From the IMG/VR virus record IMGVR_UViG_3300033145_001136, positions 1 through 64,000 of that record: DNA of 64,000 nt; one strand, 5' to 3'. Made by a program: the position numbers and the translations under genes. Shown piece after piece: positions 1-64,000 of this stretch. The notes beneath the pieces were generated by a model. That model was not told the origin of the DNA and made no database searches. It saw only the letters and a list, made by a program, of their open reading frames with translations. Source of the stretch: a virus. Position 1 is the first letter of the stretch. Each line of letters opens with the position of its first letter.

Positions 1-791
1 GCTTCACTAGTTGCGTATGTGCCACTAGGGGTGGGGTTTAACGGAACAGTTGGAGCCGCATTGATCAGCTTCCACGCCAAGATCTCCTGGTCCGGACTAC
101 AGAGACAGAACTTCGGAGCCATGGCGATTATCTCACCACGGAGATCCGTCTGCTTCCGCATGTAAGTATATGCGGTACGCAGGTTGGCCTCTGTTAACTC
201 GTTCTCACCAGAGATCAGGTTCGAGTGCCCTGATGCAAATAGAGCCACACTATCCGACATAGTGGGGTTGCCAATGAAGTACTCCCAGATGTCCTTATCC
301 AGGCCACGAACCGCAGAGCGTCCCATCCGTGTAGGCATGTTCTGCAATTGGTTCATGTCATCATTCACCAGAGTTTCCCACGAGATAGCGAACATACGGC
401 CATACTTCGCGAGCTGATAGCTCATGTCTTCATCGAGCATGTCGGACTCAACATACTCACCATGTTCTTTCACCTCGACCAGATACTCGGCCTCAGACAC
501 GCGAGAGCGGTAGTTTAGCCTGAAGTCCTTCAGATTACCAACCTCTGAAGTAATAACTCTCCATGACTCCGGCCACTTTTTGAAGCCTTCCAGCATTTTC
601 TTATACATCGTGTTACGCAGAATATACGGGAAGTCATCACGAGCAGCCGCTTCCTGCAGCAAGCGTGACGTGGAACCTGACTCAATAGAATTGAGTGCAG
701 CTTCCTGGAGAGCTGTGAGGCGAACTCCACTGGCCTCGGCTTCCTCCAGCCCTTCTCGGGCCCATTCCTGAAGATTAGTTACTTCTAACAT
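1..791 (-). CDS. Major capsid protein (Mu gpT-like, HK97 fold); 3' end runs off the window
   Basis: Not in the ORF track. Manual translation from ATG 791 (RBS AGGAGGGGGTGA) gives MLEVTNLQEW...RDDFPYILRNTMYKKMLEGF...LKDFRLNYRSRVSEAEYLVEVKEHGEY...YQLAKYGRMFAISWETLVNDDMNQLQNMPTRMGRSA...LFASGHSNL. The KYGR.F.ISWE.LVNDD pattern is typical of gpT-like capsids, and the gene follows the protease and decoration genes. Confidence 0.9.
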   Translation of the reverse strand, partial: MLEVTNLQEWAREGLEEAEASGVRLTALQEAALNSIESGSTSRLLQEAAARDDFPYILRNTMYKKMLEGFKKWPESWRVITSEVGNLKDFRLNYRSRVSEAEYLVEVKEHGEYVESDMLDEDMSYQLAKYGRMFAISWETLVNDDMNQLQNMPTRMGRSAVRGLDKDIWEYFIGNPTMSDSVALFASGHSNLISGENELTEANLRTAYTYMRKQTDLRGEIIAMAPKFCLCSPDQEILAWKLINAAPTVPLNPTPSGTYATSE

Positions 792-810
792 GATCCAGTG
801 TCACCCCCTC

Positions 811-1167
811 CTATATCTCCAAGTGGAAGATTACGCCGGTACCTGTGCGACCCAGTATGTAGGTATGGGTCCCACTATCGTACGCATAGCATGCCGACCC
901 AGCTTTAGTTCGCCCACCAGCATCAGTGTCTGACAGACGATCTTGGGTGGAGTCGTAGTATACGGACGCAAAAGCGGCAATGTCATCCTCGAAGTATGCA
1001 GAGTATCGATAACCACCATGACCCAACAGGGTGATGGTATCTCCGATAGCTGCATCTTTGGACGCAATTCCGACGAAGTTATTGACGATTACGATCTGCC
1101 CTGAGCTGACCGCCACATCAGCAGTCCACGGCAAATCCTTAAAATTAAAATATCTTGTAACGGCCAT
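811..1167 (-). CDS. Capsid decoration/cement protein (DUF2190-like)
   Basis: 118 aa with AVSSGQIVIV..FVGIASKDAAIGDTITL..HG and VYYD motifs. It lies between the protease-scaffold and capsid genes. Confidence 0.75.
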   Translation of the reverse strand: MAVTRYFNFKDLPWTADVAVSSGQIVIVNNFVGIASKDAAIGDTITLLGHGGYRYSAYFEDDIAAFASVYYDSTQDRLSDTDAGGRTKAGSACYAYDSGTHTYILGRTGTGVIFHLEI

Positions 1168-2525
1168 TATGAGGTCACCTCCTCAGTCGCTTCTTCTTTG
1201 ACATCGAGATAGGTATCGAAACGCTTCTGCGCTGCGGCCTTTGCTACTTTAGCCTCCTGCAACGGAGTAACCTTTTCGTCATCCTTCTCGGTGTCATTAC
1301 TTTCTATGAGGTTAATATGACCTGCTTCAGCCAGTTCAGCGAGTGTGTCCTCATGCTGTGCCTTCTCGGAGTCGATCGCTTCCTGGATAACCTCGTCTTC
1401 TGCAAGATAAAGCGGCGCGCTTTCAAGCAGTCGAACAATCGCGGCTTCAGGAAGTTTTGTGTCTTCACCGATTAGGGACATGATGCGACCACGCCCAATA
1501 AATTCAGATAAAGCAGTTTGAACATCCGTGAGGGATTCCTGAATTGCAATGAGGGTAGTCTCAGTGCTTTCGCGGAAACCGTCCTGCTCATCAATGCTTT
1601 CCCGAAGTTGGCTAACGCTGGTCTCAACCTGCTCGAGACGTTCTATATCCACGTCAGTTTCCCCTTTTTCGACCACCGTAGTGGTTTTGGACTCTTGGAG
1701 TTTCTCTACTTCACCCTGTAAGCCTATGACTTGTTCCTGAAGAGCTTTTGCACTCTCGACAGCGGCCTCTTCAACCGTTCCGAGGTCGGTCTTGTGCTCT
1801 TCCTGAAGAGCCTCAATCGCCTCTGTATGCGCGGTTGCCTGCGCCTCCAAAGCAGCGGTGTTCTCTTCAAGCAGCTCTCCTTTGACGGATTCTGTGATTT
1901 CGTCAAATAGATCAGGGCGAGCCTCCTTGAGTTCCTCAAGTTTGAGTTCGTCAAGCATAGCCAATTCCTCCTCAGTCTGGCCAATGGCCTCATGTAACGA
2001 TGTGATACCGCCTCCGGCAGCTTGTTCTGTGACGAAGTCGACGCTCTTCACTCGCTCAAAAGACTCGACGATTTTACTCATCTTCCCGTCAATCTTACCA
2101 AAACGCGTAAGACCTCGGGCGTTAATGGACAAACCTATTTCATCAAGATAACCATGTTCTTGCGCTCGGCCAACGATATTGCGGAAATTTCCACCATCGC
2201 CATCTCGTAACGCAACGCGACCTACTAATGCCTTAGATCCGTCGCCAATATCCTCTACCCAACTCTCAAGCAATGTTGCAGTCCAATCACGCATTTTACG
2301 TGCTTTGGTGTTGTTGGGAGTGTCATGGTCAACATACATCTTCAGCTTAGGTTTAAATAGCTCTACTGTCTTCGGACTTTCTAGAAGCTCTGTAGAATAA
2401 TAATTACCGTTTGCTGAACGACCAGTCTTTAGGAGCACTACTTCCATAGTACCTTTATCAAGGTCCGTGTTACGTGCTTCTAATAGACTTAGTATTTGTA
2501 GATCACTAGCCATAATTTTATACAT
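1167..2525 (-). CDS. Prohead maturation protease fused to an acidic coiled-coil scaffold
   Basis: N-terminal protease motifs GRSANGNYYS, YVDH (His), IGLSINARG (Ser) and SVDFVTEQAAGG (Asp). The C-terminal ~270 aa are Glu-rich coiled coil. The start may be ATG 2513. Confidence 0.85.
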   Translation of the reverse strand: MYKIMASDLQILSLLEARNTDLDKGTMEVVLLKTGRSANGNYYSTELLESPKTVELFKPKLKMYVDHDTPNNTKARKMRDWTATLLESWVEDIGDGSKALVGRVALRDGDGGNFRNIVGRAQEHGYLDEIGLSINARGLTRFGKIDGKMSKIVESFERVKSVDFVTEQAAGGGITSLHEAIGQTEEELAMLDELKLEELKEARPDLFDEITESVKGELLEENTAALEAQATAHTEAIEALQEEHKTDLGTVEEAAVESAKALQEQVIGLQGEVEKLQESKTTTVVEKGETDVDIERLEQVETSVSQLRESIDEQDGFRESTETTLIAIQESLTDVQTALSEFIGRGRIMSLIGEDTKLPEAAIVRLLESAPLYLAEDEVIQEAIDSEKAQHEDTLAELAEAGHINLIESNDTEKDDEKVTPLQEAKVAKAAAQKRFDTYLDVKEEATEEVTS

Positions 2526-2628
2526 ATCCTTAGTGAATGCGGTTCGTCAATATTGAATCGGTACAATATTACATATTATATAGAACCCTATACATAATGC
2601 GTACCAATTCAAAATTATTATATCTACT

Positions 2629-3168
2629 CTACTTTGTAGCTGCATCTACTTGTATTGTAACTTTGTGACCCTTCTTAGATTCTCTTGCCGCACTTCCTTC
2701 ACGACTTACAACAGAACGTAGAGCATCTGTAAAGAGTTCACTAAACTTCCATCCATATCTATCTATGAATTTCTGTTTATCTTTATCATTTGGCGCGGTC
2801 ATAAGAATCTGCATCATACCAGGCGATGAATCCATAGATAGCTTAATCATTGAGATAAAATTATCGTCAGATACACCAGAAACTGGCATAGCGCCTTCAT
2901 ACGATTCTTGCAGTCCCTCTGCTATGATCATGTCCATAAGACTGGCGTCCTCACCAAGTGCTTCACGTATCTTCTTGGACATGCCGCCCTTTTTCTTCCG
3001 CTTATAATGCGCTATCGCAACTGCCCACGGATCTTTCGCTCCATCGCCCTTCGCTTTAATCCCTTCAGCCATCTTGGCTATGGAATTTGCGATAGATAGC
3101 GTAAGCCCATCCCCATACGCGTTTTTAATCCTAGCGGGAACCTTTCCTAATGAACTCCACGGCATCAT
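2629..3168 (-). CDS. Head-module protein with a ChaB-like N-terminal domain
   Basis: MPW....VP..IK...ANSIA..AE....DPWAVAIAHYK resembles ChaB-like domains found next to or fused with phage proteases. It carries IREA, LQES and ARES motifs. Confidence 0.45.
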   Translation of the reverse strand: MMPWSSLGKVPARIKNAYGDGLTLSIANSIAKMAEGIKAKGDGAKDPWAVAIAHYKRKKKGGMSKKIREALGEDASLMDMIIAEGLQESYEGAMPVSGVSDDNFISMIKLSMDSSPGMMQILMTAPNDKDKQKFIDRYGWKFSELFTDALRSVVSREGSAARESKKGHKVTIQVDAATK

Positions 3169-4151
3169 CTTCTCCTTTTGCTATCTTTTGGTTTCTTACG
3201 TTTTACCGCAGCTTTTTTAATGAGACGAACGCTTGCCGCAGCAGCAGCCGGTGTTAACATCGGCATAGCATGTAATACAAAAGCGGTGCGATTAGCTAGC
3301 TTAGTCCTTTTAAGTAACTCTTTACTTGCACCAGAAAGTCTTAAGTAATTTACTCCGCGTTTAGAAGCACTATATTCGTGCATTAAATGTGGTACACTAT
3401 ATGTCGCCAATGCAGCGGGTGTTAAATCACCAAATATACTAGTTGATGGTGTTAGTAGAGCAACCGCCAATCCACCTATGGCTACGCCACCTTTAGCCAT
3501 TCTGCTTCGTACCGCCAACGTACTTCTCTTTGGGCGATCTATAAATTGCCTTGCGTGACCTAGTTCGTGTGATAATACCCCAGCCCCACCGCCAAAATCT
3601 TGTCCAGCATACAACATACCGCCAGGATATTTCTTCGCCAAGATTGCAAATTCTGCCTCGCCAGTTATTTCGTGTGCCTGTCTTAGGGCTTTATTCGGAT
3701 AAAACGTACCGTCCATCCCCCACATCATATTTGAATCCATTGCGGCAGATCTAACATTAACCGCTACTCCCATCTTTTGTGCTCTAACCGCCAATCTATC
3801 GAATTGTTTGCGATCTGTCTCTTTAGACGCTAGCTCAAGTTCATGATATAATTTCTGTAGCTTACTTGTTCCTGGTAAAGATTTATATCCCACTTCTATC
3901 CGTCTATTTGGCATACCGTGTATTTTCTTTGGCTGACCTGGTTTAAAATACGGATTCTTTTTAAGTATGCCAAATTTATTATGTTTGCCCACCATAAATC
4001 CCTCAAACGCTGGTACTGTGGCCACTACTGTGCCAGCTACTTCACGTTTAATGGCACTTTCCCGTTTCTTTTTAAATTTGCCACCCGATCCCCTAGGATG
4101 TAGCTTCTCTTCCCAAGGCAAATGTCTTATGGCTTCTTGTAAAGTTAACAC
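3165..4151 (-). CDS. Membrane-associated zinc metallopeptidase-like protein (YugP/Zn_peptidase_2-like) with an N-terminal HPRG motif
   Basis: HELGHARQ, then a hydrophobic segment (GGVAIGGLAVALL...AALATYSV), then EYSASKRGV.YL. This is the HExGH...TM...ExxASxR layout of YugP-type peptidases. N-terminus is LQEA...WEEKLHPRGSGGKF. Confidence 0.6.
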   Translation of the reverse strand: MLTLQEAIRHLPWEEKLHPRGSGGKFKKKRESAIKREVAGTVVATVPAFEGFMVGKHNKFGILKKNPYFKPGQPKKIHGMPNRRIEVGYKSLPGTSKLQKLYHELELASKETDRKQFDRLAVRAQKMGVAVNVRSAAMDSNMMWGMDGTFYPNKALRQAHEITGEAEFAILAKKYPGGMLYAGQDFGGGAGVLSHELGHARQFIDRPKRSTLAVRSRMAKGGVAIGGLAVALLTPSTSIFGDLTPAALATYSVPHLMHEYSASKRGVNYLRLSGASKELLKRTKLANRTAFVLHAMPMLTPAAAAASVRLIKKAAVKRKKPKDSKRRR

Positions 4152-4828
4152 TATTTTACACCCCCTGCTACCGACGCATTTAATTTCTTCCTGGCTTTTC
4201 TCACACTTGCGGCACGTATTGAATCCGTGCGCGCTACATCTCTCGGGAATGCACGTCTCATATATTCGGTAAATCGCGCATCTCGTGCCTCTGCCTGTAA
4301 CAATAATACCTCTTCCGCTCTGCGCCTAACCCCTTGCCAATTTACATTTCTCGATGCATCCCGTCTCTCTGGTGTAATCGGAAAGAACATTAAATTACGA
4401 TATATAGCGACTTTCTTGCTGGTAGGTCCAACTCGCGTAGATACCGGAGGAGTAGTAGTAAAATAGCCGTGGAACCCCCTTGGATGTTTGCCCTCTTTCC
4501 AACGTGACAAATATGCCGGTTGTCTTGGCTTCCGTGGTTCTTGTTTTGCTTCAGTTATGATTTTGGGGTATCTAAACGACGGATCTAGCATAGACAATTG
4601 ACTAAATGCCTGACTAAATAACCGCTCTATATCTGTACGATGCTTATCAAGTAATACACGTTTCTGCTGTACTCCTTTTGCACTCTCAAGGAGCCGCACC
4701 AGATTTGGACTTAGCCCTCTTGCCCTATCCCAGAGTCGCTTATGCTCGGCAGCATTTAGAAATGGGTATATGTTCCAAGGTACTTTAGTAGCCACAATAC
4801 TTACCTCCATTTTTAGTTTGGGATACAC
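4151..4828 (-). CDS. Basic hypothetical head-module protein with an HPRG motif
   Basis: 225-aa Arg/Lys-rich ORF containing WKEGKHPRGFHGYF. The true start is probably GTG near 4795, which follows a GGAGGT RBS. Confidence 0.6.
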   Translation of the reverse strand: MYPKLKMEVSIVATKVPWNIYPFLNAAEHKRLWDRARGLSPNLVRLLESAKGVQQKRVLLDKHRTDIERLFSQAFSQLSMLDPSFRYPKIITEAKQEPRKPRQPAYLSRWKEGKHPRGFHGYFTTTPPVSTRVGPTSKKVAIYRNLMFFPITPERRDASRNVNWQGVRRRAEEVLLLQAEARDARFTEYMRRAFPRDVARTDSIRAASVRKARKKLNASVAGGVK

Positions 4829-4834
4829 ATTATA
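4829..4834 (-). promoter_or_regulatory. Candidate -10 element (TATAAT) upstream of the HPRG/protease/capsid genes
   Basis: Perfect TATAAT on the minus strand in the short AT-rich gap after the giant gene. No canonical -35 is seen. TATAAT also occurs at 2575-2580 upstream of the protease. Confidence 0.35.
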
Positions 4835-4873
4835 GGAGGAGTATATATTTAATAGTTACTGCTGGAGAATTAT

Positions 4874-7800
4874 TTACATGTATTCTCTCAATACCTGCGC
4901 CATGGTCTGCTGTACATACGCCACAACCTCAGGATAAAAGGAGTCAGTAGCGGCATCCACCACTAGCGTACTTGCTATATCTTTATCTATCCATCCATAT
5001 TGTCTATGTGAGTGTCCATCCTCAATAATCTTATTAACATTCGCCAAAATACGTTTCGGATCGAACCTGGAAGTAAGCTGTCCAGATTCTGCATATTTAC
5101 GTACCACTTCTTCGATAATGGTTTGTGTATGCAACACTGTATTTGTATCTCTGGCTAAACTACCTCGTACTAATTGATCTGCCCTATCTGGCGTCCTTAG
5201 TTTAATTAACTTCTTTGCCCACAACGCTTCTCTATCTAATGCGTCTACAGCGATACGATTAATACCGGATGTGCGAAATACCCTCTGAAGCATACCAAAA
5301 CTTATATTATCACCTCGCGACAATAATTCCAACTCAAGTTCTGTTTTCAGTCGTCCAAAATCACGTACCATATACCGTAATTCTTGCTTATTCATCCCTT
5401 GTATCATGTCCTGCGGTACACCATTATCAATCAACAAATTCCAGAGTTTTGGCTCCGAAAGCTTATTTAATTCTTGATATTGATAATCTATCTTTTCATA
5501 TGGTGAACGTATCTTTATTAATGTTGGTTTACCCTCACGCACGAAACTCATCCGTATTGCCTTCGGAAGCTTACCCTGTGCAACCTTCCAATCACCTGCC
5601 GCCTGTCCAAGTCGAGCCTTTGAGATATTTGGTAATTTTTGCGCCAGCAATTCTGCGGCAAGTTTTTCCTTATTAGATTGCGAGAAAATGCGAGCTATCT
5701 GTTCATGATATAATGATCTCTCCCTATCCCTCAATATCTGTACTAGATCGCCAATTGGCAACTTATCCCAACCCGTAGCTGGCTCCGGAGTAGCCATTCT
5801 TGTCAATCTATCTATTACCTCTGGTTTGTTCATCCCCACTATAGCACGTGTTCGTTCCAAATATTTCTCTACCTCATGTGCCTTTGCCATAATAGCCATA
5901 TCAGTCAATGTGTATTCATTAATGCCGTACATTTCCCCAGTATCTGTGATTGCTACTGTGATGTCGTGCTTTTTACCAGCCACATATCTCGGCAAATTTG
6001 TGATCCTTGTTAATTCTGGATTCTCTGCAACCGGAATTTGTGTTTCATCTAAAATAGAACCAATTCTTCTGCCTATTAATTCCGTAAATTTCGGATCTAA
6101 TTCATCGAACAAACGTGCCTGCGCCTCAGGCGTCATGTTATGCCAGAGCCTATCAATTTGCTCATCAAACACATCTGCAAGAGCCCTACTCTGGTAATCA
6201 GCCCCAAATACCGGCAAGTCTATTTGTCCCTCTGTCCCTAATGCGCGACGCCTATGTGTTAACATCATCCGTAGCCCCTGATCACTAATCTCTTCGAGGC
6301 TTGGTTCATGCCCAGATACATATCCATCAGATATTTTAACCAGATAAGATCGCGCTTCTTCGTTTTGCTCCATGATTTCTTCCCAACCACGGAACTGTTG
6401 CTTGTGTGCCAAGCCAGAATCTAACGCAGCCTTCTTGTGTGTGAGTTGGCCCTTAAATCCTTCTGTAGTGGCGGATCTGGTGCCATTCCATATAACGTCC
6501 TCTATTTCATCTGGATTAGGAGTTCGTCCTAGAACACGTTTCAAATAATCATATATTCGATCTATCGCCTTTGCGCCTGTAAGGGTTTCCCCTGTATTTG
6601 TAATAATTATCGATTCAGCTTCCAATAGAGTAATTGCCGGGATAACGGGTACTTGCTCCGCTACTGCTATCGCTAAGGCATCAAAGGGATGTGGGGTCAT
6701 AATTGCCCTGACCCACGAGGTTGCTCCAGAATCATCAGCTACATCACGAGCCATATCAAATCCAGAATCACGCAACGCCATATGCATTGCTGTTTCTGGT
6801 GGGTTATCTTCCAAATATCTGACAAGATTTCCATATATTTCTTCTGTAAAGGGTAAATCGGGATATTTGTCAGTAAACATTTTGCTTGCTTTTTCAAATC
6901 CAACATCCTTGCTACCAAATCCGAATTTGTGTAGCCCGGTAACTGTTTGTAGTAACCTCTGCTTTAAATTTGTTACATTTGATGCCTGAGCCAACCTAAT
7001 AACATCTTCTACGGTTTGTGATGCAGGCGATCTGCCAGCACGCTCTAATATGCGTGATCTACTAGCAGGATTCATCAGCATTTCCTGTGCAATCTTAAAT
7101 GGATTTGGTACCTGTGGAATAACCGCTGGCCCAAACGGCAATTTGCGTAACACGGATCTAGTCAACATCTGTTTAGCATAGGTACGCAACGATTCTCTAC
7201 CCCATGCTTTACTATATTCTATAGCATAATCCTTAGTCATCGCCCCGGCTATACGTGCGGCTATACCGGCTTTCTGAAGTTTGTTTTTTCTATCTTCGGC
7301 TCCACCAAAAAGCCCCGACCTTAATGTAGCCGCCTTACTTGGTCCAAGTATATCATTTTGATCTCCAGGATTCTTCCTAATAGCCCAGGCAAGCCACTGG
7401 TGCGATACTTTATCACGCTCCTCTTCATCGTACATTCTATCCAAATCTTCCAGACCTATTATTCGGATAGGCTTCATTCTATGCTTCTTCGGTTCATAGG
7501 TTGGTACAATACGTGATAATTCGTCAATTTGTTTTGTATCTAGTCCAATTAAGCGAAGCTCATGTAGCGAAACCAATATACCAACATACAAACACCTACA
7601 CTGCGAATGTGCCGGTATAGCTGGTCTTGGCTCTTCGAGCAAATATGTCTTACCCGCTAATGATCTGCAATGTTGACATGTATTACCATCCAATATCGTG
7701 ATCCTCTTAACCTTCTCAAATACATCGTTATTCTGCTGGTAGAAATCCTCCAAAGCAAGGTTAGCTCCAGCATATGATATATCTTTGGCCAAAATCTCTG

Positions 7801-10800
7801 CTTGCATCCGTGGATTAATCCCCTTTACAAGCACTTTACCATCTTCTTGATCCATAAATGAACGAATCAAATCATCTATCGCTGTAGTAACTGCTTTACC
7901 ATCTTTAATATCGCGCTCTAATTTATCAACCATATCCAACACACTAAAGCCACGTTGAATTTCGATATTTTTCCAATATGTATCTACTGGCAACCCTGCA
8001 ATGTTAACGTAGTCATTAATCCTCGCAACGCGCGCCTCAAGAAGCTTTGGATCCACTGTAAGTCTAATACCCGGCAATAGAGCTTCAACGTCCTGGCCAT
8101 GTATCTTAGTTATCGCGCGATACATACGCCCCATCGCATCTTCTACAGACCCACTCATTCTAGCAGTTATTCCACCATCAATCCCTTTCGCAGTTGCCCG
8201 CACCCATCTTTTGCTCCATGGCTCTATCTTTGGCATATCGTATGCTATCCACCGTCTTGGTAGTTTTCCACCAAGCACATCAACTACGTCCTTTTTTAAT
8301 CTATCAAATGCCTGTATTGCTCGTAAATCTCTATACACTGCATCACCATATAATTCCGCAAATTCTACAAATGCTTGTATCTGCGCTTCCGTAAACGGCG
8401 ATAATGTTGCACGCAGAAGCTTTACCAATGACGACCAAGCTGGCTCCACAATCTCATCAAGCTTATTGATAGCATACATCATGCGAATAGCTAGCCATGT
8501 CTCTTTATCTGCTACCCGTGTTTTCTGGAGGCTATAATCTAATACAGCTTGTTCGCGTGCTCGTACTAATTCATCGATCCGTGCCCTTCTATCTGTTTCT
8601 GTATGTAGCCCAAATTTGGCCTCGTGCTTCTCTATAGATATGAACTCTTCTTCCAACAGTTTAATTTGTGCATCTATCGTCGCTAATCTTGATTGCATAC
8701 CATTAAGCTCATTAAAGAATTTCTTAATAGTATCTGTTTGAACCTTTATATCAGAAAACTTCGTATATCGTATATTGTTAACCCCCTTAATTTGCCATTG
8801 TGTCCAGCTAATTCCTGTTAAATGCTCAACATCATCTACAATAGATTTAGCCCATGTAGCCCACCACTGCTCAGGAGCCAATTCTCGCAAATCATTATAC
8901 CCACTTGCTATGCCGTGCTCGAGATCTTTAATCTGTTTTAAAATCGGTGCCTCACGTTTACTAAGCTTAGCTGTCTTGTTTTCAATCTCTCGTATCCTAT
9001 CTGGTGTGAGCCTAAACCTGGTCTTACCATAGTGCTTATCTATCCATACCTGCTCCTCTGCAATGTCATCCTGAATCGACATAAGTTGTTCTTGTAATTT
9101 GGCTAATTGTTGCATTTTACGAGTAATCTGTGTCTCAACTCTATCGTAAAGTTCTGGTCGTCGTTCTGCAGTAACAGATATCTGACGTAGTTTCTGTTCC
9201 AGGGTCATATCCGGATTCATGCGCCACATTGCCTTTGCACGTGGGGCAGACTTAGTCTCATAATCGATTACCCACTCACCAAGCTTATCATCGAACTTAA
9301 ATAATTTAAGGTCTACTACCGCATTATCTGGGGCCTGCAATCTACTCAAAAATTTAATGATGTCTTCATGAGTGCGCATTCTATGTTGCAGGCTGGCCAG
9401 CTCGTCATCTAAGCGGGCTCGGCTCGATGTTAGCAACTCGCGATATTTCTCATATGGATATGCCGCATATAATTCGTCACGCACAATAGTCATGCGCCTC
9501 GATAAACGATCAATATTTGATTCCAAACCACGCACTTCTTGTAATCTCTGTATTAGTTTCTCATACTCAATTAAGTTAACTTGCTTACTAGGCATGGCTC
9601 GAATCTCTTTTAATCGCGCCAGAATAGTGGCATGTTCGGATGATTCCACAAACTTGCCATATTTTGCCTGTGCTGTTGCAAGTTGCTCCCGTACCATGTG
9701 ATACTGTTTACGCATAGTCTCGTTGGACATCTTTTGGACACCACGCTCAAAGTCCAGATCATCCAATTGTTTATTTAAACTGGCAGTGGCCCTACGCATA
9801 GTTGGATCTTTAATCGGCTCTACCAGATGCTGTGTTTGCCTAAATACAAAGTCTGCCTCTACTCCCTGTGCCTGATAGCTCTTAACCCATTCTCTACGCA
9901 CCTTGTCCATGTTTTCTAGTGCATCTAGTAATCCCTTACCTTCTTCGTTTCTTGTTAAAACTGCACGCCACTTACTGACTTTATAAAATTCCTTCGCGTA
10001 GTCCGCACCAGGGTATTCATCCATAATAATATCTATCATTTCAGTTTTAGTTAATTTGTTTATACGTCCTCGTACCCGGCTAAGCATTCTGCGCTCATTA
10101 GTTTGTGGGTCCTTTGTAGTCTGTATAAATTTTTTCAACGTCTCCTTGCTCTCAACCTTAAGCATAACTTCGTATCCATATGGGTCTCCCTTAGTTACCC
10201 ATGTCATAATATCACGCGCTCGTTGCAATTGTTCTGGCCGTGCCACTGTTTTATATATATCTTGCACTTTCTTTACGCGCTCGATAGCACTTATGTATGC
10301 CCTACCTTCAACACTTAAGCCAATCCGCCGCACCCCTCGTTCCATCCCTGCCTTTGTAATCCTGGCAAAGGCGTTCTCTGAAAAACCGAACTGCCAACCC
10401 GTAGGTCGTAACAATGCTGACGCACCAACACTATCCCGTACACCTGGCAAATATTTTGGTACCAGCCAATCTCCATCTTTATAGAGAGATGCTAACACTC
10501 GCGGCCCACCTATAATGCTCTTACGATATGTCGGATGTGTTTGTACGCCGGCTGCATTTATGATATCATGTACAACCCGTAATTTACCATCTTCTGTAAG
10601 ATATAACTTAAACGTACCTATGGCATCTGTCTTTACAAATTGCTCTGTAACCAAACTTTTAACCTTCACTGGCCCAAGGTTTAATTGTAATTCACCCCGC
10701 ATTAATTTAAGTCCCCAGGCTTTAAGATCCTTCTCCGGTAAACGTATTAAATCACCAAGTAGCTTATCAGCTCTTGTGATTGATACAACTGTACCATGTA

Positions 10801-13800
10801 GTTTCTTAATAGGCGCGAGCATCAATTTGGAATACGCTGTATATTCCCGTACATTTAGTCTAGAGAAGAGCTTATTAAGCTGCGACAACAGTAAATCTTC
10901 ATCCATAAATATCCGGATGGCTCGTTCGTGAAATTGTTTACCACGCGTAGAAATCCCAACAAGCCCCAATATCCTACGTATTGTCCTTGCTGCCTGTCTT
11001 TGTTCTTCAGTTGTACGAAACAGCGACGTATTTGCAAATGCATCTTCTATCATTTTCTGAAACATCGAGGTGGCTGGATCTAATATACTAACAATGCTTC
11101 TACGTCGCATGGCCACAGGGGCCAGTTTCATTTCTGCTTCCAATAATTCTTTAGCTGACCGCAATCGCTTACGAGATAGACTAGTAGGTTCTATAATCTG
11201 CGCAACCATATGTTCTCTGCTAATTCGGCTAATATCAATTAAACTCTCGATTTCGGAAGCATCAAGTAATCTACTACTCATATCAAATATGGCAATGTTG
11301 TGCTTGCGCGCATACTCAAATATTTCTCTATCACTCATCCTTGCTAGTTGTGTTTCTGTCGGCAAGGTCTTTATTCGCCTATTAATAATCCGCAACATAG
11401 CGGCCTTACCATCTTCTGTAGACGAAATTTCTGAAAATAGGTTCTCGGCTCCCTCCCTTAATACTCGCGTATTAATTAACTCTGGATGTAAACGATCTTT
11501 TTGTATTTCCGCAAATGTTGCTTCCACCTTAGCTAACATAGTTCTTTTAATCTGCTTCTCTATGTCTCTACTTCCCAATTTTAATTTATTAAATGCGTCT
11601 CTGCTAATGCCACGCCCTATTGCTACCCGTTCGTCGCCTACTATTTCACCTATTTCATCCGCATAAAGAAGCAATTTCTTCATGTCGTCTGGGGCTACAT
11701 CGTCTTCAAATACCCTATATAATTTCTTTGTGAACCGCTCACGATCGGCCATGATTCTTTTAAGATTATCTTGTTCTATTTTAATGTCCGATTTTAGTTT
11801 CGCAACTGTGGCTTTAGTTGTACTATCTGGTGCATCCTGTATGTACCGAGCCATTTGTGCTTTAGTCTCAGCAATTGTTTCATTAATAAGCTGTATGTCC
11901 CTATCATGCGTAGCTAGTTGTATTATGTCATCTCGCAATGTTTGCCATTTAATTATGCGCTGGATTTCTGATCTACCCATAAGATCTTCTACAAAATCTT
12001 TCGGAGACAATTGTACAAGATTGTCCACCAACATCAATCGCGCTACGATCTCCTCGTCCAGAAGCTGGACTAGATTTGCCTCAATAGTCTTATCATTAAT
12101 GCGTCTCATGCCCGCAATAAGACGATTCTTCTCTATCCCATATGCCCTAGAATGCTCCTGGAAATTATCCAATATGCTGATATAGTAGTTATGTGGTGCG
12201 AATAATTCGTCCTCCAATAATAGTAGTAACGCCTGCTGCTGTCTGAATATGTCAGTACCGTCTTGTATTTTCGTCAACATACTTTGTGTATAATCAAGCA
12301 TCTTACCTTGTAAGGCCGGTTTATCTATTTTCTCCACATATGTACGAAGTGCCTTAATACGCTGATCTAGTTGTAAAACTATGCGCTGTTGTAAAAGTTG
12401 TAATTCACCAATGTCTTTAACAGGGATTAATTTACGTGCAATTAATTCATCCAAATCACCAACAATAGCCGTAGAATCTGCTGTTAGCTTAGCCCGTAAT
12501 TCAGTAATTTTACTAACGTCCGCTGTTTTTGCTATGTCGTCCAGTATAATCAAAACATCTGTTTTTAGTGTATCTAGTGTAACCGTACGAACTGCATTTA
12601 TCCGCTTAACAATTTCTGTACGTAACTCCCGCTCTTTCTTTAGGGCATTAAATTTTTTAAGTAGCTGTTCAACACCAGCAAAATCTTGCTTAGCATATGC
12701 ATATCGTATTTGCCTAGATAAACGATCTAGTTTATTAAAGTGTGGCTCAATTACCTCATCCACCAACCCTCGAAGATCTCCACGCGTAAGCAATTGGATA
12801 GATTTCTTCCATTTGCCGATATCTTGCTTCCATTTATCCTTTATCGCATCCATATTACGTAAAGCGTGCCATTGCACCATAGATGCACGGAATTTTTCAT
12901 ATGCTAATGCTGGCATGGTCTCCACAGCGATTGTTTCTGCAACCGGAATATCGACCCCGAGATCAATTAATGCCGCAACCGTATCCTTAAGCGATAATTT
13001 TGAACTAATATCATGCGATTGCGCCAAGCGATCGATAACACGTTTCTGCAACACATCCGTTACAACTACCTCACGCCGCATCGCCGAAAAATGTTCCAAA
13101 TCTACAAAACGGATGGCGCTCCGAAATTCTGCGAGATTTGTCGAAAGATCTGCCGCTAATGCCGATCTGAGCTCGAGCAATGAGATTTGCTCTAGGCCAC
13201 GAATCGTCGAAATCCCCGACCGCCCCGCCATCACCCGAATCTGAAAATCATCCAGCTCCGCCAATACGGCCTTCAGATCATCTACTCCCATCCGATTTAG
13301 TGCCGAGGTTCGCTGCGGCATAATGTCAAAGAAATCAAACCCACTATCTATAAGATCTTCAATATGTGCTTGCACCGCAATGTCTGGGACTGTTTTTAAA
13401 GCTCCTCGTAATTTCCCGAGTTTTATAAATCGCTCTGGTAGTTTTGTAATGCGCCAATCATACCACGCTTGTCTAAGTTTATTCTGTACTACGATCCGTT
13501 GTTCAGCTATGGCTTTTTCAAATGCGTAATCTTTGTGTAACCCTTGTGCTATCGCTAATTTATGTTCCATAAATGGGTCAAACTTGATGCGAATCTGTTT
13601 TGTTCTCGGCTCGTACTTCTTGACAAATACACCAGTTTCCTTATCATATACAGAATGTGGTTGTGCCCTCCAGTATTTGGTGGGCATAGTATTGGCGGTA
13701 CGATCAAGCACACGTGTAAATTCTAGCAAGTCTTGAGAAGTAGTTGCTTTCGGATCGACAATCGACATATCAACAATATCATAGATGTGTGAAGGCAAAT

Positions 13801-16800
13801 CTTTTGGCGAGTATTTATAAGCTGGTACAGGACGAAGCAACGCTATTTTCGGACGTCGCTCATATTTTGGTACAGGGCGCACATCACCAGACACTGCTGG
13901 TTCATATATTTCATCCAAAAGAAATCCGCTAATCTTTGCTTCTGCGCTCGCAAACCCCACCCCACGCTCTGAAAATCTTTCTATCAACCCAGTTCTGCTG
14001 CGGAATTTCGGATCTTTCAGGATTCGTGCGATACGTTCCTTATCCTTATCTGCCAAAAATAAATCATATACCAAATGCTGGTCATCTTTGCCAAGTATAG
14101 CCAATGCGCCAATATCAGGCGGATTCGTTGGCCCCAATACCAATAACCCATTTAACTGCTCAATTGGCATCTTGTTCAATTTTTGAATCGGAATTTCTGG
14201 ATAAGCCAAGCGCGCTTTCGCAAGTAAAAACTGATAACGATGCCCAGTCAAGTTTTTCGACCGTACAAATCCAACTCGTTTTGACAACTGCTCTTGAACT
14301 CGCGCATCTTCAGCAGTAAATATCAGGTCTGAAAACGCCAATATCTCATCCTGTACAGATTTATATGTATCTACAAGAACGTTGTCGATAGCTGTCCGAT
14401 ATTCATGAATCGCAATGTCTACTTCTTCTGGCGTAGCAAATGTACCCCCGTATGTAATTAGTGGCTGTGTTTTTCGCACAATCTCCGATTGAAGAACAAC
14501 AGACATTTTTGGAGTAGGCCTAATCCCTTCTCCAGGAACCGCATCGTAGAAAATGTCTGCGGATTCATAAAATTTTAGTGTACCATCTGAGAAAGGGCCA
14601 TGTTTCTTAGTAAGTATATCATCTTCTAAACGATATCTGTCTTTTCCAAGGATTGGTTCGTGACTATATCTATCCGGTATATAGTGTTCAAATTCTGTTT
14701 CGACAATCATTTTAACACCATGATTGATTTTATCACCATCATATGTTAGATACGGACTTCGCTCTATATCTGAATATTCCGTAGTAGCGCTCAACCGTTT
14801 CATAACTTGATCTAACTTATCTTCTGCTTCACGTACGTCTGCCCACGCAGCACCGCCAGTATCTCGTGCAATATTGGTTAACCTCTGCACCTCCTGATGT
14901 ATAGTCTGCATCTGGTCCCGTAATTCTTTTTCAATAATATAGCTTGGACCAGTACCAAAATTAAATTCCTGCCTCGCTACCACCTCTGCCTCATGCAACA
15001 TCTTACCAAATAAATCCGGATTCTGTCCTGGTTGCCGCTCAGCAAGTGCAGCAATTCTATAATCTACCCTGGGACCGGGGCCATCGTCAGGAAACATGAA
15101 GAATGCAGATTGCGCACCTTCCGGCAACACTGGAATCCCATATTTCTCTATCATGCTATAATGCATACCTAATGGCGCTGTGCTCTGGATTTCTGGTTTA
15201 CCCAAAATCGTAGTAACTAATTCATCAGCTATATTGCGCCATTCATATGGGACTCTGACTGTACGAACATCATCAGGGGCATACGCAATCACCATATAAG
15301 CTGGTCTAACTGCCTCTGCATTAGTACGTGGTGCTCGTACCCCATCCACAAACATATCCATAGGGCGATTAGCCATTTCGATGCTACGTTCTATCTCTAT
15401 AACTGCATCGTTAAGTATTTGCTTTGATCTGGCCTGTGCTTCAACCAATGGCCCTAACTGATGATCAACTATTCTGGCATAATCCATCTGTGGACCAAAT
15501 GGATCTGGCGATGCGCCGAGTAATTGTATTGCCTGATCTACCGCCTCTTTATATTCGGGCGTATGTGGCGCAAGTATGCTTATACGTTCCATTATCACAC
15601 CGACCTCATCTAAAACACTCGCTGCCTCCTCTCTACGTAGCCGTAGATCTGCTTGTAAAGCTTCTAATCGCGTCAATACAGTCTGTCTACGTAGCTCATT
15701 ACGCCCGGCAGAAACCTCGCGTAACCTGGCTGCGTCCGCAAATGCAGATACTGTTTCTATTGGAATGCCACGATATAGTTGGTATGAGTCCGATGCCTTA
15801 GTTACTAGTTTATTTATGTGACTACGTTCTGTCTGTGTCTCAGAGATTAGTCGTTTTGTATTGAGAATCTCTGAATTCACTATCCGCGATTTATCTTCTA
15901 TTGCAATCAACCTATTTTTATACCGCGCCATATCTCGTAATTCTGGCTGTGCTTCAAATTTTGCCAATATTTCTGCGCGCTCATTAATTAAGTTTGTTAG
16001 TTCGTCTTCTGCGCTAGCTAATTCGGTCTGTGCCAATTGTAATCGCGAATCAAGCGCTGCCCCCTGCTCTGTGATTTCGTCAAGATTGTCTTTAAGACGA
16101 GTGGCATCCTCTAACATTTGTACACCAGCAACTCGCTCCGATACCTCTTGTCTCTTATTAACGGTAGTTACAATTGTATCCCAAAAATCACGCTCTACTG
16201 CAGCGACTTCATGCTTAAGTTCCCATTCATCAAGCGCAATGTGTAATTCCTTTAACTTTATTGGATCTTTTTCAATTGCAATTTGGTGTTGTAGTTCAGT
16301 AATTTTCTCCGATGCTCTAATATAGATGTTTAGCGGCCCTGCCTCCGGATCTGTTAGCCTACTCTGTATTAGCTCCCGCGTAATTGGTGTATTGGTTGAC
16401 CTAGCCCTACGCACCATGTCCTTAAATACTACTTCTCGTTGATCAAGAAGTCGGTTTTCTAATTGACGCCATCGAATAAGTAATTCCTGCTTAACTTGTG
16501 GTCTTGTTTCTAATGCCATCGCTGCTTGTACGGTCTTAAATTCGTGATATGTGGGCCGCACCAAGGTTTCAAGACGATATCTTGCCTCTTCAAACAATCC
16601 TTCCATATGAATATCGTCTAATCTTCGATATTTAATTTCTAATCCCTCATCTGCCTCATTTATAATACGATTGAATCTATCTACTAAATAAGTATGTCGC
16701 TGAGCAATATGGTCATGTACACTAGGTACGGTCTCCCCACCAATGTTAAGCCTGCCTAATGGGCCATCCGGGATCTCATTAATCCATATGGATTCTGCAA

Positions 16801-19174
16801 GTGATACCTGGCGTGCCGCAGCTTCTGGAATAATACGAGTCCGTACCATCTTGTCATCAACATAATGTGCAAGGTGTAATTCTGGAATATAATCTATGTC
16901 CGATAATATCAATATCTGTTCATGAACCGGTATTTTCGTATCGCGTAGTTCCTTAGCCAATAATTCAGACACCACAATCTTCCCATGCCCCTCTACTTCA
17001 CGCAATATGCGCCATTCTTTATTGAATTGTATGCGCACAAGCCGTTCATACTCTTCCCGCGTAACGGCTCTCCATTCCTCTTTCTTCATCGGATCGAGTT
17101 TATATCCAAGATTTCTGAGCCGTCGCTGGATTTCTACCTGCCGTTTTTCAATCTTAACAAGCTGCCGTTCTTCAGGAACTGTTAAGTCAATCACGCCAAC
17201 CCGCAATTGCTCTCTAAATGGTTCTGCTTCTATGTCCAGATTTAAAAATTCGTTGTTCATGTCTGCAAGCACACCACGAAATGCATCCGGGTCGACCGGA
17301 AACATCTTAGCCCCTTCAACCTCTTCAAGTGCATTAAACGCCACATCTATTGCTTCTTGTGACTTAATAATTGATGCATAATAATGCCCATTTGCCATTG
17401 ATATCGACAAATCCGAAGCATCCGTGATAACGTCACGAACTTTTTTGAACTCTTCAAGTGTGATAACGTCTATTTCATAACGAAGCTGCATTAACATATG
17501 TTCAAGTTTGCTAATATATGTTGGTGATGTCGCCTTTGATAAAGCACGCTCAACCTTTACGATGTCTGTCTCAGTATCTGCTACCCGAGACGCCCATACT
17601 AGCATCATTTGTTTTGCATCTGCCTCTGGTAGGATCTTTGTATTGGCCTCCATAACTTTTTGCATCACTGCAGTTCTATCTCGCACTGATACAAACTGTG
17701 TTTTCAAATTATCAATTTTATCTGGTTCTACACCGGCACGTATCAGTAATTCTAAGTCGTGTAGTCTAGCATCTTTTGTAGTATATGTATGTTCTACAAC
17801 CATGATTTCTGGTTTATTATCGAAACGCCCAACGCCCAGCATATTTCCATGTGCGTGTGCGTGCCTATATGTAGATGGCTCACGCGCAGCAACATCCGCA
17901 AATGGGGCAATAGATACACGCCTATCCGCTGGACTTACTTTCTTATTTACTTCCAATTCTTCTATACGTGCGCTTAGTAGCGCACGTTCATTCTCTATTG
18001 CTTCTGATGCCATATCTGTAATGCGTGACGGATCTAGGCCAAATTCAGAAGCGATCCTATTCACATCTTTTTCTGCGACCAACTGCTCAAATAATTTTAA
18101 TCGTTTCTTAGTATTGCTCAATGCAGGTTCGTAATGTTTTGCCCCAAGTGCGATGATCTCATCTGTTGTTGATAAGTCGTCTATTCGATCACGTAACTGC
18201 GCAATGTGCAAGTTTAGAAATTCATTATTTACATCCACGGCTGCAATATTAAATTCTTGCAATTGTTGTCTGGCAAGTTTAAGTTGCCCCTTATCAAAAG
18301 CTTGCTCTTTTATAGCAACGACAGAATCCAGACGCTCTTGTAAAGCCCTACGCCAATCCTGTCTTATGCGCTCAATCGTGATATGTTGGAATGAAGCCCA
18401 TTTCGAAGTGTGTAACACCTGTACATGTTGTAATTTACCATAATCACGCGCCATTTTATATACCGTATCACTAAGATCCTGTACTGACGCATGTCCTTTC
18501 TTACCTCTAATTCTGTATGCAAGTTCAGTCTCCTCGTTCACCGCACCAAAAAAACGATCGTAGTTACCCTCGAGAAATGCCGTGTCCGCATCTTTAATAT
18601 ACTCGTATACATCATCATAGTGCCCGTTATCTGTAACAAAAGCAATTTTACTTCCCCTATACTCCATAATAAATCCAACGGGTTCGGCAACATCGTGAGA
18701 CACAACAATCGGCCTAACCACAAATTCATTATTAAGTGTAGGGATTTTTTCATATCCCTTCGTACCAGTCTTGCGAATCTTTCTGTATGGCCCCAGCCGT
18801 TCCGCCTGCTCAGGTTTTAAATTTATAAATGTCCCATCGGTAGCATGTACAATTGGCACACGTAAACCAGCTTCTGCATGGGCCTCCTGTATGCTAATAA
18901 TGCTACGGATATGATCGGAGTGTTCGTGTGTAACCCAAATGGCCTGGAGCTGTGATTCTACTATCTTTCCTCGTTCAAGCCGGATCACACCTTCTTGTTG
19001 AAGCTTACGTTTCAATACATTAGGAGAAATGCCCGCATCTATTAAAACATATCCTTCCCTTGGAATTCTAATTAACATAGCATTACCAGAAGAGGAAGAT
19101 CCCAGAGACCTAAATAAAATATGGGTATTCTTTAGCTCTTCCTTAGATACTATCCGACTTGGAGGACTAGGCAT
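4874..19174 (-). CDS. Giant 4766-aa MuF (SPP1 gp7-like) minor head protein with an N-terminal MBL-fold metallohydrolase
   Basis: Residues ~20-260 carry SLGSSSSGN, LIDAG, THEHSDH, SHD, TDNGH, LEGNYD, GHAS and LHTS (YycJ/WalJ-type MBL). Around residues 3820-3950 are LDGNTCQHCRSLAG...PAIPAHSQCRC and W......DQNDILGPSKAATLRSG (MuF signature). The gene lies directly downstream of the portal, the canonical MuF position. Confidence 0.8.
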   Translation of the reverse strand: MPSPPSRIVSKEELKNTHILFRSLGSSSSGNAMLIRIPREGYVLIDAGISPNVLKRKLQQEGVIRLERGKIVESQLQAIWVTHEHSDHIRSIISIQEAHAEAGLRVPIVHATDGTFINLKPEQAERLGPYRKIRKTGTKGYEKIPTLNNEFVVRPIVVSHDVAEPVGFIMEYRGSKIAFVTDNGHYDDVYEYIKDADTAFLEGNYDRFFGAVNEETELAYRIRGKKGHASVQDLSDTVYKMARDYGKLQHVQVLHTSKWASFQHITIERIRQDWRRALQERLDSVVAIKEQAFDKGQLKLARQQLQEFNIAAVDVNNEFLNLHIAQLRDRIDDLSTTDEIIALGAKHYEPALSNTKKRLKLFEQLVAEKDVNRIASEFGLDPSRITDMASEAIENERALLSARIEELEVNKKVSPADRRVSIAPFADVAAREPSTYRHAHAHGNMLGVGRFDNKPEIMVVEHTYTTKDARLHDLELLIRAGVEPDKIDNLKTQFVSVRDRTAVMQKVMEANTKILPEADAKQMMLVWASRVADTETDIVKVERALSKATSPTYISKLEHMLMQLRYEIDVITLEEFKKVRDVITDASDLSISMANGHYYASIIKSQEAIDVAFNALEEVEGAKMFPVDPDAFRGVLADMNNEFLNLDIEAEPFREQLRVGVIDLTVPEERQLVKIEKRQVEIQRRLRNLGYKLDPMKKEEWRAVTREEYERLVRIQFNKEWRILREVEGHGKIVVSELLAKELRDTKIPVHEQILILSDIDYIPELHLAHYVDDKMVRTRIIPEAAARQVSLAESIWINEIPDGPLGRLNIGGETVPSVHDHIAQRHTYLVDRFNRIINEADEGLEIKYRRLDDIHMEGLFEEARYRLETLVRPTYHEFKTVQAAMALETRPQVKQELLIRWRQLENRLLDQREVVFKDMVRRARSTNTPITRELIQSRLTDPEAGPLNIYIRASEKITELQHQIAIEKDPIKLKELHIALDEWELKHEVAAVERDFWDTIVTTVNKRQEVSERVAGVQMLEDATRLKDNLDEITEQGAALDSRLQLAQTELASAEDELTNLINERAEILAKFEAQPELRDMARYKNRLIAIEDKSRIVNSEILNTKRLISETQTERSHINKLVTKASDSYQLYRGIPIETVSAFADAARLREVSAGRNELRRQTVLTRLEALQADLRLRREEAASVLDEVGVIMERISILAPHTPEYKEAVDQAIQLLGASPDPFGPQMDYARIVDHQLGPLVEAQARSKQILNDAVIEIERSIEMANRPMDMFVDGVRAPRTNAEAVRPAYMVIAYAPDDVRTVRVPYEWRNIADELVTTILGKPEIQSTAPLGMHYSMIEKYGIPVLPEGAQSAFFMFPDDGPGPRVDYRIAALAERQPGQNPDLFGKMLHEAEVVARQEFNFGTGPSYIIEKELRDQMQTIHQEVQRLTNIARDTGGAAWADVREAEDKLDQVMKRLSATTEYSDIERSPYLTYDGDKINHGVKMIVETEFEHYIPDRYSHEPILGKDRYRLEDDILTKKHGPFSDGTLKFYESADIFYDAVPGEGIRPTPKMSVVLQSEIVRKTQPLITYGGTFATPEEVDIAIHEYRTAIDNVLVDTYKSVQDEILAFSDLIFTAEDARVQEQLSKRVGFVRSKNLTGHRYQFLLAKARLAYPEIPIQKLNKMPIEQLNGLLVLGPTNPPDIGALAILGKDDQHLVYDLFLADKDKERIARILKDPKFRSRTGLIERFSERGVGFASAEAKISGFLLDEIYEPAVSGDVRPVPKYERRPKIALLRPVPAYKYSPKDLPSHIYDIVDMSIVDPKATTSQDLLEFTRVLDRTANTMPTKYWRAQPHSVYDKETGVFVKKYEPRTKQIRIKFDPFMEHKLAIAQGLHKDYAFEKAIAEQRIVVQNKLRQAWYDWRITKLPERFIKLGKLRGALKTVPDIAVQAHIEDLIDSGFDFFDIMPQRTSALNRMGVDDLKAVLAELDDFQIRVMAGRSGISTIRGLEQISLLELRSALAADLSTNLAEFRSAIRFVDLEHFSAMRREVVVTDVLQKRVIDRLAQSHDISSKLSLKDTVAALIDLGVDIPVAETIAVETMPALAYEKFRASMVQWHALRNMDAIKDKWKQDIGKWKKSIQLLTRGDLRGLVDEVIEPHFNKLDRLSRQIRYAYAKQDFAGVEQLLKKFNALKKERELRTEIVKRINAVRTVTLDTLKTDVLIILDDIAKTADVSKITELRAKLTADSTAIVGDLDELIARKLIPVKDIGELQLLQQRIVLQLDQRIKALRTYVEKIDKPALQGKMLDYTQSMLTKIQDGTDIFRQQQALLLLLEDELFAPHNYYISILDNFQEHSRAYGIEKNRLIAGMRRINDKTIEANLVQLLDEEIVARLMLVDNLVQLSPKDFVEDLMGRSEIQRIIKWQTLRDDIIQLATHDRDIQLINETIAETKAQMARYIQDAPDSTTKATVAKLKSDIKIEQDNLKRIMADRERFTKKLYRVFEDDVAPDDMKKLLLYADEIGEIVGDERVAIGRGISRDAFNKLKLGSRDIEKQIKRTMLAKVEATFAEIQKDRLHPELINTRVLREGAENLFSEISSTEDGKAAMLRIINRRIKTLPTETQLARMSDREIFEYARKHNIAIFDMSSRLLDASEIESLIDISRISREHMVAQIIEPTSLSRKRLRSAKELLEAEMKLAPVAMRRRSIVSILDPATSMFQKMIEDAFANTSLFRTTEEQRQAARTIRRILGLVGISTRGKQFHERAIRIFMDEDLLLSQLNKLFSRLNVREYTAYSKLMLAPIKKLHGTVVSITRADKLLGDLIRLPEKDLKAWGLKLMRGELQLNLGPVKVKSLVTEQFVKTDAIGTFKLYLTEDGKLRVVHDIINAAGVQTHPTYRKSIIGGPRVLASLYKDGDWLVPKYLPGVRDSVGASALLRPTGWQFGFSENAFARITKAGMERGVRRIGLSVEGRAYISAIERVKKVQDIYKTVARPEQLQRARDIMTWVTKGDPYGYEVMLKVESKETLKKFIQTTKDPQTNERRMLSRVRGRINKLTKTEMIDIIMDEYPGADYAKEFYKVSKWRAVLTRNEEGKGLLDALENMDKVRREWVKSYQAQGVEADFVFRQTQHLVEPIKDPTMRRATASLNKQLDDLDFERGVQKMSNETMRKQYHMVREQLATAQAKYGKFVESSEHATILARLKEIRAMPSKQVNLIEYEKLIQRLQEVRGLESNIDRLSRRMTIVRDELYAAYPYEKYRELLTSSRARLDDELASLQHRMRTHEDIIKFLSRLQAPDNAVVDLKLFKFDDKLGEWVIDYETKSAPRAKAMWRMNPDMTLEQKLRQISVTAERRPELYDRVETQITRKMQQLAKLQEQLMSIQDDIAEEQVWIDKHYGKTRFRLTPDRIREIENKTAKLSKREAPILKQIKDLEHGIASGYNDLRELAPEQWWATWAKSIVDDVEHLTGISWTQWQIKGVNNIRYTKFSDIKVQTDTIKKFFNELNGMQSRLATIDAQIKLLEEEFISIEKHEAKFGLHTETDRRARIDELVRAREQAVLDYSLQKTRVADKETWLAIRMMYAINKLDEIVEPAWSSLVKLLRATLSPFTEAQIQAFVEFAELYGDAVYRDLRAIQAFDRLKKDVVDVLGGKLPRRWIAYDMPKIEPWSKRWVRATAKGIDGGITARMSGSVEDAMGRMYRAITKIHGQDVEALLPGIRLTVDPKLLEARVARINDYVNIAGLPVDTYWKNIEIQRGFSVLDMVDKLERDIKDGKAVTTAIDDLIRSFMDQEDGKVLVKGINPRMQAEILAKDISYAGANLALEDFYQQNNDVFEKVKRITILDGNTCQHCRSLAGKTYLLEEPRPAIPAHSQCRCLYVGILVSLHELRLIGLDTKQIDELSRIVPTYEPKKHRMKPIRIIGLEDLDRMYDEEERDKVSHQWLAWAIRKNPGDQNDILGPSKAATLRSGLFGGAEDRKNKLQKAGIAARIAGAMTKDYAIEYSKAWGRESLRTYAKQMLTRSVLRKLPFGPAVIPQVPNPFKIAQEMLMNPASRSRILERAGRSPASQTVEDVIRLAQASNVTNLKQRLLQTVTGLHKFGFGSKDVGFEKASKMFTDKYPDLPFTEEIYGNLVRYLEDNPPETAMHMALRDSGFDMARDVADDSGATSWVRAIMTPHPFDALAIAVAEQVPVIPAITLLEAESIIITNTGETLTGAKAIDRIYDYLKRVLGRTPNPDEIEDVIWNGTRSATTEGFKGQLTHKKAALDSGLAHKQQFRGWEEIMEQNEEARSYLVKISDGYVSGHEPSLEEISDQGLRMMLTHRRRALGTEGQIDLPVFGADYQSRALADVFDEQIDRLWHNMTPEAQARLFDELDPKFTELIGRRIGSILDETQIPVAENPELTRITNLPRYVAGKKHDITVAITDTGEMYGINEYTLTDMAIMAKAHEVEKYLERTRAIVGMNKPEVIDRLTRMATPEPATGWDKLPIGDLVQILRDRERSLYHEQIARIFSQSNKEKLAAELLAQKLPNISKARLGQAAGDWKVAQGKLPKAIRMSFVREGKPTLIKIRSPYEKIDYQYQELNKLSEPKLWNLLIDNGVPQDMIQGMNKQELRYMVRDFGRLKTELELELLSRGDNISFGMLQRVFRTSGINRIAVDALDREALWAKKLIKLRTPDRADQLVRGSLARDTNTVLHTQTIIEEVVRKYAESGQLTSRFDPKRILANVNKIIEDGHSHRQYGWIDKDIASTLVVDAATDSFYPEVVAYVQQTMAQVLREYM

Positions 19175-21086
19175 CCAGTTTCTCTATATTCTTCTTCGCA
19201 ATAGCGAATATGCCAGAATCAATACCACCAATTAGTTCAGCCTCTGATAAAACCTGACTAAACCGTCGTGCCCGCTGTGTCAATGATTCCTGCTGTACCG
19301 ATTCCTTTAGGGGCTTTTTGCCCGTCCCTGTTTCCGCAGTAGCCATTGCCAATTCTGCCTCAGTTCTACGCATTGATATTTCTGAACCAAGCTGTAGCAA
19401 CGGATCAACATCCTGCATGGTCGCAGGGGCTCTAGGTAACGAACGTAAATGCTGCCCGGAAGGCACAGAACCGGAAGCGGAAAGTCCAGATAACGCCACC
19501 TGCGACTTCATGAGCTGCGCAAGTTCTACACCCTGCTCCTGCTCTATAAGCCTTGTCTCAGTGTTGTGATCCTGTCCAAGTATTGTCCTACCAGTCTGCT
19601 TCGAAGTCATCCGCGTCTCTACTAGTTGTGTAACCGCAGTAACCAATTCTGTAAATGACTCATCGTCAAGCCGTGGGAACTTAATCTGTAACATATTAAA
19701 TATATTTCGTTGCGTTGGTACTGGGTTACCTTCTTTATCATATATCATAACCTCCCACATTAGTGGAATATCGCGATAAGCTAGCGCCGCATATAATGGT
19801 ACTCTCATCATTCCCCTGTATCCGTACTGCCATAGATCCTGCCACGCTTCCATCATCTTAATAAAAGAGAATTTGGTAGCCTTTGCAGATGAGAAATTGC
19901 CATGCTCAATATTACCAGTTACCATAAATTCTGGTAAATCTGTGCCAGCAGTAGTTTGCAAATTAACTGCTCTAAGATCTGCTTCTGCATCGCCTGCATT
20001 GATTTGTGGAGTCGGATAACTAATTGTTACCGCACTTGAATGAACCTTAACTGTGCCTGGTCTTGGCTGATTTCTGTATTTTTGGGCCTCTGCTAGTACT
20101 TCATCTTTATCTCCCTCCACTGAAACATCCATCACATATGCCGTACGTGCCTTGTTCAATGTGACACGATTCTGCAGAAGCTGCTTATATTGTTTCATCC
20201 AGTATAATACTGAATGTAATGTGGGCATACCTCTACGCCTACGCGCCGCAGTTGGGGCTTTGAAATGGAATATGAATGATACCCACTCATTATTTGGAGC
20301 CAGTGATCCTTCTAGCCATGTTTCATCAAAATTCTTAACAGATGCGATTGCTACCTCTAGCATACGCTGATTTATCATCCCTCTGTCTGTAATAACATCT
20401 ACGCTGGGAATTAATTCGGTGCGCTCATCCCCGGAGTGTGCAACGGTATCACCATCCTGCTGTATTTTCGGTTTCCATTTTCTCTTATATAATACCACCG
20501 AGTCCTCATCACCGGGGAGAGTGATAAATCCCTTAATTTCTTCTGGGATGACCGATCGAATAGTAACATCCCCATTAATCGTATTTATCCAAAACCGCCA
20601 AAAATTTTCACCATCTAACTGAAACTGATTTGCGGACTCGACCAGGAATATTGGTAGCTTGTTATCCCATCGATCCCAAAATCTTTCTGCAACATCCTGG
20701 ATTAGAATCTCGTCTGACTTTGGCCGTACGCCTCTACCAGTCACGAATTTCGTATACGTAGACACAACTCGCTTTGCTTGCGGATTAAATCTCCATGCCT
20801 GCCACGAACCTCGCACTATTTTAAAATGATCGACATCAGATATTTGTCGCCCGGTTACAATTGCACTACCCGATGCATCTGACCATCCAACGTCCTCCAT
20901 GGACATTGATTGCAAATGCGATTCTGCAGACTCCCTGAGTAAGACTTCTCGATCATATGCTATTTCCTTAAGCAACATAAGCTGATCATTCAGTCTTTGC
21001 ATTTCCACAGATTTGCTTTCCTGCAATTCATCTAGTTCTGCCTTACGTACTAATCCGACTCTTTCCAGAATGTTCATTTTCGTCAC
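19167..21086 (-). CDS. Portal protein
   Basis: 639 aa directly after TerL. Motifs NPQAKRVV...FVTGRG, QLDGENF, RRRGMPTL, AGTDLPEFMVTG...NFSSA and IKFP. The start is probably ATG 21077 after an AGGTGA RBS. Confidence 0.85.
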   Translation of the reverse strand: MTKMNILERVGLVRKAELDELQESKSVEMQRLNDQLMLLKEIAYDREVLLRESAESHLQSMSMEDVGWSDASGSAIVTGRQISDVDHFKIVRGSWQAWRFNPQAKRVVSTYTKFVTGRGVRPKSDEILIQDVAERFWDRWDNKLPIFLVESANQFQLDGENFWRFWINTINGDVTIRSVIPEEIKGFITLPGDEDSVVLYKRKWKPKIQQDGDTVAHSGDERTELIPSVDVITDRGMINQRMLEVAIASVKNFDETWLEGSLAPNNEWVSFIFHFKAPTAARRRRGMPTLHSVLYWMKQYKQLLQNRVTLNKARTAYVMDVSVEGDKDEVLAEAQKYRNQPRPGTVKVHSSAVTISYPTPQINAGDAEADLRAVNLQTTAGTDLPEFMVTGNIEHGNFSSAKATKFSFIKMMEAWQDLWQYGYRGMMRVPLYAALAYRDIPLMWEVMIYDKEGNPVPTQRNIFNMLQIKFPRLDDESFTELVTAVTQLVETRMTSKQTGRTILGQDHNTETRLIEQEQGVELAQLMKSQVALSGLSASGSVPSGQHLRSLPRAPATMQDVDPLLQLGSEISMRRTEAELAMATAETGTGKKPLKESVQQESLTQRARRFSQVLSEAELIGGIDSGIFAIAKKNIEKLDA

Positions 21087-21090
21087 CTAT

Positions 21091-21249
21091 TTAAGGTTTA
21101 TAGCGATTATTCCTGACCTCTTCGCTGAAACGCGAAAGCGATCGACACTTTTTATTGCAATATAGCTTTTGGTCAAAGTGATAGTTGCTGAAGCAATCTT
21201 CTCGTTTTATTTCAGCTCCACAATATTTACACTGCTTAACAGAAACCAT
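21091..21249 (-). CDS. Small zinc-finger protein (52 aa)
   Basis: Below the ORF-track cutoff: MVSVKQCKYCGAEIKREDCFSNYHFDQKLYCNKKCRSLSRFSEEVRNNRYKP*. Its ATG overlaps the terL stop (TAATG) and it fills the terL-portal gap. Confidence 0.7.
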   Translation of the reverse strand: MVSVKQCKYCGAEIKREDCFSNYHFDQKLYCNKKCRSLSRFSEEVRNNRYKP

Positions 21250-22991
21250 TAGTATCCGCCATCTTCTTCCATATCATAATGCCCATGCCACGCAGGTGTA
21301 GTCAATTCGTCTTCTCCACCATATGTAGATATATCATCGTGTTCCCCACCATACCCACCATCTTCTGGTACAACATCATGGTCCATTCCACCTGGATCAT
21401 CCGCTGTATATGGTCGTACAACAGCTATGTCATCTGCAAACCCACATATGAAAGCATCGAATGGATGATCTGTTTTTGTCTTAACCACTTTCTTAGACTT
21501 CGGATCTCTACGAGACGACTTTATTGCTTTGATAAGTTTCTTATATTTAAGATCTACTCTAATTGCTCGTTTTTCTAACTGATTGATTACCGCAGAAATA
21601 CAAATCTCTTTTTCTTGCCCAAAATCCACTGTACGTACATCAAACCCCAGCTTTTCTAACCGCGCATTCTCAAACGGGTGTGACGAATCAGCATATATCT
21701 TATTAGTACCGTATTCGAGCTTAGCAGCTTTGAGATATGTGTATATACCCTCTACTTCTTCTGTGAAATATTTTGTAGCAATAACTTCATGTAATCCATT
21801 ATCCCAGATTTGCCATACTTGTATCGCGGTCTCACCAGAAAAACCCCAGTCAACTTGGAATCTACGTTTTGTTTTGTGTGTGATCTCTGGTTGTACCATA
21901 CCTATGACATCTGTAATAGCTTCCTCTAATAGTGCTGTATCAAATGTCCTGGACTCTCCACCAGGACGTAATCCCATAATCTCAACTTCAAACCAAGATT
22001 CTGGCTTGTTTTCATAATACCATTTGATACGAGAAATCTTTAACCAACCACCATCACAATCTCGAGCTTTACGTCTGATACGCGATCGACAGTCTACACA
22101 ATATATAGCATGTGCATCTGAATCTGCTTTTATTGGAAATTGATTCGCTGGATACTCCTTATCAATCCCATATTTGTCTTTACATTTACAACTCCAACCA
22201 CAATATTTTTCTGTAAATTTTTTATAACAATCTTCGCATTTGTCCGTACATGGCTCGCACACATCAAATGCATCCCATTGCACCTTCATGTATTCAAATT
22301 TTACTTCTTCAGCTTCGTTATCCCATAATTCCTGAAATGGTCCAGAAACCTGGTTGAATGTCGACAACAACATTGATACCATTACACCCGCAGTATCTAT
22401 CATTGGTAAGGCCGCAAACATAACATCCTCGTCTACCAGCGCAGCCTCATCTATTACTATAACACCAACCGCCTTGCGTTCACCACCAGGGTGAGGCCCA
22501 CGCACCTGTTTCTCTGAGCACGCTACCGATGTAATATATGGTGTAGGTGGCTTGCCTTTCTTACACGTATATGACATTAGTGATCGGTCAACTTCACGCT
22601 CTACCGCTTCGTCATTATATATGTATGCTCTTAAATATTGATACACGATCTTTGCTTGCTCTTCCGACCCCCCACTATTAATTGTATCTGCATCTAGAAA
22701 ATACCAAAAAGAAAATTCTATGCAAGAAGTCAATTTGGATTTGCCACCACCACGCGGCGCTGTCATCATTATGTGGGTGTCAATCCCGGCTTTGACCCTA
22801 TCATATATGTATATAAATATTTGTCTTAATTTAGGCGGAAAATGCGTATCATGTCTTTTAGCAAAATAGGCTATTGGATCATTATAGTAAGCCACTTTTA
22901 CATCGTGTGCTGGTAATATTTCTCTAGCTAATGCATCAGCATCAAGAATTAGTTCAGAATTCTCTTCGTCCCAACTATTGTTTGATCTCAT
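21249..22991 (-). CDS. terL: Terminase large subunit
   Basis: Walker A APRGGGKS, QAKIVY, Walker B VIVIDEAA, coupling motif LST, and nuclease motifs VDWG, YADSS and DHPFDA. Confidence 0.92.
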   Translation of the reverse strand: MRSNNSWDEENSELILDADALAREILPAHDVKVAYYNDPIAYFAKRHDTHFPPKLRQIFIYIYDRVKAGIDTHIMMTAPRGGGKSKLTSCIEFSFWYFLDADTINSGGSEEQAKIVYQYLRAYIYNDEAVEREVDRSLMSYTCKKGKPPTPYITSVACSEKQVRGPHPGGERKAVGVIVIDEAALVDEDVMFAALPMIDTAGVMVSMLLSTFNQVSGPFQELWDNEAEEVKFEYMKVQWDAFDVCEPCTDKCEDCYKKFTEKYCGWSCKCKDKYGIDKEYPANQFPIKADSDAHAIYCVDCRSRIRRKARDCDGGWLKISRIKWYYENKPESWFEVEIMGLRPGGESRTFDTALLEEAITDVIGMVQPEITHKTKRRFQVDWGFSGETAIQVWQIWDNGLHEVIATKYFTEEVEGIYTYLKAAKLEYGTNKIYADSSHPFENARLEKLGFDVRTVDFGQEKEICISAVINQLEKRAIRVDLKYKKLIKAIKSSRRDPKSKKVVKTKTDHPFDAFICGFADDIAVVRPYTADDPGGMDHDVVPEDGGYGGEHDDISTYGGEDELTTPAWHGHYDMEEDGGY

Positions 22992-23625
22992 AATCAGCGT
23001 CTTCTACGTCCACGTTAAACCCCTTATCGAACTCCCCACGCTCAATCAATATCGCAAATTTCTTTGAACAACGGGGGCATTCTCTAATTATGTCAGCAAT
23101 CGCTGCTATAACATTTTGTTGTGCCTGTTCGGCCTGTTTAACCTTTTGGACAATTTCAATAGTTTTTGTATCAAGTTTCTGTAATTTAGCGATTTGCATA
23201 GTGTTGTCTTGGATTTGCCCCAATATTTTAGCCCTCAGCGCAGTCCCGCCTTTTTGATCATTTAAATCATCGAATTCTGTCCACAATTGTGCACTTATGC
23301 GAACCAATTCATCTATTCTGGCATGTAAATGTTCTAAACTTTTGTCCAAATAATATGGATCTCTTTTAACCCTAGCCTGCAACGCAACCTGATTCGTCCG
23401 TAAATCACTAATTACATCACTAATATTACAATCGCTGAAATCATGTTCTTCATATTCATGAAGTAATTTTAATATTTGGGGAGCAGACTTTCTTTCTAAT
23501 GTCCATTTATATACTAAATCCCGACGATAGTCTAATTCTCCTTGATTTTCAATATATTCTGTAACTTCATTTAGATCTTCATCACGTGTATTAACAGGTA
23601 GATTATCGGACATATTATTCTCCAT
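22975..23625 (-). CDS. Probable terminase small subunit
   Basis: N-terminal HTH-like segment (RRDLVYKW...SAPQILKLL...DVISDL) followed by a coiled coil. It overlaps the terL start. Confidence 0.6.
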   Translation of the reverse strand: MENNMSDNLPVNTRDEDLNEVTEYIENQGELDYRRDLVYKWTLERKSAPQILKLLHEYEEHDFSDCNISDVISDLRTNQVALQARVKRDPYYLDKSLEHLHARIDELVRISAQLWTEFDDLNDQKGGTALRAKILGQIQDNTMQIAKLQKLDTKTIEIVQKVKQAEQAQQNVIAAIADIIRECPRCSKKFAILIERGEFDKGFNVDVEDADYEIKQ

Positions 23626-23687
23626 ATATTTTGATAATACATCATTAGCTTTAAAGAGGTATCGAACGTGGAAAATGTTTAAAATAA

Positions 23688-23900
23688 TTAATCGTCAATA
23701 ATAACTACGTATTGTAGTAGATTTGTCCACCACACAGCCACGGAAAGTGCCGTATCCTTAGTTTGCCAAGCTGTATTATCGTTATCATCTGTTAATCTAA
23801 TTATCCTATCATATGCTACTAGCCGCACTATCCATATACCAGCCCACTGAGTGTGTCTTGCTACGTGGATATAGCGTTGCTCTCCTGTAATTTCGCACAC
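23688..23900 (-). CDS. Hypothetical protein
   Basis: 70-aa ORF that fills the gap on the coding strand. Confidence 0.45.
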   Translation of the reverse strand: MCEITGEQRYIHVARHTQWAGIWIVRLVAYDRIIRLTDDNDNTAWQTKDTALSVAVWWTNLLQYVVIIDD

Positions 23901-24724
23901 GATTCTATGTCCTTATCTTTCTTCCTTGCCTTTAGAGTACCATCTTCATTTAACCAAGGACGCTGGTACTCTATGTAAATCTCATTATAGTGGTCCGTTC
24001 TACACTTTTTAGAATGGTAAACCTGATTACCATATGAGGGAACAAATAATATATTACATAGAGGATTCTTACAATTTATTGCTTGTTGTACCTTTTTCGG
24101 TTTCTGTGCCTGTTTCTTACGGTACCTACGTAATTTTGCAGCAGCCCACCTACATCGATCATTACAATATTTACGAGTGCTGGTTGGGTTCGCCACCCTA
24201 AATTCGACCTCACAAAATTCATGTGCGCATTTTCTATATGCTGGATAGGATTGATCAAGGATGTATCTACGTAATTTGTTTACCCCGGCTATAACACTGG
24301 CTCGTACCGCCGTCCAGTGAACGTGCCCAATGTCATTACCATCATCATCGAATTTTCTCATTAATTTAGCGATTTTAGAAAATGGCAGACCATCAACATA
24401 TTTAAGATGTAAACATACGCGCTGTCGTTCCGTAAGATAATCGTCACTCTCGAGTAATTCACATAGTGCCTGTTTATATGCCTCTGGCATATACTTAAGA
24501 TCTTTAACCCATTCAGAATTATTAATCGCATGCGCCATAATGTATTCAATTTTATGTTCTGGGTATGGTACTTCTGCAAATTCTGGCTCAGCGTTGTGTA
24601 AACTCGAAAGAAGTTCCTCGACCTCTTCACACACATTACCAGTAACTTCACATTCCTTAAGCCCGGTCTTTTCATCTATGCGTAAGCAATTTTCGCAATT
24701 TATAGACTCTTCTTCTTTAGGCAT
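23861..24724 (-). CDS. Sigma-70 region 4-like HTH regulator with Cys-rich zinc-finger repeats
   Basis: LTERQRVCLHLKYVDGLPFSKIAKLM...TAVRASVIAGVNKLRRY is sigma region 4-like. It is followed by CAHEFC...KYCNDRC and CKNPLC...YHSKKC. Confidence 0.7.
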   Translation of the reverse strand: MPKEEESINCENCLRIDEKTGLKECEVTGNVCEEVEELLSSLHNAEPEFAEVPYPEHKIEYIMAHAINNSEWVKDLKYMPEAYKQALCELLESDDYLTERQRVCLHLKYVDGLPFSKIAKLMRKFDDDGNDIGHVHWTAVRASVIAGVNKLRRYILDQSYPAYRKCAHEFCEVEFRVANPTSTRKYCNDRCRWAAAKLRRYRKKQAQKPKKVQQAINCKNPLCNILFVPSYGNQVYHSKKCRTDHYNEIYIEYQRPWLNEDGTLKARKKDKDIESCAKLQESNAIST

Positions 24725-24904
24725 TGTCCAACTCCATTGTCTTTCTAGCTATCCCGCAATTGTGCTATTGGCATGCATAAACCCTCATATAATAATTTAT
24801 TAGCATTAATGTTTCGTATCTTATAGTTATATCGACATTAAATATGTGGAGAATAAATATTAATACATGTATGTGGAGGACCTGTGTAAATACACATATA
24901 CATC

Positions 24905-24934
24905 GCCCCGATCTAACGTATGCTAGATCGGGGC
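24905..24934 (-). terminator. GC-rich stem-loop, possible terminator or processing site
   Basis: GCCCCGATCTA-N8-TAGATCGGGGC is a perfect 11-bp inverted repeat 28 nt after the stop at 24962. The U-tract is weak. Confidence 0.5.
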
Positions 24935-24961
24935 TTCCGAACAACGGCTTATTAGGTAGGC

Positions 24962-25378
24962 CTAGGTCCCAATGCCGAACGGCAGGCGGAAAGATGCAGC
25001 GATAGCTGGAAGATCCAGGTTAGTTAGGGAATCGGCTGTAGGTGTTTTGGTCTTGAAGGCATTGTTAAGGGACTGAACAGCGGCTGAAATTCCAACCATG
25101 AAAAGTCTCTTATCAAATGGTTCCAGCCAAAACGGGAATTTGATCATATCATCAAGCACCTCGGCTGCGTACTCAATACGATCTTTCTTATCAATCCCCC
25201 CTATTTCAGACCATACATATTCTACCACCGCAGCAACTTTCTGCAGGATTTCCCATATTACCGCAAATCCGTGCAAAAAGTCCTTAAAACCATCAATCTT
25301 GAGAACATCAGCAATCTGATCCTCTGTTTCCTCATTGATCAATAGTTCCTTAATCTTTTCAATGATCTCTGGATTCAT
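24962..25378 (-). CDS. Hypothetical protein
   Basis: 138 aa with a GGAGGT RBS; helical and amphipathic. Confidence 0.7.
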   Translation of the reverse strand: MNPEIIEKIKELLINEETEDQIADVLKIDGFKDFLHGFAVIWEILQKVAAVVEYVWSEIGGIDKKDRIEYAAEVLDDMIKFPFWLEPFDKRLFMVGISAAVQSLNNAFKTKTPTADSLTNLDLPAIAASFRLPFGIGT

Positions 25379-25553
25379 GTGTAGATACCTCCGATTTATG
25401 CCAGTTTAACATATACCCACATTTATTGCACCTATATGGACTACTACCCAAAATATAAGCTATATATAAGTCTCTAGTAATACTATATTTTGTGCGACAC
25501 CTATTACAATATAGCCACTTCGTAAGAATAATCTTATGCATACTATGTTCCAT
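25359..25553 (-). CDS. Small zinc-ribbon protein
   Basis: CNRC...CNKCG; overlaps both neighbours. Confidence 0.55.
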   Translation of the reverse strand: MEHSMHKIILTKWLYCNRCRTKYSITRDLYIAYILGSSPYRCNKCGYMLNWHKSEVSTHESRDH

Positions 25554-26223
25554 ACTCCATAGGGGCTTCTTTGATAATGAGTGCTAAAAGCATCCGGTGC
25601 TTTGTATTTTCGTCTGCGGTTGAGCGCATGATCTCTTCAACGGACCATCCCAGCACATCAGAACTAACAGCCGTACGAATTAAATACTGCAAATCATCTG
25701 CACTAAGAAACTGTCTCCGCATTGGCTCGTGATAACTCCGCAACTTCGGCATAAAGAGTATCACATTATATTTTGCCATCTGTACCGCTTTGGCAATCAA
25801 TGGGGCAGGATCTTCTTCACGCTCTAGCTCATTCATGATTATGACCGTACCAAATTGCCCAAATGGGGTAGCCGTAACGGGGATCTCTTCAAAAAATTTT
25901 CTTTTCATAATTAGATGTGATTCTGGTATCTGCATAGTCCTCTGATTTCTAATACAATCAAACATAGCTTGCTTTGATCCGTCTATTCCAACCACCTTAT
26001 GTCCTAGAGATGCCAAAAAAAGCGCAAATCTACCATCCTCTATGCCAGTAACCAGGATTGGGGATTCTACTGGGTACGTTTCCCATACATGTCGCTCCAC
26101 ATGCATTAGCGGTGGCATTTCTCCCAGTTTTAATGGATGCGCCTGCCTATGTGCCAGTGCTCTTGGGCGCATATAATATGCGTCGGCTGTCTTTGTTTTA
26201 TATTCTATTTTACCATCTACCAT
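25543..26223 (-). CDS. Class I SAM-dependent methyltransferase-like protein (degenerate motif I)
   Basis: ILVTGIEDGRFALFLASLGHKVVGIDGSKQAM and FGTVIIMNELEREEDP. Confidence 0.6.
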   Translation of the reverse strand: MVDGKIEYKTKTADAYYMRPRALAHRQAHPLKLGEMPPLMHVERHVWETYPVESPILVTGIEDGRFALFLASLGHKVVGIDGSKQAMFDCIRNQRTMQIPESHLIMKRKFFEEIPVTATPFGQFGTVIIMNELEREEDPAPLIAKAVQMAKYNVILFMPKLRSYHEPMRRQFLSADDLQYLIRTAVSSDVLGWSVEEIMRSTADENTKHRMLLALIIKEAPMEYGT

Positions 26224-26935
26224 TTCTTATCTCTTCCACTATGGGATCTATCTCACCATACAAAGTGTCAATCGATATCACATTATCTTCCCATTCCATT
26301 GGCACAAATTGCTGCACATCCTTTGAAAGTATGACCGTGCATATACCCTGTGATGCAGCGGCTAGTGCCTCTTCTCCCCTTCTACCGATCACAATGTCCG
26401 ATTGCTTAATATATGCCCATTCCTGTATATAGTCATATGGCTTAGTCGATTCTATTACCTGTACATATGTTGGTAATGCGCCCGTAGGCATTCCGCGATT
26501 CCCCAATATTATAAAATGCAAATCATCGTTAGTCCGCTTAAGTACGTCAATAAGTACTGCAACCCAGTGTAAGGTTGCACATAACGTCGATATAACAAAA
26601 CATATTACTGGGGTATCGAAATCCGCTTGGATTGATACAGGGACCGGTGTATATAGAATAATTTCTTTAGGGATTTTGTGTTTTGGGCTAGTTATACTGG
26701 GATTTATGTATGATTTATGTTTAGTGGCGCTTGTCAACAACGCAACATCAAATATCTCTAGATAATTTACGGTTAGCCATGGAACAGTACTAAACATCGA
26801 TTTTGCAATGGGGAGGATGTTTGGGGAGGTCTCAAGGTCTAACTCTACATCGTCGTCCTGCTCCGCTATACCGCATAGCTTCGCATACAATATGAAAACG
26901 TCTTCTGCGGTGGCTGGGGTTGAGTAGTATATCAT
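26210..26935 (-). CDS. Degenerate GT-B (GT9-like) glycosyltransferase
   Basis: C-terminal IKQSDIVIGRRGEEALAAASQGICTVIL echoes the GT9 'i..ad.vig.DSG..HlA.a.g..tv.l' pattern. Also HWVAVLIDVL...HFIILG. Confidence 0.4.
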   Translation of the reverse strand: MIYYSTPATAEDVFILYAKLCGIAEQDDDVELDLETSPNILPIAKSMFSTVPWLTVNYLEIFDVALLTSATKHKSYINPSITSPKHKIPKEIILYTPVPVSIQADFDTPVICFVISTLCATLHWVAVLIDVLKRTNDDLHFIILGNRGMPTGALPTYVQVIESTKPYDYIQEWAYIKQSDIVIGRRGEEALAAASQGICTVILSKDVQQFVPMEWEDNVISIDTLYGEIDPIVEEIRNGRW

Positions 26936-27669
26936 ATTGACCGTATCTCCTCCACCCATTCACAGATGTCTGGATGTGGATCCCGAAACGCTCGTATTGC
27001 TAAATCTACGAGTTTTTTGTTATTTGCTAGTTTGTGCATTATTGGGTGGCCTATATACGTACGCCACCTATCAAATACTTTCATACTGTCTGCAGTATCG
27101 GCATAATTAAATGCATCGAAACTAGATCCACCACCCTCACGAGTTACTTTAACATATGGCTTAAAGCAGTCTGGTGTAAGGCCCAAATATTCACCTATTT
27201 GTGCCCTATATGCATGCGACATAACCCACCTATTATATGATATTTGCAGCGTATCTATTGGTAAGTATGCTGTACTAATATATTCTTCGCACAGCTCAAG
27301 ATATATGTTTATCGTTCTCTCCGATAGTCGCCCATTATTCCCTTTCATATTAAGCCAACTAGCTGCCCAATTAAATGGATCACGTACCATGACAATATTT
27401 TTTACCTTATCACCATGCTCTGGAACTCTTTTCTGTATTAAGCCTACCTCATCTGGCCAATCAGCAGGTGTCTCTACACTAGTAACAAGTAATTCAACAT
27501 GTTTAGTTGAATGTAAACTATAACTCATCCTCCGTTGCATAGAATACTCATCACCAAAAGCATTATTAAAGTATTGCCACGATCCACCAGAATGGTCAAG
27601 TATCCAGTGAATAATTGGGTGGTGCCCGGAGCGACCCATCGCCCAAACCCTTATGTCATCAAAGTTCAT
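26932..27669 (-). CDS. Sulfotransferase-like P-loop protein (paralog 1)
   Basis: GRSGHHPIIHWI, VRDPFNWAASW, ISYNRW, GGGSSFD, VFDRW. Confidence 0.6.
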   Translation of the reverse strand: MNFDDIRVWAMGRSGHHPIIHWILDHSGGSWQYFNNAFGDEYSMQRRMSYSLHSTKHVELLVTSVETPADWPDEVGLIQKRVPEHGDKVKNIVMVRDPFNWAASWLNMKGNNGRLSERTINIYLELCEEYISTAYLPIDTLQISYNRWVMSHAYRAQIGEYLGLTPDCFKPYVKVTREGGGSSFDAFNYADTADSMKVFDRWRTYIGHPIMHKLANNKKLVDLAIRAFRDPHPDICEWVEEIRSI

Positions 27670-28393
27670 TAGGTAGCTCCGTTAATTTTTGCATATCCAT
27701 ATTGAAAATCTCTAATGATATTTCTTGCATACGCGAATGCGCAGCAAGTCTTTGCATGTATGGGTGTTCTTTGTATAATTTATATCTATTTAGCACGTCC
27801 ATTTGATCTGCTCTTCCTAAATATCGACGTCCATCGAAGCTAGATCCCTTACCAAATAGCGGCACGCCCATATATTGTTTCCAGCACGATTTTCGCAGCC
27901 CAAGCAACTCTCCTAATTGTACGCGATACGCTTCGCTAGTAAACCAATTATTATAATTAATCGGTATAAAAGGCTCTTCTAGTCTAGTTGTTAATCTTAA
28001 GTATTCTCGCGCATACTCCATATAACCAAACATAAACGTGCAATATACTTCGCCGGTATAGGTTTCCGTGTGAGGCCACCATTTCTTAATTGTACTCGCA
28101 AGCGTATTTAAAGGATCTCTCAGTGTTACTATATTTACACTGTGCATCCCGTCTGTCTTATATGTAAATAATTCTGATGGGAATAGGCTACTTTCAATAT
28201 TAACAAGCGCACCCATTTTTTTGTGCTGTGTTATCGTTATGTATTCTGATTTAACTTTATCTAGCCATTCAGTAGTTTGGGCCAAGCGACGCGTATAGTC
28301 AAGAAGGCCATCGTGATGTGTCCATATCCAGTCATTAACAGCATTGTGCCCCGTACGTGGCGGTGCATATACCCTGTAGTCATTATACTTCAT
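27659..28393 (-). CDS. Sulfotransferase-like P-loop protein (paralog 2)
   Basis: PRTGHNAVNDWI, LRDPLNTLAS, INYNNWF, GKGSSFD, VLNRY. Confidence 0.6.
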   Translation of the reverse strand: MKYNDYRVYAPPRTGHNAVNDWIWTHHDGLLDYTRRLAQTTEWLDKVKSEYITITQHKKMGALVNIESSLFPSELFTYKTDGMHSVNIVTLRDPLNTLASTIKKWWPHTETYTGEVYCTFMFGYMEYAREYLRLTTRLEEPFIPINYNNWFTSEAYRVQLGELLGLRKSCWKQYMGVPLFGKGSSFDGRRYLGRADQMDVLNRYKLYKEHPYMQRLAAHSRMQEISLEIFNMDMQKLTELPNEL

Positions 28394-29165
28394 TTAGCAG
28401 ATCTTTCAGTATTGTTCTACTAATGTCCATATCTACTTCATGAACTTTACCATATGTGAACGCCTCATCAACCACAAGATTGATATCAATCTCTTCATCC
28501 AGCGTAATATCAAGCTCGCCAATCATAATTGGGATGTCCACTCCCATATATTTGGATATGCTCGGTAGCAAGTATCCAAGCGCTTTACCATGCGGCACAC
28601 CGTAAAACCCTGTTAAGGGATATGACAAAGCGTGCAATAAATTGGTACCAGTTACTTCGATCAATTCACCAGCGGCATTGCCCAATTTCACAAGAGCAGA
28701 TGGATTAGCGATATACTTTATATCACCCAAAATATCTATAGCCCGATCCACGATTTCAACTGTGGCATTAATAGACCACATACTGTCAAGGCAATGGCTA
28801 ATAACATCATATAATGAGTACCTAAACATATACATGGGCAAATCCGCAGCAAACTCGTCGACTATTTCCACCTGGCTTGGTTTATATCTTCTCACAGAGC
28901 ACTTACGCGGCCCATCCCAGTAAACAGCCCATGACGTTACTGCAGATCCTGCACCCGTTGTTGGATAGCATTTTATTGGGGTTTTTGATAATATCTTTGC
29001 TGTGTCTATCACCGCACCTCCACCTATTGCCACCACCGATTCATAGAAGCCCAATGCAGAAATGTCCGTTGGCGCGGCTTCTACTACAAAAATATGTTCA
29101 AAATCCGCTTCTAAGAATTTCTTTGTAGACTTAGAACAAACTAACAAAGTATCTACCTTGTCCAC
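28383..29165 (-). CDS. Phosphonoacetaldehyde reductase (Fe-containing alcohol dehydrogenase, PhpC/FomC-like)
   Basis: IGGGAVIDTAK, PTTGAGS.VT, DVISHCLDS and HALSYPLT...VPHG (metal ligands). It is coupled to the ppd genes. Confidence 0.8.
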   Translation of the reverse strand: MDKVDTLLVCSKSTKKFLEADFEHIFVVEAAPTDISALGFYESVVAIGGGAVIDTAKILSKTPIKCYPTTGAGSAVTSWAVYWDGPRKCSVRRYKPSQVEIVDEFAADLPMYMFRYSLYDVISHCLDSMWSINATVEIVDRAIDILGDIKYIANPSALVKLGNAAGELIEVTGTNLLHALSYPLTGFYGVPHGKALGYLLPSISKYMGVDIPIMIGELDITLDEEIDINLVVDEAFTYGKVHEVDMDISRTILKDLLNEV

Positions 29166-29617
29166 AATGCCTCCTTTACCTCTACTGTGTTAATTCTACT
29201 ATCCACATCAACCCTGTCTGCTTTACCATCATTAGTTATTTTTATAATTTCCGTCACACCGGGATATTGCCCCTCCAACCTAGAACACTTAAATCCGCCC
29301 ACAGATTCATGGCATCCGTTGTCTAACACATAGACATATAGATTACTAAGGGCGTAATCTCGTATTGTATGCGTTATGCCAAGATGCATCAATAAGGCAG
29401 CGTCTCCGCTAATAACAACTATTTCCTTATCACTATTTAACGCCATACCAAGACCTATACATGGAGCCAACCCCATGCTACCCTGCATATAAAAGATGTT
29501 TTTCCGTAATGGGTACATATTATATGTTGCTCTAGATATGTACCCGGTACTTGTTACATACACCGCATCACCATGTTTATCAAAAATGTATCGTAGTGCT
29601 GCCTCTCTACTAATCAT
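29153..29617 (-). CDS. Phosphonopyruvate decarboxylase, beta (TPP-binding) subunit
   Basis: STGYISR, FYMQGSMG and the TPP motif GDAALLMHLG...LDNGCHESVGG. Confidence 0.88.
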   Translation of the reverse strand: MISREAALRYIFDKHGDAVYVTSTGYISRATYNMYPLRKNIFYMQGSMGLAPCIGLGMALNSDKEIVVISGDAALLMHLGITHTIRDYALSNLYVYVLDNGCHESVGGFKCSRLEGQYPGVTEIIKITNDGKADRVDVDSRINTVEVKEALWTR

Positions 29618-29984
29618 AGCTCACCTCATAGTTACCATATCCCAAAACTACCAGTAAATCCACATCACATCTACCCATTACCTCATGTTGAAACGGAGCC
29701 GTCCTATGTCCAATTATAAGTAACGGCTCGATACCATATGGCATACATAGGCTAGCCAATGGGTTTATAGCGTTACCCAATCCTGAATTTTGCATATACA
29801 CACATGTCTTTTTACCAGCCAATTCTGCGCCAACAGCTATACCTATCGCCTGTGACTCATGCGTAGCTATGACATGCTCCACACCAGAGTCGATGATATC
29901 CTGTATAAATCCTTTTAAGGAACTATCCGGAACCCCGACAAAGAAATCATACCCCTGGTCCATTAATTTCTGTACACTAATCAT
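29610..29984 (-). CDS. Phosphonopyruvate decarboxylase, alpha subunit
   Basis: [42 protein letters not shown]. Confidence 0.88.
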
Positions 29985-31251
29985 TTGGTATCATCTCCAC
30001 GATATCTCTTATTGGCATACATTGTCGGTTCGCTTCAAAGCACCGTCCATGCATTAGGATCACCTTGGCTACGTCTATCATTGCTGGGTAGGCTGCCCTC
30101 AAAAGATGATTCGCATAAATAACCACGCTAACGCCCATCGCCGCAAGTTCTGACTCGAGAATGTAGCCATATGTGGATGGCACTACCACCACCGGTACTT
30201 TACCACTATATTTCTCCATGAATTGGACAATTTCTGTGACCGATTGCTGCTTACTATGTATCATAATCGCATCAGCACCAGCATTAACATATGCCTCTGC
30301 TCTATCCAGCGCATCATCCAGCCCCTTACCCAATATAAAACTTTCTATTCTGGCGATAATCATGAAATCTTCTGTTACCTGCGCACGTTTACCCGCCTGG
30401 ATTTTTTCACAGAACCCCTCTATTGTATCTTGCGTCTGATCGGACGTATTTTCAAATAGAGAATTCCGTTTCAAGCCAATCTTGTCCTCCACAATAGCCG
30501 CAGACACACCAAAACGTTCTAAATTCTTAACCATTGATGTAAAGTGTTCTATTGGACCGCCATTGTCCACATCTACAATCATCGGTTTCGTTGTAACTCC
30601 AAAAATCTCGTTGATGGTATGGTCTATGGTAGTAATGTCGACAATTTGATTATCTGGCTTGCCCTTTGAAGTAGAGTGCGTAAGACTGCTTAACCACATA
30701 CCATCAAATCCATATCCATCAAATTCAGTTTTTTCCACAATAAGCCCCGTCAACCCATTATGGACCTCAAGAATGCGCACAGTTTCTTTGGATTCAATTA
30801 AACGTCTTAATGTTCCCATACGTACGCCGGGAGTTGTGCCCAATTCTTTTATAGCCTTATGAAGTTGTGTAGACGAAATGCCTTCGGTATATGGTATTTC
30901 TATTAATTCGCCACCCCAATTGGTCAATATATCTATAACTCTTTCCCTTGTTTTTCTTTGCGGCCCCTCTTTCCAATCGTCACCATGTACCACAAACGCC
31001 GGTTGTAACAAAAGTAAATTTTCGGTATAGTCCAACGTATCTTGCGGCATAACCTCGTCCACATACCTAATACTCTTAATGATCGTTTCTCTCTGTCCAT
31101 AAGTCAATGCCGGGAGTCGCTTATATGACGCTATTGCTTCATCAGTCAATAGCCCAACTATAACTTCTCCATATTCACTTGCTTCCCTGAGAACATTGAT
31201 GTGCCCCTGGTGAATTAGGTCAGCGCTCATGCCAACATAGACTAAGCTCAT
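29977..31251 (-). CDS. pepM: Cytidylyltransferase-phosphoenolpyruvate mutase fusion (Fom1/AepX-type)
   Basis: N-terminal DLIHQGH (HxGH), VHGDDW and YTEGISST. The C-terminal domain has the PepM signature [10 protein letters not shown] plus WLSSL, DVDNGG, IARIES and YANHLLRA. Confidence 0.95.
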
Positions 31252-32105
31252 AACAACTCCTCCAGTACATCAACGAATCTGCTTGCTGCAACCCCTTGAT
31301 ACTCACACAACATCTTTGAATGCCTCAACCGTTCTTCCTCTAAATAAAGTGGGTCATTAATATACCGTATCACCGCCATTTCCATCTCTTCTTGCGAATG
31401 TGCAACAATCGCGGCCTCATTAGCACACCCAGAAATATGAGAGTTGTCAACCCCCCATCGCGCATCCCCAATTAATATAGTCGGTATATTCAACACTATT
31501 GACTCAAGGTAGATCGAAGAATAATCAGATATTACCACTCCAGCCTCCATCATGTCTTCGTTTACAGATCTTGGATTAACACTATATGCCGGATGTGGTC
31601 GCACGCGAATACAAAATCCATATCTTTCCAAAGCCATAATCGCTATTTTATCGCCAGCATACACATTAGGCGATTTTTTATGATGTGTTGGTGCATATAG
31701 AGCCCATTTACCATTTATGTTGTTAAATAGTTTATCTAGCCTTGGCATGCCAACCACCTTAATCGACAAGCCATGCATCTCATGCCACTCCGCCCAAGCC
31801 TCGGAGAATGTAAAAATAAAATCGGAGTTTTTCTGGAGATCTGCTTTAAACTTTGGTTCGGTATAGAAAGCATTTTGTGGAACCACCGGGAACGCATGCC
31901 CTATCCAAACGCCCCTACCACCCATTCTGGTGCATGCCTCATCTGGTTGTATTGTAAAATCCGCATCGTCCCAATATGCCCTATAATCATCACATATTAT
32001 GGATTCGTGCCCTCGCCTAAGTAACTCCTCATGAATGTCTGTACAATATTCTTCATGAAATTTAAAAACCGAACAGTTATGTATAACTTTCATTGTGTTC
32101 TCCAC
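31248..32105 (-). CDS. CDP-glycerol glycerophosphotransferase (TagB/TagF) family protein
   Basis: [33 protein letters not shown]. Confidence 0.75.
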
Positions 32106-33211
32106 AATGACTCATAATATATGTGATCATCAATTGACGGATCTGTTACATCATCTTCTATCCAACTTTGTAACTCCTCTACCTCGCTTGTTAGTAGCTC
32201 CCAGTCCAGTTTTTCAGATTTACAATTTTTTGCTATTAATTTATCTAAATCACCAGGTACGAAATCACGAGTCAAATGTTGAAAAAATAGTCTATGATTT
32301 TTATGCAAAAAATAGCCACCGGGCTTGGAAATCTTGTTTATCAATGCTACATAATTAAGTACTACCTCATTGGGCATTTCCGTTAGGCTATGGGAATTAA
32401 ATACTAGGTCGGCAATGTTATCCTGGAAATAGGCGGGATCATATGCGCATCCAGAGGGCAATAACAAAATATCATTATCACCATCATCTTGCTCTCCAAA
32501 TAAAACAATTTTTTTATCGGGTAGGGCATGTATTAAGAAAAATGCGGAAAGAACACCTACTTGTGGCAAGTCGATTGATATATATTGCCCATCAAAATCG
32601 TTAAACTTAAATAAGTGATATGGGAAAGAACCCCACCCACCACCAATTTCAACTATTGTGTTTTTGTTGTCCGCTAAAATATTGCTAATCTGGTATGCAT
32701 TGTATGACTGACGCATCGCTGCTCTTATCAGCACACCTTTCCCATCAGTTGATTCGTACCCAAAAAAGTTCCCAAGGCCAATAGGGTAAAATAACGACTC
32801 CTCACTAATCACACCACTTGTCAGCTCTCTCCATTTTTCAATTTGCCATAATGTTGCGTCCACAAACCAATCAAACCCATATTGCTTAACAATTTTTATA
32901 TCATCATATAAGGATAATCCTTGTGTTGCTGGTTTTCGCCCAAAATTGAACAAGAATTTGCTAAGTGGAGCAATATCACCAAATTTAATTAGCCTATCTA
33001 TCGCAGTTATTATATTTGATGGATGCCACAGATCTGTTCCCACTGGTATAGATACCAAATCGGTATTTAAGTGCGGCATATCTTGCCCATATGCCATAGA
33101 CACATTGTAAAAATTGATAAGCCTTTCATACGTTTCATCTGATAAACTACTGTTTATCTTCGTTCGACCATGTGAGGCCGTTAACCCATCAACAGTTATT
33201 ATTTTGTCCAT
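32090..33211 (-). CDS. Putative sugar O-methyltransferase
   Basis: IVEIGGGWG, YISIDLP, DLVFNSHSLTEM...YV. Confidence 0.75.
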   Translation of the reverse strand: MDKIITVDGLTASHGRTKINSSLSDETYERLINFYNVSMAYGQDMPHLNTDLVSIPVGTDLWHPSNIITAIDRLIKFGDIAPLSKFLFNFGRKPATQGLSLYDDIKIVKQYGFDWFVDATLWQIEKWRELTSGVISEESLFYPIGLGNFFGYESTDGKGVLIRAAMRQSYNAYQISNILADNKNTIVEIGGGWGSFPYHLFKFNDFDGQYISIDLPQVGVLSAFFLIHALPDKKIVLFGEQDDGDNDILLLPSGCAYDPAYFQDNIADLVFNSHSLTEMPNEVVLNYVALINKISKPGGYFLHKNHRLFFQHLTRDFVPGDLDKLIAKNCKSEKLDWELLTSEVEELQSWIEDDVTDPSIDDHIYYESLWRTQ

Positions 33212-33924
33212 AATGCTTTCTGATAATCGGAATAAAATGTGACCACGTTTTTGTAGTATGGTTCCAATTTAAGTCCTAGTTTCACCAATGTGTTCGTAAA
33301 TGGGACTTCTCCAGCCCATACATGATGGTCTACATTGGTTTCTTCTTCTGGCCCTTTATAGTGTGGAATACACCCATGAACTGCAACAATTTCATCTATG
33401 TATTCCCTACTGGTACAGCCAGCTCCACCATGCACGTGCTCTGTTGATCTACCCCTATGGCCAAGCTCCCCATGTACAGCTACATATGCAATCAACTGCT
33501 CACTATTCAATTGCCCTATACACCCCATTATACAATGTTGCTCAATAAGTAATTGGTCATCCTCTAAAAAAATCCAGTACTCATATTGTTCCCGCAACTG
33601 TTTAAATGCGTAATTATATCCCCCAAAAGCTCTCCCAACATTCTCCCTGGTTAATATAACCATTTCCCCATTCTTTGTTTTTGTTCCATTTATTGATGCA
33701 AGATATTTATTCCCTGGTGTATACCCAATATCGTTATTAACGATAATGGTATCAACGCATATGCCATTATCTACCGATTGCTCTAGCTGATATATTACTT
33801 TTAACATCTCCAAAATACCTTCAGCATCTAATCCCTCTTGACTATGCGAAGGCCACGTGCGCACCTCTTTTTTCCTGTTAGCAAAAGTTGTTACAATTAC
33901 TTTTGCCACATTTGCGTTCGACAT
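33199..33924 (-). CDS. GT-A fold glycosyltransferase-like protein
   Basis: IIVNND, RENVGRAFGGYNYAF, YWIFLEDD. Confidence 0.6.
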   Translation of the reverse strand: MSNANVAKVIVTTFANRKKEVRTWPSHSQEGLDAEGILEMLKVIYQLEQSVDNGICVDTIIVNNDIGYTPGNKYLASINGTKTKNGEMVILTRENVGRAFGGYNYAFKQLREQYEYWIFLEDDQLLIEQHCIMGCIGQLNSEQLIAYVAVHGELGHRGRSTEHVHGGAGCTSREYIDEIVAVHGCIPHYKGPEEETNVDHHVWAGEVPFTNTLVKLGLKLEPYYKNVVTFYSDYQKALWTK

Positions 33925-33927
33925 GCC

Positions 33928-34527
33928 CTACCTCTTCACACAAATGGTGATTGATGGATATGGCCTAATAACAACTGCATCATAAATTGTGCCAATTAAT
34001 GGGTGTCCGTTTATTACTGGTTGAATTTTGGGTTTATTAAATTTCTTCATCCAGGGTACCATATCGCGTTTCTCACTCCCACCCTCGAATATTAGTACCC
34101 CGCCAGTAGTTAGCTTATACTCTGCATCTACCAAAAATCTATCAAATACAGCTCCATTATTGGATATGTCGACATGCATAAAATCAATTGTGTTATCTTC
34201 ATAGTCGTCTAGCACACTGTATGCATCTTTTTGAATTAAATCTACCCAATCCTGCAATGCTACAGCATCGATACTCAATTGTGTCTCACTCTGGAGCGTA
34301 TGGTGATATGCATACTTATCCCATAAATCATATGCATATAGATGCCCATAGTTGTTATCTCTCAATGCTGCAGCTATAAAAATAGTACTATATCCACCCA
34401 GTGTACCTATTTCTACGCACCTACTTGGATTTATGCAACGTAGTAATGAATAGAACATTTGTCCATAATTATTACGCTTATAAGAAGATGTTATTAAGTT
34501 TGCCTGTGCTATTACGTCATCTATCAT
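33928..34527 (-). CDS. Class I SAM-dependent methyltransferase (Methyltransf_24-like)
   Basis: CVEIGTLGGYST, YAYDLW, IDFMHVD, LTTGGVLIF. Confidence 0.8.
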   Translation of the reverse strand: MIDDVIAQANLITSSYKRNNYGQMFYSLLRCINPSRCVEIGTLGGYSTIFIAAALRDNNYGHLYAYDLWDKYAYHHTLQSETQLSIDAVALQDWVDLIQKDAYSVLDDYEDNTIDFMHVDISNNGAVFDRFLVDAEYKLTTGGVLIFEGGSEKRDMVPWMKKFNKPKIQPVINGHPLIGTIYDAVVIRPYPSITICVKR

Positions 34528-34528
34528 C

Positions 34529-35710
34529 TTACCAACCCTTCTTAATCATTTCGACTATATATTCCGCATCTTCTGATGTTACCCAATGCCCCACCGGGAT
34601 ACTAATTTGGTGCTTATCACAATATTCCAAGTTATGTAAGCATTCTTTTGATTTAAATTCACTAAATACCGCATATTTATCATTCCTGACATGTACAACA
34701 CTCGTATGTATATTTCTATCTCGCATCGCCCTAATAAAGTCATCACGTTTTTCAACAAATATAGTATATAAATAGTATGCAGACTTTGTGCCTACTTTCA
34801 TTTGCTCATGTAGCGGGACCGGTAGCGACAAAATCCCCGGCACATTCATTAGTTTGTCATCATAAAACATAGCGTTAAGTCTGCGTATTTCTAAATTCTC
34901 ATCAAGATATGGTAATTGTGATAGCCCAATTGTTGCAGAAACATCATTCATGTGCCCTTTCAGCCCAACCTCCATTATTTCCCAATCGTCGTGCCCTGTA
35001 AGTGCTTTTCTTCTATATCGCCTATCAATCCCATACCATCTCAAAACTCTGATATGTTCATAGTCTTCTGCCTTATATGTAGTAACTAGCCCACCATCTA
35101 TAGATGTCATTTGCTTAACAGCTTGTAGGGAAAACATGCAAAAGTCTGAGTGTTTGCCGAGCCCATAATTGCACACGCCCACAGGACGGCCATGATAGTA
35201 TGCCCCATTCGCATGTGCGGCATCCTCTATAATATTGATATATTGTCCAGGGCCTTGGCTCACAGCAGCTCTAAGCCTATACATATCAATTGGATATCCG
35301 CCCCAATGTACAGCGGCCACTGCTTTTGTCTTGTTGGTAATTAATTGTGACACTGAGTTTGGGTCTATATTACCTGTCTCTGTATCAACATCTGCCCAAA
35401 CTATTTTTGCTCCCGCTCGTAGAAACGGTAATGTCCCCGCAGTACACGTCAATGGGGACATTAATATCTCGTCCCCAGGTGCAATATCTAGCAACATAGC
35501 TATTAAATCAAGCCCTACTGTCCCGGAACACACAGCATTGACAAATGTGGTATCAAACCTCTCTGCGAATTTTCCCTCTAGCTCCTTCACCTTTGGCCCC
35601 TCGCCAATCCATCCACTCTCGAGTACTGGCCTTAATGCATCTAAAACTTCATCTACAGGAGGCATAAACACCTTAAGCAGTGGTATCATTTCTTTTGGCT
35701 TATACGACAT
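34529..35710 (-). CDS. DegT/DnrJ/EryC1/StrS family PLP-dependent sugar aminotransferase
   Basis: SGWIGEGP, SGTVGL, VHWGGYP, IEDAAHA, FSLQAVKQMTSIDGG (PLP Lys), LRWYGI. Confidence 0.92.
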   Translation of the reverse strand: MSYKPKEMIPLLKVFMPPVDEVLDALRPVLESGWIGEGPKVKELEGKFAERFDTTFVNAVCSGTVGLDLIAMLLDIAPGDEILMSPLTCTAGTLPFLRAGAKIVWADVDTETGNIDPNSVSQLITNKTKAVAAVHWGGYPIDMYRLRAAVSQGPGQYINIIEDAAHANGAYYHGRPVGVCNYGLGKHSDFCMFSLQAVKQMTSIDGGLVTTYKAEDYEHIRVLRWYGIDRRYRRKALTGHDDWEIMEVGLKGHMNDVSATIGLSQLPYLDENLEIRRLNAMFYDDKLMNVPGILSLPVPLHEQMKVGTKSAYYLYTIFVEKRDDFIRAMRDRNIHTSVVHVRNDKYAVFSEFKSKECLHNLEYCDKHQISIPVGHWVTSEDAEYIVEMIKKGW

Positions 35711-35712
35711 TA

Positions 35713-36528
35713 TTAATCTCCTAGTAGTTCACCAAGTCTAAACACTTCGTTTTCAAATTGCCTTGTTGAAAATCCCCATTTTTCCTCAAACATCTTATGT
35801 GCCACTTGCCTTGCGGACCATGCCCATTTGCTTGTAGTGGCCTCTACAAAATGGTACACAAGGCATTCGGGCACATTACACATTCTCTCTGGATGTCCTT
35901 TGTGGAATCTGTTATAAAATTGTACCACCCAATCAGGGTCAGAACAAAATCCTGGCCAAAATCTTGTATCCCACCCACCGAGATCAATCCAATCCTTTGT
36001 CCTAACTACCTGTGGCTCCATTGTTATTTTTCTGTCTTGTTTAATATTATTATCCACAAACCAAGTTAATAAAGCTTGCTCTCTAAAGGTTTCTATGTAA
36101 CGCCCAAAGTCTTTTTGAATAGTTATATCACCCCTGGAAGGCACAGGCTCAATCAGCGATAAAGCTCTCCAAATACCCGGTTCATCCGGATCGGTTATAC
36201 TTTCCGCCAGCGCTTTATCCCATCCTGGTAAATAATACATATCGTTGTCTGTCGGCAATACAAAATCAACTTCTATCTTCGGTGTTAATACCTCATACGC
36301 CAAAGGAATACCCTGGTTATCAGGAGAACATGTCCAATCAAAATGATGCCATTCTTCCTCAAGACACTCAGCGGCAAATCTATCTTTGTCAGAAAATTCG
36401 TTAAAATGTACCAAAAATTGATGATTATCTGGCCATTCGCTATTCTCTATTATGCTCCGTGCCGACAGCTTAACAAGGTCTGGTCGATTCAGTGATGGAA
36501 CTAATATTGCTACACTAATTTCATTCAT
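35713..36528 (-). CDS. Glycosyltransferase family 2
   Basis: ILVPSLNR, NQGIP, TDNDMYYLPGWD, GGWDTRFWPGFCSDPDW, VYHF. Start taken as ATG 36528 (ATGA overlap). Confidence 0.8.
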   Translation of the reverse strand: MNEISVAILVPSLNRPDLVKLSARSIIENSEWPDNHQFLVHFNEFSDKDRFAAECLEEEWHHFDWTCSPDNQGIPLAYEVLTPKIEVDFVLPTDNDMYYLPGWDKALAESITDPDEPGIWRALSLIEPVPSRGDITIQKDFGRYIETFREQALLTWFVDNNIKQDRKITMEPQVVRTKDWIDLGGWDTRFWPGFCSDPDWVVQFYNRFHKGHPERMCNVPECLVYHFVEATTSKWAWSARQVAHKMFEEKWGFSTRQFENEVFRLGELLGD

Positions 36529-37391
36529 GGCAAATCCCTTATGGTCTCTATCCAAGTTTCTATAGGGTGTAGGTGCCCAAATATTTGTATTGCCATATTC
36601 GTGAGTTCTTTGTCTTCAATGAGCTCTTTTAATTGTTTTGCCACACGTGGATCTTGCCAACGCTCCAGTACACGCATATTGTTAGCTTTCCCATCGTAAT
36701 CAAATTTATTGAAACTGCTCCCACCACCTCTCCATGGTATGTCATTATATGGGAGTGCGCATCCTGGTGCTAGATCAAATTTTTCCCCTATTTTTGCCCT
36801 ATACTCCGCGCTAAGGAACCACTCATTAAATAAAATAGGAATCAGTTGATATTCTGTTACATTTGTTTCCCCCAAAATTTCCCGACACAAACTTTTATAA
36901 CATTCTATATATTTTGGATTATCTAATACATCGTTCTTGTGCATAAGTCTACTAGCTGTCCAATTAAATGGATCTCGCAATATAAGGATATCGTACACAC
37001 GCCTGCTAGCTCCCCTCTTCCAGTATTTATGTCGTGCTACCCCCTTGTCTCCACGAAATAGTTCAGTTCTTTCAGTTGGTTGGTTCAGTTCTTGAATGGC
37101 TTCCCCTAACGAAAATTCTAGTTCTATGGAATACATGAAAGTCTCGCGATAAGGGAAACCATTCAAGATATCTAATGCACTTGTGATAGTTGTATGTGAA
37201 AGTTCTGCTCTGCATTCTCTCTGTGTATACCCCCGAAGCACTGAACAATTTCTAAGAGCCTTCTCCCTATCGAATACCCCCTGTATATGCATACATGGGA
37301 TCTGTGCATGGTATTCAATCCAATGCGTTACGGCCTGATGCCCGCCCCTACTTAAGGCAAACATCCTTAATTCTCGTTCATTAAATATCAT
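36525..37391 (-). CDS. Sulfotransferase-like P-loop protein (paralog 3)
   Basis: SRGGHQAVTHWI, LRDPFNWTASR, ILFNEWF, GGGSSFN, VLERW. Confidence 0.6.
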   Translation of the reverse strand: MIFNERELRMFALSRGGHQAVTHWIEYHAQIPCMHIQGVFDREKALRNCSVLRGYTQRECRAELSHTTITSALDILNGFPYRETFMYSIELEFSLGEAIQELNQPTERTELFRGDKGVARHKYWKRGASRRVYDILILRDPFNWTASRLMHKNDVLDNPKYIECYKSLCREILGETNVTEYQLIPILFNEWFLSAEYRAKIGEKFDLAPGCALPYNDIPWRGGGSSFNKFDYDGKANNMRVLERWQDPRVAKQLKELIEDKELTNMAIQIFGHLHPIETWIETIRDLP

Positions 37392-38182
37392 AAATACTCC
37401 ACATAATTGCCTTCATCATCAAATGTTGGGCCATGTTCCGCATGAGGCTGCATTTCGATACTCATTTTTCTTACAGTGGACCCACATTCTTTAGCAAACA
37501 TCTGTTCATATTTATGTACCCCCTTTATAAATCTGGCCCTACCCTGTGGTCGCGTTGTAAGCCTAAAATGATAAATAAACGATGCTGGATGATTTAGTTG
37601 TAACCTACCGCGTTTTTTACAATATTTATATGCATTGTATAACAAATAAAATTCGCCAAGAAAACACCGTTCATCAAACCCACCTATTTTCAAAAAATCT
37701 TCTGTCCGCATCGCGGCAGGCAAATACGAAGCAACATATCTGACCGGATGCATTCTATGTGCAAAATCTTTTTTAAGTCGCTCTTCCTCAAATGTATCGA
37801 TGGTTCTACCATAATCGCCGACAATCGATCTATTAGGACGATCAGGTTCAATTTGTGTTGGTGCCCTCCATGCACCAATACCGGTTAATTCATCCGTAAT
37901 ACAGTCCCACCCAGGTAACATATACATATCTACATCACAAATAAACATCGTTTCATATTTCACGTCCTGAGCCATTGTGTTGTAGGCCACACCAACGCCT
38001 ACGTTATTCAGTTGTCGGTAACATTGTACATCTTTTGAGTCACACCAATCTGCAGTGCCATCTTTACTACCATTATCCCACACCATTAATTCATATGGGC
38101 CAACAGTATGCTCTTCTAGCGATTTATGTAACAATTTAAGATAATCTAACTGATTATGGCATGGTACTAGTACGCTAATCAT
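37388..38182 (-). CDS. Glycosyltransferase family 2
   Basis: ISVLVPCHN, WDNGSKDGT, CDVDMYMLPGWD, IGGFDE, IYHF. It is a paralog of 35713-36528. Confidence 0.85.
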   Translation of the reverse strand: MISVLVPCHNQLDYLKLLHKSLEEHTVGPYELMVWDNGSKDGTADWCDSKDVQCYRQLNNVGVGVAYNTMAQDVKYETMFICDVDMYMLPGWDCITDELTGIGAWRAPTQIEPDRPNRSIVGDYGRTIDTFEEERLKKDFAHRMHPVRYVASYLPAAMRTEDFLKIGGFDERCFLGEFYLLYNAYKYCKKRGRLQLNHPASFIYHFRLTTRPQGRARFIKGVHKYEQMFAKECGSTVRKMSIEMQPHAEHGPTFDDEGNYVEYL

Positions 38183-39405
38183 AATTTAGATTTTATCCAT
38201 TTTGGCATTGTCTCCACATACTCTTGTCCATCGAAATAGTATGATCGGTCATGCTCTTCTTTTGTTTTTAATCGCTGGTGCCACCCGGTCATAATATTAC
38301 CACTCCTGGCAAATGTCTGCTGCGATCTCCATAGGTGCCGCTCAAGACACCAATCGTAATCTACCCTATGTAAGTGCACAAAAATCAGGTCTTCGTCTGT
38401 TTCTATGTCCATCGCTATATGTATTCCATCTATTAATTGTGATGCTGCTTTATACGCAAGTCCCCAATAAATAGGGATTTTAGTTATTGCGGGCTTATCC
38501 GCATGATCACCAGCACCTCCTACCCGTGTGGTTGCATCTCGCCTATACCAATACTTGCGCTGCTTCAAAATAGGTTTTGTAAAATCTAATGCTGGTTCCT
38601 CATCTGGATTATGCCACACTTCATAACACACATTTCTAATAACATCAGCCTCCATTTTTTCAACATAATCCATCAGGTCAGCATATTTATCAGAATTAGG
38701 TATCAAAAACTCATCTGTTTCCACAAATATGACGGTCTCATATTCTTTAAGCAATTCGTGCTGGAATTGATTAACCATGTCCACCATCCAGCGACGAGCA
38801 AAGTACTCCTCATTCTTAATTAGAATCGTGTTACATAATAAATCATCAGTTGACCCATCGTTACTTTGATGATCAAGTATGTACACATTCTCATTACCAA
38901 ATATCTTTGCATAATAATCAACCCATATTGGTAAGATTACTGCCTCATTTTTAGATATAGTAAATACAGCACACTTACGTTTCTGTGTCTTAAATATTCC
39001 AAGCGATTTGGCATCAATTATTTCCGTAATCTTCGGAGTAGGCTTTGCATCATCCTGTAATTCAACTTTGGCAATCGTTCTGGCTGCTAAAGATTTGTCA
39101 TGTTTGGTTTCGTTTTGTGCTTGTTTAAACGAATTTGGCACAACACCCTTAGCAATTTGTTTAAGTGTGTCAAGCATTAAATTATATTTAGATTTAAACT
39201 CCGCCCCTGATTTTGTACCAACATCTGGTATGCTAAGTCTTATTTGCAACGTTAAATCTATTGCAGACCCTTCCTCGGAAACCTCGATTTTTTTAATAAT
39301 ATCAGATTTTTCCATTGCTGGCTTCAGTGCTTTTTTCGCTGTTTTCTTTATTCCTTTCTTATTATCGCTTGGCAAATGTCTTGCCTTACCCCCTGAAATT
39401 GGCAT
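38179..39405 (-). CDS. GT2-like glycosyltransferase (Glyco_tranf_2_4-like) with a basic N-terminal extension
   Basis: TISKNEAVILPIWVDYY, ILDHQSNDGST, IFVETDEF, VHLH. The first ~140 aa are Lys-rich. Confidence 0.75.
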   Translation of the reverse strand: MPISGGKARHLPSDNKKGIKKTAKKALKPAMEKSDIIKKIEVSEEGSAIDLTLQIRLSIPDVGTKSGAEFKSKYNLMLDTLKQIAKGVVPNSFKQAQNETKHDKSLAARTIAKVELQDDAKPTPKITEIIDAKSLGIFKTQKRKCAVFTISKNEAVILPIWVDYYAKIFGNENVYILDHQSNDGSTDDLLCNTILIKNEEYFARRWMVDMVNQFQHELLKEYETVIFVETDEFLIPNSDKYADLMDYVEKMEADVIRNVCYEVWHNPDEEPALDFTKPILKQRKYWYRRDATTRVGGAGDHADKPAITKIPIYWGLAYKAASQLIDGIHIAMDIETDEDLIFVHLHRVDYDWCLERHLWRSQQTFARSGNIMTGWHQRLKTKEEHDRSYYFDGQEYVETMPKWIKSKL

Positions 39406-39407
39406 TC

Positions 39408-40340
39408 TTATACCTCTCTATACATTATTTGGTTAAATATACTATGTGGAGTTAGTTCATTCATACACACATATTCACTACAAGTATCCCACCTAGAAGT
39501 GTACTGACATGGCGCACAATCTAAGCTAACTCGCAAAATCTCTGCATTTGGTTCTAGTGGTCTATTTTTAACAAGTGATGTGGGCCCCCATATGAAAAAG
39601 GTTTTTATTCCCAATACTGATGCCATATGTCCTGGCCCACAATCATTCGCTATAACATAGTCGCATTGTGACAGTACATGAGAAGTTTGAAACAAAGTAT
39701 ATTTTCCTATACGATTATGTATAACCGCAAAAGCATCCCCCTCTATGGTGGCATTATAGGCATGGTAGTCGTCAAAATCCTCGTGTTCTCCCCCAATAAT
39801 AATAACTTTGTGTCCATCGCGCTGCAATAGCTCTGCAAGTTCTGCAAAATGGGGCCATTTCTTACGTCCCCACTGCCAATCTGAGCGACCACCAGGTATT
39901 AAGCCGACTATTTTCTTAAATGGTTCTTGTCCATCTTCATAATCGAACGTTTCCCCACTATTCGATGTGAGTAGTGCCATGTTTCTTGGTGGCATTTCCC
40001 CTACATACCCCAACAATCTTACCGCATCTAGATTGGATTCTGTTTCATGGATCTGTGTAACCCTATCTCTCGGTGCCCTTACTATGCGATCGTATTTGTA
40101 TCCTTTTAATTCCTCATCAGCATGAAAAATGGATTGCACCACTAAGTCATACTGTGTATGTGATGGTTGCTCACCGGTTTTGTATGTATTATTACACAAA
40201 CCGATCCATAATTCAGGAAATTCTGTGAGCACATCAATACTATTAGATGGAGCAGGGAACACCATGTGTAGCGCAGCTACTGCTGGAGAAGCGTTAAGAT
40301 TATTCCCTATGCCCGATACAGAATGGTATAATATCTTCAT
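39408..40340 (-). CDS. Glycosyltransferase family 9 (heptosyltransferase-like)
   Basis: SGIGN, HETESNL, GLIPG....RKKWPHFAELA, IANDCGPGHMAS.LG, IWGPT, CAPC...C....CM. Confidence 0.88.
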   Translation of the reverse strand: MKILYHSVSGIGNNLNASPAVAALHMVFPAPSNSIDVLTEFPELWIGLCNNTYKTGEQPSHTQYDLVVQSIFHADEELKGYKYDRIVRAPRDRVTQIHETESNLDAVRLLGYVGEMPPRNMALLTSNSGETFDYEDGQEPFKKIVGLIPGGRSDWQWGRKKWPHFAELAELLQRDGHKVIIIGGEHEDFDDYHAYNATIEGDAFAVIHNRIGKYTLFQTSHVLSQCDYVIANDCGPGHMASVLGIKTFFIWGPTSLVKNRPLEPNAEILRVSLDCAPCQYTSRWDTCSEYVCMNELTPHSIFNQIMYREV

Positions 40341-40385
40341 ATTTAAGTATCCCAGAAAGCCAGAGGATTCCCCAGAAATGGCCCC

Positions 40386-40631
40386 TTACCAAATGTTGGG
40401 AGCTGGCCTACTAGCTTTCTCCTCTTCTTTCTCATCCTCTTCATCAACGAGAGGCGTAACCTCATGGATATCCATAGAAACCGGCTCGTCCTCGAGAATT
40501 GGTTCGCTATCCTTAAGAATCTTTTTTGCCTCCGCAATCAATAGTGCAAATGCATTTTTACACGTCTTGAATGCCATCGGCGTATTCATTCCAGCCACTT
40601 TTTTCACAAATACTTCGAACTTGTCTTCCAT
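40386..40631 (-). CDS. Small acidic hypothetical protein
   Basis: 81 aa with a TAATG overlap with the upstream gene and a GGAG RBS. Confidence 0.6.
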   Translation of the reverse strand: MEDKFEVFVKKVAGMNTPMAFKTCKNAFALLIAEAKKILKDSEPILEDEPVSMDIHEVTPLVDEEDEKEEEKASRPAPNIW

Positions 40632-43600
40632 TAGTTTGCTCCCTTTTTATCTATGTAACTTACCTTGTGTCGCATATTAACAACAGTTACTCGATCGAAC
40701 ATGTGATGGTACTCTGCAATGTCACAGTGAGTAATCAAATAAATAAAAATACCATACATTTCTTTTAACATGTGTAGTAGACTTACCAACTGCATTCTAT
40801 CATGTTCATCGAGATTTCCCACTCCCTCGTCCATAAATAATATCGGTAGCGTGATGGCCTTACGATTTATTAACATAATCGATAAAGCCAATCTTATAGA
40901 TATATCGATCCATAGCCCCTCTCCACCCGAGAATTCCTCCAACATTCTCTCTACACCATTTACTGATGCGATAATCTTGAATGTGTCCATCCATTTTAAA
41001 TTACCAGCTTCATCCTTAACCGTTTTCGCCTGCTCTCGTACCACAATGGAAACCTGCTCATCTCTTCCAACATAATCCAGGAAACCATTTGCAATCGTTT
41101 CTACCGCAACTGACGCGTTTTCTATAATATAAGACTGTATTCCATCTGGCCCAAATACGCCATAAAGTTCTTGGAATATATCCCGAAGGTATTCGGCCTC
41201 TTCAATAGCTGTTCTATGCCCCTCGATATCTTCACGTGTCTTCTCGATAGTTTCTAGTCGTCCTTCGATATGTCCCTGTTCACGCTCCGCATCCCGTCTG
41301 GCAGCCACATATGTGCTATGTTTGGACTTTGCCGCAACAAGCTTGTTCTCTATAGTATGAAGCTTGTCAGCAAATTCTTCCATCATTTGTGTTTCATCAG
41401 CCATAGTGTCAGCCAAAGCATCAACCTTGACACCAATCTCTGCTTCTTCTGCTTCTACCGTAGCAAGCGATTCCTCTATGTCTACTTTGCGCTCTCGTGC
41501 CTGTTGTACCGCTATCTCAGATTTCCCCTTATCTCTACGCCAATTTTCAATGTCTACCACTCTCTTATCAAATGCATTTGTTGCAAACTGAACTTCGCGT
41601 AATTGGGTTTCAACTTCGGAAAGTTTATCGATAACTGATTGGAGTTCAACCTCAATATCTCCTTTTGTTTGTTCAGCTTCAGTTAAAATCTTCTGTCTCC
41701 CTGTCAATAGTTCGGTAAATACACTGTCATCCAACCCCTCTCTACCACAAGTTGGGCATTCTTCTTCTTGTGCTTTTTCGGTATCTCGTAATCTAGCCTG
41801 TGCCTTGCCGATATCATTTTCTATTGTTACTAATCGTTTATTTATATTGGACCGTTCACCCAATAGGCCATCATGCATCACTGTTAATTCTTGCCCTGTA
41901 GCCTTTAGATCATCTATATTTTCTTCCTGTTTATGCTCAAGTTCTAACCTAGCCAATGTACTGGTTGCAGAATCTATAGCCTCCTGCCATTCTTGTATTT
42001 CTTTGCTAACATCCTGCCGTCTAACATTAAATCCGGCAATATCACTTATTAAACATTCCCGTGTACTTTGTAACTCGTTAAAATCAGCTATCTTAGTCTT
42101 TATCTCTTGCATATCCTTTTTAGTATCAAGTAAATCTGCTTCTACTTCTTCTACTTCTTTCTCCGCCATCTCCACTGCCAAGCCAGTGTCTCGTAATTTT
42201 AAAACCATTTCTGCAAGTTCTTTGCGCAAATCTTCCTCTACCTCTTGCCCAAGTAGTGTCTCAAGGGCCTCTAGCTGCCCCATACGTACCTTCAGCTTGT
42301 CATTTACAACATCGCGTTGTCCCTTAGCTATGCTTCGATATATGGGCCAAACATTAGCGTCCGGGAGCATGTTCATGAACTTCTCTTTAGCAACCGCATT
42401 CTCCAACCCCGAGAACCGATCGAATTCATTCTGCTCCAGCCATAGCGAATGCCTTATGGTATCCGCCGACATACCCAAATATTGTATTATTTCCTGCTCT
42501 GTCTCGTCTATTTTATGACAAGTGGTGATCTTACCCGATACAGTTAACTTAGTAGATTTATCTCTCGTTCTACGTCGTTTGATTGTTGTCCCATCCATAA
42601 ACACAATTTCAACCTGCATATAGTCTTGAAAATCCCTAATAAGATGATCACCAGCAGGATATTTCCTTGTACCTGGCCCCGTCCCGAACAAACACCACAT
42701 AATCGAACCAATGATGGTAGATTTACCAGAACCAATGCTTTTAGTCGGGTCACCATTTATCATTCCAACTATTAAGTTTACCATTGGCCTACCTTCATTT
42801 TCCTCAAAGGTAAGTCGTTGATTTTCACCATACGATCTATAATTACTGATGATTATTTCTACAATCGGGCTAACATCGCGAACATCGGAATATAGGGTGG
42901 GAACATCTCCATGTTTCCCATCTATAATTTCGTGTCCAAGCATAAGTACATCATCCGATGCGCCCATATGAATATGATCCATATATGATACAAATGCGTC
43001 TGTTGGCGACTCCGTAGCACTAATATCTACATCCCGTACTTCTTTTGTCCCAAGCTTCTTGATCTTATAATCTAGCTTACGTGATTTCTTTTGTGCATCT
43101 CGTATTAACTGATGTAATTCCAAACTTCGACTTTCCTGCTCAGTACAATCCAACGTTAAATATGTATCTGGCATCCCTTCCATTGTCTCTACAAAAATGC
43201 GCGCATCAACAAGCGTACCATCAAAACGAGTCGCAGGGTGTAGTTTCAACGACTCCGATCCGATTACACCATCATCTATCGTCACAAATCGCTTAGATTG
43301 ATCCCATTCAGACTTATTTGATCGTATCAATGAACCCGTATACAAAATTGGTAAATGATCATCAATCGTCTGTGGCGTATGAATGTCTCCCAGAACCACA
43401 CCGATACAGCTCTTTTGTTGTGAATTTTTAATCGCTTTAGTTACACGCAATATGTCTTTTGCCGATAAATCTGCCTCATCAACCTTTCGTACTCCTGCAG
43501 GCACAGACGCCTCTTGTAATGGCGGGTTAGGGTGCGAAATTATGATGTATTTCCCACCTTCTGGTACGTGCTGTACCTGTTCCTTAAGCATGGATAACCA

Positions 43601-44032
43601 TGCATCTGCATAGGTTGTATTCTCATACCTCTGCATAATATCTTTAGGAATGTGTGGAATAGCAACAACGTGATAATTATCGCCAGGAATAGTGTCAGGG
43701 AATGCGCACACATTAATACCGTTTACATCAAGTATTGCAAATTCAGTTACCGCATGTTCTAGATGATCTTTAAAATCGTGATTACCCGGGATAATCCAAA
43801 TTTCCGAATACACCTCTCGCATATCCATCAGTTTCTTGTGCAAGGCTATTTCTACCGACTTCGCTGGACGATATGATTGATATATGTCACCAGCTATAAA
43901 TAAGCGCAGGCGTATATCACTACCTGCTGGCCTACGTTTTTTGCCATATTCGATGATCTGGTCTACTGCAGCAAGTTGGTCACCCAATTTTGCCGCCATA
44001 AAATGCCAGTCAGCAGTTATAACGTCAATCAT
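40631..44032 (-). CDS. SbcD-SbcC (Mre11-Rad50) nuclease-ATPase fusion
   Basis: Metallophosphoesterase motifs TADWH, AGDIY, PGNHD and GDIH. The same frame continues into NYRSY, GSGKST (Walker A), EQNEF (Q-loop), coiled coil with a CPTCG hook, FSGGE, FMDEG and ITH. Start taken as ATG 44032 after AAGGAG. Confidence 0.9.
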   Translation of the reverse strand: MIDVITADWHFMAAKLGDQLAAVDQIIEYGKKRRPAGSDIRLRLFIAGDIYQSYRPAKSVEIALHKKLMDMREVYSEIWIIPGNHDFKDHLEHAVTEFAILDVNGINVCAFPDTIPGDNYHVVAIPHIPKDIMQRYENTTYADAWLSMLKEQVQHVPEGGKYIIISHPNPPLQEASVPAGVRKVDEADLSAKDILRVTKAIKNSQQKSCIGVVLGDIHTPQTIDDHLPILYTGSLIRSNKSEWDQSKRFVTIDDGVIGSESLKLHPATRFDGTLVDARIFVETMEGMPDTYLTLDCTEQESRSLELHQLIRDAQKKSRKLDYKIKKLGTKEVRDVDISATESPTDAFVSYMDHIHMGASDDVLMLGHEIIDGKHGDVPTLYSDVRDVSPIVEIIISNYRSYGENQRLTFEENEGRPMVNLIVGMINGDPTKSIGSGKSTIIGSIMWCLFGTGPGTRKYPAGDHLIRDFQDYMQVEIVFMDGTTIKRRRTRDKSTKLTVSGKITTCHKIDETEQEIIQYLGMSADTIRHSLWLEQNEFDRFSGLENAVAKEKFMNMLPDANVWPIYRSIAKGQRDVVNDKLKVRMGQLEALETLLGQEVEEDLRKELAEMVLKLRDTGLAVEMAEKEVEEVEADLLDTKKDMQEIKTKIADFNELQSTRECLISDIAGFNVRRQDVSKEIQEWQEAIDSATSTLARLELEHKQEENIDDLKATGQELTVMHDGLLGERSNINKRLVTIENDIGKAQARLRDTEKAQEEECPTCGREGLDDSVFTELLTGRQKILTEAEQTKGDIEVELQSVIDKLSEVETQLREVQFATNAFDKRVVDIENWRRDKGKSEIAVQQARERKVDIEESLATVEAEEAEIGVKVDALADTMADETQMMEEFADKLHTIENKLVAAKSKHSTYVAARRDAEREQGHIEGRLETIEKTREDIEGHRTAIEEAEYLRDIFQELYGVFGPDGIQSYIIENASVAVETIANGFLDYVGRDEQVSIVVREQAKTVKDEAGNLKWMDTFKIIASVNGVERMLEEFSGGEGLWIDISIRLALSIMLINRKAITLPILFMDEGVGNLDEHDRMQLVSLLHMLKEMYGIFIYLITHCDIAEYHHMFDRVTVVNMRHKVSYIDKKGAN

Positions 44033-47000
44033 AGCTCTCCTTCTTATCGATAAGTGGTTTCCCGGCAAGCTCTGTACCATCCGTCAAGTCCCACGCTTCA
44101 AATCGGTCCCATGTAGAGAATGTTTTCGAACCTTTAAATTCCCCTATTGTTCCTATTAGTAGGTATGGCTCCCCTGTTCTAAATTTTCCTGCGTATCTAT
44201 CTTTTGTTTTTCCAAAGATTACTATTTCTAATGTATCCATGGAATCACCGATATTAATACGCATACATGGGTTACCCTTTGCCGACACAAATTCGGTCGT
44301 TTTGTCCACAATACCCATGATCCCCACTGCCATGGCCAAATTTTGTTCCTCAATTTCGTGCATATCAATAATGTCCATGTCCTTTACTCTTATTATTTCT
44401 TCTGCGCGATCATCATATAGTGACAGTCTATCATCTTCCTTACCACAATTTACCCCTAACATATCTACTTCGAATCGTAACAGTATCTCCGGTATGTATT
44501 CTGGCTCATCCTCATACTTCGAGAAAGCCTCCCCCATGTCCTCCCACGCAAGTCCCCCTGTTCTGTATTTATCTTTTTTCGAATAATTAATGATTCTATC
44601 TAATACAGGTTGCGTTACTTTATCGGGCTTACCACTCTGTTGAATAAGTTCTTCCCTAAGTATTGAAAATAGTGTAATCGGCTTGCTCCTACCTCGCGGC
44701 AACCCACGGAAACACCCCGCTTTTAATAACGCCACTTTGACAGTCTTATTACATAGTTTGGCCGAAATCCGTCGTGAAAAGTCTAGGAAATCTAGAAAAT
44801 CTCCCCTGTCCTCGCGTTCTTCTATAATAGCGTTACAGGCTGCTTCCCCAACCCCCTTAATAGCGCGTAATCCAATAGTAACGCTATCTGCTTCAAATGT
44901 TGTATGTGCCTGTGCAGTATTAATTGCTGGCGGCAAAAGCTCACCCTGGTCTAGCGTTTTTATTAATCGTTTAATTTCCTTATAGGCCCGCAATTGTTCA
45001 TCCGATTTACCTTCGTATGAATTTAGCTCTGCTACCATATATGCCAGTGGGTAGTGCGCCTTAAGATAGGCGGTGGCGTAAGTTATTAGAGAATATCCGA
45101 CGGCATGGCTGAGATTCCAATTATAGGCGGCTGATGGCTTAATGTCTTCAAATACCTGTTTTGCCAATACCCCGTTTTTCCCCCTGGCTACAGCCCTCTT
45201 CAAGAAAATCTCTCCCTCTGCATCCATATCTGCTTTGACTTTTTTGCCAATAATTCTCCTTAAATTATCTGCCTCATCATCGGTATACCCAGCAATTACC
45301 TTGGCCGCTTCCATAATCTGCTCTTGGTATAACATAATCCCATATGTATCTTTAAATATTTCTTCTAGCTCTGGGTGTATGTATTTGATCTTGGTTGAAT
45401 CATGTCTACGTTCTATGTAATTGGCCGAAGCACCCGATTCTATCGCCCCCGTACGGTGTAGTGCATTTAAAGCCACAAGCAATTCAAATGTATCCGTATC
45501 CAATTGTTTTGCCATGTGTCTAAATCCAGGCGATGACAGTTGAAATATATGCTTGGTCTCACCCGACTTAATCAAATCAAATGTTTTCTTGTCATCAAGT
45601 GGCATTCGCCACGGAGCACCAGTCGGCAAACCCCCGTATTGCTCAGCTATGATCCCCATTGCAGCATAGATTACGTCTATTGTGCGCAAGCCAAGCAAAT
45701 CGAGCTTAACAAACCCCAAGTCCTCTATATCATGCATATCTACTTGCGTAACCTCGGTGGGATCTTTACTACTTGTTTTAGCCATCGAAACAAATTTGTC
45801 TAAATCTTCGTTAGTAATAACCACCGCAGCAGCATGCTTACCAAGTGATTTTGGCGTCCCGGTTATTGCCTCGGCATACTCCACCCATCTAACTTTCGTT
45901 AATGGTTCGCGTCCTTGTACAAGCCGCCTATTTTCTGTCACCTCCTCTAAGAAAGTGACCTCTCGCTTTTCCATATCAGTAAGTACTGAATTGCCCTTGT
46001 CCCTCATTGATTGGATCGTTGTTCCCGGCTCTTCTGGAACTCGCTTGGTCATCTCGTTGGCATATGTAAATCCCAACTCATACCCCCGCGCTACCTCCTT
46101 AATCGCCAACTTTGCACCATAGGTATTGAATGTACCAATATGCGCCACCATCGCACCTTTAAATAGCTCTTCTAAATACTTAAGGCATTTCCCTCTAACT
46201 TCACCCCCAACATCAATGTCAATGTCCGGGAGTGTTACTCTCGATTTGTTAAGAAATCTTTCAAACGAGAGTTTATATTCGATAGGGTCCACGACAGTAA
46301 TATTGAGGAGGTACACAACAAGACTCCCCGAACAACTTCCCCGGCCAGGCCCAACAGGAATGTTGTTTTCACCTGCCCATTTGACGAAATCCCAGAACGT
46401 GAGGAAGTAGTCTGCGAATCCAAGCTCATTGATAACCCTCAATTCTTTCTCTAATCGCTCTCTGTATACATCCTGATCTTTAGTAGCGATATGATTAAAT
46501 GTAATATCCCAGTTATCTTCACAAATCTTCCGCAAAAGATCCTGCGCTGTCAACCCAGTTGGCACCTTTGGGTATTGTGGCATATATTTACCCGGCACGC
46601 GCTCAACCTCATAGTCTTCTACCCTATCGGCAATATATGCAGTATTAGTTAGCCATTCCTCCGGTATATCTCCCTTCTCGAGTAGTTCATCAACAGTCTT
46701 CATCCAAAATTCATTATGTTCATACATCATTCGATTAGACTTGTCCGCCCAAATGTTTTTACCGGTCCGTACCGCCAACAAAAGATCCTGTCGCCAATAA
46801 TCCTCTTCCGTCATATAGTGCACGTCATTAGTCAAAATAATCGGCACATTTTTTAATTCTGGCGTATTTAATACAAACTCTCTTATTACATCTTCCTCTG
46901 TTATGCCATGCTTCATAAGCTCTATAAATACGTTGTCCTCACCAAAATACTCCTTATATATTGAAATTAACTCTATTGCCCTTGCCCCATCCCCATCAAT

Positions 47001-47465
47001 GATAGCACGCGCAAATTCACCCTGTATACACCCCGTACCAATGGCTATCCCTTCTCCATGCTCTGCCATTAACGCATGATCAATCCGTCCCTGCATCCTA
47101 TAATATCCATCACGAAATCCAAGTGTACTCAGTTTCATCAGGTTGTGATACCCAATCTTATTCATGGCCCACATAGTCAAATGCCACGAGAACCGCTCAA
47201 GTTTTCCATCCGGTCCCTTATGGTATGATTTCTTATCCTGCCCTCCGACCGCTATATATGCCTCCATCCCGGCTATGGGTTTAATCTTTGCTTTCTCACA
47301 CGCCCAAATAAAGGATGGCATCGCAAACATGTTGCCATGCTCGGTCACACAACACGCCTGTGGGTCAAATTGTTTTGCAGCTTCTATATATTCTTCTCGC
47401 TTCGCGACACCATCAAGAAGGCTATATACACTATGGTTGTGTAGGTGTACGAATCTCACGCCCAA
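44025..47465 (-). CDS. dnaE: DNA polymerase III alpha subunit (C family)
   Basis: HLHNHSVYSLLDG (PHP), TNDVHY, GPGRGS, FERFLN.SR..LPDIDID, KLDLLGL, YLKAHYP, GLRAIKGVG and a C-terminal OB fold. Confidence 0.96.
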   Translation of the reverse strand: MGVRFVHLHNHSVYSLLDGVAKREEYIEAAKQFDPQACCVTEHGNMFAMPSFIWACEKAKIKPIAGMEAYIAVGGQDKKSYHKGPDGKLERFSWHLTMWAMNKIGYHNLMKLSTLGFRDGYYRMQGRIDHALMAEHGEGIAIGTGCIQGEFARAIIDGDGARAIELISIYKEYFGEDNVFIELMKHGITEEDVIREFVLNTPELKNVPIILTNDVHYMTEEDYWRQDLLLAVRTGKNIWADKSNRMMYEHNEFWMKTVDELLEKGDIPEEWLTNTAYIADRVEDYEVERVPGKYMPQYPKVPTGLTAQDLLRKICEDNWDITFNHIATKDQDVYRERLEKELRVINELGFADYFLTFWDFVKWAGENNIPVGPGRGSCSGSLVVYLLNITVVDPIEYKLSFERFLNKSRVTLPDIDIDVGGEVRGKCLKYLEELFKGAMVAHIGTFNTYGAKLAIKEVARGYELGFTYANEMTKRVPEEPGTTIQSMRDKGNSVLTDMEKREVTFLEEVTENRRLVQGREPLTKVRWVEYAEAITGTPKSLGKHAAAVVITNEDLDKFVSMAKTSSKDPTEVTQVDMHDIEDLGFVKLDLLGLRTIDVIYAAMGIIAEQYGGLPTGAPWRMPLDDKKTFDLIKSGETKHIFQLSSPGFRHMAKQLDTDTFELLVALNALHRTGAIESGASANYIERRHDSTKIKYIHPELEEIFKDTYGIMLYQEQIMEAAKVIAGYTDDEADNLRRIIGKKVKADMDAEGEIFLKRAVARGKNGVLAKQVFEDIKPSAAYNWNLSHAVGYSLITYATAYLKAHYPLAYMVAELNSYEGKSDEQLRAYKEIKRLIKTLDQGELLPPAINTAQAHTTFEADSVTIGLRAIKGVGEAACNAIIEEREDRGDFLDFLDFSRRISAKLCNKTVKVALLKAGCFRGLPRGRSKPITLFSILREELIQQSGKPDKVTQPVLDRIINYSKKDKYRTGGLAWEDMGEAFSKYEDEPEYIPEILLRFEVDMLGVNCGKEDDRLSLYDDRAEEIIRVKDMDIIDMHEIEEQNLAMAVGIMGIVDKTTEFVSAKGNPCMRINIGDSMDTLEIVIFGKTKDRYAGKFRTGEPYLLIGTIGEFKGSKTFSTWDRFEAWDLTDGTELAGKPLIDKKESYD

Positions 47466-48000
47466 GGTCCTCCATTAAATTTTTATAGGCCTTTTCCGAA
47501 AAATAACCCAGGCGCGGATTTGCGCCTGGTCTAGATTCAGACGTATCAACTAGCCTTACCTTACCCCTAATCACCGGCTGCCTGCCATGTCGCTGAAGCA
47601 CCCTGGTTATCGTATCTCCAGTTACATCGTGTTTTCTAGCCAATTGTGCTCGCGTAGCCCCAATTTTATATTCGTAACAAATATCCTGCTCTTCTCTTGG
47701 TGTAAATCTATACCAATAATATCCAGCCTTACCATCACTTGTTATAATGGCCCGCATATATCCCTTGACCTTTGCCTTAGTTTTTCTTGGACATGTGCCA
47801 TGACGTTTAAGCACCCTAGAGATTGTACTTACCGACACTTCGTGTTTTTTAGCTAGCTGTAATCTCGTAATCCCCATCTTGTGTTCACAGCAAATATTCA
47901 GCTCTTCATTTGGCGTAAACCTATACCAGTAGCTCCCAAGCCTCCCATTTTCCAGAGTAAGGACCCGCATATATCCTCTTACTTTAGTTTTGCCAGCCAT
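47431..48000 (-). CDS. Tandem duplicated HTH DNA-binding protein
   Basis: Two ~65-aa repeats of KV.GYMR......G..G.YWYRFTP.EE..IC.E.K.G.TR.QLA.KH.V...TI.RVL.RHG. Start taken as ATG 48000 (TAATG overlap). Confidence 0.75.
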   Translation of the reverse strand: MAGKTKVRGYMRVLTLENGRLGSYWYRFTPNEELNICCEHKMGITRLQLAKKHEVSVSTISRVLKRHGTCPRKTKAKVKGYMRAIITSDGKAGYYWYRFTPREEQDICYEYKIGATRAQLARKHDVTGDTITRVLQRHGRQPVIRGKVRLVDTSESRPGANPRLGYFSEKAYKNLMEDLGREIRTPTQP

Positions 48001-48350
48001 TAGTTGATATACCACATCCCTTCGGGACGCTGTTCGGCCCAAGCCAGTAACGTTGCTATTGCGATACCGACATTCCCAGGTGTGGGTATCCAATAATCAT
48101 CTGTCATTGGGTTTGTGCCTAGTTTCATCACTGCAGCCCGTAATTCTGGGATTGTGTCTTCTGCAAACCGCTCATGAAGTCCCCCAAAACTGAAACCTAT
48201 CAAATGTGTAACTTCTGCATAATTATACGTTACATTAAGCCATGTTTCTGTGTATCCGCCGTCTACTGTTGTACCGCCACCTTCATGATGCGGTACATCT
48301 GTATATAGCCGCGCTTCTACTGGATCTCTAAGCTCAATATCCCAACTCAT
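48000..48350 (-). CDS. Conserved phage hypothetical protein
   Basis: GGAGGT RBS; MSWDIEL...GGT...GG...WLNVTYNY...DYW.PT.GN pattern. Confidence 0.7.
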   Translation of the reverse strand: MSWDIELRDPVEARLYTDVPHHEGGGTTVDGGYTETWLNVTYNYAEVTHLIGFSFGGLHERFAEDTIPELRAAVMKLGTNPMTDDYWIPTPGNVGIAIATLLAWAEQRPEGMWYIN

Positions 48351-48378
48351 TCAAATACCTCCCAAGCTTGATGACCAT

Positions 48379-48660
48379 TTAGACAGAATTAATAATGATC
48401 TCCGTTCCTTCTAAGTTATTCGCCATATTGCGCAATCCATTAATTAAGCGTTGTTTTTCTGCTTCTATTTCAGCATTAAGCCTGCCTAAGTACTTTTTCG
48501 CCCCTAGGCACACACGACACTCATCAAATAACATATCGTTTCCGGTTAGTCCAGAATCGCGCCTCTTAGCATGCACCTGGAAACCTTCGGCCCCTCGTAC
48601 ATCATCGATAATTGTAGAATCTTTTGTTAGGCCGCAATCCACACATGTTTTTGTACTCAT
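48379..48660 (-). CDS. Hypothetical zinc-binding protein
   Basis: KTCVDCG...ECRVC. Confidence 0.6.
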   Translation of the reverse strand: MSTKTCVDCGLTKDSTIIDDVRGAEGFQVHAKRRDSGLTGNDMLFDECRVCLGAKKYLGRLNAEIEAEKQRLINGLRNMANNLEGTEIIINSV

Positions 48661-48661
48661 T

Positions 48662-48985
48662 TTACTTCCCTTTCTTCATGTCAGTGAGTATTTTGGATAT
48701 TTCTTTAAAAACTCCGTAATGAACTTTCCCACATTCCTGACATACCCATCCCCCAGCTATAAATTCATGTAGTGTCGGGGCATGCTTATTAAGCGGAACC
48801 CTATTACAGTGGACACACGTAACGTGTTGCAGAATACCATCCAATAAACTTCTCATTCGCTCTTGTACCCCCGGACATTGCTCCGCTATGGCTTCTTCAA
48901 GCTTATCAGCCATCTCGCGAAAATATTCGATGGCCTGCTCGCAAAGTTCTGCCGACATTCTTACAGTGTGATCTCCCTCAGGCAT
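48662..48985 (-). CDS. Hypothetical zinc-ribbon protein
   Basis: CVHC...CQECG; AAGGAGG RBS. Confidence 0.65.
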   Translation of the reverse strand: MPEGDHTVRMSAELCEQAIEYFREMADKLEEAIAEQCPGVQERMRSLLDGILQHVTCVHCNRVPLNKHAPTLHEFIAGGWVCQECGKVHYGVFKEISKILTDMKKGK

Positions 48986-49000
48986 TTTTGTTCATCCTCC

Positions 49001-49108
49001 TTACCAAACTTCTATTGATAATGTATCCATTTCTTTAATAATTTTCACCACACCAAATGCTGTCAGTACCGCTATGCCCACAACAATTAACCACTTAAAT
49101 ATATTCAT
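49001..49108 (-). CDS. Small single-TM membrane protein (35 aa)
   Basis: MNIFKWLIVVGIAVLTAFGVVKIIKEMDTLSIEVW*. ATGA overlap with the UDG stop; fills the gap. Confidence 0.55.
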   Translation of the reverse strand: MNIFKWLIVVGIAVLTAFGVVKIIKEMDTLSIEVW

Positions 49109-49716
49109 TTTATCATCCCCGCTATTTTCATTGCAGCCAAATAATCTGGTGACACCAGACTAACCTTGTTTGTAATTTCTTCTATCGAACCACGCATCAA
49201 ATATGATGGATGATACGTCGGCACTATTGGCACCCCATTAAACATGCGCCAAATGTTTTTCTCGTGAAAATCTTCTCGGAAGTCTCTTACAGAATGATTT
49301 TGTTGGGTAAGTGCGCGCATAGGCCATTTCCCCAAACCCATAATCACTTTAGGAACAACAATTCGGACTGCCTCAGTCCAACAAAACCGACACGCTTCCT
49401 GCTCTGCTATTGTAGGATCTCGATTTTCTGGTGGACGACATATGAGCGTGTTCATTATAAAAACATTCTCTCGACCTACCCCTATCGCAGCCAGCAAGTC
49501 ATCCAGAAATTTACCCGCCCTGCCAACGAATGGGCGACATTGCTCAACTTCATGCTTACCGGCAGCTTCTCCCAATAAGAAAATTTTCGCATCAGATGAT
49601 CCATCAGAAAAAGCTATTTGATCTGGTTCAGGACGATGTTGTTGCAGACTACACCTCTCGCACCCCTGTGCTTCTCCGAGAAGATCCTCAAGTGTGAGAA
49701 GTGCTTCCTGTTTCAT
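49105..49716 (-). CDS. Uracil-DNA glycosylase family 4
   Basis: CERCSL (Fe-S ligands), GEAAG..E...RPFVGRAG..LD, CRPPENRDP, PTYHPSY. Confidence 0.92.
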   Translation of the reverse strand: MKQEALLTLEDLLGEAQGCERCSLQQHRPEPDQIAFSDGSSDAKIFLLGEAAGKHEVEQCRPFVGRAGKFLDDLLAAIGVGRENVFIMNTLICRPPENRDPTIAEQEACRFCWTEAVRIVVPKVIMGLGKWPMRALTQQNHSVRDFREDFHEKNIWRMFNGVPIVPTYHPSYLMRGSIEEITNKVSLVSPDYLAAMKIAGMIK

Positions 49717-49786
49717 TGTGATATGTCTCCGACATATATAGTTTGAGGTTGGTGGCAGAATGCTTTTCTGCCAAATCCATCGTAAA

Positions 49787-50221
49787 TCACCGCTCAACTA
49801 GTGCCCAACCTTTAATCGCCATAGCCGCATCAGCCACAGTTAATGCATTAATTTCTAAATCGTGCATAATTAGTTTCTCAGGGTATTTCTCCGGTAGGCC
49901 ATATTCTGGATTACAAATGTGTATTGTGTGCCCCGTTGATAAATGTAGTGTTATTACTCCATTCAGTGTATTATTAATGCTCGCTATTGGAGCTTCGTCA
50001 AATACTCCCATCTCCCAGGAACGAATTAATTTGCGATGCACACCATTGGCAAGGGTTGCAAGCGCAGCACTAGTGAGGATTAGTAGCACTCCTCGCCTTT
50101 CTTTACTACCTATGATCCAATCAAGTACCGATGCATAAAATCCAAGATTAATCAACGAACTCTCCCTTTGCATTGGTTTTCCATCGATAATCACAGATAA
50201 GGCATCGCCAAAAAGCACCAC
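49787..50221 (-). CDS. Hypothetical protein (start uncertain)
   Basis: Only coding-strand ORF that fills this gap. Confidence 0.45.
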   Translation of the reverse strand: MVLFGDALSVIIDGKPMQRESSLINLGFYASVLDWIIGSKERRGVLLILTSAALATLANGVHRKLIRSWEMGVFDEAPIASINNTLNGVITLHLSTGHTIHICNPEYGLPEKYPEKLIMHDLEINALTVADAAMAIKGWALVER

Positions 50222-50597
50222 CCATCTTTAACCCCGCAGCATGCCTAATTTTACCTGATCCACAACCAGGTCGCTGGCAACGTGGGTCAAGAATCGGATT
50301 CGGGAACGGTGGGCGCGTTTTATGAACCTCATTGGCTTCGTCTACACCCCCAGGGGCAGCAGACAAATCTGGCAAAGCTCCATCAGTAACAGGCTCCGGG
50401 TTCCCGTCAAGATTTGTTAGGGAGCTTACTTCAGCTTCTTGATTCGGCAGAGTATTGAGATCTACCTGTTCGTCGACGCCCTCTTCTCCTTGTTTCACTT
50501 TACATGCAAAACATAATTTAATATTCGGAGCAAATTTCGTCACCGTTAACGAAATCCCACAATCAGCACATTTAATTATCTTAGTCTCTTTAGCCAT
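50148..50597 (-). CDS. Zinc-finger protein
   Basis: CADC...KFAPNIKLCFAC and a C-terminal CQRPGC...CLICDY. Confidence 0.65.
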   Translation of the reverse strand: MAKETKIIKCADCGISLTVTKFAPNIKLCFACKVKQGEEGVDEQVDLNTLPNQEAEVSSLTNLDGNPEPVTDGALPDLSAAPGGVDEANEVHKTRPPFPNPILDPRCQRPGCGSGKIRHAAGLKMGGAFWRCLICDYRWKTNAKGEFVD

Positions 50598-51282
50598 CTG
50601 TCTCATCCAAGTTAAATAGTCCGCCAGCAATAATTAAGTCATCTAGATCTATTCTTGCAGATGTGGGCATCTGTTTATAATATGCTTGTTCTTTATGTAT
50701 AATATCTGTATCGTGATCATCAAACGCTACATGGAATCCATAAAAGATGCCGAGCATAAATACCAACGATATTTGCACATCGGGATATTTTTTATACAAT
50801 ATCCCATTTTCAGTGATATCAAACCCTTTTTCACTAAGCAGATATAAATAGATTTCACGCCTAGTAAAAACCTCTACCGATGCAATTTGTGTATCATCTA
50901 AAGCAAGTAAATCTTTTTTAATCTTATCTATTTTAAGTTGGATTAGCTCAGCAGTATTCCGTATAGACTTAGCAATATCCTCCGCCAATTCTGATTTATC
51001 GAGTTTGACTTTGGGAATAGCATTATCATCTGGTCTACGGGATTTGTCTCTATCGGGGACGCTTTTTACACGTTTCTTTTCTGGTTCGCACGCATTACAG
51101 TACTGAGTATTACTTGCATAGCGATGTATTTCGATCGATTCTCCACACCCCACACACTCAACAGTCTTGGTAGCACTACTATCCGGCCCGGCGCAATCCG
51201 TACATTTTTGCTCATTCGGCGTAAACTTGCCAACTTCTATGTTTTTACTACATGAAGAGCACTGAATAACTTTTGTACTCAT
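50590..51282 (-). CDS. Protein with two N-terminal C4 zinc-finger repeats
   Basis: CSSC...KFTPNEQKCTDC and CVGC...RYASNTQYCNAC. Start taken as ATG 51282 after GAGGA. Confidence 0.65.
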   Translation of the reverse strand: MSTKVIQCSSCSKNIEVGKFTPNEQKCTDCAGPDSSATKTVECVGCGESIEIHRYASNTQYCNACEPEKKRVKSVPDRDKSRRPDDNAIPKVKLDKSELAEDIAKSIRNTAELIQLKIDKIKKDLLALDDTQIASVEVFTRREIYLYLLSEKGFDITENGILYKKYPDVQISLVFMLGIFYGFHVAFDDHDTDIIHKEQAYYKQMPTSARIDLDDLIIAGGLFNLDETDG

Positions 51283-51375
51283 GTTTAAATCCTCTGCTAA
51301 GACATACGCCCATCCACTCTGAGCGTTTATTGGCTTTGCAGAAATTTTAAATAAAGTATAGAATGATGCCATATA

Positions 51376-54300
51376 CTACGAGCAACCGGTACTCGTCCCA
51401 CAATGTCTACATATGTAGCACGTTCCTTGCTTTTCCATTTCCATTCCACAATCTGAACATATCTGCGTATCCTCCCATCCATCAACATTCTGTTCTAGCT
51501 CATTCACAGACATGTCCCCATTACCATTCGTTAAGTCCACGTCAAACCATATGGCTAAACATTTAACAATATAGTCAACCAATGACTTAGCAATTGGGAT
51601 GTCTTTATTCTTAGTAAATCCCGATGGCTCAAATCTGATGTTAGATAATTTTCTGAGAGTGATATCTAATGGCACACCAAATTGTAGCCCTATTGACCAC
51701 AATATACCAATTGTTTCCATTAATCCAGAAATTGTGGACCCCACTTTTGCCATTACAATAAAGATTTCTCCTGGCCTACCATCAGGGTATCTGCCTACCT
51801 TCAAATATCCTTTGTGATTTGCCACCACAAATTTATGTCGTATCATATTATCTGATGTATCTGGTAATTTTTCTCTTGTTGGTTTAATCACACCTATCTT
51901 CGGTTCCATGTCTACATCCATTGCGTGCGGCACTGTCTTTATTGATTTTTTGCTTTCGACTGTCACTGGTTGTATCTTCTTACTCTGGTCTCGATATATA
52001 GCCAAGGATTTCAGCCCCAACTTCCATCCTTCCATATATAGGTTGTAAATGTCGTCCACTGTCGCAGTATTTGGTAAATTTACTGTGTTGTGGCTGATGA
52101 TCCCATTTGCAGCATAGCTATGTGTCTCAGGCACAGACAAATCATAAACAAGCTGTGCCTCTGACTGGCGTACGTCAACAACAGGAACGTAAATATACTC
52201 TACGATCTCCGGGTTAAACTCAAATTCAATACGAGTCGCCACGTCTAAAAACGTACTCATCCTAATCATCCTGGTCCTACTATCAAACATGTTTCTAAAT
52301 TCTTGTGTCTTATGCAAAAACCTAATCTTATCCAACAACTCAAGACGAATATTGTGGAATGGGAACTTGTTTACATTTATCCCATTAGATAATTCCCGAG
52401 CACGGGTACGCTTATGTTCCTCAAACCAAGTTAAAAGTTTCCCGGCATCCCTAGCCTGATGCCTAGACACATGTAATACCGGGTAGTTTACCTCTCTTAC
52501 GACATTGTCAGTCATGTAGGTTTGTATCCCAAGATTTGTCCAAATCATTTGAACATCACGTAAGAGTCCATCCCTCCTCTGACACAATCTAAGAGACGAT
52601 CCGACATACGAATCTAGGTATAATCCAGAAAGGTAGGCTAAGCAAACGCCTCTTGAAGAACCTAGTATAATAGAGGGGACACACTCTTTGGTAAACCCAA
52701 TATGGTCTAAGAACTCAACAAGTCCCTTGGACCCAACTAATATACAGTGGACCCCAGTCCGTGCGTCCACCTTATCATAGGCCTGTAATCCAAACAAACT
52801 GGAGAACAGCTCCAAGGCCCTAGTACGAACCTCAGGGTTATTTTTCGTAATTCCGACCACGTAATTAGATCTGATAACATGCCCATCAGCCGTCAACATA
52901 CCAAGAAATGTGGCAAGATCCTCCGTCATACGATCAGGAAAGATAACCCCCTTGTGTTGAGTACCATATATAGAAGCCGGTACAAACTCAATTGTCTGAT
53001 TACTCCCCCATACATCTTGGCCCAGGGAAACCGCTGCCATATCTCCAGGCTCAAGCTCATCAAGAGACTTCCAATAGAGGCTATCTTGCCCAGCAACCAA
53101 GATCTTGTGACCCCCAGTCCCAACGAGTCTGCGCCCATCGTTCAATGTAACAGCAACCGTCTCTCTAACTCCGTTATAATAAGTTTCCGCCGCTATGTTT
53201 AATCCCCCGCGCCCAGAGACTGGAAGATTAAGAGAATCAAACGAGTCCTCAACCATCTCCCCTCCGTAGATTTCCCCAATACGCTTCATACCATCCGCTG
53301 TATTGACGATTGTATCCCCCGAAACACATTTCGAAATACCACCGGAGAGATATGGTTGCACTGCCGCCATCATCTTAATGTGGCCCTCCGGAAATATTTG
53401 ATTATCACCCAATGCCGTAGCAAAGATGGGGGCCTCATCCGGCAATACCCAATTGGATATGTTATCACCCATAGTAAGCGCTTTCATAGTCTCACTGATC
53501 ATAACATCGTCATATCCTAGATCGTCAAGAATATATGAGATGTCACGATTAACCATACTTATAATCCCACCGCCTATTAATTTCTTTTTCTTTACTAGTG
53601 CAATATCCGGCTCAATGCCAGTAGTCTCACAGTCCATCATAAAAGAAATTGTGCCTGCGGGCGCTAATACGGTTACTTGTGCATTGCGAAAGCCACCTAT
53701 GTGCATGGGTAACATGTCATAATATGCGCTTAATTCCGACAATATTTCTGGGTCCACATATTTGCCATACTCAGGTACATTATGTTGGAAGGCACCTGCG
53801 TGTAACCCCATTACATTTGCGTATGATCGCTTGCACTGTTCATATGCTGGAAATGCGCCCAGTACCTTTGCCAACTCCATGGATTGCATTAGTGCATGTA
53901 CGTGCATCGTCGCCGTTATTACCGCCGCTGTCGCGCGTGCTTCGGGCGAATCGTATGGCATCAATTTACGCATTAATAACGAACCGAGATTCGTATAGCC
54001 CAATCCAATTGGCCTATATTTCAAAGAATTATGTGCGATTTTGTCAGTAGGATATCCCGCGAGGTTAATAATGATATCCTGCGCGATTATCATAATCCGT
54101 ACAGTATGTGCAAAATCATGCATTTCTAGCAATTTTTCCGGGTGCCAAAATTTCATTAGATTAAGTGAAGCCAGGTTACATGCAGAATCGTCTACAAAAG
54201 CGAACTCGGCACAATTATGTACCATATAGCCATTTGCATAGAAATGATGAACATCGTCCACAACAAAATCATAAACATCTTCTTCTACACCAGTGTCAAT

Positions 54301-56343
54301 AACTTCCTTTACTTTTATCTCCCATCTATCGTGCCCATAATTATCAACAGGATGTGCCATTATTTTGGATAGCAGTTCAGCCTTATGCCTACTTAACATA
54401 AATGGGATCATATCCCTTGCAAGTCGTCTAAGACTGTCTCCATTTATGATTAATTCCCAATATTTGTGGCTATTTTCAAACCCACCTTTTGGCCTTTTTC
54501 TATAGTATAGTTTACTTATAACATTCCTACCAAGTAGCGCAATATGTAAATCATTTAATAAATCAAATGATGCGGACCCAAACCTAATATTTACATCCTT
54601 CCCCACTCTAAAATTGCATGTACCGTCTGCGCTAAAATATCCCGCCAAAAACGCATAAAATTCGTCATTGGGTAGTCTCATTATCTCGGGACCAAGCCTC
54701 TTCGTTCTGGCCTTCCCAGAATATCCCAATCTCAAAAATCGCGCATGGTACGCCTTTCGTGCAACCCTTAGATTCCACGGTGGCTCACCCACACTACCAC
54801 TACTTTGTTTAATGTCGTTGGTTGGCAACCCCTCTGTTTTTAAAAATTTAACATATTGACCAAGCGCATATTTGTCGTCTTTACCGAAGCACATCCCGAC
54901 CAGATAGCTTTTGAATAAGGGACTATTATGTTTTTTAGTTTGTGCCACCCATCCATCGCCTAGAGCAAATCCATAGAATCTAAGAAAATCAATGGACTCC
55001 CCAGACCGCTCAGAATGTATCGTATCAACCAAGTTATGTGGTGATAGGTTATCAGATTCCATAAGGTTAGCAGCCTCAATCCATCCCCTATTTGTTTTTA
55101 TTGGGTGATTGCCGGTCACCTTTATTACGCCGCCAATAGACGTTTTTATATGGAATATTCGTTTGCGCCCAGTTTTGATCAACTTGGCTAATTTTGGCCC
55201 TTGTTCTGTAGTAAGCATAATCTCTGTGGAATCAAGTAACTCATCTACTCGTACACATCCATCTGGCGTAAGAACCCACGTATCCCCAGTAACACAGGGG
55301 TTACAACTATTAATGCGCTCAATCTCTCGAACCGGGTTATATTCATTAATAGTTGTATCATATTGTATCCCAGGATCGCCACATTCCCATGCCGCCTCTG
55401 CCATTTGCCGCAATATATCTCTTGCCCGCACCATTTTCACTATCCATGATGCATCTTGCTCTTTGCGCGACATCAAAGCCCATTCCCCGTCCGATATGGC
55501 AGCCTGCATAAACGCATCTGTTACACGTACCGAATGGTTAGCATTCTGGAAATATAGATTTTTGTATACCAGTCCTTCTAAATCACCGTCATGCCCCATT
55601 TCAATAAGATCATGTGCCTTGCGCTCTTCAAGCGGTTTGCACCAAATAAATTCTTCTATATCAGGGTGATCTGCCTCTAAAATGCGCATACATGCGGCTT
55701 TTCTGCTCGTAGTCCCCGACTTTATTACACCCGCAAATGCGTCATACCCTTTCATAAATGGGACCGGGCCAACAGCCAGACTTTTGTGTGAAATCATCTC
55801 ATGGGATGATCGAATGGGTGATAGATTCGTCCCAGAACCCCCACCTTGCTTAAAAATCATTCCTTCTGTTTTTGCTAGCTCAAGGATAGACTCCATGGAA
55901 TCTTCCACACTGTTGATAAAACACGCAGATAAAATTGACTTAGAATTGCTCTTTACACCAAGATTAAACCATACCGGACTATTAAAGGAGGCTCGTTGGT
56001 CTAGTAGGATATAGGTTAGTTCATCACGAAATGCAAAACTCTCTTGATCGGTTGTGAAATAGCCATGTTTAACGCCACCTTGCACAATGGTATCCACTAC
56101 CCGCTTTACCATCTGTGCCACAGAGATTTCTCGCTCTGGTGTATCTTGCGCACCACTGAAATATTTTTGTGCAACTATATTTACTGCGGTCTGCGACCAA
56201 CTTTCTGGCACCCTTACATCGTCTTGCTCAAAAACGATTGTCCCATCTACTTTTGCAATCTCCGCCCGTACTTCTTTCCATGGGAATTGACTAACTACCG
56301 GTACATTTTCCTCCGTAAAGACACGCGTTACCTGCAGTCCCAT
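51376..56343 (-). CDS. nrdJ: Class II (B12-dependent) ribonucleotide reductase with two inteins
   Basis: FNSPVWFN, SACFI, GGGSGTNLS, HPDIEEFI, NP/CAE, CNLASLNL, APAGTISFMMDCETTGIEP, ISK/TVNLP, a TSCPD-like domain and a C-terminal zinc finger. About 880 aa after splicing. Confidence 0.95.
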   Translation of the reverse strand: MGLQVTRVFTEENVPVVSQFPWKEVRAEIAKVDGTIVFEQDDVRVPESWSQTAVNIVAQKYFSGAQDTPEREISVAQMVKRVVDTIVQGGVKHGYFTTDQESFAFRDELTYILLDQRASFNSPVWFNLGVKSNSKSILSACFINSVEDSMESILELAKTEGMIFKQGGGSGTNLSPIRSSHEMISHKSLAVGPVPFMKGYDAFAGVIKSGTTSRKAACMRILEADHPDIEEFIWCKPLEERKAHDLIEMGHDGDLEGLVYKNLYFQNANHSVRVTDAFMQAAISDGEWALMSRKEQDASWIVKMVRARDILRQMAEAAWECGDPGIQYDTTINEYNPVREIERINSCNPCVTGDTWVLTPDGCVRVDELLDSTEIMLTTEQGPKLAKLIKTGRKRIFHIKTSIGGVIKVTGNHPIKTNRGWIEAANLMESDNLSPHNLVDTIHSERSGESIDFLRFYGFALGDGWVAQTKKHNSPLFKSYLVGMCFGKDDKYALGQYVKFLKTEGLPTNDIKQSSGSVGEPPWNLRVARKAYHARFLRLGYSGKARTKRLGPEIMRLPNDEFYAFLAGYFSADGTCNFRVGKDVNIRFGSASFDLLNDLHIALLGRNVISKLYYRKRPKGGFENSHKYWELIINGDSLRRLARDMIPFMLSRHKAELLSKIMAHPVDNYGHDRWEIKVKEVIDTGVEEDVYDFVVDDVHHFYANGYMVHNCAEFAFVDDSACNLASLNLMKFWHPEKLLEMHDFAHTVRIMIIAQDIIINLAGYPTDKIAHNSLKYRPIGLGYTNLGSLLMRKLMPYDSPEARATAAVITATMHVHALMQSMELAKVLGAFPAYEQCKRSYANVMGLHAGAFQHNVPEYGKYVDPEILSELSAYYDMLPMHIGGFRNAQVTVLAPAGTISFMMDCETTGIEPDIALVKKKKLIGGGIISMVNRDISYILDDLGYDDVMISETMKALTMGDNISNWVLPDEAPIFATALGDNQIFPEGHIKMMAAVQPYLSGGISKCVSGDTIVNTADGMKRIGEIYGGEMVEDSFDSLNLPVSGRGGLNIAAETYYNGVRETVAVTLNDGRRLVGTGGHKILVAGQDSLYWKSLDELEPGDMAAVSLGQDVWGSNQTIEFVPASIYGTQHKGVIFPDRMTEDLATFLGMLTADGHVIRSNYVVGITKNNPEVRTRALELFSSLFGLQAYDKVDARTGVHCILVGSKGLVEFLDHIGFTKECVPSIILGSSRGVCLAYLSGLYLDSYVGSSLRLCQRRDGLLRDVQMIWTNLGIQTYMTDNVVREVNYPVLHVSRHQARDAGKLLTWFEEHKRTRARELSNGINVNKFPFHNIRLELLDKIRFLHKTQEFRNMFDSRTRMIRMSTFLDVATRIEFEFNPEIVEYIYVPVVDVRQSEAQLVYDLSVPETHSYAANGIISHNTVNLPNTATVDDIYNLYMEGWKLGLKSLAIYRDQSKKIQPVTVESKKSIKTVPHAMDVDMEPKIGVIKPTREKLPDTSDNMIRHKFVVANHKGYLKVGRYPDGRPGEIFIVMAKVGSTISGLMETIGILWSIGLQFGVPLDITLRKLSNIRFEPSGFTKNKDIPIAKSLVDYIVKCLAIWFDVDLTNGNGDMSVNELEQNVDGWEDTQICSDCGMEMEKQGTCYICRHCGTSTGCS
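52087..53328 (-). mobile_element. Intein 2 in NrdJ (414 aa, LAGLIDADG homing endonuclease)
   Basis: ISK|CVSGDTIV ... TGGHKI ... LGMLTADG ... YLSGLYLDS ... VYDLSVPETHSYAANGIISHN|TVNLP. Confidence 0.93.
54214..55296 (-). mobile_element. Intein 1 in NrdJ (361 aa, LAGLIDADG homing endonuclease)
   Basis: NP|CVTGDTWV ... TGNHPI ... YGFALGDG ... FLAGYFSADG ... VYDFVVDDVHHFYANGYMVHN|CAE. Confidence 0.93.
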
Positions 56344-56357
56344 AATATAAAGCTCCT

Positions 56358-56939
56358 CTATTTGCCTGTACTACCAAATCCTTTATCACCACGATCTGTT
56401 TGTGGTAATGTATTAACAGCACGTACCTTTATCCCACGAACTCGACGCATCATTATTAGCTGAAACAGTCTGTCTCCATTACATATTTCTATGGCCTCAT
56501 TTGTATGGTTGTGGAGATATGACATCAATTCGCCTGTGTAGCCTTCGTCAATGATCCCGGTCAAAACAGAAACCCCTCGCACACCAGTCGATGAACGACC
56601 AACAATTCTACCCCAGCAATTTCTAGGAAGTTTTATATGTACTCCTGTACTTACGTCGATTGTTCCACGTGGTGGGAGAATAATTCTACCTTCTGGAATC
56701 CAACATTTTAGATCTATTCCACAATCACCAGAATATTTAAATCCTAATCCCCTGTGTGATTCTGGTAAGCCATAAGCATATTTGATTTTGAGACATACAC
56801 CTGGAGCTCGAATAAGTAATCTTATGAGGAGTATACTATTCAGGCTCGTCAGGAAGTAAAGAACCAGCGTCAGCATATCCATCATCTGCTCCATTGCTAT
56901 TAATCGATGTTGCGTCACGTAACTGAGAAACCAATTCAT
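56358..56939 (-). CDS. dut: Trimeric dUTPase
   Basis: GIDL, GRSS, GIIDEGYTGEL, GDRLFQ, RGDKGFGSTG. The start is uncertain. Confidence 0.92.
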   Translation of the reverse strand: MNWFLSYVTQHRLIAMEQMMDMLTLVLYFLTSLNSILLIRLLIRAPGVCLKIKYAYGLPESHRGLGFKYSGDCGIDLKCWIPEGRIILPPRGTIDVSTGVHIKLPRNCWGRIVGRSSTGVRGVSVLTGIIDEGYTGELMSYLHNHTNEAIEICNGDRLFQLIMMRRVRGIKVRAVNTLPQTDRGDKGFGSTGK

Positions 56940-57381
56940 ACAAATATTCCGGCAGGGTATCTGCTGTCGCCTTTATATCGGCATATACATTTGCATATAC
57001 AGAAACCGACCCGGGCACAACCAACGCGATATTGCTAATAATTTTGTGTTCAAAATTCTGTAGATATTCGGCACTCGATATCAATAACTCTATTGGCGTC
57101 CCAATAGATAACCTTGATGGATTAGTGAAATTGAGAATAACTATGTCTGCTTCCAATACCGCTGCTCTATTTATTTCTGCTATATAATTACTAACTTGCA
57201 CACTTGTTGGTGGGCCATTTAATTTATATGGACGATCTGGTAAAAAGATACAATATCCAACTCCCAATTTCTCACACACCACTTCAATGAGTTCCATTAC
57301 CTCACCCTGTGATATACCAGCATGAATCTCTGGTGGGCAGTCAATCGGCCCACCAAGATAAAAATTAATTGCCATATCCAT
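56836..57381 (-). CDS. Nucleoside 2-deoxyribosyltransferase / NMP N-glycosidase superfamily protein
   Basis: FYLGGPID, NRAAVLEADIVI and SIGTPIEL (catalytic Glu). Confidence 0.75.
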   Translation of the reverse strand: MDMAINFYLGGPIDCPPEIHAGISQGEVMELIEVVCEKLGVGYCIFLPDRPYKLNGPPTSVQVSNYIAEINRAAVLEADIVILNFTNPSRLSIGTPIELLISSAEYLQNFEHKIISNIALVVPGSVSVYANVYADIKATADTLPEYLYELVSQLRDATSINSNGADDGYADAGSLLPDEPE

Positions 57382-57383
57382 AA

Positions 57384-58028
57384 TTATGTTCTCCTATGGC
57401 GGAATTTCTTAAGTTGCGCAGTCATTTCTTGTCTAATCATGGTGGCGATTGGCTGAATACCACCAGCCGATAGTTCTTGCTTCGTACTGTGTATAAATTT
57501 ACAATATGGTAAGGTATCTTGGATCGTTAGATAAATTGTACCCGTACCTGTAAATGTAGTAGCTGTAGGATACTCTTCCCGTATCGCCGCAATAGTCTCA
57601 ACACATCTAGCAGTATCTGCAACAATACGCTTATTAACGCTGTCCGTGGTCATATCATATATGTCACGACCACGTGCAAGACATCGCTTAAGTAAAATTT
57701 CTCTCTGACATTGAAAATCAACGCACACATCGATTTCAATGTCATTGTCTTTTAAGAATTGGACCTGTTCTGCTGTACGTGGAAATCCATCCAAGATGAT
57801 CATTTTATTACTGTTCTCTTCCATCATTCGTAACACAGTATTTCTTATAATCTCCTCTGCTGGATGCAATTCCCCCTCTGCAAGTGCTGCATCTGCTTCG
57901 TCTGACTCAATGGTTCTAGCTATATCGCCAGAAGAAATATGTGCAAATTCATCAGTCTGCTTAACAATTTCTCTAGCATATGACGACGTACCGCTTCCTG
58001 TCGGACCTACAAATGTAATAACGATCAT
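57384..58028 (-). CDS. Adenylate kinase-like NMP kinase (P-loop Lys replaced by Thr)
   Basis: GPTGSGTSS, HISSGDIAR, GELHP, ILDGFPRT.EQ, LARGR...KRI. Confidence 0.8.
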   Translation of the reverse strand: MIVITFVGPTGSGTSSYAREIVKQTDEFAHISSGDIARTIESDEADAALAEGELHPAEEIIRNTVLRMMEENSNKMIILDGFPRTAEQVQFLKDNDIEIDVCVDFQCQREILLKRCLARGRDIYDMTTDSVNKRIVADTARCVETIAAIREEYPTATTFTGTGTIYLTIQDTLPYCKFIHSTKQELSAGGIQPIATMIRQEMTAQLKKFRHRRT

Positions 58029-58030
58029 TG

Positions 58031-59098
58031 TTATTCCTCTCTTGGCATCGAAACTTTATTTCCTGGTTGAGCTTCGTTAGGGATTTCACCCCTATAATCA
58101 AATGCATGAACAAACCCACCACGAATAATATTGAGCATTTCAAAGTCAGCAACAAAATCACTTATCATACAAAGTTCATTGGTAAGGTTTGTATTTGATA
58201 TTGTTAAGTTGTCAGAATTTATTGTTACCGGGATTCCAAAATCTAACATATATCTAAGTGGAAACGCGTGCTTGTATTTTACCGATCCCGTGTGAAAAGA
58301 TGAAGACGGGCATAATTCAATTGGCGCGCCATAATCTCGCAATAATCGCATAATTCCTTTGTCATCCACTGCTCTATAACAATGTCCCAATCGATCCGGT
58401 TCAAGAGCTTCCACTGCTTCACCAATCATGTATGCCGGACAATTTTCTCCTATGTGAAAAGTCGCCTTCATCCCGCATCCCCTAGCCATAGAAAAGGCTT
58501 CATGAAATAATTTAGGAGAAATCGCTTCGTATCCTGCAGCATCAAACCCAACTACAAACTTATCCATTAATTGTGTTCTGTGACTAAATACCTCGTCAAG
58601 CATATGTGTGGCTACTTTGGGCCCTTCCTGTCGCATAGCGATAACAATAGCTCTACCGGTGATGTCGTCAAACATATCCCCTACCATCGCTAATCCCTCA
58701 CATACCGCATTTACTGTATCTGCGACACCAAGTCCACGTCGCATATGTAGAGTTGGCGCAAATCTCAATTCAAAATATGTAACATTATCTTTTTTTAGTT
58801 GTTGACCTATGTTTATTACGCTATCCCGCAATAAATCGTATGTCTGAGTTATCCACAGTGGATAAAAGAAACAATCCAAATATTCTAATAACGTATTAGC
58901 ATTTGCCGCAGATAGTTTTGCTCGTAATCGTCCAACATCTTGTAATTCTGGTGGCAGTATAACTCCTTCACCCATGTGCTCCACTTCTTTAGACAAGTGC
59001 ACCATAAATTCCGGCTCTATTGATCCATCCAAGTGCAAATGTAATTCTGCTTTTGGAATTTGCCGTATTGTTTTATACCACTTATGATAATCCCTCAT
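58031..59098 (-). CDS. Adenosine/AMP deaminase family protein
   Basis: IPKAELHLHLDGS, YFELRFAP, GFDAAGYE, TFHIGE, DRLGH, IELCPSS, INSDN. Confidence 0.92.
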   Translation of the reverse strand: MRDYHKWYKTIRQIPKAELHLHLDGSIEPEFMVHLSKEVEHMGEGVILPPELQDVGRLRAKLSAANANTLLEYLDCFFYPLWITQTYDLLRDSVINIGQQLKKDNVTYFELRFAPTLHMRRGLGVADTVNAVCEGLAMVGDMFDDITGRAIVIAMRQEGPKVATHMLDEVFSHRTQLMDKFVVGFDAAGYEAISPKLFHEAFSMARGCGMKATFHIGENCPAYMIGEAVEALEPDRLGHCYRAVDDKGIMRLLRDYGAPIELCPSSSFHTGSVKYKHAFPLRYMLDFGIPVTINSDNLTISNTNLTNELCMISDFVADFEMLNIIRGGFVHAFDYRGEIPNEAQPGNKVSMPREE

Positions 59099-61863
59099 CC
59101 TCCCTCCTGACTACCTGGTATCATAGCGTCTATAATAAGTGGATCTGTCACTTCGTTTGTTATCTCGCTATCCGATGTCGATGTTTCCACAACAAGCGAA
59201 TCTATCTCTTCAAATTGCAGAGTACCTGGCATGTCATATTCACCATTGTCGTATAACACCCGGAGTGTGTCCCCCATTTTCCCATATCTGTGCTTATCTA
59301 TGGTAATTATAACATTGCCGAACTGCAAGCCTCGTTTTTTAACGATTGAATCTGGAATCTTCTTTAGTGCGATTTGTTTATCTGCATCTGCCCCCATCCC
59401 CTTTGCTCCAGCTAGTTTATATGTGGACTGTTTCATCGCATCTTGGTCATTTTCTGGTGGTTTTAACTGCTGTATCAATGTGATACTTATTTCACAATCT
59501 CGTTTCTCAGCCCTATTCTTTAAAATGGCTGTGGCTCGCTTTAGTACCTCCCATCCCTGTGTGGTATCACGCAATCTCTCCGGGACCAATAACTGCATAT
59601 AATCAATCCAGAAGTATTCGCAACCATTTTCATAGTATTCTTTATCTATCAGCGACAACCACGATGTAATTGTCATCTCCCTTGGTCTTAAAATACGTAA
59701 TTTGCCTTGTGCATATATATCTCGCACTGCCTTTACTTTGTCCATTTGTTCCACTGTTAATTGGCCAGACCTCAGTGGTGTTAGTGGAACGCCTGCGTGT
59801 TGTGCCCACATACGATATATTAGCTCTCTAGGAGGCATTTCTCCAGAGATAAACGACACCCCCACCTGTTCCTCTGCTGGGGCCAAAACCGCCATATTTT
59901 TACACACATCTACCGCAAAGGCTGTTTTGCCCACACCGAATGGGGCGGCCACATAAAATAATTGCCCCTTTTCAATCCCCTGTAATATGCGTGTTAATTT
60001 AGGCCAGTTTTCTCCCAAACTTACTCCAACTATGTCTTTACCCATATGTTGTCGTTCTAACAATACCTCAAATGCCTCATCTGCCTGATCCAGTGGATTA
60101 GAACTTCCACTAAATCGATCTATCATACCAACATTAGTCATCTCAAGCTTGTGCTGTACCACTATATCTATAAGTTCTGTAGATAGATCTGTCGCTGCAG
60201 CAGTAAGCCGCTCTGATGATATTTTTGCTTTCCTCCTACTTGACAGATCTATCAATTTCTCTATTGCAGACTCTATATCTACTTCATAATCATCTGCCAA
60301 ACTGCGGACATAATCTGCAACCCCTGATTGTTCTATTCGATCAAAATGTTCGCTAATAGCATCCTTAGCAATTGGAGATTCTGTGCGATATTTCTTTACT
60401 ATTATGTTGAAAATTTCTATGTGCCTATTTAAATAAAAATCATCTTCTCGTAAATCAAGGATTGCTTTTGCTGCCGCTTTTTTGTCTATCATCATCGCAG
60501 TTATGACTTGTTTTTCTAGTCCAGTAGCCCGCAAATGTGCGTCGTCGCTTGTTACATTTTCCGATAACCAGTCCTTAATCAATAATGCCTCTATGTCGAG
60601 CTTTGTGGCAAGAAGGCCAATCGCGAGCTCTAGCTCCAGCCCACCGAAAACAGCTACTTGTTCACCAACTTTGGCCAAGAATTCTAATTTGTTCGTAATA
60701 GTTTCTATCGGTTCATCTGTTAGATATGCATCGATGAAAAATTCTACCGGATGTGTCGCTGATTCAATAAGCCCCATAAATATGTCTGGGCCATTATCTT
60801 TAATAAAGCTGTCTGGATCGTCTTCCACCATGTGTGCAATCCGCACCAATGGTGGAAATGTCAATTTTCGCATAGACTCAACTAAATTAGCTGCCGACTC
60901 CAATCCTCCCTTATCACCATCTGGGCACCATATAAACTCCCTAACCTTTAATTTAGTCATTTCGTCCAAATGTTCTTGTCGTATACTTGTTCCTCGTAAG
61001 CCCACAACATTCTTAATCCCACGACTATGTGCCATCAGTACATCGTGCACTCCCTCCACACCAATAAGCTGATGTCCTGTTTTTAATAAGTTTCGCCTGG
61101 CAATATGTGACCCATATAAAAAGTTGTTATACTTTCGTAAAGGATGCTTGTTTGAGAATCCCTTGTATTTCCAATCGTCAACCCCTATGCGCGTTATTTG
61201 AAAATCAACAATGAAATCCCCGCTAATCCCTTGGGCCGTGGCGTAATGTGGATACACCAATACTTCACGAAATCGCTCTGGTATGTTATCTTGTGTACTT
61301 CCTGGTATTACTAATTCTAGTTGTATGGCCTCATCATATGACACATCATTATTCCGCAGGTGCTCCATTAGGCCTGCCTCGTTACTACACCAGCCAATAC
61401 CAAAAGCATTTATTGTATCAAGGTCAATCCCCCGAACATCTATTAAATGATTATATGCCGCTGCATTTTTTATTAGTTCGGCACTAAAATAATCACCCGC
61501 TAATTTCATAATTGTAAAATATCTAAACATCGCCAACTCTGCGGGCGTTGGCTCCCTATGGTATTTATCTACATCAATTGCAAATTCTGACGCCAAATGT
61601 TCTAGAGCTTCAACGTACGTCAATCCATGCATAAACTCTACCCAACTAATTATATCACCCTGTGCCTTACACCCAAAACAATAATATCCATTTGATTCGT
61701 GATATACTGTCAACGATGGAGTTTTCTTATCTTGATGAAATGGGCACATAAATTTTGTATATGACGAGGTCTCAAGACATGGGGCCAGGTCTTGTCCCAT
61801 ATACTCCACCAGCGGGATCGCGCTCTTTACAACATCTCTAAGTTGATTTGTTTCAATAAGCAT
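59095..61863 (-). CDS. DnaG primase-DnaB helicase fusion
   Basis: CPFHQDKKTPS...CFGC (CHC2), VEGVHDV and DGDKGG (TOPRIM), DnaB N-terminal region (EKQVI...DFYLNRH..IF), GVGKTAF, ISGEM, IDYMQL, DAD, DKHRYG. Confidence 0.92.
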   Translation of the reverse strand: MLIETNQLRDVVKSAIPLVEYMGQDLAPCLETSSYTKFMCPFHQDKKTPSLTVYHESNGYYCFGCKAQGDIISWVEFMHGLTYVEALEHLASEFAIDVDKYHREPTPAELAMFRYFTIMKLAGDYFSAELIKNAAAYNHLIDVRGIDLDTINAFGIGWCSNEAGLMEHLRNNDVSYDEAIQLELVIPGSTQDNIPERFREVLVYPHYATAQGISGDFIVDFQITRIGVDDWKYKGFSNKHPLRKYNNFLYGSHIARRNLLKTGHQLIGVEGVHDVLMAHSRGIKNVVGLRGTSIRQEHLDEMTKLKVREFIWCPDGDKGGLESAANLVESMRKLTFPPLVRIAHMVEDDPDSFIKDNGPDIFMGLIESATHPVEFFIDAYLTDEPIETITNKLEFLAKVGEQVAVFGGLELELAIGLLATKLDIEALLIKDWLSENVTSDDAHLRATGLEKQVITAMMIDKKAAAKAILDLREDDFYLNRHIEIFNIIVKKYRTESPIAKDAISEHFDRIEQSGVADYVRSLADDYEVDIESAIEKLIDLSSRRKAKISSERLTAAATDLSTELIDIVVQHKLEMTNVGMIDRFSGSSNPLDQADEAFEVLLERQHMGKDIVGVSLGENWPKLTRILQGIEKGQLFYVAAPFGVGKTAFAVDVCKNMAVLAPAEEQVGVSFISGEMPPRELIYRMWAQHAGVPLTPLRSGQLTVEQMDKVKAVRDIYAQGKLRILRPREMTITSWLSLIDKEYYENGCEYFWIDYMQLLVPERLRDTTQGWEVLKRATAILKNRAEKRDCEISITLIQQLKPPENDQDAMKQSTYKLAGAKGMGADADKQIALKKIPDSIVKKRGLQFGNVIITIDKHRYGKMGDTLRVLYDNGEYDMPGTLQFEEIDSLVVETSTSDSEITNEVTDPLIIDAMIPGSQEGG

Positions 61864-62552
61864 TATATATCGCGCCTCAGTATTCTCAATTCATCTTTTT
61901 TGATTTTCCATTCATCCAGCTCGTCCTGTACTTGGTCCGGATCAAGTATCAAAGTCTGCTCCTGCTTTATTTTCTTAACTGGCGCATCATAGATTTGTTG
62001 CATACGCCTGTCTTCAACTTTTTCTCGCTGTATAGCCCCATTTAGTATGCTTCTCCAGTAACCATAGTGTCGTTTATCCATTGCGACTTTATCTAATGCC
62101 TCGAAAGAATCATTAAAGACTTCTTGAGGATGTGTTTGTGCAAGCTCAACCAAATCTTGTAATTGATCTCTAGAAATGTCCTGGGTAAGATATTCGGTTA
62201 GCCCTGAATATAGGTGTGTCGTACAAGCAGTCCACTTTGGGTCTGGGAATTGACGATAGTCAGGCCTCTTACCATATTTGTTTTTAAATATCTGATAATA
62301 ATATTTATTAAAACTATGAAAAATTTTAGAGGTCTCTGATGCCCTAGGCGCAAATTCATCAACCACATTTAACATAGCCACCGGGTAGAAACTATAAGCC
62401 AGTTTCTCTACTTCTATGAGATCATATTCTGGCTGTTGATCTGGTAAAACCCATTCAAGCCACCTAGTCAGAACTCTCCTGGCCGGTGTGCTCATCACTA
62501 AGGGAAGTGCTGCGATTCTCTCTGTGATCAAGTCGTCGTCGTGCTTCTGCAA
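61863..62552 (-). CDS. Hypothetical replication-associated protein (weak DnaD-like C-terminus)
   Basis: EALDKVAMDKRHYGYWRSILN resembles the DnaD YxxxIL motif. It is coupled to the primase-helicase gene. Confidence 0.5.
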   Translation of the reverse strand: MQKHDDDLITERIAALPLVMSTPARRVLTRWLEWVLPDQQPEYDLIEVEKLAYSFYPVAMLNVVDEFAPRASETSKIFHSFNKYYYQIFKNKYGKRPDYRQFPDPKWTACTTHLYSGLTEYLTQDISRDQLQDLVELAQTHPQEVFNDSFEALDKVAMDKRHYGYWRSILNGAIQREKVEDRRMQQIYDAPVKKIKQEQTLILDPDQVQDELDEWKIKKDELRILRRDI

Positions 62553-64000
62553 GTCTTTTCTTCTCCTCGTCTGTTTCTATCAATTCTTCAAACTTGTTAA
62601 GCCATTCCCTAGCTGCAGCAAACTTATCTAACTGCTGAAAGGCCAGTAAACCAAGGTTCCACAATACGGCTTTATCGTCCTTGGTGATGGTATTATAGAA
62701 CCGCTCATACCATTCGTATGCTTCCTGATTCATTTCTTGTCTATGAAGAAAAGAAGCATAATCTTTAATATTGAGCGCCACCATTTCTGGTTCTGGAATA
62801 TCGGTCATCTCAGCCGCCCGCAAAAAGCATCTCTTAGCCTCTTCTATTTCGTATCGCTCTTCATGGATGAGCCCAAGATTATGCCACTCTGTATAATCAA
62901 TACGATCTTCCGGGAAAGCATAGATCTGTTCTAGCAAATGGTCCACCTTGAAATTCACTTTTTGTTTTGTGTGCATTAGCGCCATCATGACCATGTTAGT
63001 AATCGATGATTCTCCATCGCGTCTTTCGTAATCTATCTCTGCCTCTATGGCCCTAAGAAGCAAGGCCTGTAAATCATCCCCACGCTTATGCATTTTTTTA
63101 TATTCTTTAATCCGACCCTCTGCAATGGCATAATTCTTATCCGCAATGTCTACCTTAAGCTGCAATACAACCGCATCAAATTCATCAGTACTATTGTCTA
63201 TCACATCCTGAATCAATGCACGTACTTCATCAACCCTGCCACATAATAGGGCCGCTTCTACATATCGTCTTCGCAACATAGGATCATCTATCACATCTTC
63301 AATTGCCCTACCTAACAACTCAAATGCTCTCTCTAAATTACCCTGTCGCACCATTAGTGTTGACAAATTCACAAGCACAAGTGAATCATTTGGTGCAATG
63401 GCATAGGCCGTTTCAAGGTGGTGCAGTGCTTTTTCAGCATTGTTGTGATGGTCCATATAGTACGCCGCTAAGTTAAGGTGCGGTTCTATAGCATCTGGCT
63501 CAAGCTCTAGAGTTTGTTCATAGTAACCTCTGGCCTTTTCCCAATCCTCTCGATGCATGGCAATTAGTCCAAGGTTATTATATATTTGTGGCATATATGG
63601 TAATAGTTCTGCGGCTTTCAGAAACAATTTTTCTGCTTTAGTTGGATTACTATCAATTACGATATTCGCCAATGCTAAATATGCATCGCCCAGCTTAGGA
63701 TTAAGTTCTATGGTAGTTTCTAATGCAACTATTGCTTCTTGTACCCTATCCTGACGTATTAGGGTAATCCCATAATTATACCATGCATCCGCATAGTCCG
63801 GCTTTAATGCGATTGCCTTTTCTAACTGTTCTTGTGCACTACTAACATCATTTTTAAATTCCATATATTGTAGAGCTAATTCAAAACATGCCTTTGCATT
63901 TTCTGGATCTCCTTCTACCTTCTTTTGGCCAACTCTAATAGATTGGTCTCCCTTTCCTTTCATACGTTCTGTGTCACGAATCTTACCATAGTGATGTACC
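62464..64000 (-). CDS. TPR-repeat protein, 5'-truncated; probably the C-terminal part of a GT2-TPR glycosyltransferase
   Basis: Many TPRs (e.g. AIALKPDYADAWYNYG, LNPKLGDAYLALA, PQIYNNLG). The frame stays open upstream of ATG 63963 to the window edge and reads VHHYGKIRDTER. Confidence 0.8.
   Translation of the reverse strand, partial: VHHYGKIRDTERMKGKGDQSIRVGQKKVEGDPENAKACFELALQYMEFKNDVSSAQEQLEKAIALKPDYADAWYNYGITLIRQDRVQEAIVALETTIELNPKLGDAYLALANIVIDSNPTKAEKLFLKAAELLPYMPQIYNNLGLIAMHREDWEKARGYYEQTLELEPDAIEPHLNLAAYYMDHHNNAEKALHHLETAYAIAPNDSLVLVNLSTLMVRQGNLERAFELLGRAIEDVIDDPMLRRRYVEAALLCGRVDEVRALIQDVIDNSTDEFDAVVLQLKVDIADKNYAIAEGRIKEYKKMHKRGDDLQALLLRAIEAEIDYERRDGESSITNMVMMALMHTKQKVNFKVDHLLEQIYAFPEDRIDYTEWHNLGLIHEERYEIEEAKRCFLRAAEMTDIPEPEMVALNIKDYASFLHRQEMNQEAYEWYERFYNTITKDDKAVLWNLGLLAFQQLDKFAAAREWLNKFEELIETDEEKKRLAEARRRLDHRENRSTSLSDEHTGQESSD

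Follow-up and report, generated by a model that had tools for sequence, protein, structure and literature searches.

The window analyzed here, a stretch of 64,000 nucleotides corresponding to positions 1 to 64,000 of the IMG/VR virus record IMGVR_UViG_3300033145_001136, carries a real single gene that is coupled to the portal gene and occupies the canonical MuF slot of a phage head module. Its product of 4,766 residues (hereafter the giant) is, on sequence grounds, the MuF (SPP1 gp7-type) minor head protein of the phage, with a genuine MuF module near its C terminus, and it bears an MBL-fold hydrolase domain at its N terminus. With moderate confidence, we interpret it as a minor head protein that has grown to this length and that docks on the portal, is packaged, and is delivered, with the MBL domain acting early in infection.

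The genes of the head module that bear on this interpretation are as follows.

4874 to 19174, minus strand: the giant ORF, 4,766 aa, 545.6 kDa, pI 7.0, with its stop codon at 4874-4876
19167 to 21086, minus strand: portal gene (phrog_10963, E 2.4e-29; PF05136)
21249 to 22991, minus strand: terminase large subunit (TerL)
1167 to 2525: scaffold/protease-like gene

The preliminary description had reported one unbroken 14.3-kb ORF right after the portal gene, and this is what we find: a single open frame of 4,766 codons without interruption, whose ATG start at 19174 overlaps the portal gene, which stops at 19167-19169, by 8 nt. The gene order is TerL, portal, giant ORF, scaffold/protease-like, decoration, and capsid, and the giant ORF alone accounts for 14% of the sequenced genome. 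Given ~0.06 stops per codon in a random frame at 42% GC, the chance of 4,766 open codons is ~e^-294, and the ORFs in the five other frames across the region are all shorter than 290 aa. Both GC content and GC skew are uniform along the ORF, GC content stays flat into the flanks, and neither promoter-like nor terminator-like sites are overrepresented within it.

Within the protein, the following regions can be delimited.

18377 to 19114, minus strand: MBL-fold hydrolase domain, aa 21-266, with Pfam and PHROG matches
8300 to 18376, minus strand: orphan body, aa 267-3625, cysteine-free and rich in helix formers, with no family match
13871 to 15349, minus strand: conserved island 1, aa 1276-1768, richer in Gly and Pro and colinear with residues 1280-1750 of the relative P0020 (see below)
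10361 to 10921, minus strand: conserved island 2, aa 2752-2938, which aligns weakly and in colinear order with P0020 residues 2814-3001 (E 0.011)
7310 to 8299, minus strand: complete MuF/SPP1 gp7-like module, aa ~3626-3955, supported by PHROGs, local HMM extent, and BFVD
7592 to 7690, minus strand: zinc-ribbon-like MuF motif D..TCxxC...P.H..CRC, aa 3829-3861, with cysteines C3833, C3836, C3859, and C3861
4877 to 7309, minus strand: C-terminal region, aa 3956-4766, predicted helical, with no family match
5339 to 5506, minus strand: candidate helix-extended-helix (SAP/Rho-N-like) module, aa 4557-4612, AlphaFold pLDDT 84-88

The MuF cysteine motif had previously been placed at nt ~7590-7700, and the module around it is recovered by both HMM and structural comparisons. 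It is matched by phrog_241 (E 6.5e-16) and phrog_115 (E 6.9e-10); PF04233 (20.1-24.7 bits against a curated cut-off of 29.6) and TIGR01641 (26.3 bits against 39.65) remain below threshold, with correctly placed matches at E 1e-3 to 2e-6. A phmmer search with aa 3650-4766 retrieved 319 proteins, nearly all of them ordinary MuF proteins of ~350 aa. When the query segment was aligned with 40 chosen best hits, PF04233 was recognized in 39 of the 41 sequences (best E 3.3e-18), and C3836, P3854, H3856, and R3860 proved invariant across the alignment, with C3859 nearly so. The AlphaFold model built with this MuF alignment has a pLDDT of 77-94 in the module core and yields 81 matches at E <= 1e-3 among the predicted structures of BFVD, mostly to proteins labeled "minor capsid" or "head morphogenesis"; the MuF profile has no match among solved structures, which include no MuF structure for comparison. 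The giant is the only protein with a MuF match in the 103-kb record, and its 397-aa MuF counterpart in Pseudomonas phage PaMx74 is likewise encoded directly after the portal gene. A prediction of the complex between the portal and the MuF module scored 0.00 and weighs neither way.

The N-terminal MBL hydrolase, earlier placed at aa ~20-260, is matched above the curated Pfam cut-offs (PF12706, E 1.8e-12, 47.7 bits with a cut-off of 27; PF00753, 35.5 bits with a cut-off of 22.7), by phrog_392 over its full length (E 5.5e-26, aa 21-266), and at 54.2 bits in a six-frame profile search of the record, where again the giant is the only match. Its metal-ligand motifs are intact, namely, HxHxDH at H83-H88, H160, D182, and H228/H255. 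An alignment of 14 phage MBL proteins shows full conservation of H83, H85, D87, H88, H160, and D182 and near-complete conservation of H228, and all of the ligands, including H255, are conserved in P0020. The nearest relatives are stand-alone phage proteins of 210-390 aa that belong to phrog_392 and are annotated as "YycJ-like"; a scan of IMG/VR with an alignment of P0001 and P0020 likewise retrieved stand-alone MBL genes only. These relatives directly follow RecT/Bet genes in both of the cultured phages considered (phiERICV and Cellulophaga phi19:3), and RecT lies upstream at 6 of 10 IMG/VR loci tested. Because the stand-alone relatives sit directly behind RecT/Bet genes, the MBL domain is probably an exonuclease acting on DNA ends, with a cyclic-nucleotide phosphodiesterase as the second option for its activity. 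Sequence searches of solved structures with the whole protein and with the N-terminal 300 aa alone gave no match.

The remainder of the giant, ~4,170 residues made up of ~3,360 between the two domains and ~811 after MuF (for the latter, ~850 had been estimated), is orphan sequence. Searches of the entire protein with Pfam, PHROGs, and NCBIfam recovered only the MBL and MuF domains, and no relatives of aa 271-3700 were found among shorter proteins. Queries of the ESM Atlas with aa 1200-1900 and 3955-4766 returned no usable look-alike, and a Foldseek search of the PDB with the C-terminal model returned nothing at E <= 1e-3. In VIA-align, aa 4557-4612 matched the Rho N-terminal domain, SAP domains, and the T4 endonuclease VII C terminus at Z 5.4-7.0 (44-54 residues, rmsd 1.1-2.3), and otherwise there were generic helical matches only, at Z under 8; we treat the SAP/Rho-N-like identity of this segment as a lead only. 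The preliminary description had called the long body mostly helical or coiled-coil. That statement was checked only weakly. For helices, the check drew on composition and low-confidence models, by which the orphan sequence looks helix-rich: helix formers make up 48% of the composition, and an AlphaFold model of aa 1201-2400 computed without an alignment contains only helix and coil at a pLDDT of 37. As for coiled coils, a crude heptad score marks 6% of residues versus 0.6% in shuffles. Neither internal repeats or regular periodicity nor transmembrane-like segments were found anywhere in the protein.

One distant relative matches the giant in a colinear fashion. P0020, a protein of 5,204 aa present on 10 independent contigs as four near-identical variants, aligns in four segments of the same order (MBL, middle, middle, and MuF with the tail), and its homology to the C-terminal region extends at least up to aa 4369. 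Two further giant proteins, P0033 (5,741 aa) and P0082 (5,912 aa), carry MuF at ~85% of their length behind a long unmatched N-terminal body and show weak matches to a short motif of island 1 (~aa 1335-1400); when the profiles of both giant lineages are compared with each other, MuF aligns and no homology is detected elsewhere. All that they have in common with the giant is a MuF module placed late in the protein and the distribution of cysteines described below; they lack its MBL domain. A word-indexed search retrieved no relative of similar length, a DNA search of 50,697 phage records gave no match, and neither IMG/VR scans at the level of protein, giant-specific peptide patterns, and the nearest portal relative nor a JGI metagenome scan with that portal relative uncovered any giant relative.

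All four cysteines of the giant lie in the CxxC...CxC motif of the MuF module. Outside the motif, none of the 4,762 residues is a cysteine, versus 1.57% in the other 87 ORFs, which would predict ~75 (P ~2e-33). The same confinement of cysteines to the MuF motif is seen in P0020, P0033, and P0082. Neighboring head proteins are also low in cysteine: it is absent from the portal, the scaffold/protease-like ORF, and the three small ORFs downstream, although TerL contains 2.6%. The feature is therefore a sign of a place in the virion and not of translocation specifically. The recurrence of a late MuF module together with this pattern in at least two unrelated giant lineages suggests a shared physical constraint, such as extracellular life or passage through a tail channel.

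On the basis of the cysteine pattern, together with the analogy to SPP1 gp7, which is targeted to the capsid in a portal-dependent manner, is present in few copies, and helps to start infection (PMC6316719), we infer that the giant is anchored at the portal, packaged, and delivered, and it is probably carried inside the capsid. While the procapsid assembles, the MuF module would dock on the portal ring in the manner of SPP1 gp7 on gp6, so that a few copies are enclosed in the capsid. The cysteine-free, mostly helical body would let the protein survive outside cells and, at infection, pass in an extended form along the channel of portal and tail, with the N-terminal MBL enzyme then acting in the newly infected cell ahead of phage gene expression; as an exonuclease, it may resect the ends of the incoming genome or attack host DNA. 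The copy number, the ejection, and the direction of exit in this scheme are likewise our extrapolations. Two elaborations proposed in the preliminary description fared less well. Processing into several effectors is not supported, since only one enzyme domain was found and [L/I]xE[A/S] sites are not enriched (11 versus 8.8 +/- 2.7 expected), and a role as an ejection conduit likewise finds no support, since no transmembrane-like segment was found. The giant has no HPRG tag. The most specific version of the delivery scheme, in which a cysteine-free thread of ~0.5 MDa is stored in the capsid, held at the portal by MuF, and fed through the tail with the DNA to deliver a RecT-type MBL exonuclease or an Apyc1-like phosphodiesterase before any expression, we consider distinctly unlikely. 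If true, it would constitute a previously undescribed delivery route for an enzyme that processes DNA ends or destroys immune signals, and the route may extend to a wider class of giant MuF proteins differing in their N-terminal cargo.

Several of the same observations could be accommodated by an internal structural or assembly protein of the head that is not delivered at all, i.e., a portal-anchored capsid core, inner body, or size-setting scaffold whose MBL nuclease acts in the producer cell or capsid, for instance, on DNA ends during or after packaging. Its position in the head module, the MuF module, the virion-type cysteine pattern, a long helix-rich orphan sequence without any other enzyme signature, and an enzyme of the DNA exonuclease type by the gene context of its relatives are all in keeping with such a role. 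However, SPP1 assembly does not require gp7, which acts when infection begins (PMC6316719), a scaffold/protease-like gene is separately encoded nearby, and the repeats or regular periodicity expected of a ruler-like protein are missing, the heptad-like fraction being only 6%; we therefore judge this reading unlikely. Alternatively, the giant could be packaged and delivered as proposed, with an MBL domain that is an Apyc1/YhfI-like class II phosphodiesterase destroying Pycsar/CBASS-type signals at DNA entry. The MBL profile indeed matches the Apyc1 chains 7T28, 7U2S, and 7U2R at E 9e-10 to 3e-7 and, at E 5e-9, the structure 6KNS, which we take to be B. subtilis YhfI. Apyc1 itself, a phage enzyme with the MBL fold, cleaves cCMP and cUMP (PMC9117128), but its matches span only ~55 residues around HxHxDH, glyoxalase II-like, RNase J, YhfI-like, and RNase Z chains are matched at similar E-values, and the RecT linkage of the nearest phage relatives points instead to DNA as the substrate, making this version quite improbable.

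A protein of the MuF polymorphic-toxin type, with the toxin residing in the 811 residues after MuF, would account for a C-terminal extension placed like the toxin domains of such proteins (PMC6316719, PMC5512222). Against this, the extension matches neither a toxin nor any other family, is predicted to be helical, and, instead of being polymorphic, shows conservation with P0020; the MuF module at aa 3626-3955 is not N terminal, and the phage appears to be a large lytic one that encodes replication genes of its own. The enzyme of the giant lies, as had been recognized earlier, on the N-terminal side of MuF, opposite that of a polymorphic toxin, and we consider the toxin reading extremely improbable. 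The in-frame fusion of several genes through misassembly is a concern raised by the fact that the giant is a singleton from one metagenomic contig of an uncultured phage, but we find it scarcely credible in view of 14.3 kb of stop-free sequence with uniform GC content and skew and the complete absence of nonmotif cysteines over the full length; misassembly is made less likely still because the colinear homolog P0020, with its equal segment order, was assembled on 10 other contigs.

As the most likely explanation of the whole, we retain a portal-docked, packaged, and delivered minor head protein. MuF is already regarded as a means of loading cargo into phage heads, and the giant would be an extreme case of this in its share of the genome, in the placement of its enzyme N terminal to MuF, in its more than 4,000 residues without known relatives, and in the complete, statistically extreme lack of cysteine beyond that module's motif. 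Should the enzyme enter the host together with the DNA, it would serve as a premade nuclease or an antisignaling weapon; should it not, the body may represent a new kind of capsid-internal structure. At ~270 and ~330 aa, respectively, the MBL domain and the MuF module are of a size that permits expression and assay.

With SPP1 gp7 and gpF of phage Mu, the giant shares the TCxxC...P.H..CRC module, the position of its gene directly after the portal gene, and the predicted fold, but it is ~13 times the usual ~350-aa MuF protein in length, and its module, which elsewhere fills the protein, lies at 76-83% of the length; among 149 other matches listed, the MuF core is preceded by more than 400 residues in only four. 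The MBL domain is 25-34% identical across its entire length to the RecT/Bet-linked phage hydrolases, with all metal ligands in common, yet those are proteins of recombination modules, whereas this one is fused to a head protein in a 103-kb record in which RecT was not found anywhere, a lack of the customary partner that counts against the exonuclease reading.

In 2017, Iyer, Burroughs, Anand, de Souza, and Aravind described fusions of enzymes to MuF, with MuF as the capsid-targeting module, as well as phage "polyvalent proteins" of more than 2,000 aa that are predicted to be packaged and delivered with the DNA (PMC5512222). The giant resembles these in being a very large protein of the late/virion block that combines MuF with an enzyme, but it has one enzyme domain, and Pfam reveals none of their metallopeptidase, ART, SNF2, or methylase hub domains; conversely, the authors make no mention of an MBL domain (PMC5512222), and ~4,170 residues of the giant are orphan. 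The suggestion that this architecture is new to phages is therefore to be narrowed: fusions of MuF to enzymes and polyvalent proteins of more than 2,000 aa are known (PMC5512222), while the layout of an MBL domain, a long orphan body, and a late MuF module was not described in the literature that we searched for MuF with MBL or for giant MuF proteins. The N4-type virion RNA polymerase differs in that it has no sequence relation to the giant, in which polymerase motifs were not found, and in its head-gene context; nevertheless, at ~3,500 aa, encapsidated and ejected (PMC13434306), it provides a precedent for a giant protein that is stored in the capsid and delivered into the host.

The 14.3-kb giant ORF is almost certainly a real gene, carrying both an MBL-fold metallo-hydrolase (MBL) domain and a minor head protein module of the SPP1 gp7/phage Mu gpF type (MuF; PF04233, TIGR01641) within a head operon. 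In the source record (102,947 bp, classed as linear, about 66% complete), whose first 64 kb form the window, the genes run from the large terminase subunit through the portal, the giant ORF and three small unassigned ORFs to a scaffold/protease-like ORF, then a decoration protein and finally the major capsid gene:

19167-21086, minus strand: portal, 639 aa (phrog_10963, E 2.4e-29; PF05136), directly upstream of the giant ORF
4874-19174, minus strand: giant ORF, a single ORF with an ATG start and 4,766 codons
within 1167-4828: the three small ORFs that follow the giant one (225, 328 and 179 aa)
1167-2525: scaffold/protease-like ORF, 452 aa
3-791: major capsid fragment, cut by the contig end

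The preliminary description, whose observations are confirmed as a whole and whose interpretation is partly supported, had reported an uninterrupted ORF right after the portal; this is indeed the case, with the giant ATG at 19174 overlapping the portal stop by 8 nt. By our own arithmetic, the chance of 4,766 open codons is about e^-294 (random frame at 42% GC, about 0.06 stops per codon), and the longest ORF in the other frames over this stretch has 287 aa. GC content (0.41 to 0.43) and GC skew are flat across the ORF and its flanks, and promoter-like and terminator-like sites within it show no excess over shuffled sequence.

The remainder of the window codes for a Pol III alpha-type DNA polymerase, a primase-helicase, a ribonucleotide reductase and an SbcC-like protein. 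The source phage is large and carries replication genes of its own. Judged by sequence, its head module is far from those of cultured phages: a tblastn search of 50,697 phage records with the portal gave nothing at E <= 1e-5, and only two relatives, both distant (23 to 24% identity), turned up among 5.8 billion proteins. The contig begins inside the major capsid gene (1-791), and the record contains no tail genes at its completeness of about 66%. One PHROG, phrog_29592 (893 positions), is matched both by the scaffold/protease-like ORF (1167-2525) and by the capsid fragment, each over a different part; for the fragment, fusion families of the "major head and protease" kind match as well. In relatives, protease/scaffold and capsid protein seem to form a single chain; here they are split, and the decoration gene lies in between. 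Separately, the ribonucleotide reductase large-subunit ORF (51376-56343; 1,655 aa) matches reductases in two stretches; further short matches, around aa 1004-1107 and 1382-1421, are to unrelated families, which suggests one or more inserted elements, possibly inteins.

The giant protein (545.6 kDa, pI 7.0) is organized as follows:

aa 21-266: MBL-fold hydrolase domain (Pfam and PHROG matches)
aa 267-3625: orphan body, no family matches
aa ~3626-3955: complete MuF/SPP1 gp7 module (PHROG, tblastn, phmmer and motif)
aa 3956-4766: C-terminal region, no family matches
aa 4557-4612 (window 5339-5506): small helix-extended-helix unit, pLDDT 84-88

The N-terminal hydrolase, previously placed at aa ~20-260, scores above the cut-offs for both PF12706 (47.7 bits against 27) and PF00753 (35.5 against 22.7) and matches phrog_392 "metal-dependent hydrolase" (E 5.5e-26); the 103-kb record contains no other PF12706 match. 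Its active site looks intact, since the metal ligands are conserved in an alignment of the giant with 13 stand-alone phage relatives (H83, H85, D87, H88, H160 and D182 invariant, H228 nearly so). Searched with a profile built from the domain plus its phage relatives, the solved structures gave MBL enzymes of the nucleic-acid/phosphodiester branch at similar E-values, including RNase J, RNase Z, 6KNS, a glyoxalase II-like chain and Apyc1 (7T28, 7U2S and 7U2R, identified through PMC9117128), the last matched over only the first ~55 residues. As to enzyme type, gene context is more informative than this structure search. The MBL relatives in IMG/VR are stand-alone genes of 210 to 390 aa, and a RecT-family recombinase lies immediately upstream in 6 of the 10 IMG/VR loci tested (E 1e-32 to 1e-40). 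In Paenibacillus phage phiERICV and Cellulophaga phage phi19:3, the relative likewise directly follows a Bet/RecT gene in a replication-recombination module, so that a phrog_392-type stand-alone MBL gene stands directly 3' of RecT/Bet in 8 of 12 loci examined (L002, L011, L015, L017, L019 and L022 from IMG/VR; L024, phiERICV; L025, phi19:3). These linked hydrolases look like the exonuclease partner of the recombinase, a pairing not named in the literature searched. Because its relatives sit where a single-strand annealing protein would have its exonuclease partner, the giant's MBL domain most likely descends from a DNA exonuclease; neither a stand-alone MBL copy nor RecT was found in the 103 kb available.

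The MuF module matches phrog_241 "head morphogenesis" (E 6.5e-16) and phrog_115 "minor head protein" (E 6.9e-10), and in tblastn searches it matches a 397-aa portal-adjacent morphogenesis protein of Pseudomonas phage PaMx74 and Xanthomonas phage minor head proteins. In an alignment of the query segment with 40 chosen best matches, PF04233 is present in 39 of the 41 sequences, and the motif residues C3836, P3854, H3856 and R3860 are invariant in all 41. We word this as a diverged MuF module in a protein that, by sequence, is not a typical MuF protein, because the curated cut-offs are not reached (Pfam, 20 to 25 bits against 29.6; NCBIfam, 26.3 against 39.65); it is the only PF04233 match in the entire record. 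An AlphaFold model of aa 3567-4766, built with MuF homologues, has pLDDT values of 77 to 94 over the MuF core, and Foldseek against a viral predicted-structure library gave 81 matches at E <= 1e-3, mostly annotated "minor capsid protein" or "head morphogenesis" and led by a 1,192-aa MuF-ADP-ribosyltransferase of Xanthomonas phage Xp12. Neither sequence nor fold searches turned up a solved MuF structure. The MuF Cys motif noticed earlier comprises C3833, C3836, C3859 and C3861.

These four are the only cysteines of the giant protein and fall exactly on the CxxC...CxC motif. At the 1.57% average of the record's other 87 ORFs, the 4,762 residues outside the motif should contain about 75 cysteines; they contain none (chance about 2e-33). 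Cysteine is equally absent from the portal, the scaffold/protease-like ORF and the three small ORFs; it makes up 2.6% of the terminase and 0.8 to 1.5% of the replication enzymes. Cysteine lack may thus be a sequence-intrinsic mark of proteins ending up in the particle, and would be compatible with a need to avoid cross-links during passage through a narrow channel.

The orphan body and C-terminal region have no match in Pfam, PHROGs, NCBIfam, solved-structure sequences or a word-indexed protein database, nor did two parts tried against the ESM Atlas; the giant protein has no internal repeats. The earlier characterization of the body as mostly helical or coiled-coil is plausible but softly supported, by composition, models and a heptad score: 48% of the protein consists of helix-forming residues, Gly+Pro is as low as 4 to 6% in many 200-residue bins (richer islands lie at aa ~1200-1800, 2800-3000 and 3600-4400), the C-terminal model is helical throughout, and an alignment-free model of aa 1201-2400 has helix and coil only, but at pLDDT 37. 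The heptad score, a crude one, marks 6% of residues against about 0.6% in shuffled sequences, most of them around aa 1000-1200 and 3200-3600. The unit at aa 4557-4612 superposes on SAP and Rho-N type nucleic-acid-binding motifs at Z 5.4 to 7.0, below the safe level, and such a module is a lead only; Rho-N is listed among polyvalent-protein domains (PMC5512222).

A phmmer search returned 319 matches among 1.84 billion representative proteins, nearly all ordinary MuF proteins of ~350 aa, and in only 4 of the 149 other MuF matches listed do more than 400 residues precede the MuF core. Among the phmmer matches are three further giants: P0020, P0033 and P0082. P0020 (5,204 aa) is a true colinear homologue with conserved MBL ligands:

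giant 2-255 = P0020 47-323: MBL, E 1e-12
giant 1276-1768 = P0020 1280-1750: middle, E 4e-4
giant 2752-2938 = P0020 2814-3001: second middle, E 0.011
giant 3526-4369 = P0020 3957-4826: MuF and tail, E 3e-31

A chimeric assembly of the MBL-body-MuF layout appears very unlikely because run-level assemblies contain this colinear protein in four variants, with 1 to 2 residue differences, on 10 contigs that reach up to 64 kb. P0033 (5,741 aa) and P0082 (5,912 aa) are 47% identical, have the MuF module at ~85% of their length and cysteines confined to its motif, and lack the MBL domain. As a profile-profile scan detected no homology to the giant or P0020 outside MuF, giants with a late MuF module exist in at least two lineages.

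The MuF protein of SPP1, gp7, binds the portal strongly, which brings a few copies into the procapsid; assembly does not require it, yet only ~25% of gp7-less virions are infectious, and prophages load toxins, fused behind MuF, by the same handle (PMC6316719). By analogy, a few copies of the 546-kDa protein would be anchored at the portal inside the capsid by the MuF module and exit together with the DNA, and the N-terminal nuclease-type enzyme would be active at once in the new host. Presence in the particle is probable; delivery with the enzyme acting in the host is an even bet at best. Two further proposals, processing into several effectors and an ejection conduit through the membrane, are unsupported: only one enzyme domain was found, [L/I]xE[A/S] sites number 11 against 8.8 +/- 2.7 expected, and no transmembrane-like segments were found.

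The giant protein comes from an uncultured phage, and its enzyme role is predicted from sequence and gene context; its two small modules, MBL and MuF, are open to expression and assay. It belongs with the MuF-anchored head cargo and polyvalent proteins, a kind already known, in which MuF is a hub domain and which are predicted to be packaged and delivered with the DNA (PMC5512222). What is distinctive, and somewhat surprising for a phage structural biologist, is its size, an enzyme N-terminal of MuF, more than 4,000 orphan residues and the extreme cysteine lack.

Follow-up and report, generated by a model that had tools for sequence, protein, structure and literature searches.

The window analysed here, a stretch of 64,000 nucleotides of DNA from an uncultured large phage, belongs to a linear contig of 103 kb which is 66% complete and without tail genes; the capsid gene is truncated at its end and the tail module is missing. 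In this window, 18 minus-strand ORFs fill the interval from 40340 down to 25543, and nearly every stop/start pair overlaps (Table 1), in agreement with the preliminary description, where about 17 contiguous genes had been counted. This island is bounded upstream by a gene for an SbcC-like nuclease subunit and downstream by a gene previously labelled a sigma-like regulator. The latter is indeed conserved, with homologs at the same place in relatives (23-24% identity), but its sigma assignment is weak since the Pfam match falls under the cut-off. Elsewhere in the phage, a gene encoding a Glyco_tranf_2_4 domain with TPRs, which continues to genome position 65556, and a double-GT2 gene directly upstream of it on the coding strand sit among the replication genes.

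Table 1. Genes of the glycan island, its boundaries and other genes of the phage (window positions unless stated otherwise)
Product	Position	Strand	Evidence
SbcC-like nuclease subunit, upstream boundary	40631..44080	-	phrog_77, E 1e-48; conserved, with homologs in relatives (L003-L007)
GT9 glycosyltransferase, 310 aa; opens the island	39408..40340	-	PF01075, E 6.9e-20, 71.8 bits
Glycosyltransferase, 408 aa: Lys-rich N-terminal region (~130-150 aa) and GT-A domain	38179..39405	-	PF13704 Glyco_tranf_2_4, residues 152-235, 32 bits
GT2 glycosyltransferase, 264 aa	37388..38182	-	PF00535, 52.1 bits
Sulfotransferase-fold paralog 1, 288 aa	36525..37391	-	Paralog of 26932-27669 (E 1e-32) and 27659-28393
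GT2-type paralog, 280 aa	35713..36555	-	No Pfam match; 27% identity to 37388-38182 over 260 aa, E 1e-22
DegT/PseC/ArnB-type sugar aminotransferase, 393 aa	34529..35710	-	PF01041, 248 bits
Class I SAM methyltransferase, 199 aa	33928..34527	-	PF13578 Methyltransf_24, 59.3 bits
GT-A-fold protein, 241 aa, probable glycosyltransferase	33199..33924	-	No Pfam match; Atlas model fold
Sugar O-methyltransferase, 373 aa	32090..33211	-	TIGR04371 NanM-type, 73.8 bits (cut-off 44)
Short TagF/TarB-like transferase, 285 aa, candidate CMP-HEP:glycan phosphonyl transferase	31248..32105	-	PF04464, 23.7 bits (cut-off 22.1; marginal)
Cytidylyltransferase-PEP mutase fusion, Fom1-type, 424 aa	29977..31251	-	TIGR02320, 372 bits (cut-off 319.55); PF01467 at residues 9-130
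Phosphonopyruvate decarboxylase, N-terminal half, 124 aa	29610..29984	-	TIGR03297 positions 1-119, E 1e-31
Phosphonopyruvate decarboxylase, C-terminal TPP-binding half, 154 aa	29153..29617	-	TIGR03297 positions 171-284, E 1e-26
Short Fe-dependent alcohol dehydrogenase, 260 aa, probable phosphonoacetaldehyde reductase	28383..29165	-	TIGR03405, E 3e-19, under cut-off
Sulfotransferase-fold paralog 2, 244 aa	27659..28393	-	Paralogy; shared motifs
Sulfotransferase-fold paralog 3, 245 aa; used for the model	26932..27669	-	AF2 model, pLDDT 86.9
Orphan, 249 aa, possibly GT-B half-domain	26210..26959	-	hhalign 43% to GT9 C-terminal Rossmann half; model pLDDT 33
Probable class I methyltransferase, 226 aa; closes the island	25543..26223	-	Weak UbiG-type match alone, E 0.0019
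Weakly sigma-like protein, downstream boundary	23861..24724	-	PF08281, E 0.0019, under Pfam cut-off
Terminase large subunit	21249..22991	-	phrog_2; nearest relatives 33-37% identical
Glyco_tranf_2_4 and TPR protein, 1030 aa, C-terminal part in window	62464..64000	-
Double-GT2 protein, 581 aa	genome 65553-67298, outside window

Glycosyltransferases and decorating enzymes

Profile and fold matches bore out the composition proposed earlier, with GT9, three GT2-type and one GT-A-fold protein, a DegT enzyme, three sulfotransferase-like proteins and phosphonate genes. Two of the three methyltransferases proposed were confirmed, and the third, encoded by the last gene, is weak.

By Pfam, the GT9 protein belongs to the same family as WaaC, WaaF and WaaQ and as TibC/Aah, but it scores far under every equivalog cut-off. 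Its NCBIfam matches are LPS heptosyltransferases only, and no TibC-type model matched, in a library that may hold no model of a protein-glycosylating heptosyltransferase. Just two other homologs were found among 5.8 billion proteins. Its context also differs from that of these enzymes: a GT9 gene lies about 2 kb upstream of the phosphonate cassette in 9 of 10 IMG/VR contigs, and GT9 recurs within a GT2-GT9-methyltransferase fusion of a relative. The product of 37388-38182 is 34% identical to a GT2 of another viral locus (L030), and the Atlas model of the product of 33199-33924 matches, with TM 0.67-0.89, clusters that are GT2/RgpF-like or unnamed, several of which consist largely of viral members.

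A second protein had been called GT9-like, that encoded by 26210-26959. The minus-strand ORF stands, but kinship with GT9 is weak, as the homolog search returned none and both the model confidence and the hhalign value are low. We observed that its one hydrophobic stretch (residues 119-137) partly overlaps the GT9-aligned region (residues 133-211) and may thus lie buried in the protein core instead of spanning a membrane.

The best NCBIfam matches of the DegT protein are PseC (211 bits) and ArnB (192 bits), each under its own cut-off. Its gene adjoins the Methyltransf_24 gene in the island as well as in L030, and in G014 a DegT-like match lies beside a Methyltransf_24 gene. In the three sulfotransferase-fold paralogs, the R-x-G and R-D-P...S motifs are invariant. 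The top 50 chains matching the model of 26932-27669 were PAPS sulfotransferases only (Foldseek, VIA; Z 11.3-13.3, the best over 214 residues). This family, which comprises 1639 representative clusters without a Pfam model, has an NDP-sugar dehydratase/epimerase as its commonest neighbour (50 viral loci). From the fold and motifs we infer that the three paralogs probably act as sulfotransferases with PAPS as donor.

The phosphonate cassette

As in Fom1-Fom2-FomC and bacterial PntC-Ppm operons, PF01467 is fused to the PEP mutase and followed by decarboxylase and Fe-ADH, an order that matches 75-80 of the 80 bacterial loci. The mutase carries the EDKX5NS motif; its identity is about 60% with bacterial copies and 62% with viral ones. 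In contrast with these operons, the decarboxylase is split into two ORFs, as in all 10 viral loci and none of the 80 bacterial ones, with a C-terminal half 60-70% identical to viral copies. The dehydrogenase is about 100 aa shorter (frames of ~268 aa in viruses and ~375 aa in bacteria) and more similar to viral (~49%) than to bacterial (~30%) copies. The viral form also has glycosyltransferase neighbours, no membrane proteins and no downstream antibiotic genes; profile searches detected neither radical-SAM nor epoxidase genes such as occur in routes to phosphonate antibiotics. This compact cassette recurs in the 10 IMG/VR contigs, one of which was fetched whole and has no backbone in common with this phage. 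In a quick PepM tree the viral sequences cluster, together with two bacterial-bin sequences, with 98% support. On sequence grounds, the compact form is virus-specific, given its split decarboxylase, short dehydrogenase and higher identity to viral copies.

Together, these enzymes should yield CMP-HEP. The PEP mutase, the two-piece decarboxylase and the short Fe-ADH would turn PEP into 2-hydroxyethylphosphonate (HEP), a step that is well supported, and the mutase-fused cytidylyltransferase domain would then convert HEP into CMP-HEP, as in Fom1, where the same PF01467-Ppm architecture makes this compound (PMC6697681). The stop of the TagF-like gene overlaps the PepM start, so that it abuts the gene for the CMP donor. 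Its product resembles TagF/TarB polyol-phosphate transferases in exceeding the PF04464 cut-off and in its YAPT, RPHP and DYSS motifs; it differs by its short length, marginal score and lack of a membrane-targeting region, and its predicted donor would be a CMP-phosphonate instead of a CDP-polyol. No homolog of it was found in the bacterial and viral PepM loci, and it is absent from all ten other viral cassettes. There is good support for the predicted product of the island, a glycan with methyl and amino groups, HEP and probably sulfate that soluble enzymes assemble.

Among viruses of eukaryotes, giant-virus clusters (chloroviruses, Megavirinae fibrils) are likewise large and virus-owned and combine nucleotide-sugar tailoring with soluble glycosyltransferases. 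In the NCLDV cluster GCF 881, Ppm-Ppd is coupled to amino-sugar genes, which was read as a viral phosphonoglycan (PMC8942020); among 364 huge-phage genomes and 501 giant-virus MAGs, that survey described one giant-virus locus alone as virus-encoded. The NCLDV pathway leads to AEP via a transaminase, whereas the island follows the HEP route with a cytidylyltransferase fusion.

Soluble enzymes and the acceptor of the glycan

Hydropathy scans revealed no polytopic membrane protein in the cluster or in the 103-kb contig, and the contig gave zero matches to ABC_tran, Bac_transf and MraY/WecA, hence no ABC ATPase and no priming transferase. The earlier claim that export and membrane components are lacking is thus borne out over 66% of the genome, about one third being missing. 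Exporters and hydroxymethylases were likewise not found in the rest of the contig, which covers the rest of the genome only partly because it is an incomplete linear fragment without tail genes. The identical scan, applied to PepM loci, flags membrane proteins in 46 of the 60 from bacteria and in none of the 9 from viruses; a large polytopic protein was not found in a 92%-complete relative either. The GtrABC serotype-conversion cassettes of temperate phages also modify glycans but require three membrane proteins, none of which is present in the island. With a tetranucleotide correlation of 0.936 to the rest of the phage (0.89-0.97 for other chunks), the island is best explained as accessory, long resident in the phage and active in the host cytoplasm via soluble enzymes only. 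However, bacterial GT9, GT2 and TagF-type enzymes are also without membrane spans, soluble or peripheral, and use lipid-linked acceptors exported by host machinery, so that the absence of membrane proteins is compatible with host glycans as acceptors.

Six to eight glycosyltransferases (GT9, GT2-type and GT-A-fold) would assemble an oligosaccharide from host nucleotide sugars, one of which the DegT enzyme would turn into an amino sugar. The chain would then be decorated by two or three methyltransferases, by the three sulfotransferase-fold enzymes using host PAPS and by the TagF-like enzyme using CMP-HEP. The last and least certain step would be attachment to a phage protein, most likely capsid, tail or fibre, and released particles would then bear a charged, hydrolysis-resistant glycan. 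The preliminary description had passed from a missing exporter to a cytoplasmic acceptor and from there to a virion coat; the enzymology is well supported, but this step is weak alone. Hints of a phage-owned acceptor come from the relatives. Distant ones lack the island and, at the corresponding site before the terminase gene, hold smaller sets of soluble glycan enzymes; one has a glycan cluster 6-13 kb downstream of its capsid gene, and in another the GT2-GT9-methyltransferase fusion directly follows Ser/Thr-rich fibre-like genes. The TPR-glycosyltransferase fusion hints in the same direction, as does the fact that viral copies of the cassette, unlike bacterial ones, are never alongside membrane proteins. 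We counted against a particle protein the lack of any Ser/Thr-rich protein in the 103-kb contig, the NCBIfam matches of the GT9 protein and the marginal TagF-like gene, absent from the ten other viral cassettes. Attachment to the phage particle is a tentative reading, to which we give slightly under an even chance.

Alternatively, the phage enzymes could modify lipid-linked intermediates of the host LPS core, capsule or teichoic-type polymers on the cytoplasmic side of the membrane, and host flippases or ABC transporters would then export the phosphonate- and sulfate-bearing glycan, which could block superinfection by other phages or, up to the time of lysis, shield the cell against enzymes or grazers. 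The GT9 family is best known for LPS-core heptosyltransferases, the only NCBIfam matches here, TagF-type enzymes use lipid-linked polymers, bacterial copies of the phosphonate operon lie in membrane-protein-rich loci typical of surface polysaccharides, and varying gene content among relatives fits surface-antigen diversification. In addition, phosphonate decorations are known chiefly from cell-surface structures (PMC6697681, PMC8942020). Without a priming transferase, however, the phage would depend entirely on matching host intermediates, and every GT9 equivalog score is far under its cut-off. An acceptor independent of the host is favoured by the streamlining of the cassette and its circulation in viral contigs, among which the one retrieved in full has no backbone in common with this phage; glycan genes of relatives lie in late or structural regions, and 18 genes are a heavy load for a brief change in a lysis-bound cell. 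We consider this remodelling of the host envelope rather unlikely.

A non-structural host or phage protein as acceptor (host takeover, anti-defence), or a product that stays soluble, whether small molecule or oligosaccharide, is improbable: all island enzymes are soluble and the TPR fusion suggests that a protein partner is recognised, but the size of the pathway and its sulfate, phosphonate and methyl load are typical of extracellular glycoconjugates, and radical-SAM and epoxidase genes were not found. Least probable is decoration of a modified base in phage DNA, already ranked below virion proteins in the preliminary description and known from T-even phages and from those encoding TET/JBP-type oxidases, since, despite the position of the island directly before packaging genes and two further glycosyltransferase genes among replication genes, the 103-kb contig contains no thymidylate-synthase-type hydroxymethylase, ThyX, TET/JBP oxidase, C5-methylase or ParB, and the DNA glycosylation systems known so far involve one to a few transferases rather than a pathway of 18 genes that includes sulfotransferases and a TagF-like enzyme.

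For a particle protein as acceptor, the closest known system is virion glycosylation of mycobacteriophages, which also involves methyltransferases, with few genes only, and is not known to include phosphonate, sulfate or an aminotransferase. As in the island, phage-encoded glycosyltransferases are soluble and act in the cytoplasm, and the content varies between related phages; the mycobacteriophage hosts, as a difference, are actinobacteria. Glycosylation of their capsid and tail-tube subunits was shown by experiment (Freeman et al. 2023, as cited in PMC12619734), whereas for the island it is a prediction from the genes. Protein-linked phosphonoglycans, for their part, are known in Prochlorococcus (PMC8931226).

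Phosphonate genes of the island

The preliminary description had listed about 17 contiguous glycan genes, and we found the island as 18 minus-strand ORFs, nearly all of which overlap stop to start. That observation is confirmed and extended here, and its interpretation is partly supported. Families were assigned with Pfam and NCBIfam and paralogs by internal BLAST. The matches comprised GT9, Glyco_tranf_2_4, GT2, DegT aminotransferase, Methyltransf_24, NanM-type sugar O-methyltransferase, a short TagF-like transferase, a cytidylyltransferase-PEP mutase, both halves of a decarboxylase and a short Fe-alcohol dehydrogenase. Two of the earlier assignments proved weak: the 'GT9-like' protein is an orphan with no homologs, a useless single-sequence model and a weak profile match to GT9, and the third methyltransferase rests on an E value of 0.0019. 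The island has the composition of the rest of the contig and is therefore not an assembly artefact; together with conserved phage genes on both flanks, this rules out a chimeric assembly or host contamination.

Coordinates of the features discussed (window positions unless a genome or locus is named)
Feature	Coordinates	Remark
DnaE-like polymerase	44025-47465	first of the listed phage genes in transcription order
SbcC-like protein	40631-44080	after polymerase, before island
GT9 protein	39408-40340	island
Glyco_tranf_2_4 enzyme	38179-39405	island
Sulfotransferase-fold paralog	36525-37391	island
Paralog of the GT2 gene	35713-36555	island; internal BLAST
GT-A fold protein	33199-33924	island; 241 aa
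TagF-like gene	31248-32105	island; stop overlaps mutase start
Cytidylyltransferase-PEP mutase	29977-31251	island; PF01467 residues 9-130, PEP_mutase residues 148-398
Decarboxylase, first half	29610-29984	island; TIGR03297 positions 1-119 (110 bits)
Decarboxylase, second half	29153-29617	island; TIGR03297 positions 171-284 (94 bits)
Fe-alcohol dehydrogenase	28383-29165	island
Sulfotransferase-fold paralog	27659-28393	island
Sulfotransferase-fold paralog	26932-27669	island; modelled member
'GT9-like' orphan	26210-26959	island
Putative third methyltransferase	25543-26223	island
Unrelated 138-aa ORF	about 24962-25378	ThyX position of relatives
Hydrophobic 59-aa ORF	24765-24944	looks spurious
Weakly sigma-like gene	23861-24724	after island
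Terminase	21249-22991	after sigma-like gene
Portal	19167-21086	after terminase
Single 4766-aa ORF	4874-19174	after portal
Capsid/protease gene	1-791	truncated by contig start
Class II ribonucleotide reductase	51376-56343	1655 aa
Glyco_tranf_2_4-TPR protein	62464-64000 (to genome 65556)	1030 aa
Double-GT2 protein	genome 65553-67298 (L022:3553-5298)	581 aa
GT2-GT9-methyltransferase fusion	L156:3935-6118 (G003 23935-26118)	727 aa
Six fibre-like ORFs	G003 11094-21903	
ThyX of the relatives	L003:4258-4947, L004:5897-6574	directly upstream of sigma-like gene
Conserved 116-118-aa protein	G003 173400-173750, G001 11662-12018	
Gene upstream of PepM	L179:8778-10004	viral cassette contig
Stand-alone cytidylyltransferase with Fe-ADH	L181:10001-11151	G015

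The mutase scores above the equivalog cut-off of TIGR02320 (372 bits vs 319.55), and its translation contains EDKX5NS (reading [10 protein letters not shown]), a motif defined as Ppm-specific (PMC6697681, PMC8942020). With a PF01467 domain at its N-terminus followed by Ppm, the protein is built like Fom1, an enzyme that produces CMP-HEP (PMC6697681). The two decarboxylase ORFs match separate parts of TIGR03297, each below the whole-protein cut-off of 312.5; the split form is conserved with 60-70% identity in 10 viral contigs, which speaks for a functional protein. The dehydrogenase, a candidate phosphonoacetaldehyde reductase of the PhpC/FomC type, reaches 69 bits with TIGR03405 (cut-off 423.7) and has 260 aa vs about 375 aa in bacteria; a GGG-x-x-D loop and the D...H...H...H residues were recognized by eye. 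Given the adjacent dehydrogenase and the lack of an AEP transaminase, we expect HEP rather than AEP to be formed first and CMP-HEP from it; the fusion enzyme would carry out this cytidylylation. The obvious candidate for attaching the phosphonyl moiety to the hydroxyl of a sugar is the TagF-like enzyme; its match to PF04464 is marginal (23.7 bits vs a gathering score of 22.1), and no PDB sequence matched it. A phosphonate-antibiotic pathway was ruled out, as the 18 genes include no radical-SAM methyltransferase or epoxidase.

When IMG/VR was scanned with the mutase, ten contigs (GC 0.32, 9-51% complete) were found to carry the same four ORFs. In 80 bacterial loci, mostly from Bacteroidota, the order fusion-decarboxylase-dehydrogenase is conserved, with a mutase about 60% identical to that of the phage. 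The decarboxylase is split into two ORFs in 10/10 viral loci and in 0/80 bacterial loci, and the median dehydrogenase frame is about 268 aa in the former vs about 375 aa in the latter. Identity to the window phage is 62% and 66% for the viral decarboxylase halves and 49% for the viral dehydrogenase, whereas the bacterial values are 45% and 36%, and 30%, respectively. In a quick tree, the window phage, the ten viral PepM and two contigs from 'Patescibacteria' bins share one side with a branch support of 98%; the placement of the window phage itself is unsure because its own branch is long. The two bin contigs (L086 and L134, 'Patescibacteria group') thus carry a PepM of the viral side together with an undivided decarboxylase, and could be donors or recipients, or else mobile DNA assigned to the wrong bin.

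A GT9 protein is encoded about 2 kb upstream of the cassette in nine of the ten viral contigs. One of the viral genomes, G014 (94 kb), has no backbone genes in common with the window phage, and its cassette is embedded among 26 consecutive ORFs for soluble proteins, which overlap and share one strand. In view of the virus-specific traits, the GT9 linkage and this unrelated backbone, the cassette looks like a streamlined module moving between phages. The TagF-like gene was found in none of the ten contigs, and the gene upstream of PepM in one of them has no significant similarity to it or to a solved structure. Two faecal 'Bacteriophage sp.' contigs were rejected as related phages, the genes they have in common with the window phage being the phosphonate genes only. 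In addition, we observed in a T4-like phage (G015, 116.9 kb; Gp23 capsid, 466 bits) a cytidylyltransferase that stands alone and has 55% identity to the N-terminal domain of the mutase fusion; directly after it comes a short Fe-ADH, 35% identical to that of the window phage, and the fetched locus gave no match to PEP mutase.

Our search of the literature for phage phosphonate genes found no paper. A survey that covered 364 genomes of huge phages and 501 MAGs of giant viruses described a single virus-encoded phosphonate locus, which is for AEP and belongs to a giant virus (PMC8942020). Of our new results, the most solid is the compact CMP-HEP cassette that viruses carry in linkage with GT9 and soluble glycan clusters. 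It represents what appears to be a complete HEP-activation route in a tailed phage, in a virus-specific form that recurs in ten IMG/VR contigs, and its four genes make a concrete, cloneable unit.

Glycosyltransferases and sulfotransferase-fold proteins

The GT9 protein matches PF01075 with 71.8 bits (gathering score 22) and stays under the equivalog cut-offs for LPS heptosyltransferases, the best model being TIGR02195 (63.9 bits vs 134.6) and the other WaaC/WaaF/WaaQ models scoring lower. In the phage collection, GT9 matches among isolated phages were confined to records resembling bacterial DNA. Outside the island, the 1030-aa protein combines Glyco_tranf_2_4 with TPR repeats spanning about 200 aa, and the 581-aa protein has two GT2 stretches. 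Two distant relatives (G001 and G003) gave no homologs of these two in the interval that separates their helicase and primase genes; in the window phage both genes sit between primase-helicase and helicase.

Three island proteins are mutually paralogous by internal BLAST. Their family is large and unnamed, with 1639 representative clusters. None of the three matches Pfam Sulfotransfer_1 or _3, and 3/50 family members match weakly. The model of one paralog (pLDDT 86.9) matches PAPS sulfotransferases only: all of the top 50 chains by VIA are sulfotransferases (Z 11.3-13.3 over 175-217 residues), Foldseek gives a probability of about 1.0, and the Atlas structure search agrees with this fold (TM 0.6-0.7). 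The family's invariant residues form an R13-x-G15 loop and R96...S104 (R-x7-S), which we take to correspond to the 5'-PSB and 3'-PB motifs for PAPS binding. The trio is thus predicted by modelling to have a sulfotransferase fold, with PAPS as putative donor and a putative sulfotransferase activity; no APS kinase was detected in the contig. The gene most often found near members of this family in 50 viral loci is an NDP-sugar dehydratase/epimerase, and one unrelated viral contig (L030) carries two such genes with GT2s, Methyltransf_24, DegT and an FdtA isomerase. The family is absent from the isolated phages of the phage collection.

Gene order and distant relatives

The source is a single contig of 102,947 bp, classed as linear by IMG/VR and 66% complete by CheckV, of which the first 64 kb make up the window; about 107 of its 121 ORFs lie on the minus strand. 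Joining the contig ends into a circle did not restore the truncated capsid gene. No tail genes were found between 64 and 103 kb, and as the far end carries a ligase, helicases and an HNH gene instead, the tail module is missing. No shared 9-mer motif was found in the intergenic regions, and scans for promoter and terminator consensus stayed at chance level. The class II ribonucleotide reductase contains intein-type insertions (Intein_splicing, LAGLIDADG_3 and HINT matches).

Close relatives were found neither by megablast with the island nor by tblastn with the terminase against 50,697 phage records, nor by a single-sequence pattern scan of IMG/VR with the terminase. An alignment-based terminase scan gave distant relatives at 33% identity, in which the order SbcC - ThyX - sigma-like - terminase - portal is maintained and the 15-kb island is lacking. 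The island is accessory, and the glycan theme is lineage-wide. Indeed, between its sigma-like gene and terminase, G001 encodes a hexapeptide acyltransferase, a PIG-L deacetylase, a GT2 and a methyltransferase; downstream of its capsid gene, at 6-13 kb, lies a second soluble cluster (GT2, GT4-like, Methyltransf_24, Glyco_tranf_2_4, GT2). G002/G003 has a GT2-like gene after SbcC. The GT2-GT9-methyltransferase fusion of G003 comes directly after six Ser/Thr-enriched fibre-like ORFs, themselves preceded by a tape-measure-like gene. All these enzymes have only a faint similarity to those of the window phage. The ThyX position, occupied in both groups of relatives, holds an unrelated ORF here, and neither ThyX nor ThyA was found in the contig. 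Conservation of the 4766-aa ORF in the relatives is limited to short stretches (25% identity over about 280 aa).

Export components and the acceptor of the glycan

The preliminary description had noted no multi-pass or export components in the cluster, and this holds: by a Kyte-Doolittle scan, no multi-span protein is encoded in the island or in the contig (66% of the genome), and no match to ABC_tran, Bac_transf or MraY/WecA was found in the contig. As a positive control, the same scan detected ORFs with at least four hydrophobic segments in 46/60 bacterial phosphonate-operon loci and in 0/9 viral loci; there were none in the window contig. A large polytopic protein is likewise lacking in G003, which is 92% complete. 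The membrane flippase, polymerase or transporter and the priming phosphoglycosyl transferase of GtrABC, Wzx/Wzy or ABC-dependent loci were not found in the contig. The absence of membrane and export parts is real for the sequenced 66% of the genome.

A cytoplasmic acceptor, most likely on the virion, had been deduced from these missing exporters. This argument is not decisive, because the bacterial counterparts are themselves soluble or peripheral and use host carriers and exporters. A phage-owned and probably virion acceptor is nevertheless favoured by the genomic context: no membrane protein lies near the viral cassettes checked, whereas most of the bacterial ones have one nearby; the glycan genes of the relatives lie near structural genes, the G003 fusion being beside fibre-like genes; and the window phage encodes the Glyco_tranf_2_4-TPR and double-GT2 proteins. 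TPR domains usually bind proteins, and glycosylation of viruses has an experimental precedent in giant viruses. For virions of phages, a passage of PMC12619734 cites such a precedent in mycobacteriophages. Against this reading, no candidate acceptor and no Ser/Thr-rich protein was found in the contig, the tail genes are missing and no timing signal was seen. Virion proteins are quite possibly the acceptor.

Transfer to the host envelope through host carriers and exporters seems rather unlikely; if the product were located there, this would be a new surface conversion by a lytic phage without phage membrane proteins. Other cytoplasmic targets or products are improbable. Phage DNA, already ranked as less likely by the preliminary description, is a very improbable acceptor: the contig (66% of the genome) has no match to PF00303, PF02511, PF12851, PF00145 or PF02195, so that every enzyme creating a sugar-accepting base (dNMP hydroxymethylase, TET/JBP oxidase) is absent from it.

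Returning to the virion, we tentatively propose, as a possible but somewhat doubtful generalization, that at least two tailed-phage groups without a shared backbone carry a virus-only CMP-HEP cassette and coat their own particles, using soluble GT9/GT2, sulfotransferases and methyltransferases, with a cytoplasm-made glycan bearing phosphonate and sulfate. Organic phosphorus includes a large pool of phosphonates whose sources are poorly known, and these have so far, to our knowledge, been tied to cellular surfaces. If true, phage particles would both carry environmental phosphonates and supply them, a role so far unrecognised, and would have a new type of virion shield; virion glycosylation would extend beyond simple methylated sugars and include charged coats that resist phosphatases, and adsorption, survival, grazing and immune recognition could be affected.

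Downstream of the capsid gene, at 1-2 kb, G001 and G003 share a conserved protein of 116-118 aa that has about four hydrophobic segments; the corresponding region is missing from the window phage. The protein has no Pfam match and may be a holin or a flippase-like small protein. In the Glyco_tranf_2_4 enzyme of the island, residues 1 to about 150 are Lys-rich and probably disordered, possibly for targeting or for nucleic-acid or membrane binding.

Follow-up and report, generated by a model that had tools for sequence, protein, structure and literature searches.

The stretch of viral DNA analysed here (the window: positions 1 to 64,000 of the record IMGVR_UViG_3300033145_001136) raises the question of what an uncultured tailed phage would make with genes for phosphonate synthesis. 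The first-pass annotation had read five overlapping genes at 28383-32105 as a module for the synthesis, activation and transfer of 2-hydroxyethylphosphonate (HEP). All five were recovered there on the minus strand, with 4-13 nt shared at the junctions of neighbouring genes; each of the named enzymes is present and retains its family-defining residues, and the observation of a phage phosphonate cassette is confirmed. As for its purpose, we assign a probability of about 0.65 to the reading that the phage carries a miniaturised bacterial pathway, which would make CMP-HEP and transfer the phosphonate to a glycan.

31248-32105, minus strand: small TagF-fold transferase, 285-aa ORF (PF04464 at 23.7 bits, fold, motifs)
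29977-31251, minus strand: fusion of a Fom1-type cytidylyltransferase (CyTase, aa 1-137) and a PEP mutase (PepM, aa 148-424) (PF01467, PF13714, TIGR02320)
29610-29984, minus strand: phosphonopyruvate decarboxylase (Ppd) alpha, 124 aa, TPP pyrimidine-binding half (TPP_enzyme_N, TIGR03297)
29153-29617, minus strand: Ppd beta, 154 aa, TPP diphosphate-binding half (TPP_enzyme_C, TIGR03297)
28383-29165, minus strand: compact group-III iron alcohol dehydrogenase (Fe-ADH), 260 aa (PF25137, TIGR03405)

The enzymes of the cassette

The fusion protein contains PF01467 (CTP_transf_like, 4e-12) and PF13714 (PEP_mutase, 1.6e-55), and reaches 372 bits with the NCBIfam PEP mutase model TIGR02320, above the cut-off of 319.6. 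Its CyTase domain matches that of Fom1 (5x3d) with an E value of 2e-55 and 85 of 135 residues identical (about 63%), which bears out the earlier assignment to the Fom1 type. The mutase domain matches the PEP mutase 5unc (1e-48) and carries the Ppm-specific EDKx5NS motif; residues 255-264 of the fusion are [10 protein letters not shown], and its alignment to solved structures shows [25 protein letters not shown] and IHSK.

The decarboxylase is split into two proteins, at the same site as in other viral copies, with PF02776 (TPP_enzyme_N, 9.6e-9) in the alpha half and PF02775 (TPP_enzyme_C, 1.6e-9) in the beta half. TIGR03297 matches alpha at 1e-31 (110 bits, against 79 bits for the sulfopyruvate decarboxylase alpha model) and beta at 1e-26 (94 bits, against 81 bits for the corresponding beta model). 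Alpha retains the TPP-activating Glu (THESQAIG), and the GDG-x-NN motif of beta has become GDA...DNG, with the Asp and the second Asn retained; the viral homologues show the identical variant. Both Ppd halves and the Fe-ADH lie far under the NCBIfam equivalog cut-offs, as expected for shortened proteins, so their substrate specificity is assigned from context.

The Fe-ADH gene starts at a GTG preceded by the Shine-Dalgarno sequence AAGGAGG, and its product is recognized by PF25137 (31.3 bits, cut-off 27), with TIGR03405 (Phn_Fe-ADH, 3e-19) as its top NCBIfam match. Every metal ligand is retained, the GGG motif and residues D120, H124, H178 and H192 being invariant in 32 homologues. A Foldseek search with its AF2 model (pLDDT 93.7) matched 1o2d with a TMq of 0.84, and also placed the sulfoacetaldehyde reductase 6jko among the structural neighbours. 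Homologues are similarly short (234-274 aa in all of the 120 matches listed), and the closest ESM Atlas clusters are 93-100% viral. We regard this compact enzyme as a candidate phosphonoacetaldehyde reductase, in the role of PhpC/FomC.

The TagF-like protein had been assigned from a marginal Pfam match (PF04464, 23.7 bits for a cut-off of 22.1), a reading that its fold, its motifs and the genes found with it now support. Translation probably starts at the ATG at 32093, which has GGAG upstream and forms an ATGA overlap with the stop of the upstream gene, giving 281 aa instead of the 285-aa ORF. The AF2 model (pLDDT 93.6) has a GT-B-like fold whose top Foldseek matches are TagF (3l7j), TarL (8va1) and TagF-like capsule polymerases. 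A family profile finds Cps3D (1e-12), TarL (1e-8) and TagF (3e-6), and the YAPT, HP (H171 invariant) and DYSS motifs of the nucleotide-binding half align with those of the three enzymes. An HMM built from the PF04464 proteins that adjoin cellular pepM genes found this protein as its sole match (1e-8); homologues are rare, and the three contigs on which they were found in IMG/VR all carry a CyTase-PepM gene as well. The known polymerases measure 580-1150 aa, whereas the phage protein, at 281-285 aa, does without the extra N-terminal and membrane-associating regions. Enzymes of the TagF family usually take CDP-glycerol or CDP-ribitol as donors; instead of such a CDP-polyol, the predicted donor of the phage enzyme is a CMP-phosphonate, which would make it a candidate CMP-HEP:glycan phosphonyl transferase.

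Gene neighbourhood in the phage

The cassette sits inside a chain of 20 abutting or overlapping glycan-tailoring genes, located between a DnaE-type polymerase/SbcC module and the terminase and portal genes. From GT9 to the NanM-like gene, the functions below are family assignments.

44025-47465: DnaE-like polymerase
40631-44080: SbcC-like gene
32090-40340, minus strand: upstream part of the chain (gaps between genes <=3 nt; a 290-nt gap precedes the block)
39408-40340, minus strand: GT9
38179-39405, 37388-38182 and 35713-36555, minus strand: GT2-type genes
36525-37391, minus strand: sulfotransferase-like gene
34529-35710, minus strand: DegT aminotransferase, best matches PseC and ArnB
33928-34527, minus strand: methyltransferase
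33199-33924, minus strand: gene without assigned family
32090-33211, minus strand: NanM-like sugar O-methyltransferase
24962-28393, minus strand: downstream part of the chain (overlapping junctions; two small ORFs included)
27659-28393 and 26932-27669, minus strand: two sulfotransferase-like paralogues
26210-26959, minus strand: gene without assigned family, one hydrophobic segment
25543-26223, minus strand: weak methyltransferase-like gene (UbiG-like match, 0.0019)
21249-22991: TerL
19167-21086: portal

The TerL, portal and DnaE-like genes confirm the placement of the block between terminase and replication genes that had been proposed; a major head/protease gene, a ribonucleotide reductase and a primase-helicase were also found. 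The sulfotransferase-like paralogues are related by phmmer at 1e-16 to 1e-32 and carry RxGH and RDPxNxxAS motifs; their structure neighbours in the ESM Atlas are sulfotransferase families (TM 0.63-0.70) and their feature neighbours are 87-93% viral. The DegT aminotransferase, 2.4 kb upstream of the cassette, was absent from the first-pass annotation. The gene block encodes neither a flippase nor a polymerase, nor any further multi-pass membrane protein.

The source record is a virus contig of 103 kb, about 66% complete, assembled as one metagenomic contig that lacks terminal repeats. Neither a radical-SAM protein nor a cupin, a class-V aminotransferase or a LicD protein was found over its 103 kb, which agrees with the earlier statement that Fom3, Fom4 and an AEP transaminase are missing, and would be expected if the phage made a HEP end group instead of a fosfomycin-type, methylphosphonate or 2-aminoethylphosphonate (AEP) product.

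Recurrence in viruses and cells

Among 80 cellular genomes examined, from Bacteroidota, Patescibacteria, Pseudomonadota and other groups, 70-80 show the order fusion-Ppd-ADH, with PepM fusions 59-63% identical to that of the phage. The cellular versions are full-size enzymes, with Ppd as one protein of 375 aa and an ADH of about 370 aa, whereas the phage has a split Ppd and an ADH of 260 aa. They usually come with a LicD or TagF-like partner: LicD, the commoner one and lacking in the phage record, is near 35 of the 80 loci, and a PF04464 transferase adjoins pepM in about 19. In the cellular examples read the partner is directly adjacent, and its presence close by in so many loci indicates that such a transferase is the normal companion of these genes.

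The compact form, with split Ppd and short ADH, recurs on 10 IMG/VR contigs in the same order and with 49-70% identity, which argues for selection and against decay; this form appeared in 0 of the 80 cellular loci. The phage Ppd and ADH are 26-51% identical to the cellular proteins, against 49-70% to the viral copies. One of the contigs (G001) was examined and is a distant T4-like phage. The T4-like contigs (L001-L010) share with the present phage the four genes, their order, the Ppd split point and the ADH deletions, and in a quick tree their PepM groups with the phage PepM and two Patescibacteria rows (SH-aLRT 98). No TagF-like homologue was detectable within 10 kb of the cassette on these 10 contigs, so the cassette does not always include the transferase. 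Their GC content is 32%, against 41% here, and unlike them the present phage has a DnaE-type polymerase, an HK97-like head-protease fusion and a 4766-aa ORF after the portal gene; for its TerL, neither INPHARED nor IMG/VR contains a relative. The copy described here differs from the T4-like cassettes in the phage lineage that carries it and in its TagF-like companion.

A whole phosphonate pathway in a phage had been called unusual. This holds for the literature, in which we found no paper describing HEP synthesis, CMP activation and transfer in tailed phages, but not for metagenomes, where the compact cassette recurs. Ppm was found in neither RefSeq viruses nor 364 huge-phage genomes, and the AEP cluster of a giant-virus (NCLDV) MAG, which adjoins amino-sugar genes, was read by its authors as encoding a viral phosphonoglycan (Li and Horsman 2022, PMC8942020). 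That cluster is likewise virus-encoded phosphonate biosynthesis, but it comes from a eukaryotic virus, with a Ppm-Ppd fusion, and follows the AEP branch. The Fom1/Fom2/FomC enzymes of Streptomyces wedmorensis (CyTase-PEP mutase, Ppd and iron ADH) share with the phage the fusion architecture and the predicted chemistry from PEP to CMP-HEP. The Streptomyces pathway also has Fom3, Fom4 and FomD, without equivalents in the phage record; the phage has a split Ppd, shorter by about 100 aa, and an ADH shorter by about 110 aa, and its cassette is carried on a phage, where it is coupled with a TagF-fold transferase gene and with glycan genes.

A predicted route to a HEP-decorated glycan and its alternatives

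Judging from gene content, catalytic residues, folds and viral recurrence, the pathway would start in the infected cell with the conversion of host phosphoenolpyruvate into phosphonopyruvate by the PEP-mutase domain. The equilibrium of PEP mutase is unfavourable, and the two-subunit TPP-dependent Ppd would pull it forward by decarboxylating phosphonopyruvate to phosphonoacetaldehyde, which the compact ADH would reduce to HEP. The N-terminal CyTase domain would then join HEP to CMP, and the TagF-fold enzyme, translationally coupled just upstream, would place the phosphonyl group of CMP-HEP on a sugar hydroxyl. The acceptor sugar would be part of a glycan made and tailored by the GT2, GT9, DegT, methyltransferase and sulfotransferase-like proteins of the phage. 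Since the block encodes no multi-pass membrane protein, transfer to this acceptor most likely takes place in the cytoplasm, on a phage structural protein before assembly or on a lipid-linked envelope precursor of the host.

An aminophosphonate end group (AEP or an N-methylated form) is an unlikely outcome, in which DegT would transaminate free or CMP-linked phosphonoacetaldehyde and the adjacent methyltransferase would modify the product. A DegT enzyme in the operon could divert the aldehyde, and AEP is the commonest phosphonate branch (PMC8942020). Moreover, on two giant-virus contigs (L100 and L101) a DegT gene and a homologous methyltransferase gene adjoin the CyTase-PepM and TagF-like genes, with no tblastn match to the phage Ppd and ADH within 6 kb, and a DegT gene directly follows that of the ADH in 11 of the 80 cellular loci. 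However, the best matches of the phage DegT are nucleotide-sugar aminotransferases (PseC, 211 bits; ArnB, 192 bits), the known AEP transaminase belongs to class V, a conserved intact reductase would be pointless were the aldehyde aminated, and the CyTase resembles the HEP-specific Fom1 domain.

Less plausible still, HEP or CMP-HEP could be an intermediate of a small diffusible phosphonate (a fosfomycin-like antibiotic, methylphosphonate or hydroxymethylphosphonate), with no glycan being decorated. The early route is shared, given that Fom1, Fom2 and FomC perform the first steps of fosfomycin synthesis and that MpnS and HepD act on HEP, and later genes could lie off a contig that is incomplete. 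Against this, Fom3-type radical-SAM and HppE/HepD/MpnS-type cupin proteins are missing from the 103 kb, and the cassette is embedded among, and translationally coupled to, glycosyltransferase and sugar-tailoring genes, with the TagF-fold gene itself coupled to pepM.

We give equally little credit to a sulfonate or polyol-phosphate chemistry, with a sulfopyruvate decarboxylase, a sulfoacetaldehyde reductase or a glycerol-phosphate dehydrogenase, and a CyTase and TagF-like protein making and transferring a CDP-alcohol. The sulfopyruvate decarboxylase models score just 12-31 bits under the Ppd model, 6jko is a neighbour of the ADH, and the normal donors of the TagF family would suit such a scheme. 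In addition, a stand-alone CyTase gene and a short ADH-like one occur together on the viral contig L012, where about 10 kb of surrounding sequence gave no homologue of the phage PepM domain or Ppd; such a pair could serve a different substrate. An intact PEP mutase fused to the CyTase, scoring above an equivalog cut-off and with its EDKx5NS motif, would nevertheless have no role in those pathways; the Ppd model gives the best score for both halves and the phosphonate-cluster model for the ADH, and the gene order is that of cellular phosphonate cassettes.

Finally, an origin of the block in a chimeric assembly, or in a piece of host DNA fused to a phage contig, as a lone contig without terminal repeats might allow, is scarcely credible in view of the uniform GC content and GC skew across the window, the single strand and unbroken overlapping chain of the 20 genes, the exclusively viral occurrence of the split-Ppd/short-ADH form in the loci compared, and a cassette codon usage (r 0.87) within what gene sets drawn at random from the phage show (0.93 +/- 0.03, minimum 0.80).

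Cassette and phage backbone

The five genes of the cassette overlap one another by 4-13 nt and occupy exactly the interval, 28383-32105, that the first-pass annotation had given them. The bracketing by terminase and replication genes that it had described also holds, with the large terminase on one side and an SbcC-like protein and a DnaE-type polymerase on the other.

Cassette and backbone features of the window
Left end of the window: head-protease/major-head fusion, phage hallmark
19167-21086, minus strand: portal, phage hallmark
21249-22991, minus strand: large terminase (TerL), phage hallmark
28383-29165, minus strand: compact iron-type alcohol dehydrogenase (Fe-ADH)
29153-29617, minus strand: Ppd beta, C-terminal TPP-binding half of phosphonopyruvate decarboxylase
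29610-29984, minus strand: Ppd alpha, N-terminal half
29977-31251, minus strand: CyTase-PepM fusion
31248-32105, minus strand: TagF-like transferase
40631-47465, minus strand: SbcC-like protein and DnaE-type polymerase, phage hallmark
In the window: primase-helicase, phage hallmark
51376-56343: ribonucleotide reductase (RNR), putatively intein-bearing, 1655-aa ORF, with matches to RNR models in two separated stretches

The single virus record measures 102,947 bp, of which the window covers the first 64 kb; IMG/VR classes the record as linear, CheckV puts it at about 66% complete, and all window ORFs taken as genes lie on the minus strand. No relative of TerL was detected either by tblastn against INPHARED or by a pattern scan of IMG/VR, and the viral relatives of the DnaE-type polymerase are only 27-32% identical, which indicates a poorly sampled phage lineage. 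A megablast search of INPHARED with the 24-40 kb region of the window gave no match, and a promoter and terminator scan revealed no enrichment over shuffled sequences (59 promoters in the window versus 65.8 in the shuffles, and 15 terminators versus 10.9). One or more inteins in the 1655-aa RNR ORF are suggested by its extra segments, which match intein, HNH and helicase-associated PHROGs. A single ORF of 4766 aa (4874-19174) directly follows the portal gene.

Predicted enzymes for an activated phosphonate

The pathway itself is a known bacterial one. It would start with the conversion of PEP to phosphonopyruvate by the PepM domain, followed by decarboxylation to phosphonoacetaldehyde by Ppd alpha/beta, reduction to HEP by the compact Fe-ADH and activation to CMP-HEP by the CyTase domain. 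The phage enzymes were compared with a reference set of 80 cellular loci.

Both the CyTase-PepM fusion and its diagnostic mutase motif, as originally proposed, were borne out. A single ORF encodes two domains, PF01467 (CTP_transf_like) at residues 9-130 and PF13714 (PEP mutase) at 148-398, and the Ppm-specific EDK-x5-NS motif occupies residues 255-264. The mutase domain reaches 372.3 bits with TIGR02320, above the equivalog cut-off of 319.55, with the phosphonopyruvate hydrolase and methylisocitrate lyase models scoring far lower, and its VDVDNG, ARIES and IHSK segments align with those of the PEP mutase 5unc. The CyTase domain shows the HQGH and GISST motifs in the alignment and matches 5x3d, the solved Fom1 domain characterised as HEP-cytidylylating, with an E-value of 2.1e-55 (85 identities in 135 aligned residues), far more strongly than it matches the glycerol-3-phosphate cytidylyltransferase 1coz (1e-11). 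Metagenomic homologues of PepM number roughly 8000.

In the case of Ppd, the alpha gene directly follows pepM with an overlap of 8 nt, and the two halves score 110.2 and 93.8 bits with TIGR03297, both below the equivalog cut-off of 312.5. Together they are about 75 residues shorter than the model: the split falls in a stretch of about 45 aa between the domains of the 375-aa cellular enzyme, and about 30 further residues are absent. The TPP-activating Glu is conserved in Ppd alpha (THESQ), whereas the TPP diphosphate/Mg motif of Ppd beta reads GDA...DNG instead of GDG-x-NN, with the Asp and the second Asn retained, as is also the case in three viral copies.

The Fe-ADH is similarly reduced, with 260 aa and about 110 residues missing from the N-terminus and loops. 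Its best NCBIfam model is the phosphonate-cluster family TIGR03405, at 69 bits and below the cut-off of 423.7, and in Pfam it passes the cut-off of PF25137 but not that of PF00465 (24.8 versus 31.3). Its AF2 model (pLDDT 93.7) contains both domains of the fold and superposes on 1o2d with a Foldseek TMq of 0.84 (E 1.6e-16). The GGG loop (G48-G50) and the metal ligands D120, H124, H178 and H192 do not vary among 32 sequences, one of them a full-length cellular homologue. Metagenomic homologues of the short ADH number roughly 480, and all 120 among those listed measure 234-274 aa, whilst viral members make up 93-100% of its closest ESM Atlas clusters. Moreover, ten IMG/VR contigs carry the same four genes in unchanged order, with 49-70% identity and the same split point and deletions. 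Such conservation argues against the shortened genes being pseudogenes.

Compact cassettes on other viral contigs

One of these ten contigs (G001; 94 kb, GC 0.33, CheckV completeness 51%) was examined as a genome. Its viral nature follows from helicase, RNR and PolB matches, and it is a distant T4-like phage, its PolB sharing 46% identity with the one from Microcystis phage Mel-JY01. Searches of the IMG/VR records with the phrog_2 terminase and with Gp23 gave no match, but as the Gp23 control matched nowhere either, the Gp23 result carries no information. As the backbone of the window is different, phages of two or more unrelated types carry the compact cassette. Compared with the T4-like copies, the window adds a phage backbone of another, unrelated kind, the direct coupling of a TagF-fold transferase to pepM, and sulfotransferase-like paralogues. 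A quick PepM tree places the window with the viral copies and a pair of Patescibacteria sequences (SH-aLRT 98), although it sits on a long branch, so neither a donor nor a direction of transfer is drawn from it.

The first-pass annotation had considered a whole phosphonate pathway unusual in a phage. This stands with regard to the literature, where a full-text search found no paper on a PEP-mutase pathway in a tailed phage, but has to be tempered by the ten contigs with the compact cassette. In the one survey to take in viruses, Li and Horsman recovered Ppm from a single giant-virus MAG, while RefSeq viruses and 364 huge phages yielded none (PMC8942020).

Partial or divergent versions were also observed. 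A 117-kb IMG/VR contig (3300013111_000325; L012:9989-11184) encodes a stand-alone CyTase, 55% identical to the domain in the window, immediately followed by a short ADH-like gene (35%), with no homologue of the window PepM domain or Ppd within about 10 kb; this pair may activate another alcohol or rely on a precursor made by the host. Two unannotated INPHARED records from human faeces labelled 'Bacteriophage sp.', MT837901.1 (6.6 kb) and MT836947.1 (8.2 kb), contain a full-length CyTase-PepM about 50% identical to that of the window, and are too short to distinguish phage from Bacteroidales DNA. Finally, the cultured Vibrio phage Va2 (MW073017.1, 109638-110942; L098:3908-5212) encodes an unstudied protein of 434 aa labelled PEP mutase in GenBank, 31% identical to the window mutase domain and with EDK-x6-NS instead of EDK-x5-NS. 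Two genes upstream lies a gene labelled 'thiamine pyrophosphate-binding protein', and the locus may represent a divergent phage phosphonate or related pathway.

Proposed transfer to a glycan and rival explanations

The TagF-like transferase, suspected from the beginning, is a marginal PF04464 match (23.7 bits versus a gathering cut-off of 22.1) that gains support from its model, motifs and gene association. The AF2 model (pLDDT 93.6) finds its best structural matches in TagF, TarL and TagF-like capsule polymerases, the Foldseek top 10 being TagF and TarL (TMq 0.63-0.71). A profile of the family matches Cps3D at 1.2e-12, and the YAPT, HP and DYSS segments of its nucleotide-binding half align with TagF, TarL and Cps3D. 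The invariant H171 is aligned to the His in the TagF segment RMHYL, presumably H584, and the nearly invariant H70 is a candidate for the second catalytic His. The most probable start codon is the ATG at 32093, which shares an ATGA with the stop codon of the upstream gene.

Homologues of this protein are rare (43 cluster representatives among 1.8 billion, mostly of about 280 aa), and all three IMG/VR contigs with one also encode CyTase-PepM. On two giant-virus contigs that are nearly identical the two genes are neighbours, and on a phage contig, which also has a split Ppd, they lie 7 kb from each other. On the giant-virus contigs (L100:4624-8747 and L101, from GVMAG-M-3300021958-32, a giant-virus MAG with GC 24% and a TFIIB gene nearby), the adjacent genes are divergent, the TagF-like homologue is followed by DegT and methyltransferase homologues of window genes, and within 6 kb neither Ppd nor ADH was detected. 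Among the 80 cellular loci, LicD is found nearby in 35 and a PF04464 gene in about 19, with the transferase directly beside the cassette in the examples read. An HMM built from the pepM-adjacent cellular PF04464 proteins gives the TagF-like protein as its only hit (1e-8), and the 103-kb record contains no LicD detectable with the Pfam model or an HMM from the cellular neighbours. From these gene associations, CMP-HEP would be the donor of the TagF-like enzyme.

The cassette is embedded in a block of 20 genes, running from 40340 to 24962 after a gap of 290 nt, that abut or overlap.

Glycan-related features of the block
Minus strand: four glycosyltransferases, one GT9 and three GT2-type
34529-35710, minus strand: DegT aminotransferase, tailoring gene
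Minus strand: NanM-like sugar O-methyltransferase and other methyltransferases, tailoring genes
26932-27669, 27659-28393 and 36525-37391, minus strand: three paralogues of about 245-290 aa with RxGH and RDPxNxxAS motifs and no Pfam hit

The three paralogues have mostly viral clusters as ESM Atlas neighbours and sulfotransferase families as structural neighbours, whereas their profile gave nothing meaningful against PDB sequences. Their motifs and the ESM Atlas results point to probable PAPS-type sulfotransferases that would modify the same glycan. None of the block proteins has multiple hydrophobic segments, and since the block lacks export genes the acceptor would probably be met in the cytoplasm. 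There, the TagF-fold enzyme would transfer the phosphonate from CMP-HEP to a sugar hydroxyl of the glycan built by the neighbouring enzymes. Since the packaging and structural genes follow immediately downstream of the block, virion proteins are slightly favoured as the acceptor, a host lipid-linked precursor being the alternative. The most far-reaching reading, to which we would give a probability of roughly one in three, is that tailed phages of at least two unrelated lineages use soluble enzymes all of their own to make a glycan that is phosphonylated, methylated and perhaps sulfated, and put it on virions or on the infected cell.

Among the rival explanations, the strongest is that an aminophosphonate is formed through the DegT enzyme; against it, the 103-kb record contains no class-V aminotransferase. 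A DegT/DnrJ/EryC1 gene directly follows the PepM-Ppd-ADH cassette in 11 of the 80 cellular genomes (including L081:5167-6285), a recurrent pairing that may reflect either an amino-sugar acceptor or an unrecognised role of DegT in phosphonate tailoring. Next comes a diffusible phosphonate with its later genes outside the contig; the incompleteness of the record would allow this, but the absence of any radical-SAM or cupin protein from its 103 kb and the transferase gene in the cassette speak against it. Sulfonate or CDP-polyol chemistry ranks third: against it, both decarboxylase halves score best with the Ppd model, the sulfopyruvate decarboxylase models ComD/ComE lying 31 and 12 bits lower. 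Least probable of all is an assembly chimera, as the window is uniform in GC (0.38-0.45 beyond the first 2 kb) and in GC skew, and the codon usage of the cassette resembles that of the remainder of the phage.

Phosphonates are a large and poorly sourced pool of organic phosphorus that feeds aerobic marine methane production (PMC8931226), and their producers have been sought among cells. A route to an activated phosphonate that a phage encodes in complete and streamlined form would put viruses among these producers and, if the glycan reading is true, C-P compounds would have a so far unrecognised biological source in cells infected by viruses. The compact cassette would provide very small versions of Ppd and reductase for enzymology. 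The TagF-like protein would be a candidate for the poorly defined attachment of phosphonates to glycans and, if the reading holds, this small protein with a TagF fold would represent phosphonate transferases of a new type. Should the acceptor be the virion, it would imply a new phage surface chemistry, bearing on adsorption, stability, grazing or immune recognition.

Between the glycan block and the terminase, a 287-aa protein (23861-24724) shows a weak likeness to sigma-70 region 4 (Pfam 0.0019; NCBIfam ECF sigma 0.007-0.009), and may act as a late-gene regulator of the phage.

Follow-up and report, generated by a model that had tools for sequence, protein, structure and literature searches.

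A minimal TagF-like gene coupled to a viral phosphonate module as a candidate CMP-HEP transferase

The window analyzed here comprises 64,000 nucleotides (positions 1 to 64,000) of the IMG/VR virus record IMGVR_UViG_3300033145_001136, a 102,947-bp record, belonging to a large aquatic phage, that is estimated to be 66% complete and carries phage genes including those for a portal and a primase-helicase. On the minus strand of this window lies a TagF-like gene whose open reading frame, as listed, spans 31248-32105 and would encode 285 aa from a GTG at 32105. The likelier start is an ATG at 32093, giving a minimal GT-B enzyme of 281 aa (31248-32093, minus strand) that is a candidate CMP-HEP:acceptor phosphonyl transferase, HEP being 2-hydroxyethylphosphonate. 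We prefer this ATG because it forms an ATGA overlap with the stop codon of the upstream gene (TGA, 32090-32092), is preceded at a distance of 6 nt by a GGAG that reads as a Shine-Dalgarno sequence (32100-32103, minus strand), and opens with the MKV that also marks the start in 21/21 homologues. The upstream gene, to which the TagF-like gene is translationally coupled, encodes a NanM-like putative sugar O-methyltransferase (32090-33211; TIGR04371, 73.8 bits). It is preceded by genes for a 241-aa protein with no Pfam match (33199-33924), a Methyltransf_24 protein (33928-34527) and a DegT-type sugar aminotransferase (34529-35710), all on the minus strand and all three found travelling with the module in other loci. 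At its other end, the TGA of the TagF-like gene (31248-31250) overlaps the ATG (31249-31251) of a gene for a cytidylyltransferase-PEP mutase (CyT-PepM) fusion, so that the overlap with the start of pepM described in the original prediction is borne out.

The fusion, a protein of 424 aa encoded directly downstream on the minus strand, combines a cytidylyltransferase (CyTase) domain of the Fom1 type (aa 1-140, 30832-31251; PF01467, 46.9 bits) with a PEP mutase domain (aa 148-424, 29977-30810) that scores 372 bits against TIGR02320, for which the cut-off is 319.55, and contains the EDKX5NS motif. It is followed, in overlapping ORFs on the same strand, by a phosphonopyruvate decarboxylase (Ppd) split into an N-terminal (alpha) half of 124 aa (29610-29984; TIGR03297, 110 bits) and a C-terminal (beta) half of 154 aa (29153-29617; TIGR03297, 94 bits), and then by a short iron-dependent alcohol dehydrogenase (Fe-ADH) of the phosphonate type, PhpC/FomC-like, of 260 aa (28383-29165; TIGR03405, 69 bits). 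The latter keeps its nucleotide- and metal-binding motifs (GGGAVID, D..SH and H...PHG) and is predicted to convert phosphonoacetaldehyde to HEP. The CyTase domain matches that of Fom1 (PDB 5x3d) at 194.6 bits (E 4.8e-57) and TagD (1coz) at 51 bits, and is predicted to convert CTP and HEP to CMP-HEP, the reaction ascribed to the Fom1 CyTase (Cho 2017, as cited in PMC6697681).

The original prediction had pointed out that no stand-alone glycerol-3-phosphate cytidylyltransferase was visible and that the sole CyTase was fused to PepM, and this extends to the whole 102,947-bp record: PF01467 occurs once, in the fusion, and cytidylyltransferases of the PF12804 (LicC/PntC) type are absent, as are TagD, TarI or IspD-type enzymes beyond the fused CyTase. 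Since there is no other cytidylyltransferase in the record, CMP-HEP is the only activated phospho-type donor that the phage is seen to make. On sequence criteria, the TagF-like protein is likewise the only recognizable enzyme of the record for which CMP is the leaving group; the record, at 66% complete, contains no LicD domain (PF04991), which is also absent from the TagF-like protein itself, no CDP-OH_P_transf or sulfatase-type transferase gene, and no Fom3-like radical SAM gene. A CDP-polyol supplied by the host would be an alternative source of donor, and about a third of the viral genome lies outside the record.

The protein barely passes the Pfam model for Glyphos_transf (PF04464), scoring 23.8 bits where 22.1 is the cut-off, and this marginal match spans only residues 97-207. 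Nonetheless, profile-profile alignment (hhalign) of the family with ten bona fide PF04464 proteins gave a probability of 99.9% (E 1.5e-35 over 284 columns), and the family profile matches TarL (8va1) at E 4.5e-5. The AF2 model of the protein (pLDDT 92.5) resembles the structure of TagF most closely (Z 20.3, rmsd 3.1 over 265 aligned aa), followed by TarL (Z 19.1) and a TagF-like capsule polymerase (Z 18.5), and its top match in Foldseek is 3l7j; the alignment to TagF covers residues 353-718 of TagF only. Judged from these profiles and the model, the protein is a divergent but genuine TagF-like GT-B enzyme. The TagB/TagF family membership that had been claimed for it is therefore upheld, while the claimed length of 285 aa gives way to the likelier 281 aa, and what had been described as a catalytic domain is a complete two-lobed GT-B protein rather than the catalytic half alone. 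Assignment as a UDP-GlcNAc 2-epimerase (PF02350) was considered and rejected, as there is no PF02350 match at E<=0.01, the structural Z score of about 17 lies below those of the TagF family, and the motifs are of the TagF type. The homologues are proteins of about 280 aa. An exhaustive HMMER search returned just 28 cluster representatives at E<1e-30, and the more distant matches were large multidomain proteins with strong PF04464 domains. A tblastn search of 50,697 GenBank phage records gave no match to the TagF-like protein, PHROGs holds no family for it, and blastn of the neighboring phage genes against phage records yielded nothing useful.

Across 22 sequences sharing 36-58% identity, 32 columns are invariant, including both catalytic histidines. 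The first of these, H66, aligns with the invariant GHG histidine of the family (TagF H444 / TarL H300), and the second, in the invariant pair H167-P168, aligns with TarL H433, the second invariant histidine, which contacts the alpha-phosphate of CMP. Mutagenesis has shown these two TarL histidines to be essential, since the enzyme is inactive once they are mutated (PMC10901376). P135-T136, part of the APT motif of the cytidine pocket, is also invariant, with P135 aligning with TarL P395 in the HMMER alignment, and D190-Y-S-S...E197 aligns with the SDYSS..E motif of the canonical enzymes. The loop that follows the first catalytic histidine forms the donor polyol (head-group) site in TarL and TagF and contains a conserved lysine (TarL 299-308, K306; PL or GAF motif). 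In the phage protein this loop (A67-N74) is rebuilt: from H66 it reads H-A-F-P-V-V-P-Q-N and is 2 residues longer than the canonical loop, with Gln73 in place of the invariant lysine (His in one subclade), and the canonical 'KP' lysine is also gone, being replaced by Ile. The protein is acidic (pI 5.35 and net charge -14.6; the median pI of the family is 5.66) and lacks any hydrophobic segment (maximum KD19 1.25). Hydrophobic segments occur in almost no protein of the cluster.

We next considered the genomic neighborhoods of 64 homologue loci, drawn from viral, genome and metagenome collections and chosen for having the TagF-like gene, in which neighbors were found by tblastn with the proteins of the window. 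CyT-PepM was present in about 25 non-redundant loci, at most 7.6 kb from the TagF-like gene. In about 15 of these it was directly adjacent, either overlapping, 9-33 bp downstream, or divergent at 61-87 bp, and in the remainder it lay 1.1-7.6 kb away, usually together with Ppd and Fe-ADH. PepM is present in all close relatives for which 7 kb or more of downstream flank is available, and the two genes are likewise paired in a giant-virus MAG (which encodes TFIIB) and in a Thermoplasmata MAG, where the pair is cut off at the contig end. All of these loci fall in one clade of the tree (SH-aLRT 96). The co-occurrence with pepM that the original prediction had proposed as a check is thus seen wherever the flanks allow, save for three nested lineages, and the lack of genomic association that it had named as counting against the assignment was not what we found.

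In these three nested lineages a stand-alone cytidylyltransferase was seen with no PepM. In one (L047/48) it is of the Fom1 type (the unfused enzyme of L048 scores 162.7 bits to 5x3d), in another (L051/52/54/55) it is TagD/ECT-like, and in the third (L058/59) it is ECT/CCT-like. The motif H-[A/C]-x-P-x-x-P follows the catalytic histidine in all loci with a Fom1-type partner, including L048, whereas H-G stands there in the two lineages with TagD/ECT/CCT-like enzymes. The donor loop thus covaries to a small degree with the enzyme that activates the donor, which suggests that the scaffold has switched head groups, and the latter two lineages probably use other CDP-alcohol donors; because members of the same clade adjoin non-Fom1 cytidylyltransferases without PepM, the scaffold would be able to serve donors other than CMP-HEP. 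A viral scan with the profile of the lysine-retaining 'AKG' sister group (L045/50/53) found no such loci. The only genes common to the window and the 64 loci are the phosphonate genes and those for DegT, the Methyltransf_24 protein and the 241-aa protein, which indicates that the module moves between otherwise unrelated genomes. DegT lies directly upstream of the TagF-like gene in three loci (L017/18/23), and Fe-ADH is missing in the relatives L002/3 and L056/57, but a HIBADH-type reductase encoded in L056 could take its place there. Three sulfotransferase-like paralogues were also considered as phosphonyl transferases, given that PAPS and CMP-HEP are both nucleotide anhydrides; they were set aside, having no homologues in any of the 64 loci.

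In a converse analysis we started from CyT-PepM, an approach that is unbiased as to the TagF-like gene. PepM was found in 53 IMG/VR contigs, 31 of which have close CyT-PepM fusions. A TagF-like gene lies within 10 kb in only five contigs, of which three have a member of the present clade and the other two have a canonical PF04464 gene directly upstream, while about 25 of the 31 close viral HEP modules have none within that distance. The TagF-like enzyme is hence not required for HEP use in general and represents one solution among several. CyT-PepM is usually overlapped by the gene immediately upstream, and this upstream slot is occupied in 12 contigs by a 408-aa family with no Pfam match, which lies downstream in two more and is fused to CyT-PepM in one contig (L079). 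Other occupants are a sulfatase-family protein (L095, L099), a LicD-domain protein (L082) and a 459-aa family (L088-90). The 408-aa family has the fold of the alkaline-phosphatase superfamily (Z 23.0 to sulfatases, 21.9 to YejM and 19.4 to LtaP, a lipoteichoic acid synthase). Its nucleophile position is taken by Thr, its metal motifs are HD/DHG, and it never occurs together with a TagF-like gene. Phospho-head-group transferases from three unrelated families thus replace one another in a single translationally coupled slot, and the best interpretation is that one function, transfer of an activated phosphonate, has undergone non-orthologous displacement. This supports the assignment of the TagF-like gene by a route that does not share the ascertainment bias of the homologue loci.

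Taken together with the sequence and the model, these findings make it probable that the gene encodes a minimal soluble TagF-family enzyme that uses CMP-HEP as donor, places the HEP-phosphonyl group on a hydroxyl of a glycan and releases CMP, although the donor, the acceptor (given in the original prediction as 'a sugar hydroxyl') and the single addition are all things that we infer. In the proposed pathway, PepM would convert PEP to phosphonopyruvate, the split Ppd would convert this to phosphonoacetaldehyde, Fe-ADH would reduce the aldehyde to HEP, and the Fom1-type CyTase domain would activate HEP to CMP-HEP. The TagF-like enzyme would then catalyze R-OH + CMP-HEP -> R-O-P(O)(O-)-CH2CH2OH + CMP on a glycan acceptor presumably built by the surrounding phage glycosylation cluster. 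By analogy with TagF and TarL, H66 would act as the base, taking the proton from the acceptor hydroxyl so that the latter can attack the phosphorus of the phosphonate in line, and H167 would contact or protonate the CMP phosphate as the leaving group. The loop H-[A/C]-x-P-x-x-P-[Q/H]-N, which replaces the polyol-binding loop and its lysine, may cradle the 2-hydroxyethyl group. The small size and acidity of the protein, which seems to be without the basic surfaces found on the polymerases, favor a single addition over polymerization, and the acceptor may be a soluble or protein-linked glycan, since the cluster contains no membrane proteins or exporters.

An ordinary polyol-phosphate transferase that works on host-made CDP-glycerol or CDP-ribitol, and that lies beside pepM only because both decorate the same glycan, would also keep all the catalytic motifs of the CDP-polyol transferases, as this protein does, and two sublineages of the clade are indeed paired with TagD/ECT/CCT-like cytidylyltransferases. 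We nevertheless regard this explanation as unlikely, because the loop that binds the donor polyol has been replaced together with its invariant lysine, the record holds no enzyme of the TagD, TarI or IspD type, and the gene is translationally coupled to a Fom1-type CyTase in a pairing that is conserved from phages to a giant virus and a MAG of archaeal origin. It is quite unlikely, too, that the donor is a different CMP-activated phosphonate, such as O-methylated HEP or an amino-phosphonate made with the help of the DegT-type aminotransferase. DegT and the methyltransferases do travel with the module, DegT at times directly upstream of the TagF-like gene, and some relatives lack Fe-ADH; however, the window itself encodes both a phosphonate-type Fe-ADH and a close relative of Fom1, whose characterized substrate is HEP, DegT enzymes normally work on NDP-keto-sugars, and the reductase of L056 could stand in for the dehydrogenase there.

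The acidity and size of the protein bear on whether it could instead join CMP-HEP units through the hydroxyl of HEP to form a chain of poly(hydroxyethylphosphonate) resembling a teichoic acid. In favor of this, the hydroxyl of HEP is free, both TagF and TarL act as polymerases, and repeated addition is compatible with the sequence. On the other hand, the protein has no N-terminal polymerase domain and seems to have no basic patches, its net charge and its pI, which is low across the family, are a poor fit to a polyanionic product, and its size is like that of single-addition enzymes or smaller, so that we hold polymerization to be very unlikely. The transient cytidylylation of HEP in fosfomycin biosynthesis would be a precedent for a CMP-HEP hydrolase, FomD-like and with water as the acceptor, and the protein might also be an inactive structural remnant. 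Either possibility appears highly improbable in view of the 32 columns, both catalytic histidines among them, that have stayed invariant among such divergent sequences, the conservation of the GT-B N-lobe that forms the acceptor side, and the lack of a Fom3-type radical SAM enzyme that would need a CMP-HEP intermediate.

The candidate transferase and its module can be compared with several known systems. With TagF, TarL, TarF, TagB and the TagF-like capsule polymerases (PF04464; PDB 3L7I-M, 8VA1, 8QOY) it shares the GT-B fold, the two invariant histidines, APT and DYSS..E, as well as the predicted chemistry, namely attack of a hydroxyl on the beta-phosphorus of a donor of the cytidine-diphospho type, with CMP as the leaving group. 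It differs in being about 100 residues shorter than the catalytic domain of TagF, in its longer loop with the exchange of Lys for Gln/His and of the 'KP' Lys for Ile, in its predicted donor with a C-P bond (CMP-HEP) and in being encoded by a virus. Furthermore, it is acidic and, as judged from hydropathy, pI and charge, is predicted to be soluble and to be without their membrane-binding helices and basic patches. The module resembles the early fosfomycin pathway of Streptomyces (Fom1/Fom2/FomC) in its CyTase-PepM fusion, Ppd and Fe-ADH yielding CMP-HEP. The phage, however, has neither Fom3 nor FomD, and its CMP-HEP is predicted to be used for glycan decoration, whereas in the fosfomycin pathway it is methylated and hydrolyzed en route to the antibiotic. 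As in the Pnt pathway, with PntC and LicD-like transferases (Rice et al. 2019, PMC6697681), a phosphonate would be activated by cytidylylation and then transferred to a cell-surface glycan, a step that is a prediction in both systems; the phage would use a PF01467 (Fom1-type) cytidylyltransferase, HEP and a TagF-like enzyme, in contrast to the PF12804 enzyme PntC, AEP and the LicD-like enzymes of the Pnt pathway.

How phosphonates become attached to glycans once they have been activated by cytidylylation is a recognized gap: the phosphonyl tailoring steps have been said to 'remain enigmatic', and LicD-like enzymes are the only ones suggested for them (Rice et al. 2019, PMC6697681). Our literature search found no paper linking a TagF-family enzyme to phosphonates, and the present case contributes a minimal clade borne by viruses, the covariation of its loop with the CyTase and the pattern of displacement in the operon slot. 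A bolder proposal, which we put forward tentatively, is that the virus-borne 281-aa clade with the rebuilt loop consists of dedicated CMP-HEP transferases, which would be the first enzymes known to esterify a phosphonate onto a glycan, and that aquatic phages use them, interchangeably with the LicD-like and alkaline-phosphatase-fold enzymes of the same slot, to produce HEP-decorated glycans during infection. If this is true, the polysaccharides with HEP esters that are present in marine dissolved organic matter would come in part from phages. The protein offers an unusually tractable test case, being small, acidic and free of membrane segments, with a donor that could be made with its fused CyTase partner.

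Among GenBank phages, PepM was found only in two small fecal 'Bacteriophage sp.' fragments, the other matches being distant members of the isocitrate-lyase family. A 2022 survey reported no Ppm in RefSeq viruses and also scanned 364 huge phages, with one NCLDV contig as the only viral case (PMC8942020). With 53 IMG/VR contigs carrying PepM, viral phosphonate synthesis appears to be common.

A family of 408-aa proteins directly adjoins CyT-PepM, the Fom1-type fusion of cytidylyltransferase and PEP mutase, in 14 IMG/VR contigs (L070, 8778-10001; also L071-L075, L078-L080, L083-L085, L096 and L097), and in L079 the two are joined into one fused protein. A Pfam search returned no match for this family. 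Structure comparison showed that its predicted fold is that of an alkaline-phosphatase-superfamily enzyme, sulfatase/YejM/LtaS-like (Z 19-23), in which Thr occupies the nucleophile position. A TagF-like gene never co-occurs with the 408-aa family, and we consider the family a second candidate phosphonate transferase. The position directly upstream of viral CyT-PepM has other occupants, namely a LicD-domain protein (L082, 8667-9983), sulfatase-family proteins (L095, 8553-9986; L099, 8541-9974) and an unassigned 459-aa family in L088-L090 (L088, 8611-9987).

A TagF-like gene and CyT-PepM are adjacent and divergent on a giant-virus MAG contig (L002 / L098; IMGVR GVMAG-M-3300021958-32), which also encodes TFIIB, DegT and a methyltransferase, and on which the decarboxylase Ppd and the alcohol dehydrogenase Fe-ADH were not recognisable within 10 kb. 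The C-terminal domain of proteins of 1,400-3,400 aa (P0065, P0070, P0073, P0076 and others in the HMMER search) matches the TagF-like family at E 1e-25 to 1e-35, and GT2 domains are also present in the shorter multidomain matches that were scanned by Pfam (P0075 and P0094). In L047/48, the TagF-like gene lies inside a longer ORF of 469-555 aa (L048, 2-1669), which adds at least about 170 residues at the N-terminus.

The window further encodes three sulfotransferase-like paralogues (26932-28393 and 36525-37391), for which searches gave no match in Pfam or PHROG and turned up no homologue in any of the 64 related loci. The first of these and the Fe-ADH gene overlap at the end of the latter, indicating that this paralogue and the phosphonate genes are translated together. 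The Fe-ADH itself (28383-29165) has 260 aa, compared to about 355-380 aa in typical members; this short form, about 250-260 aa, is kept across related loci and retains the GGGxxxD, DxxxH and H...PHG motifs. The 241-aa protein at 33199-33924 likewise had no Pfam or PHROG match, and 10 related loci carry homologues, often immediately past Fe-ADH or adjoining DegT. Since its sequence contains an EDDQ (DXD-like) motif, this protein may be a GT-A glycosyltransferase.

B12-binding radical SAM proteins of Fom3-like architecture are encoded in two related clusters (L088, 6509-8017; L052, 6365-7840). The L052 cluster is without PepM and contains a TagD-like cytidylyltransferase, a LicD protein, a TagF-like gene, a sulfotransferase and NeuB.
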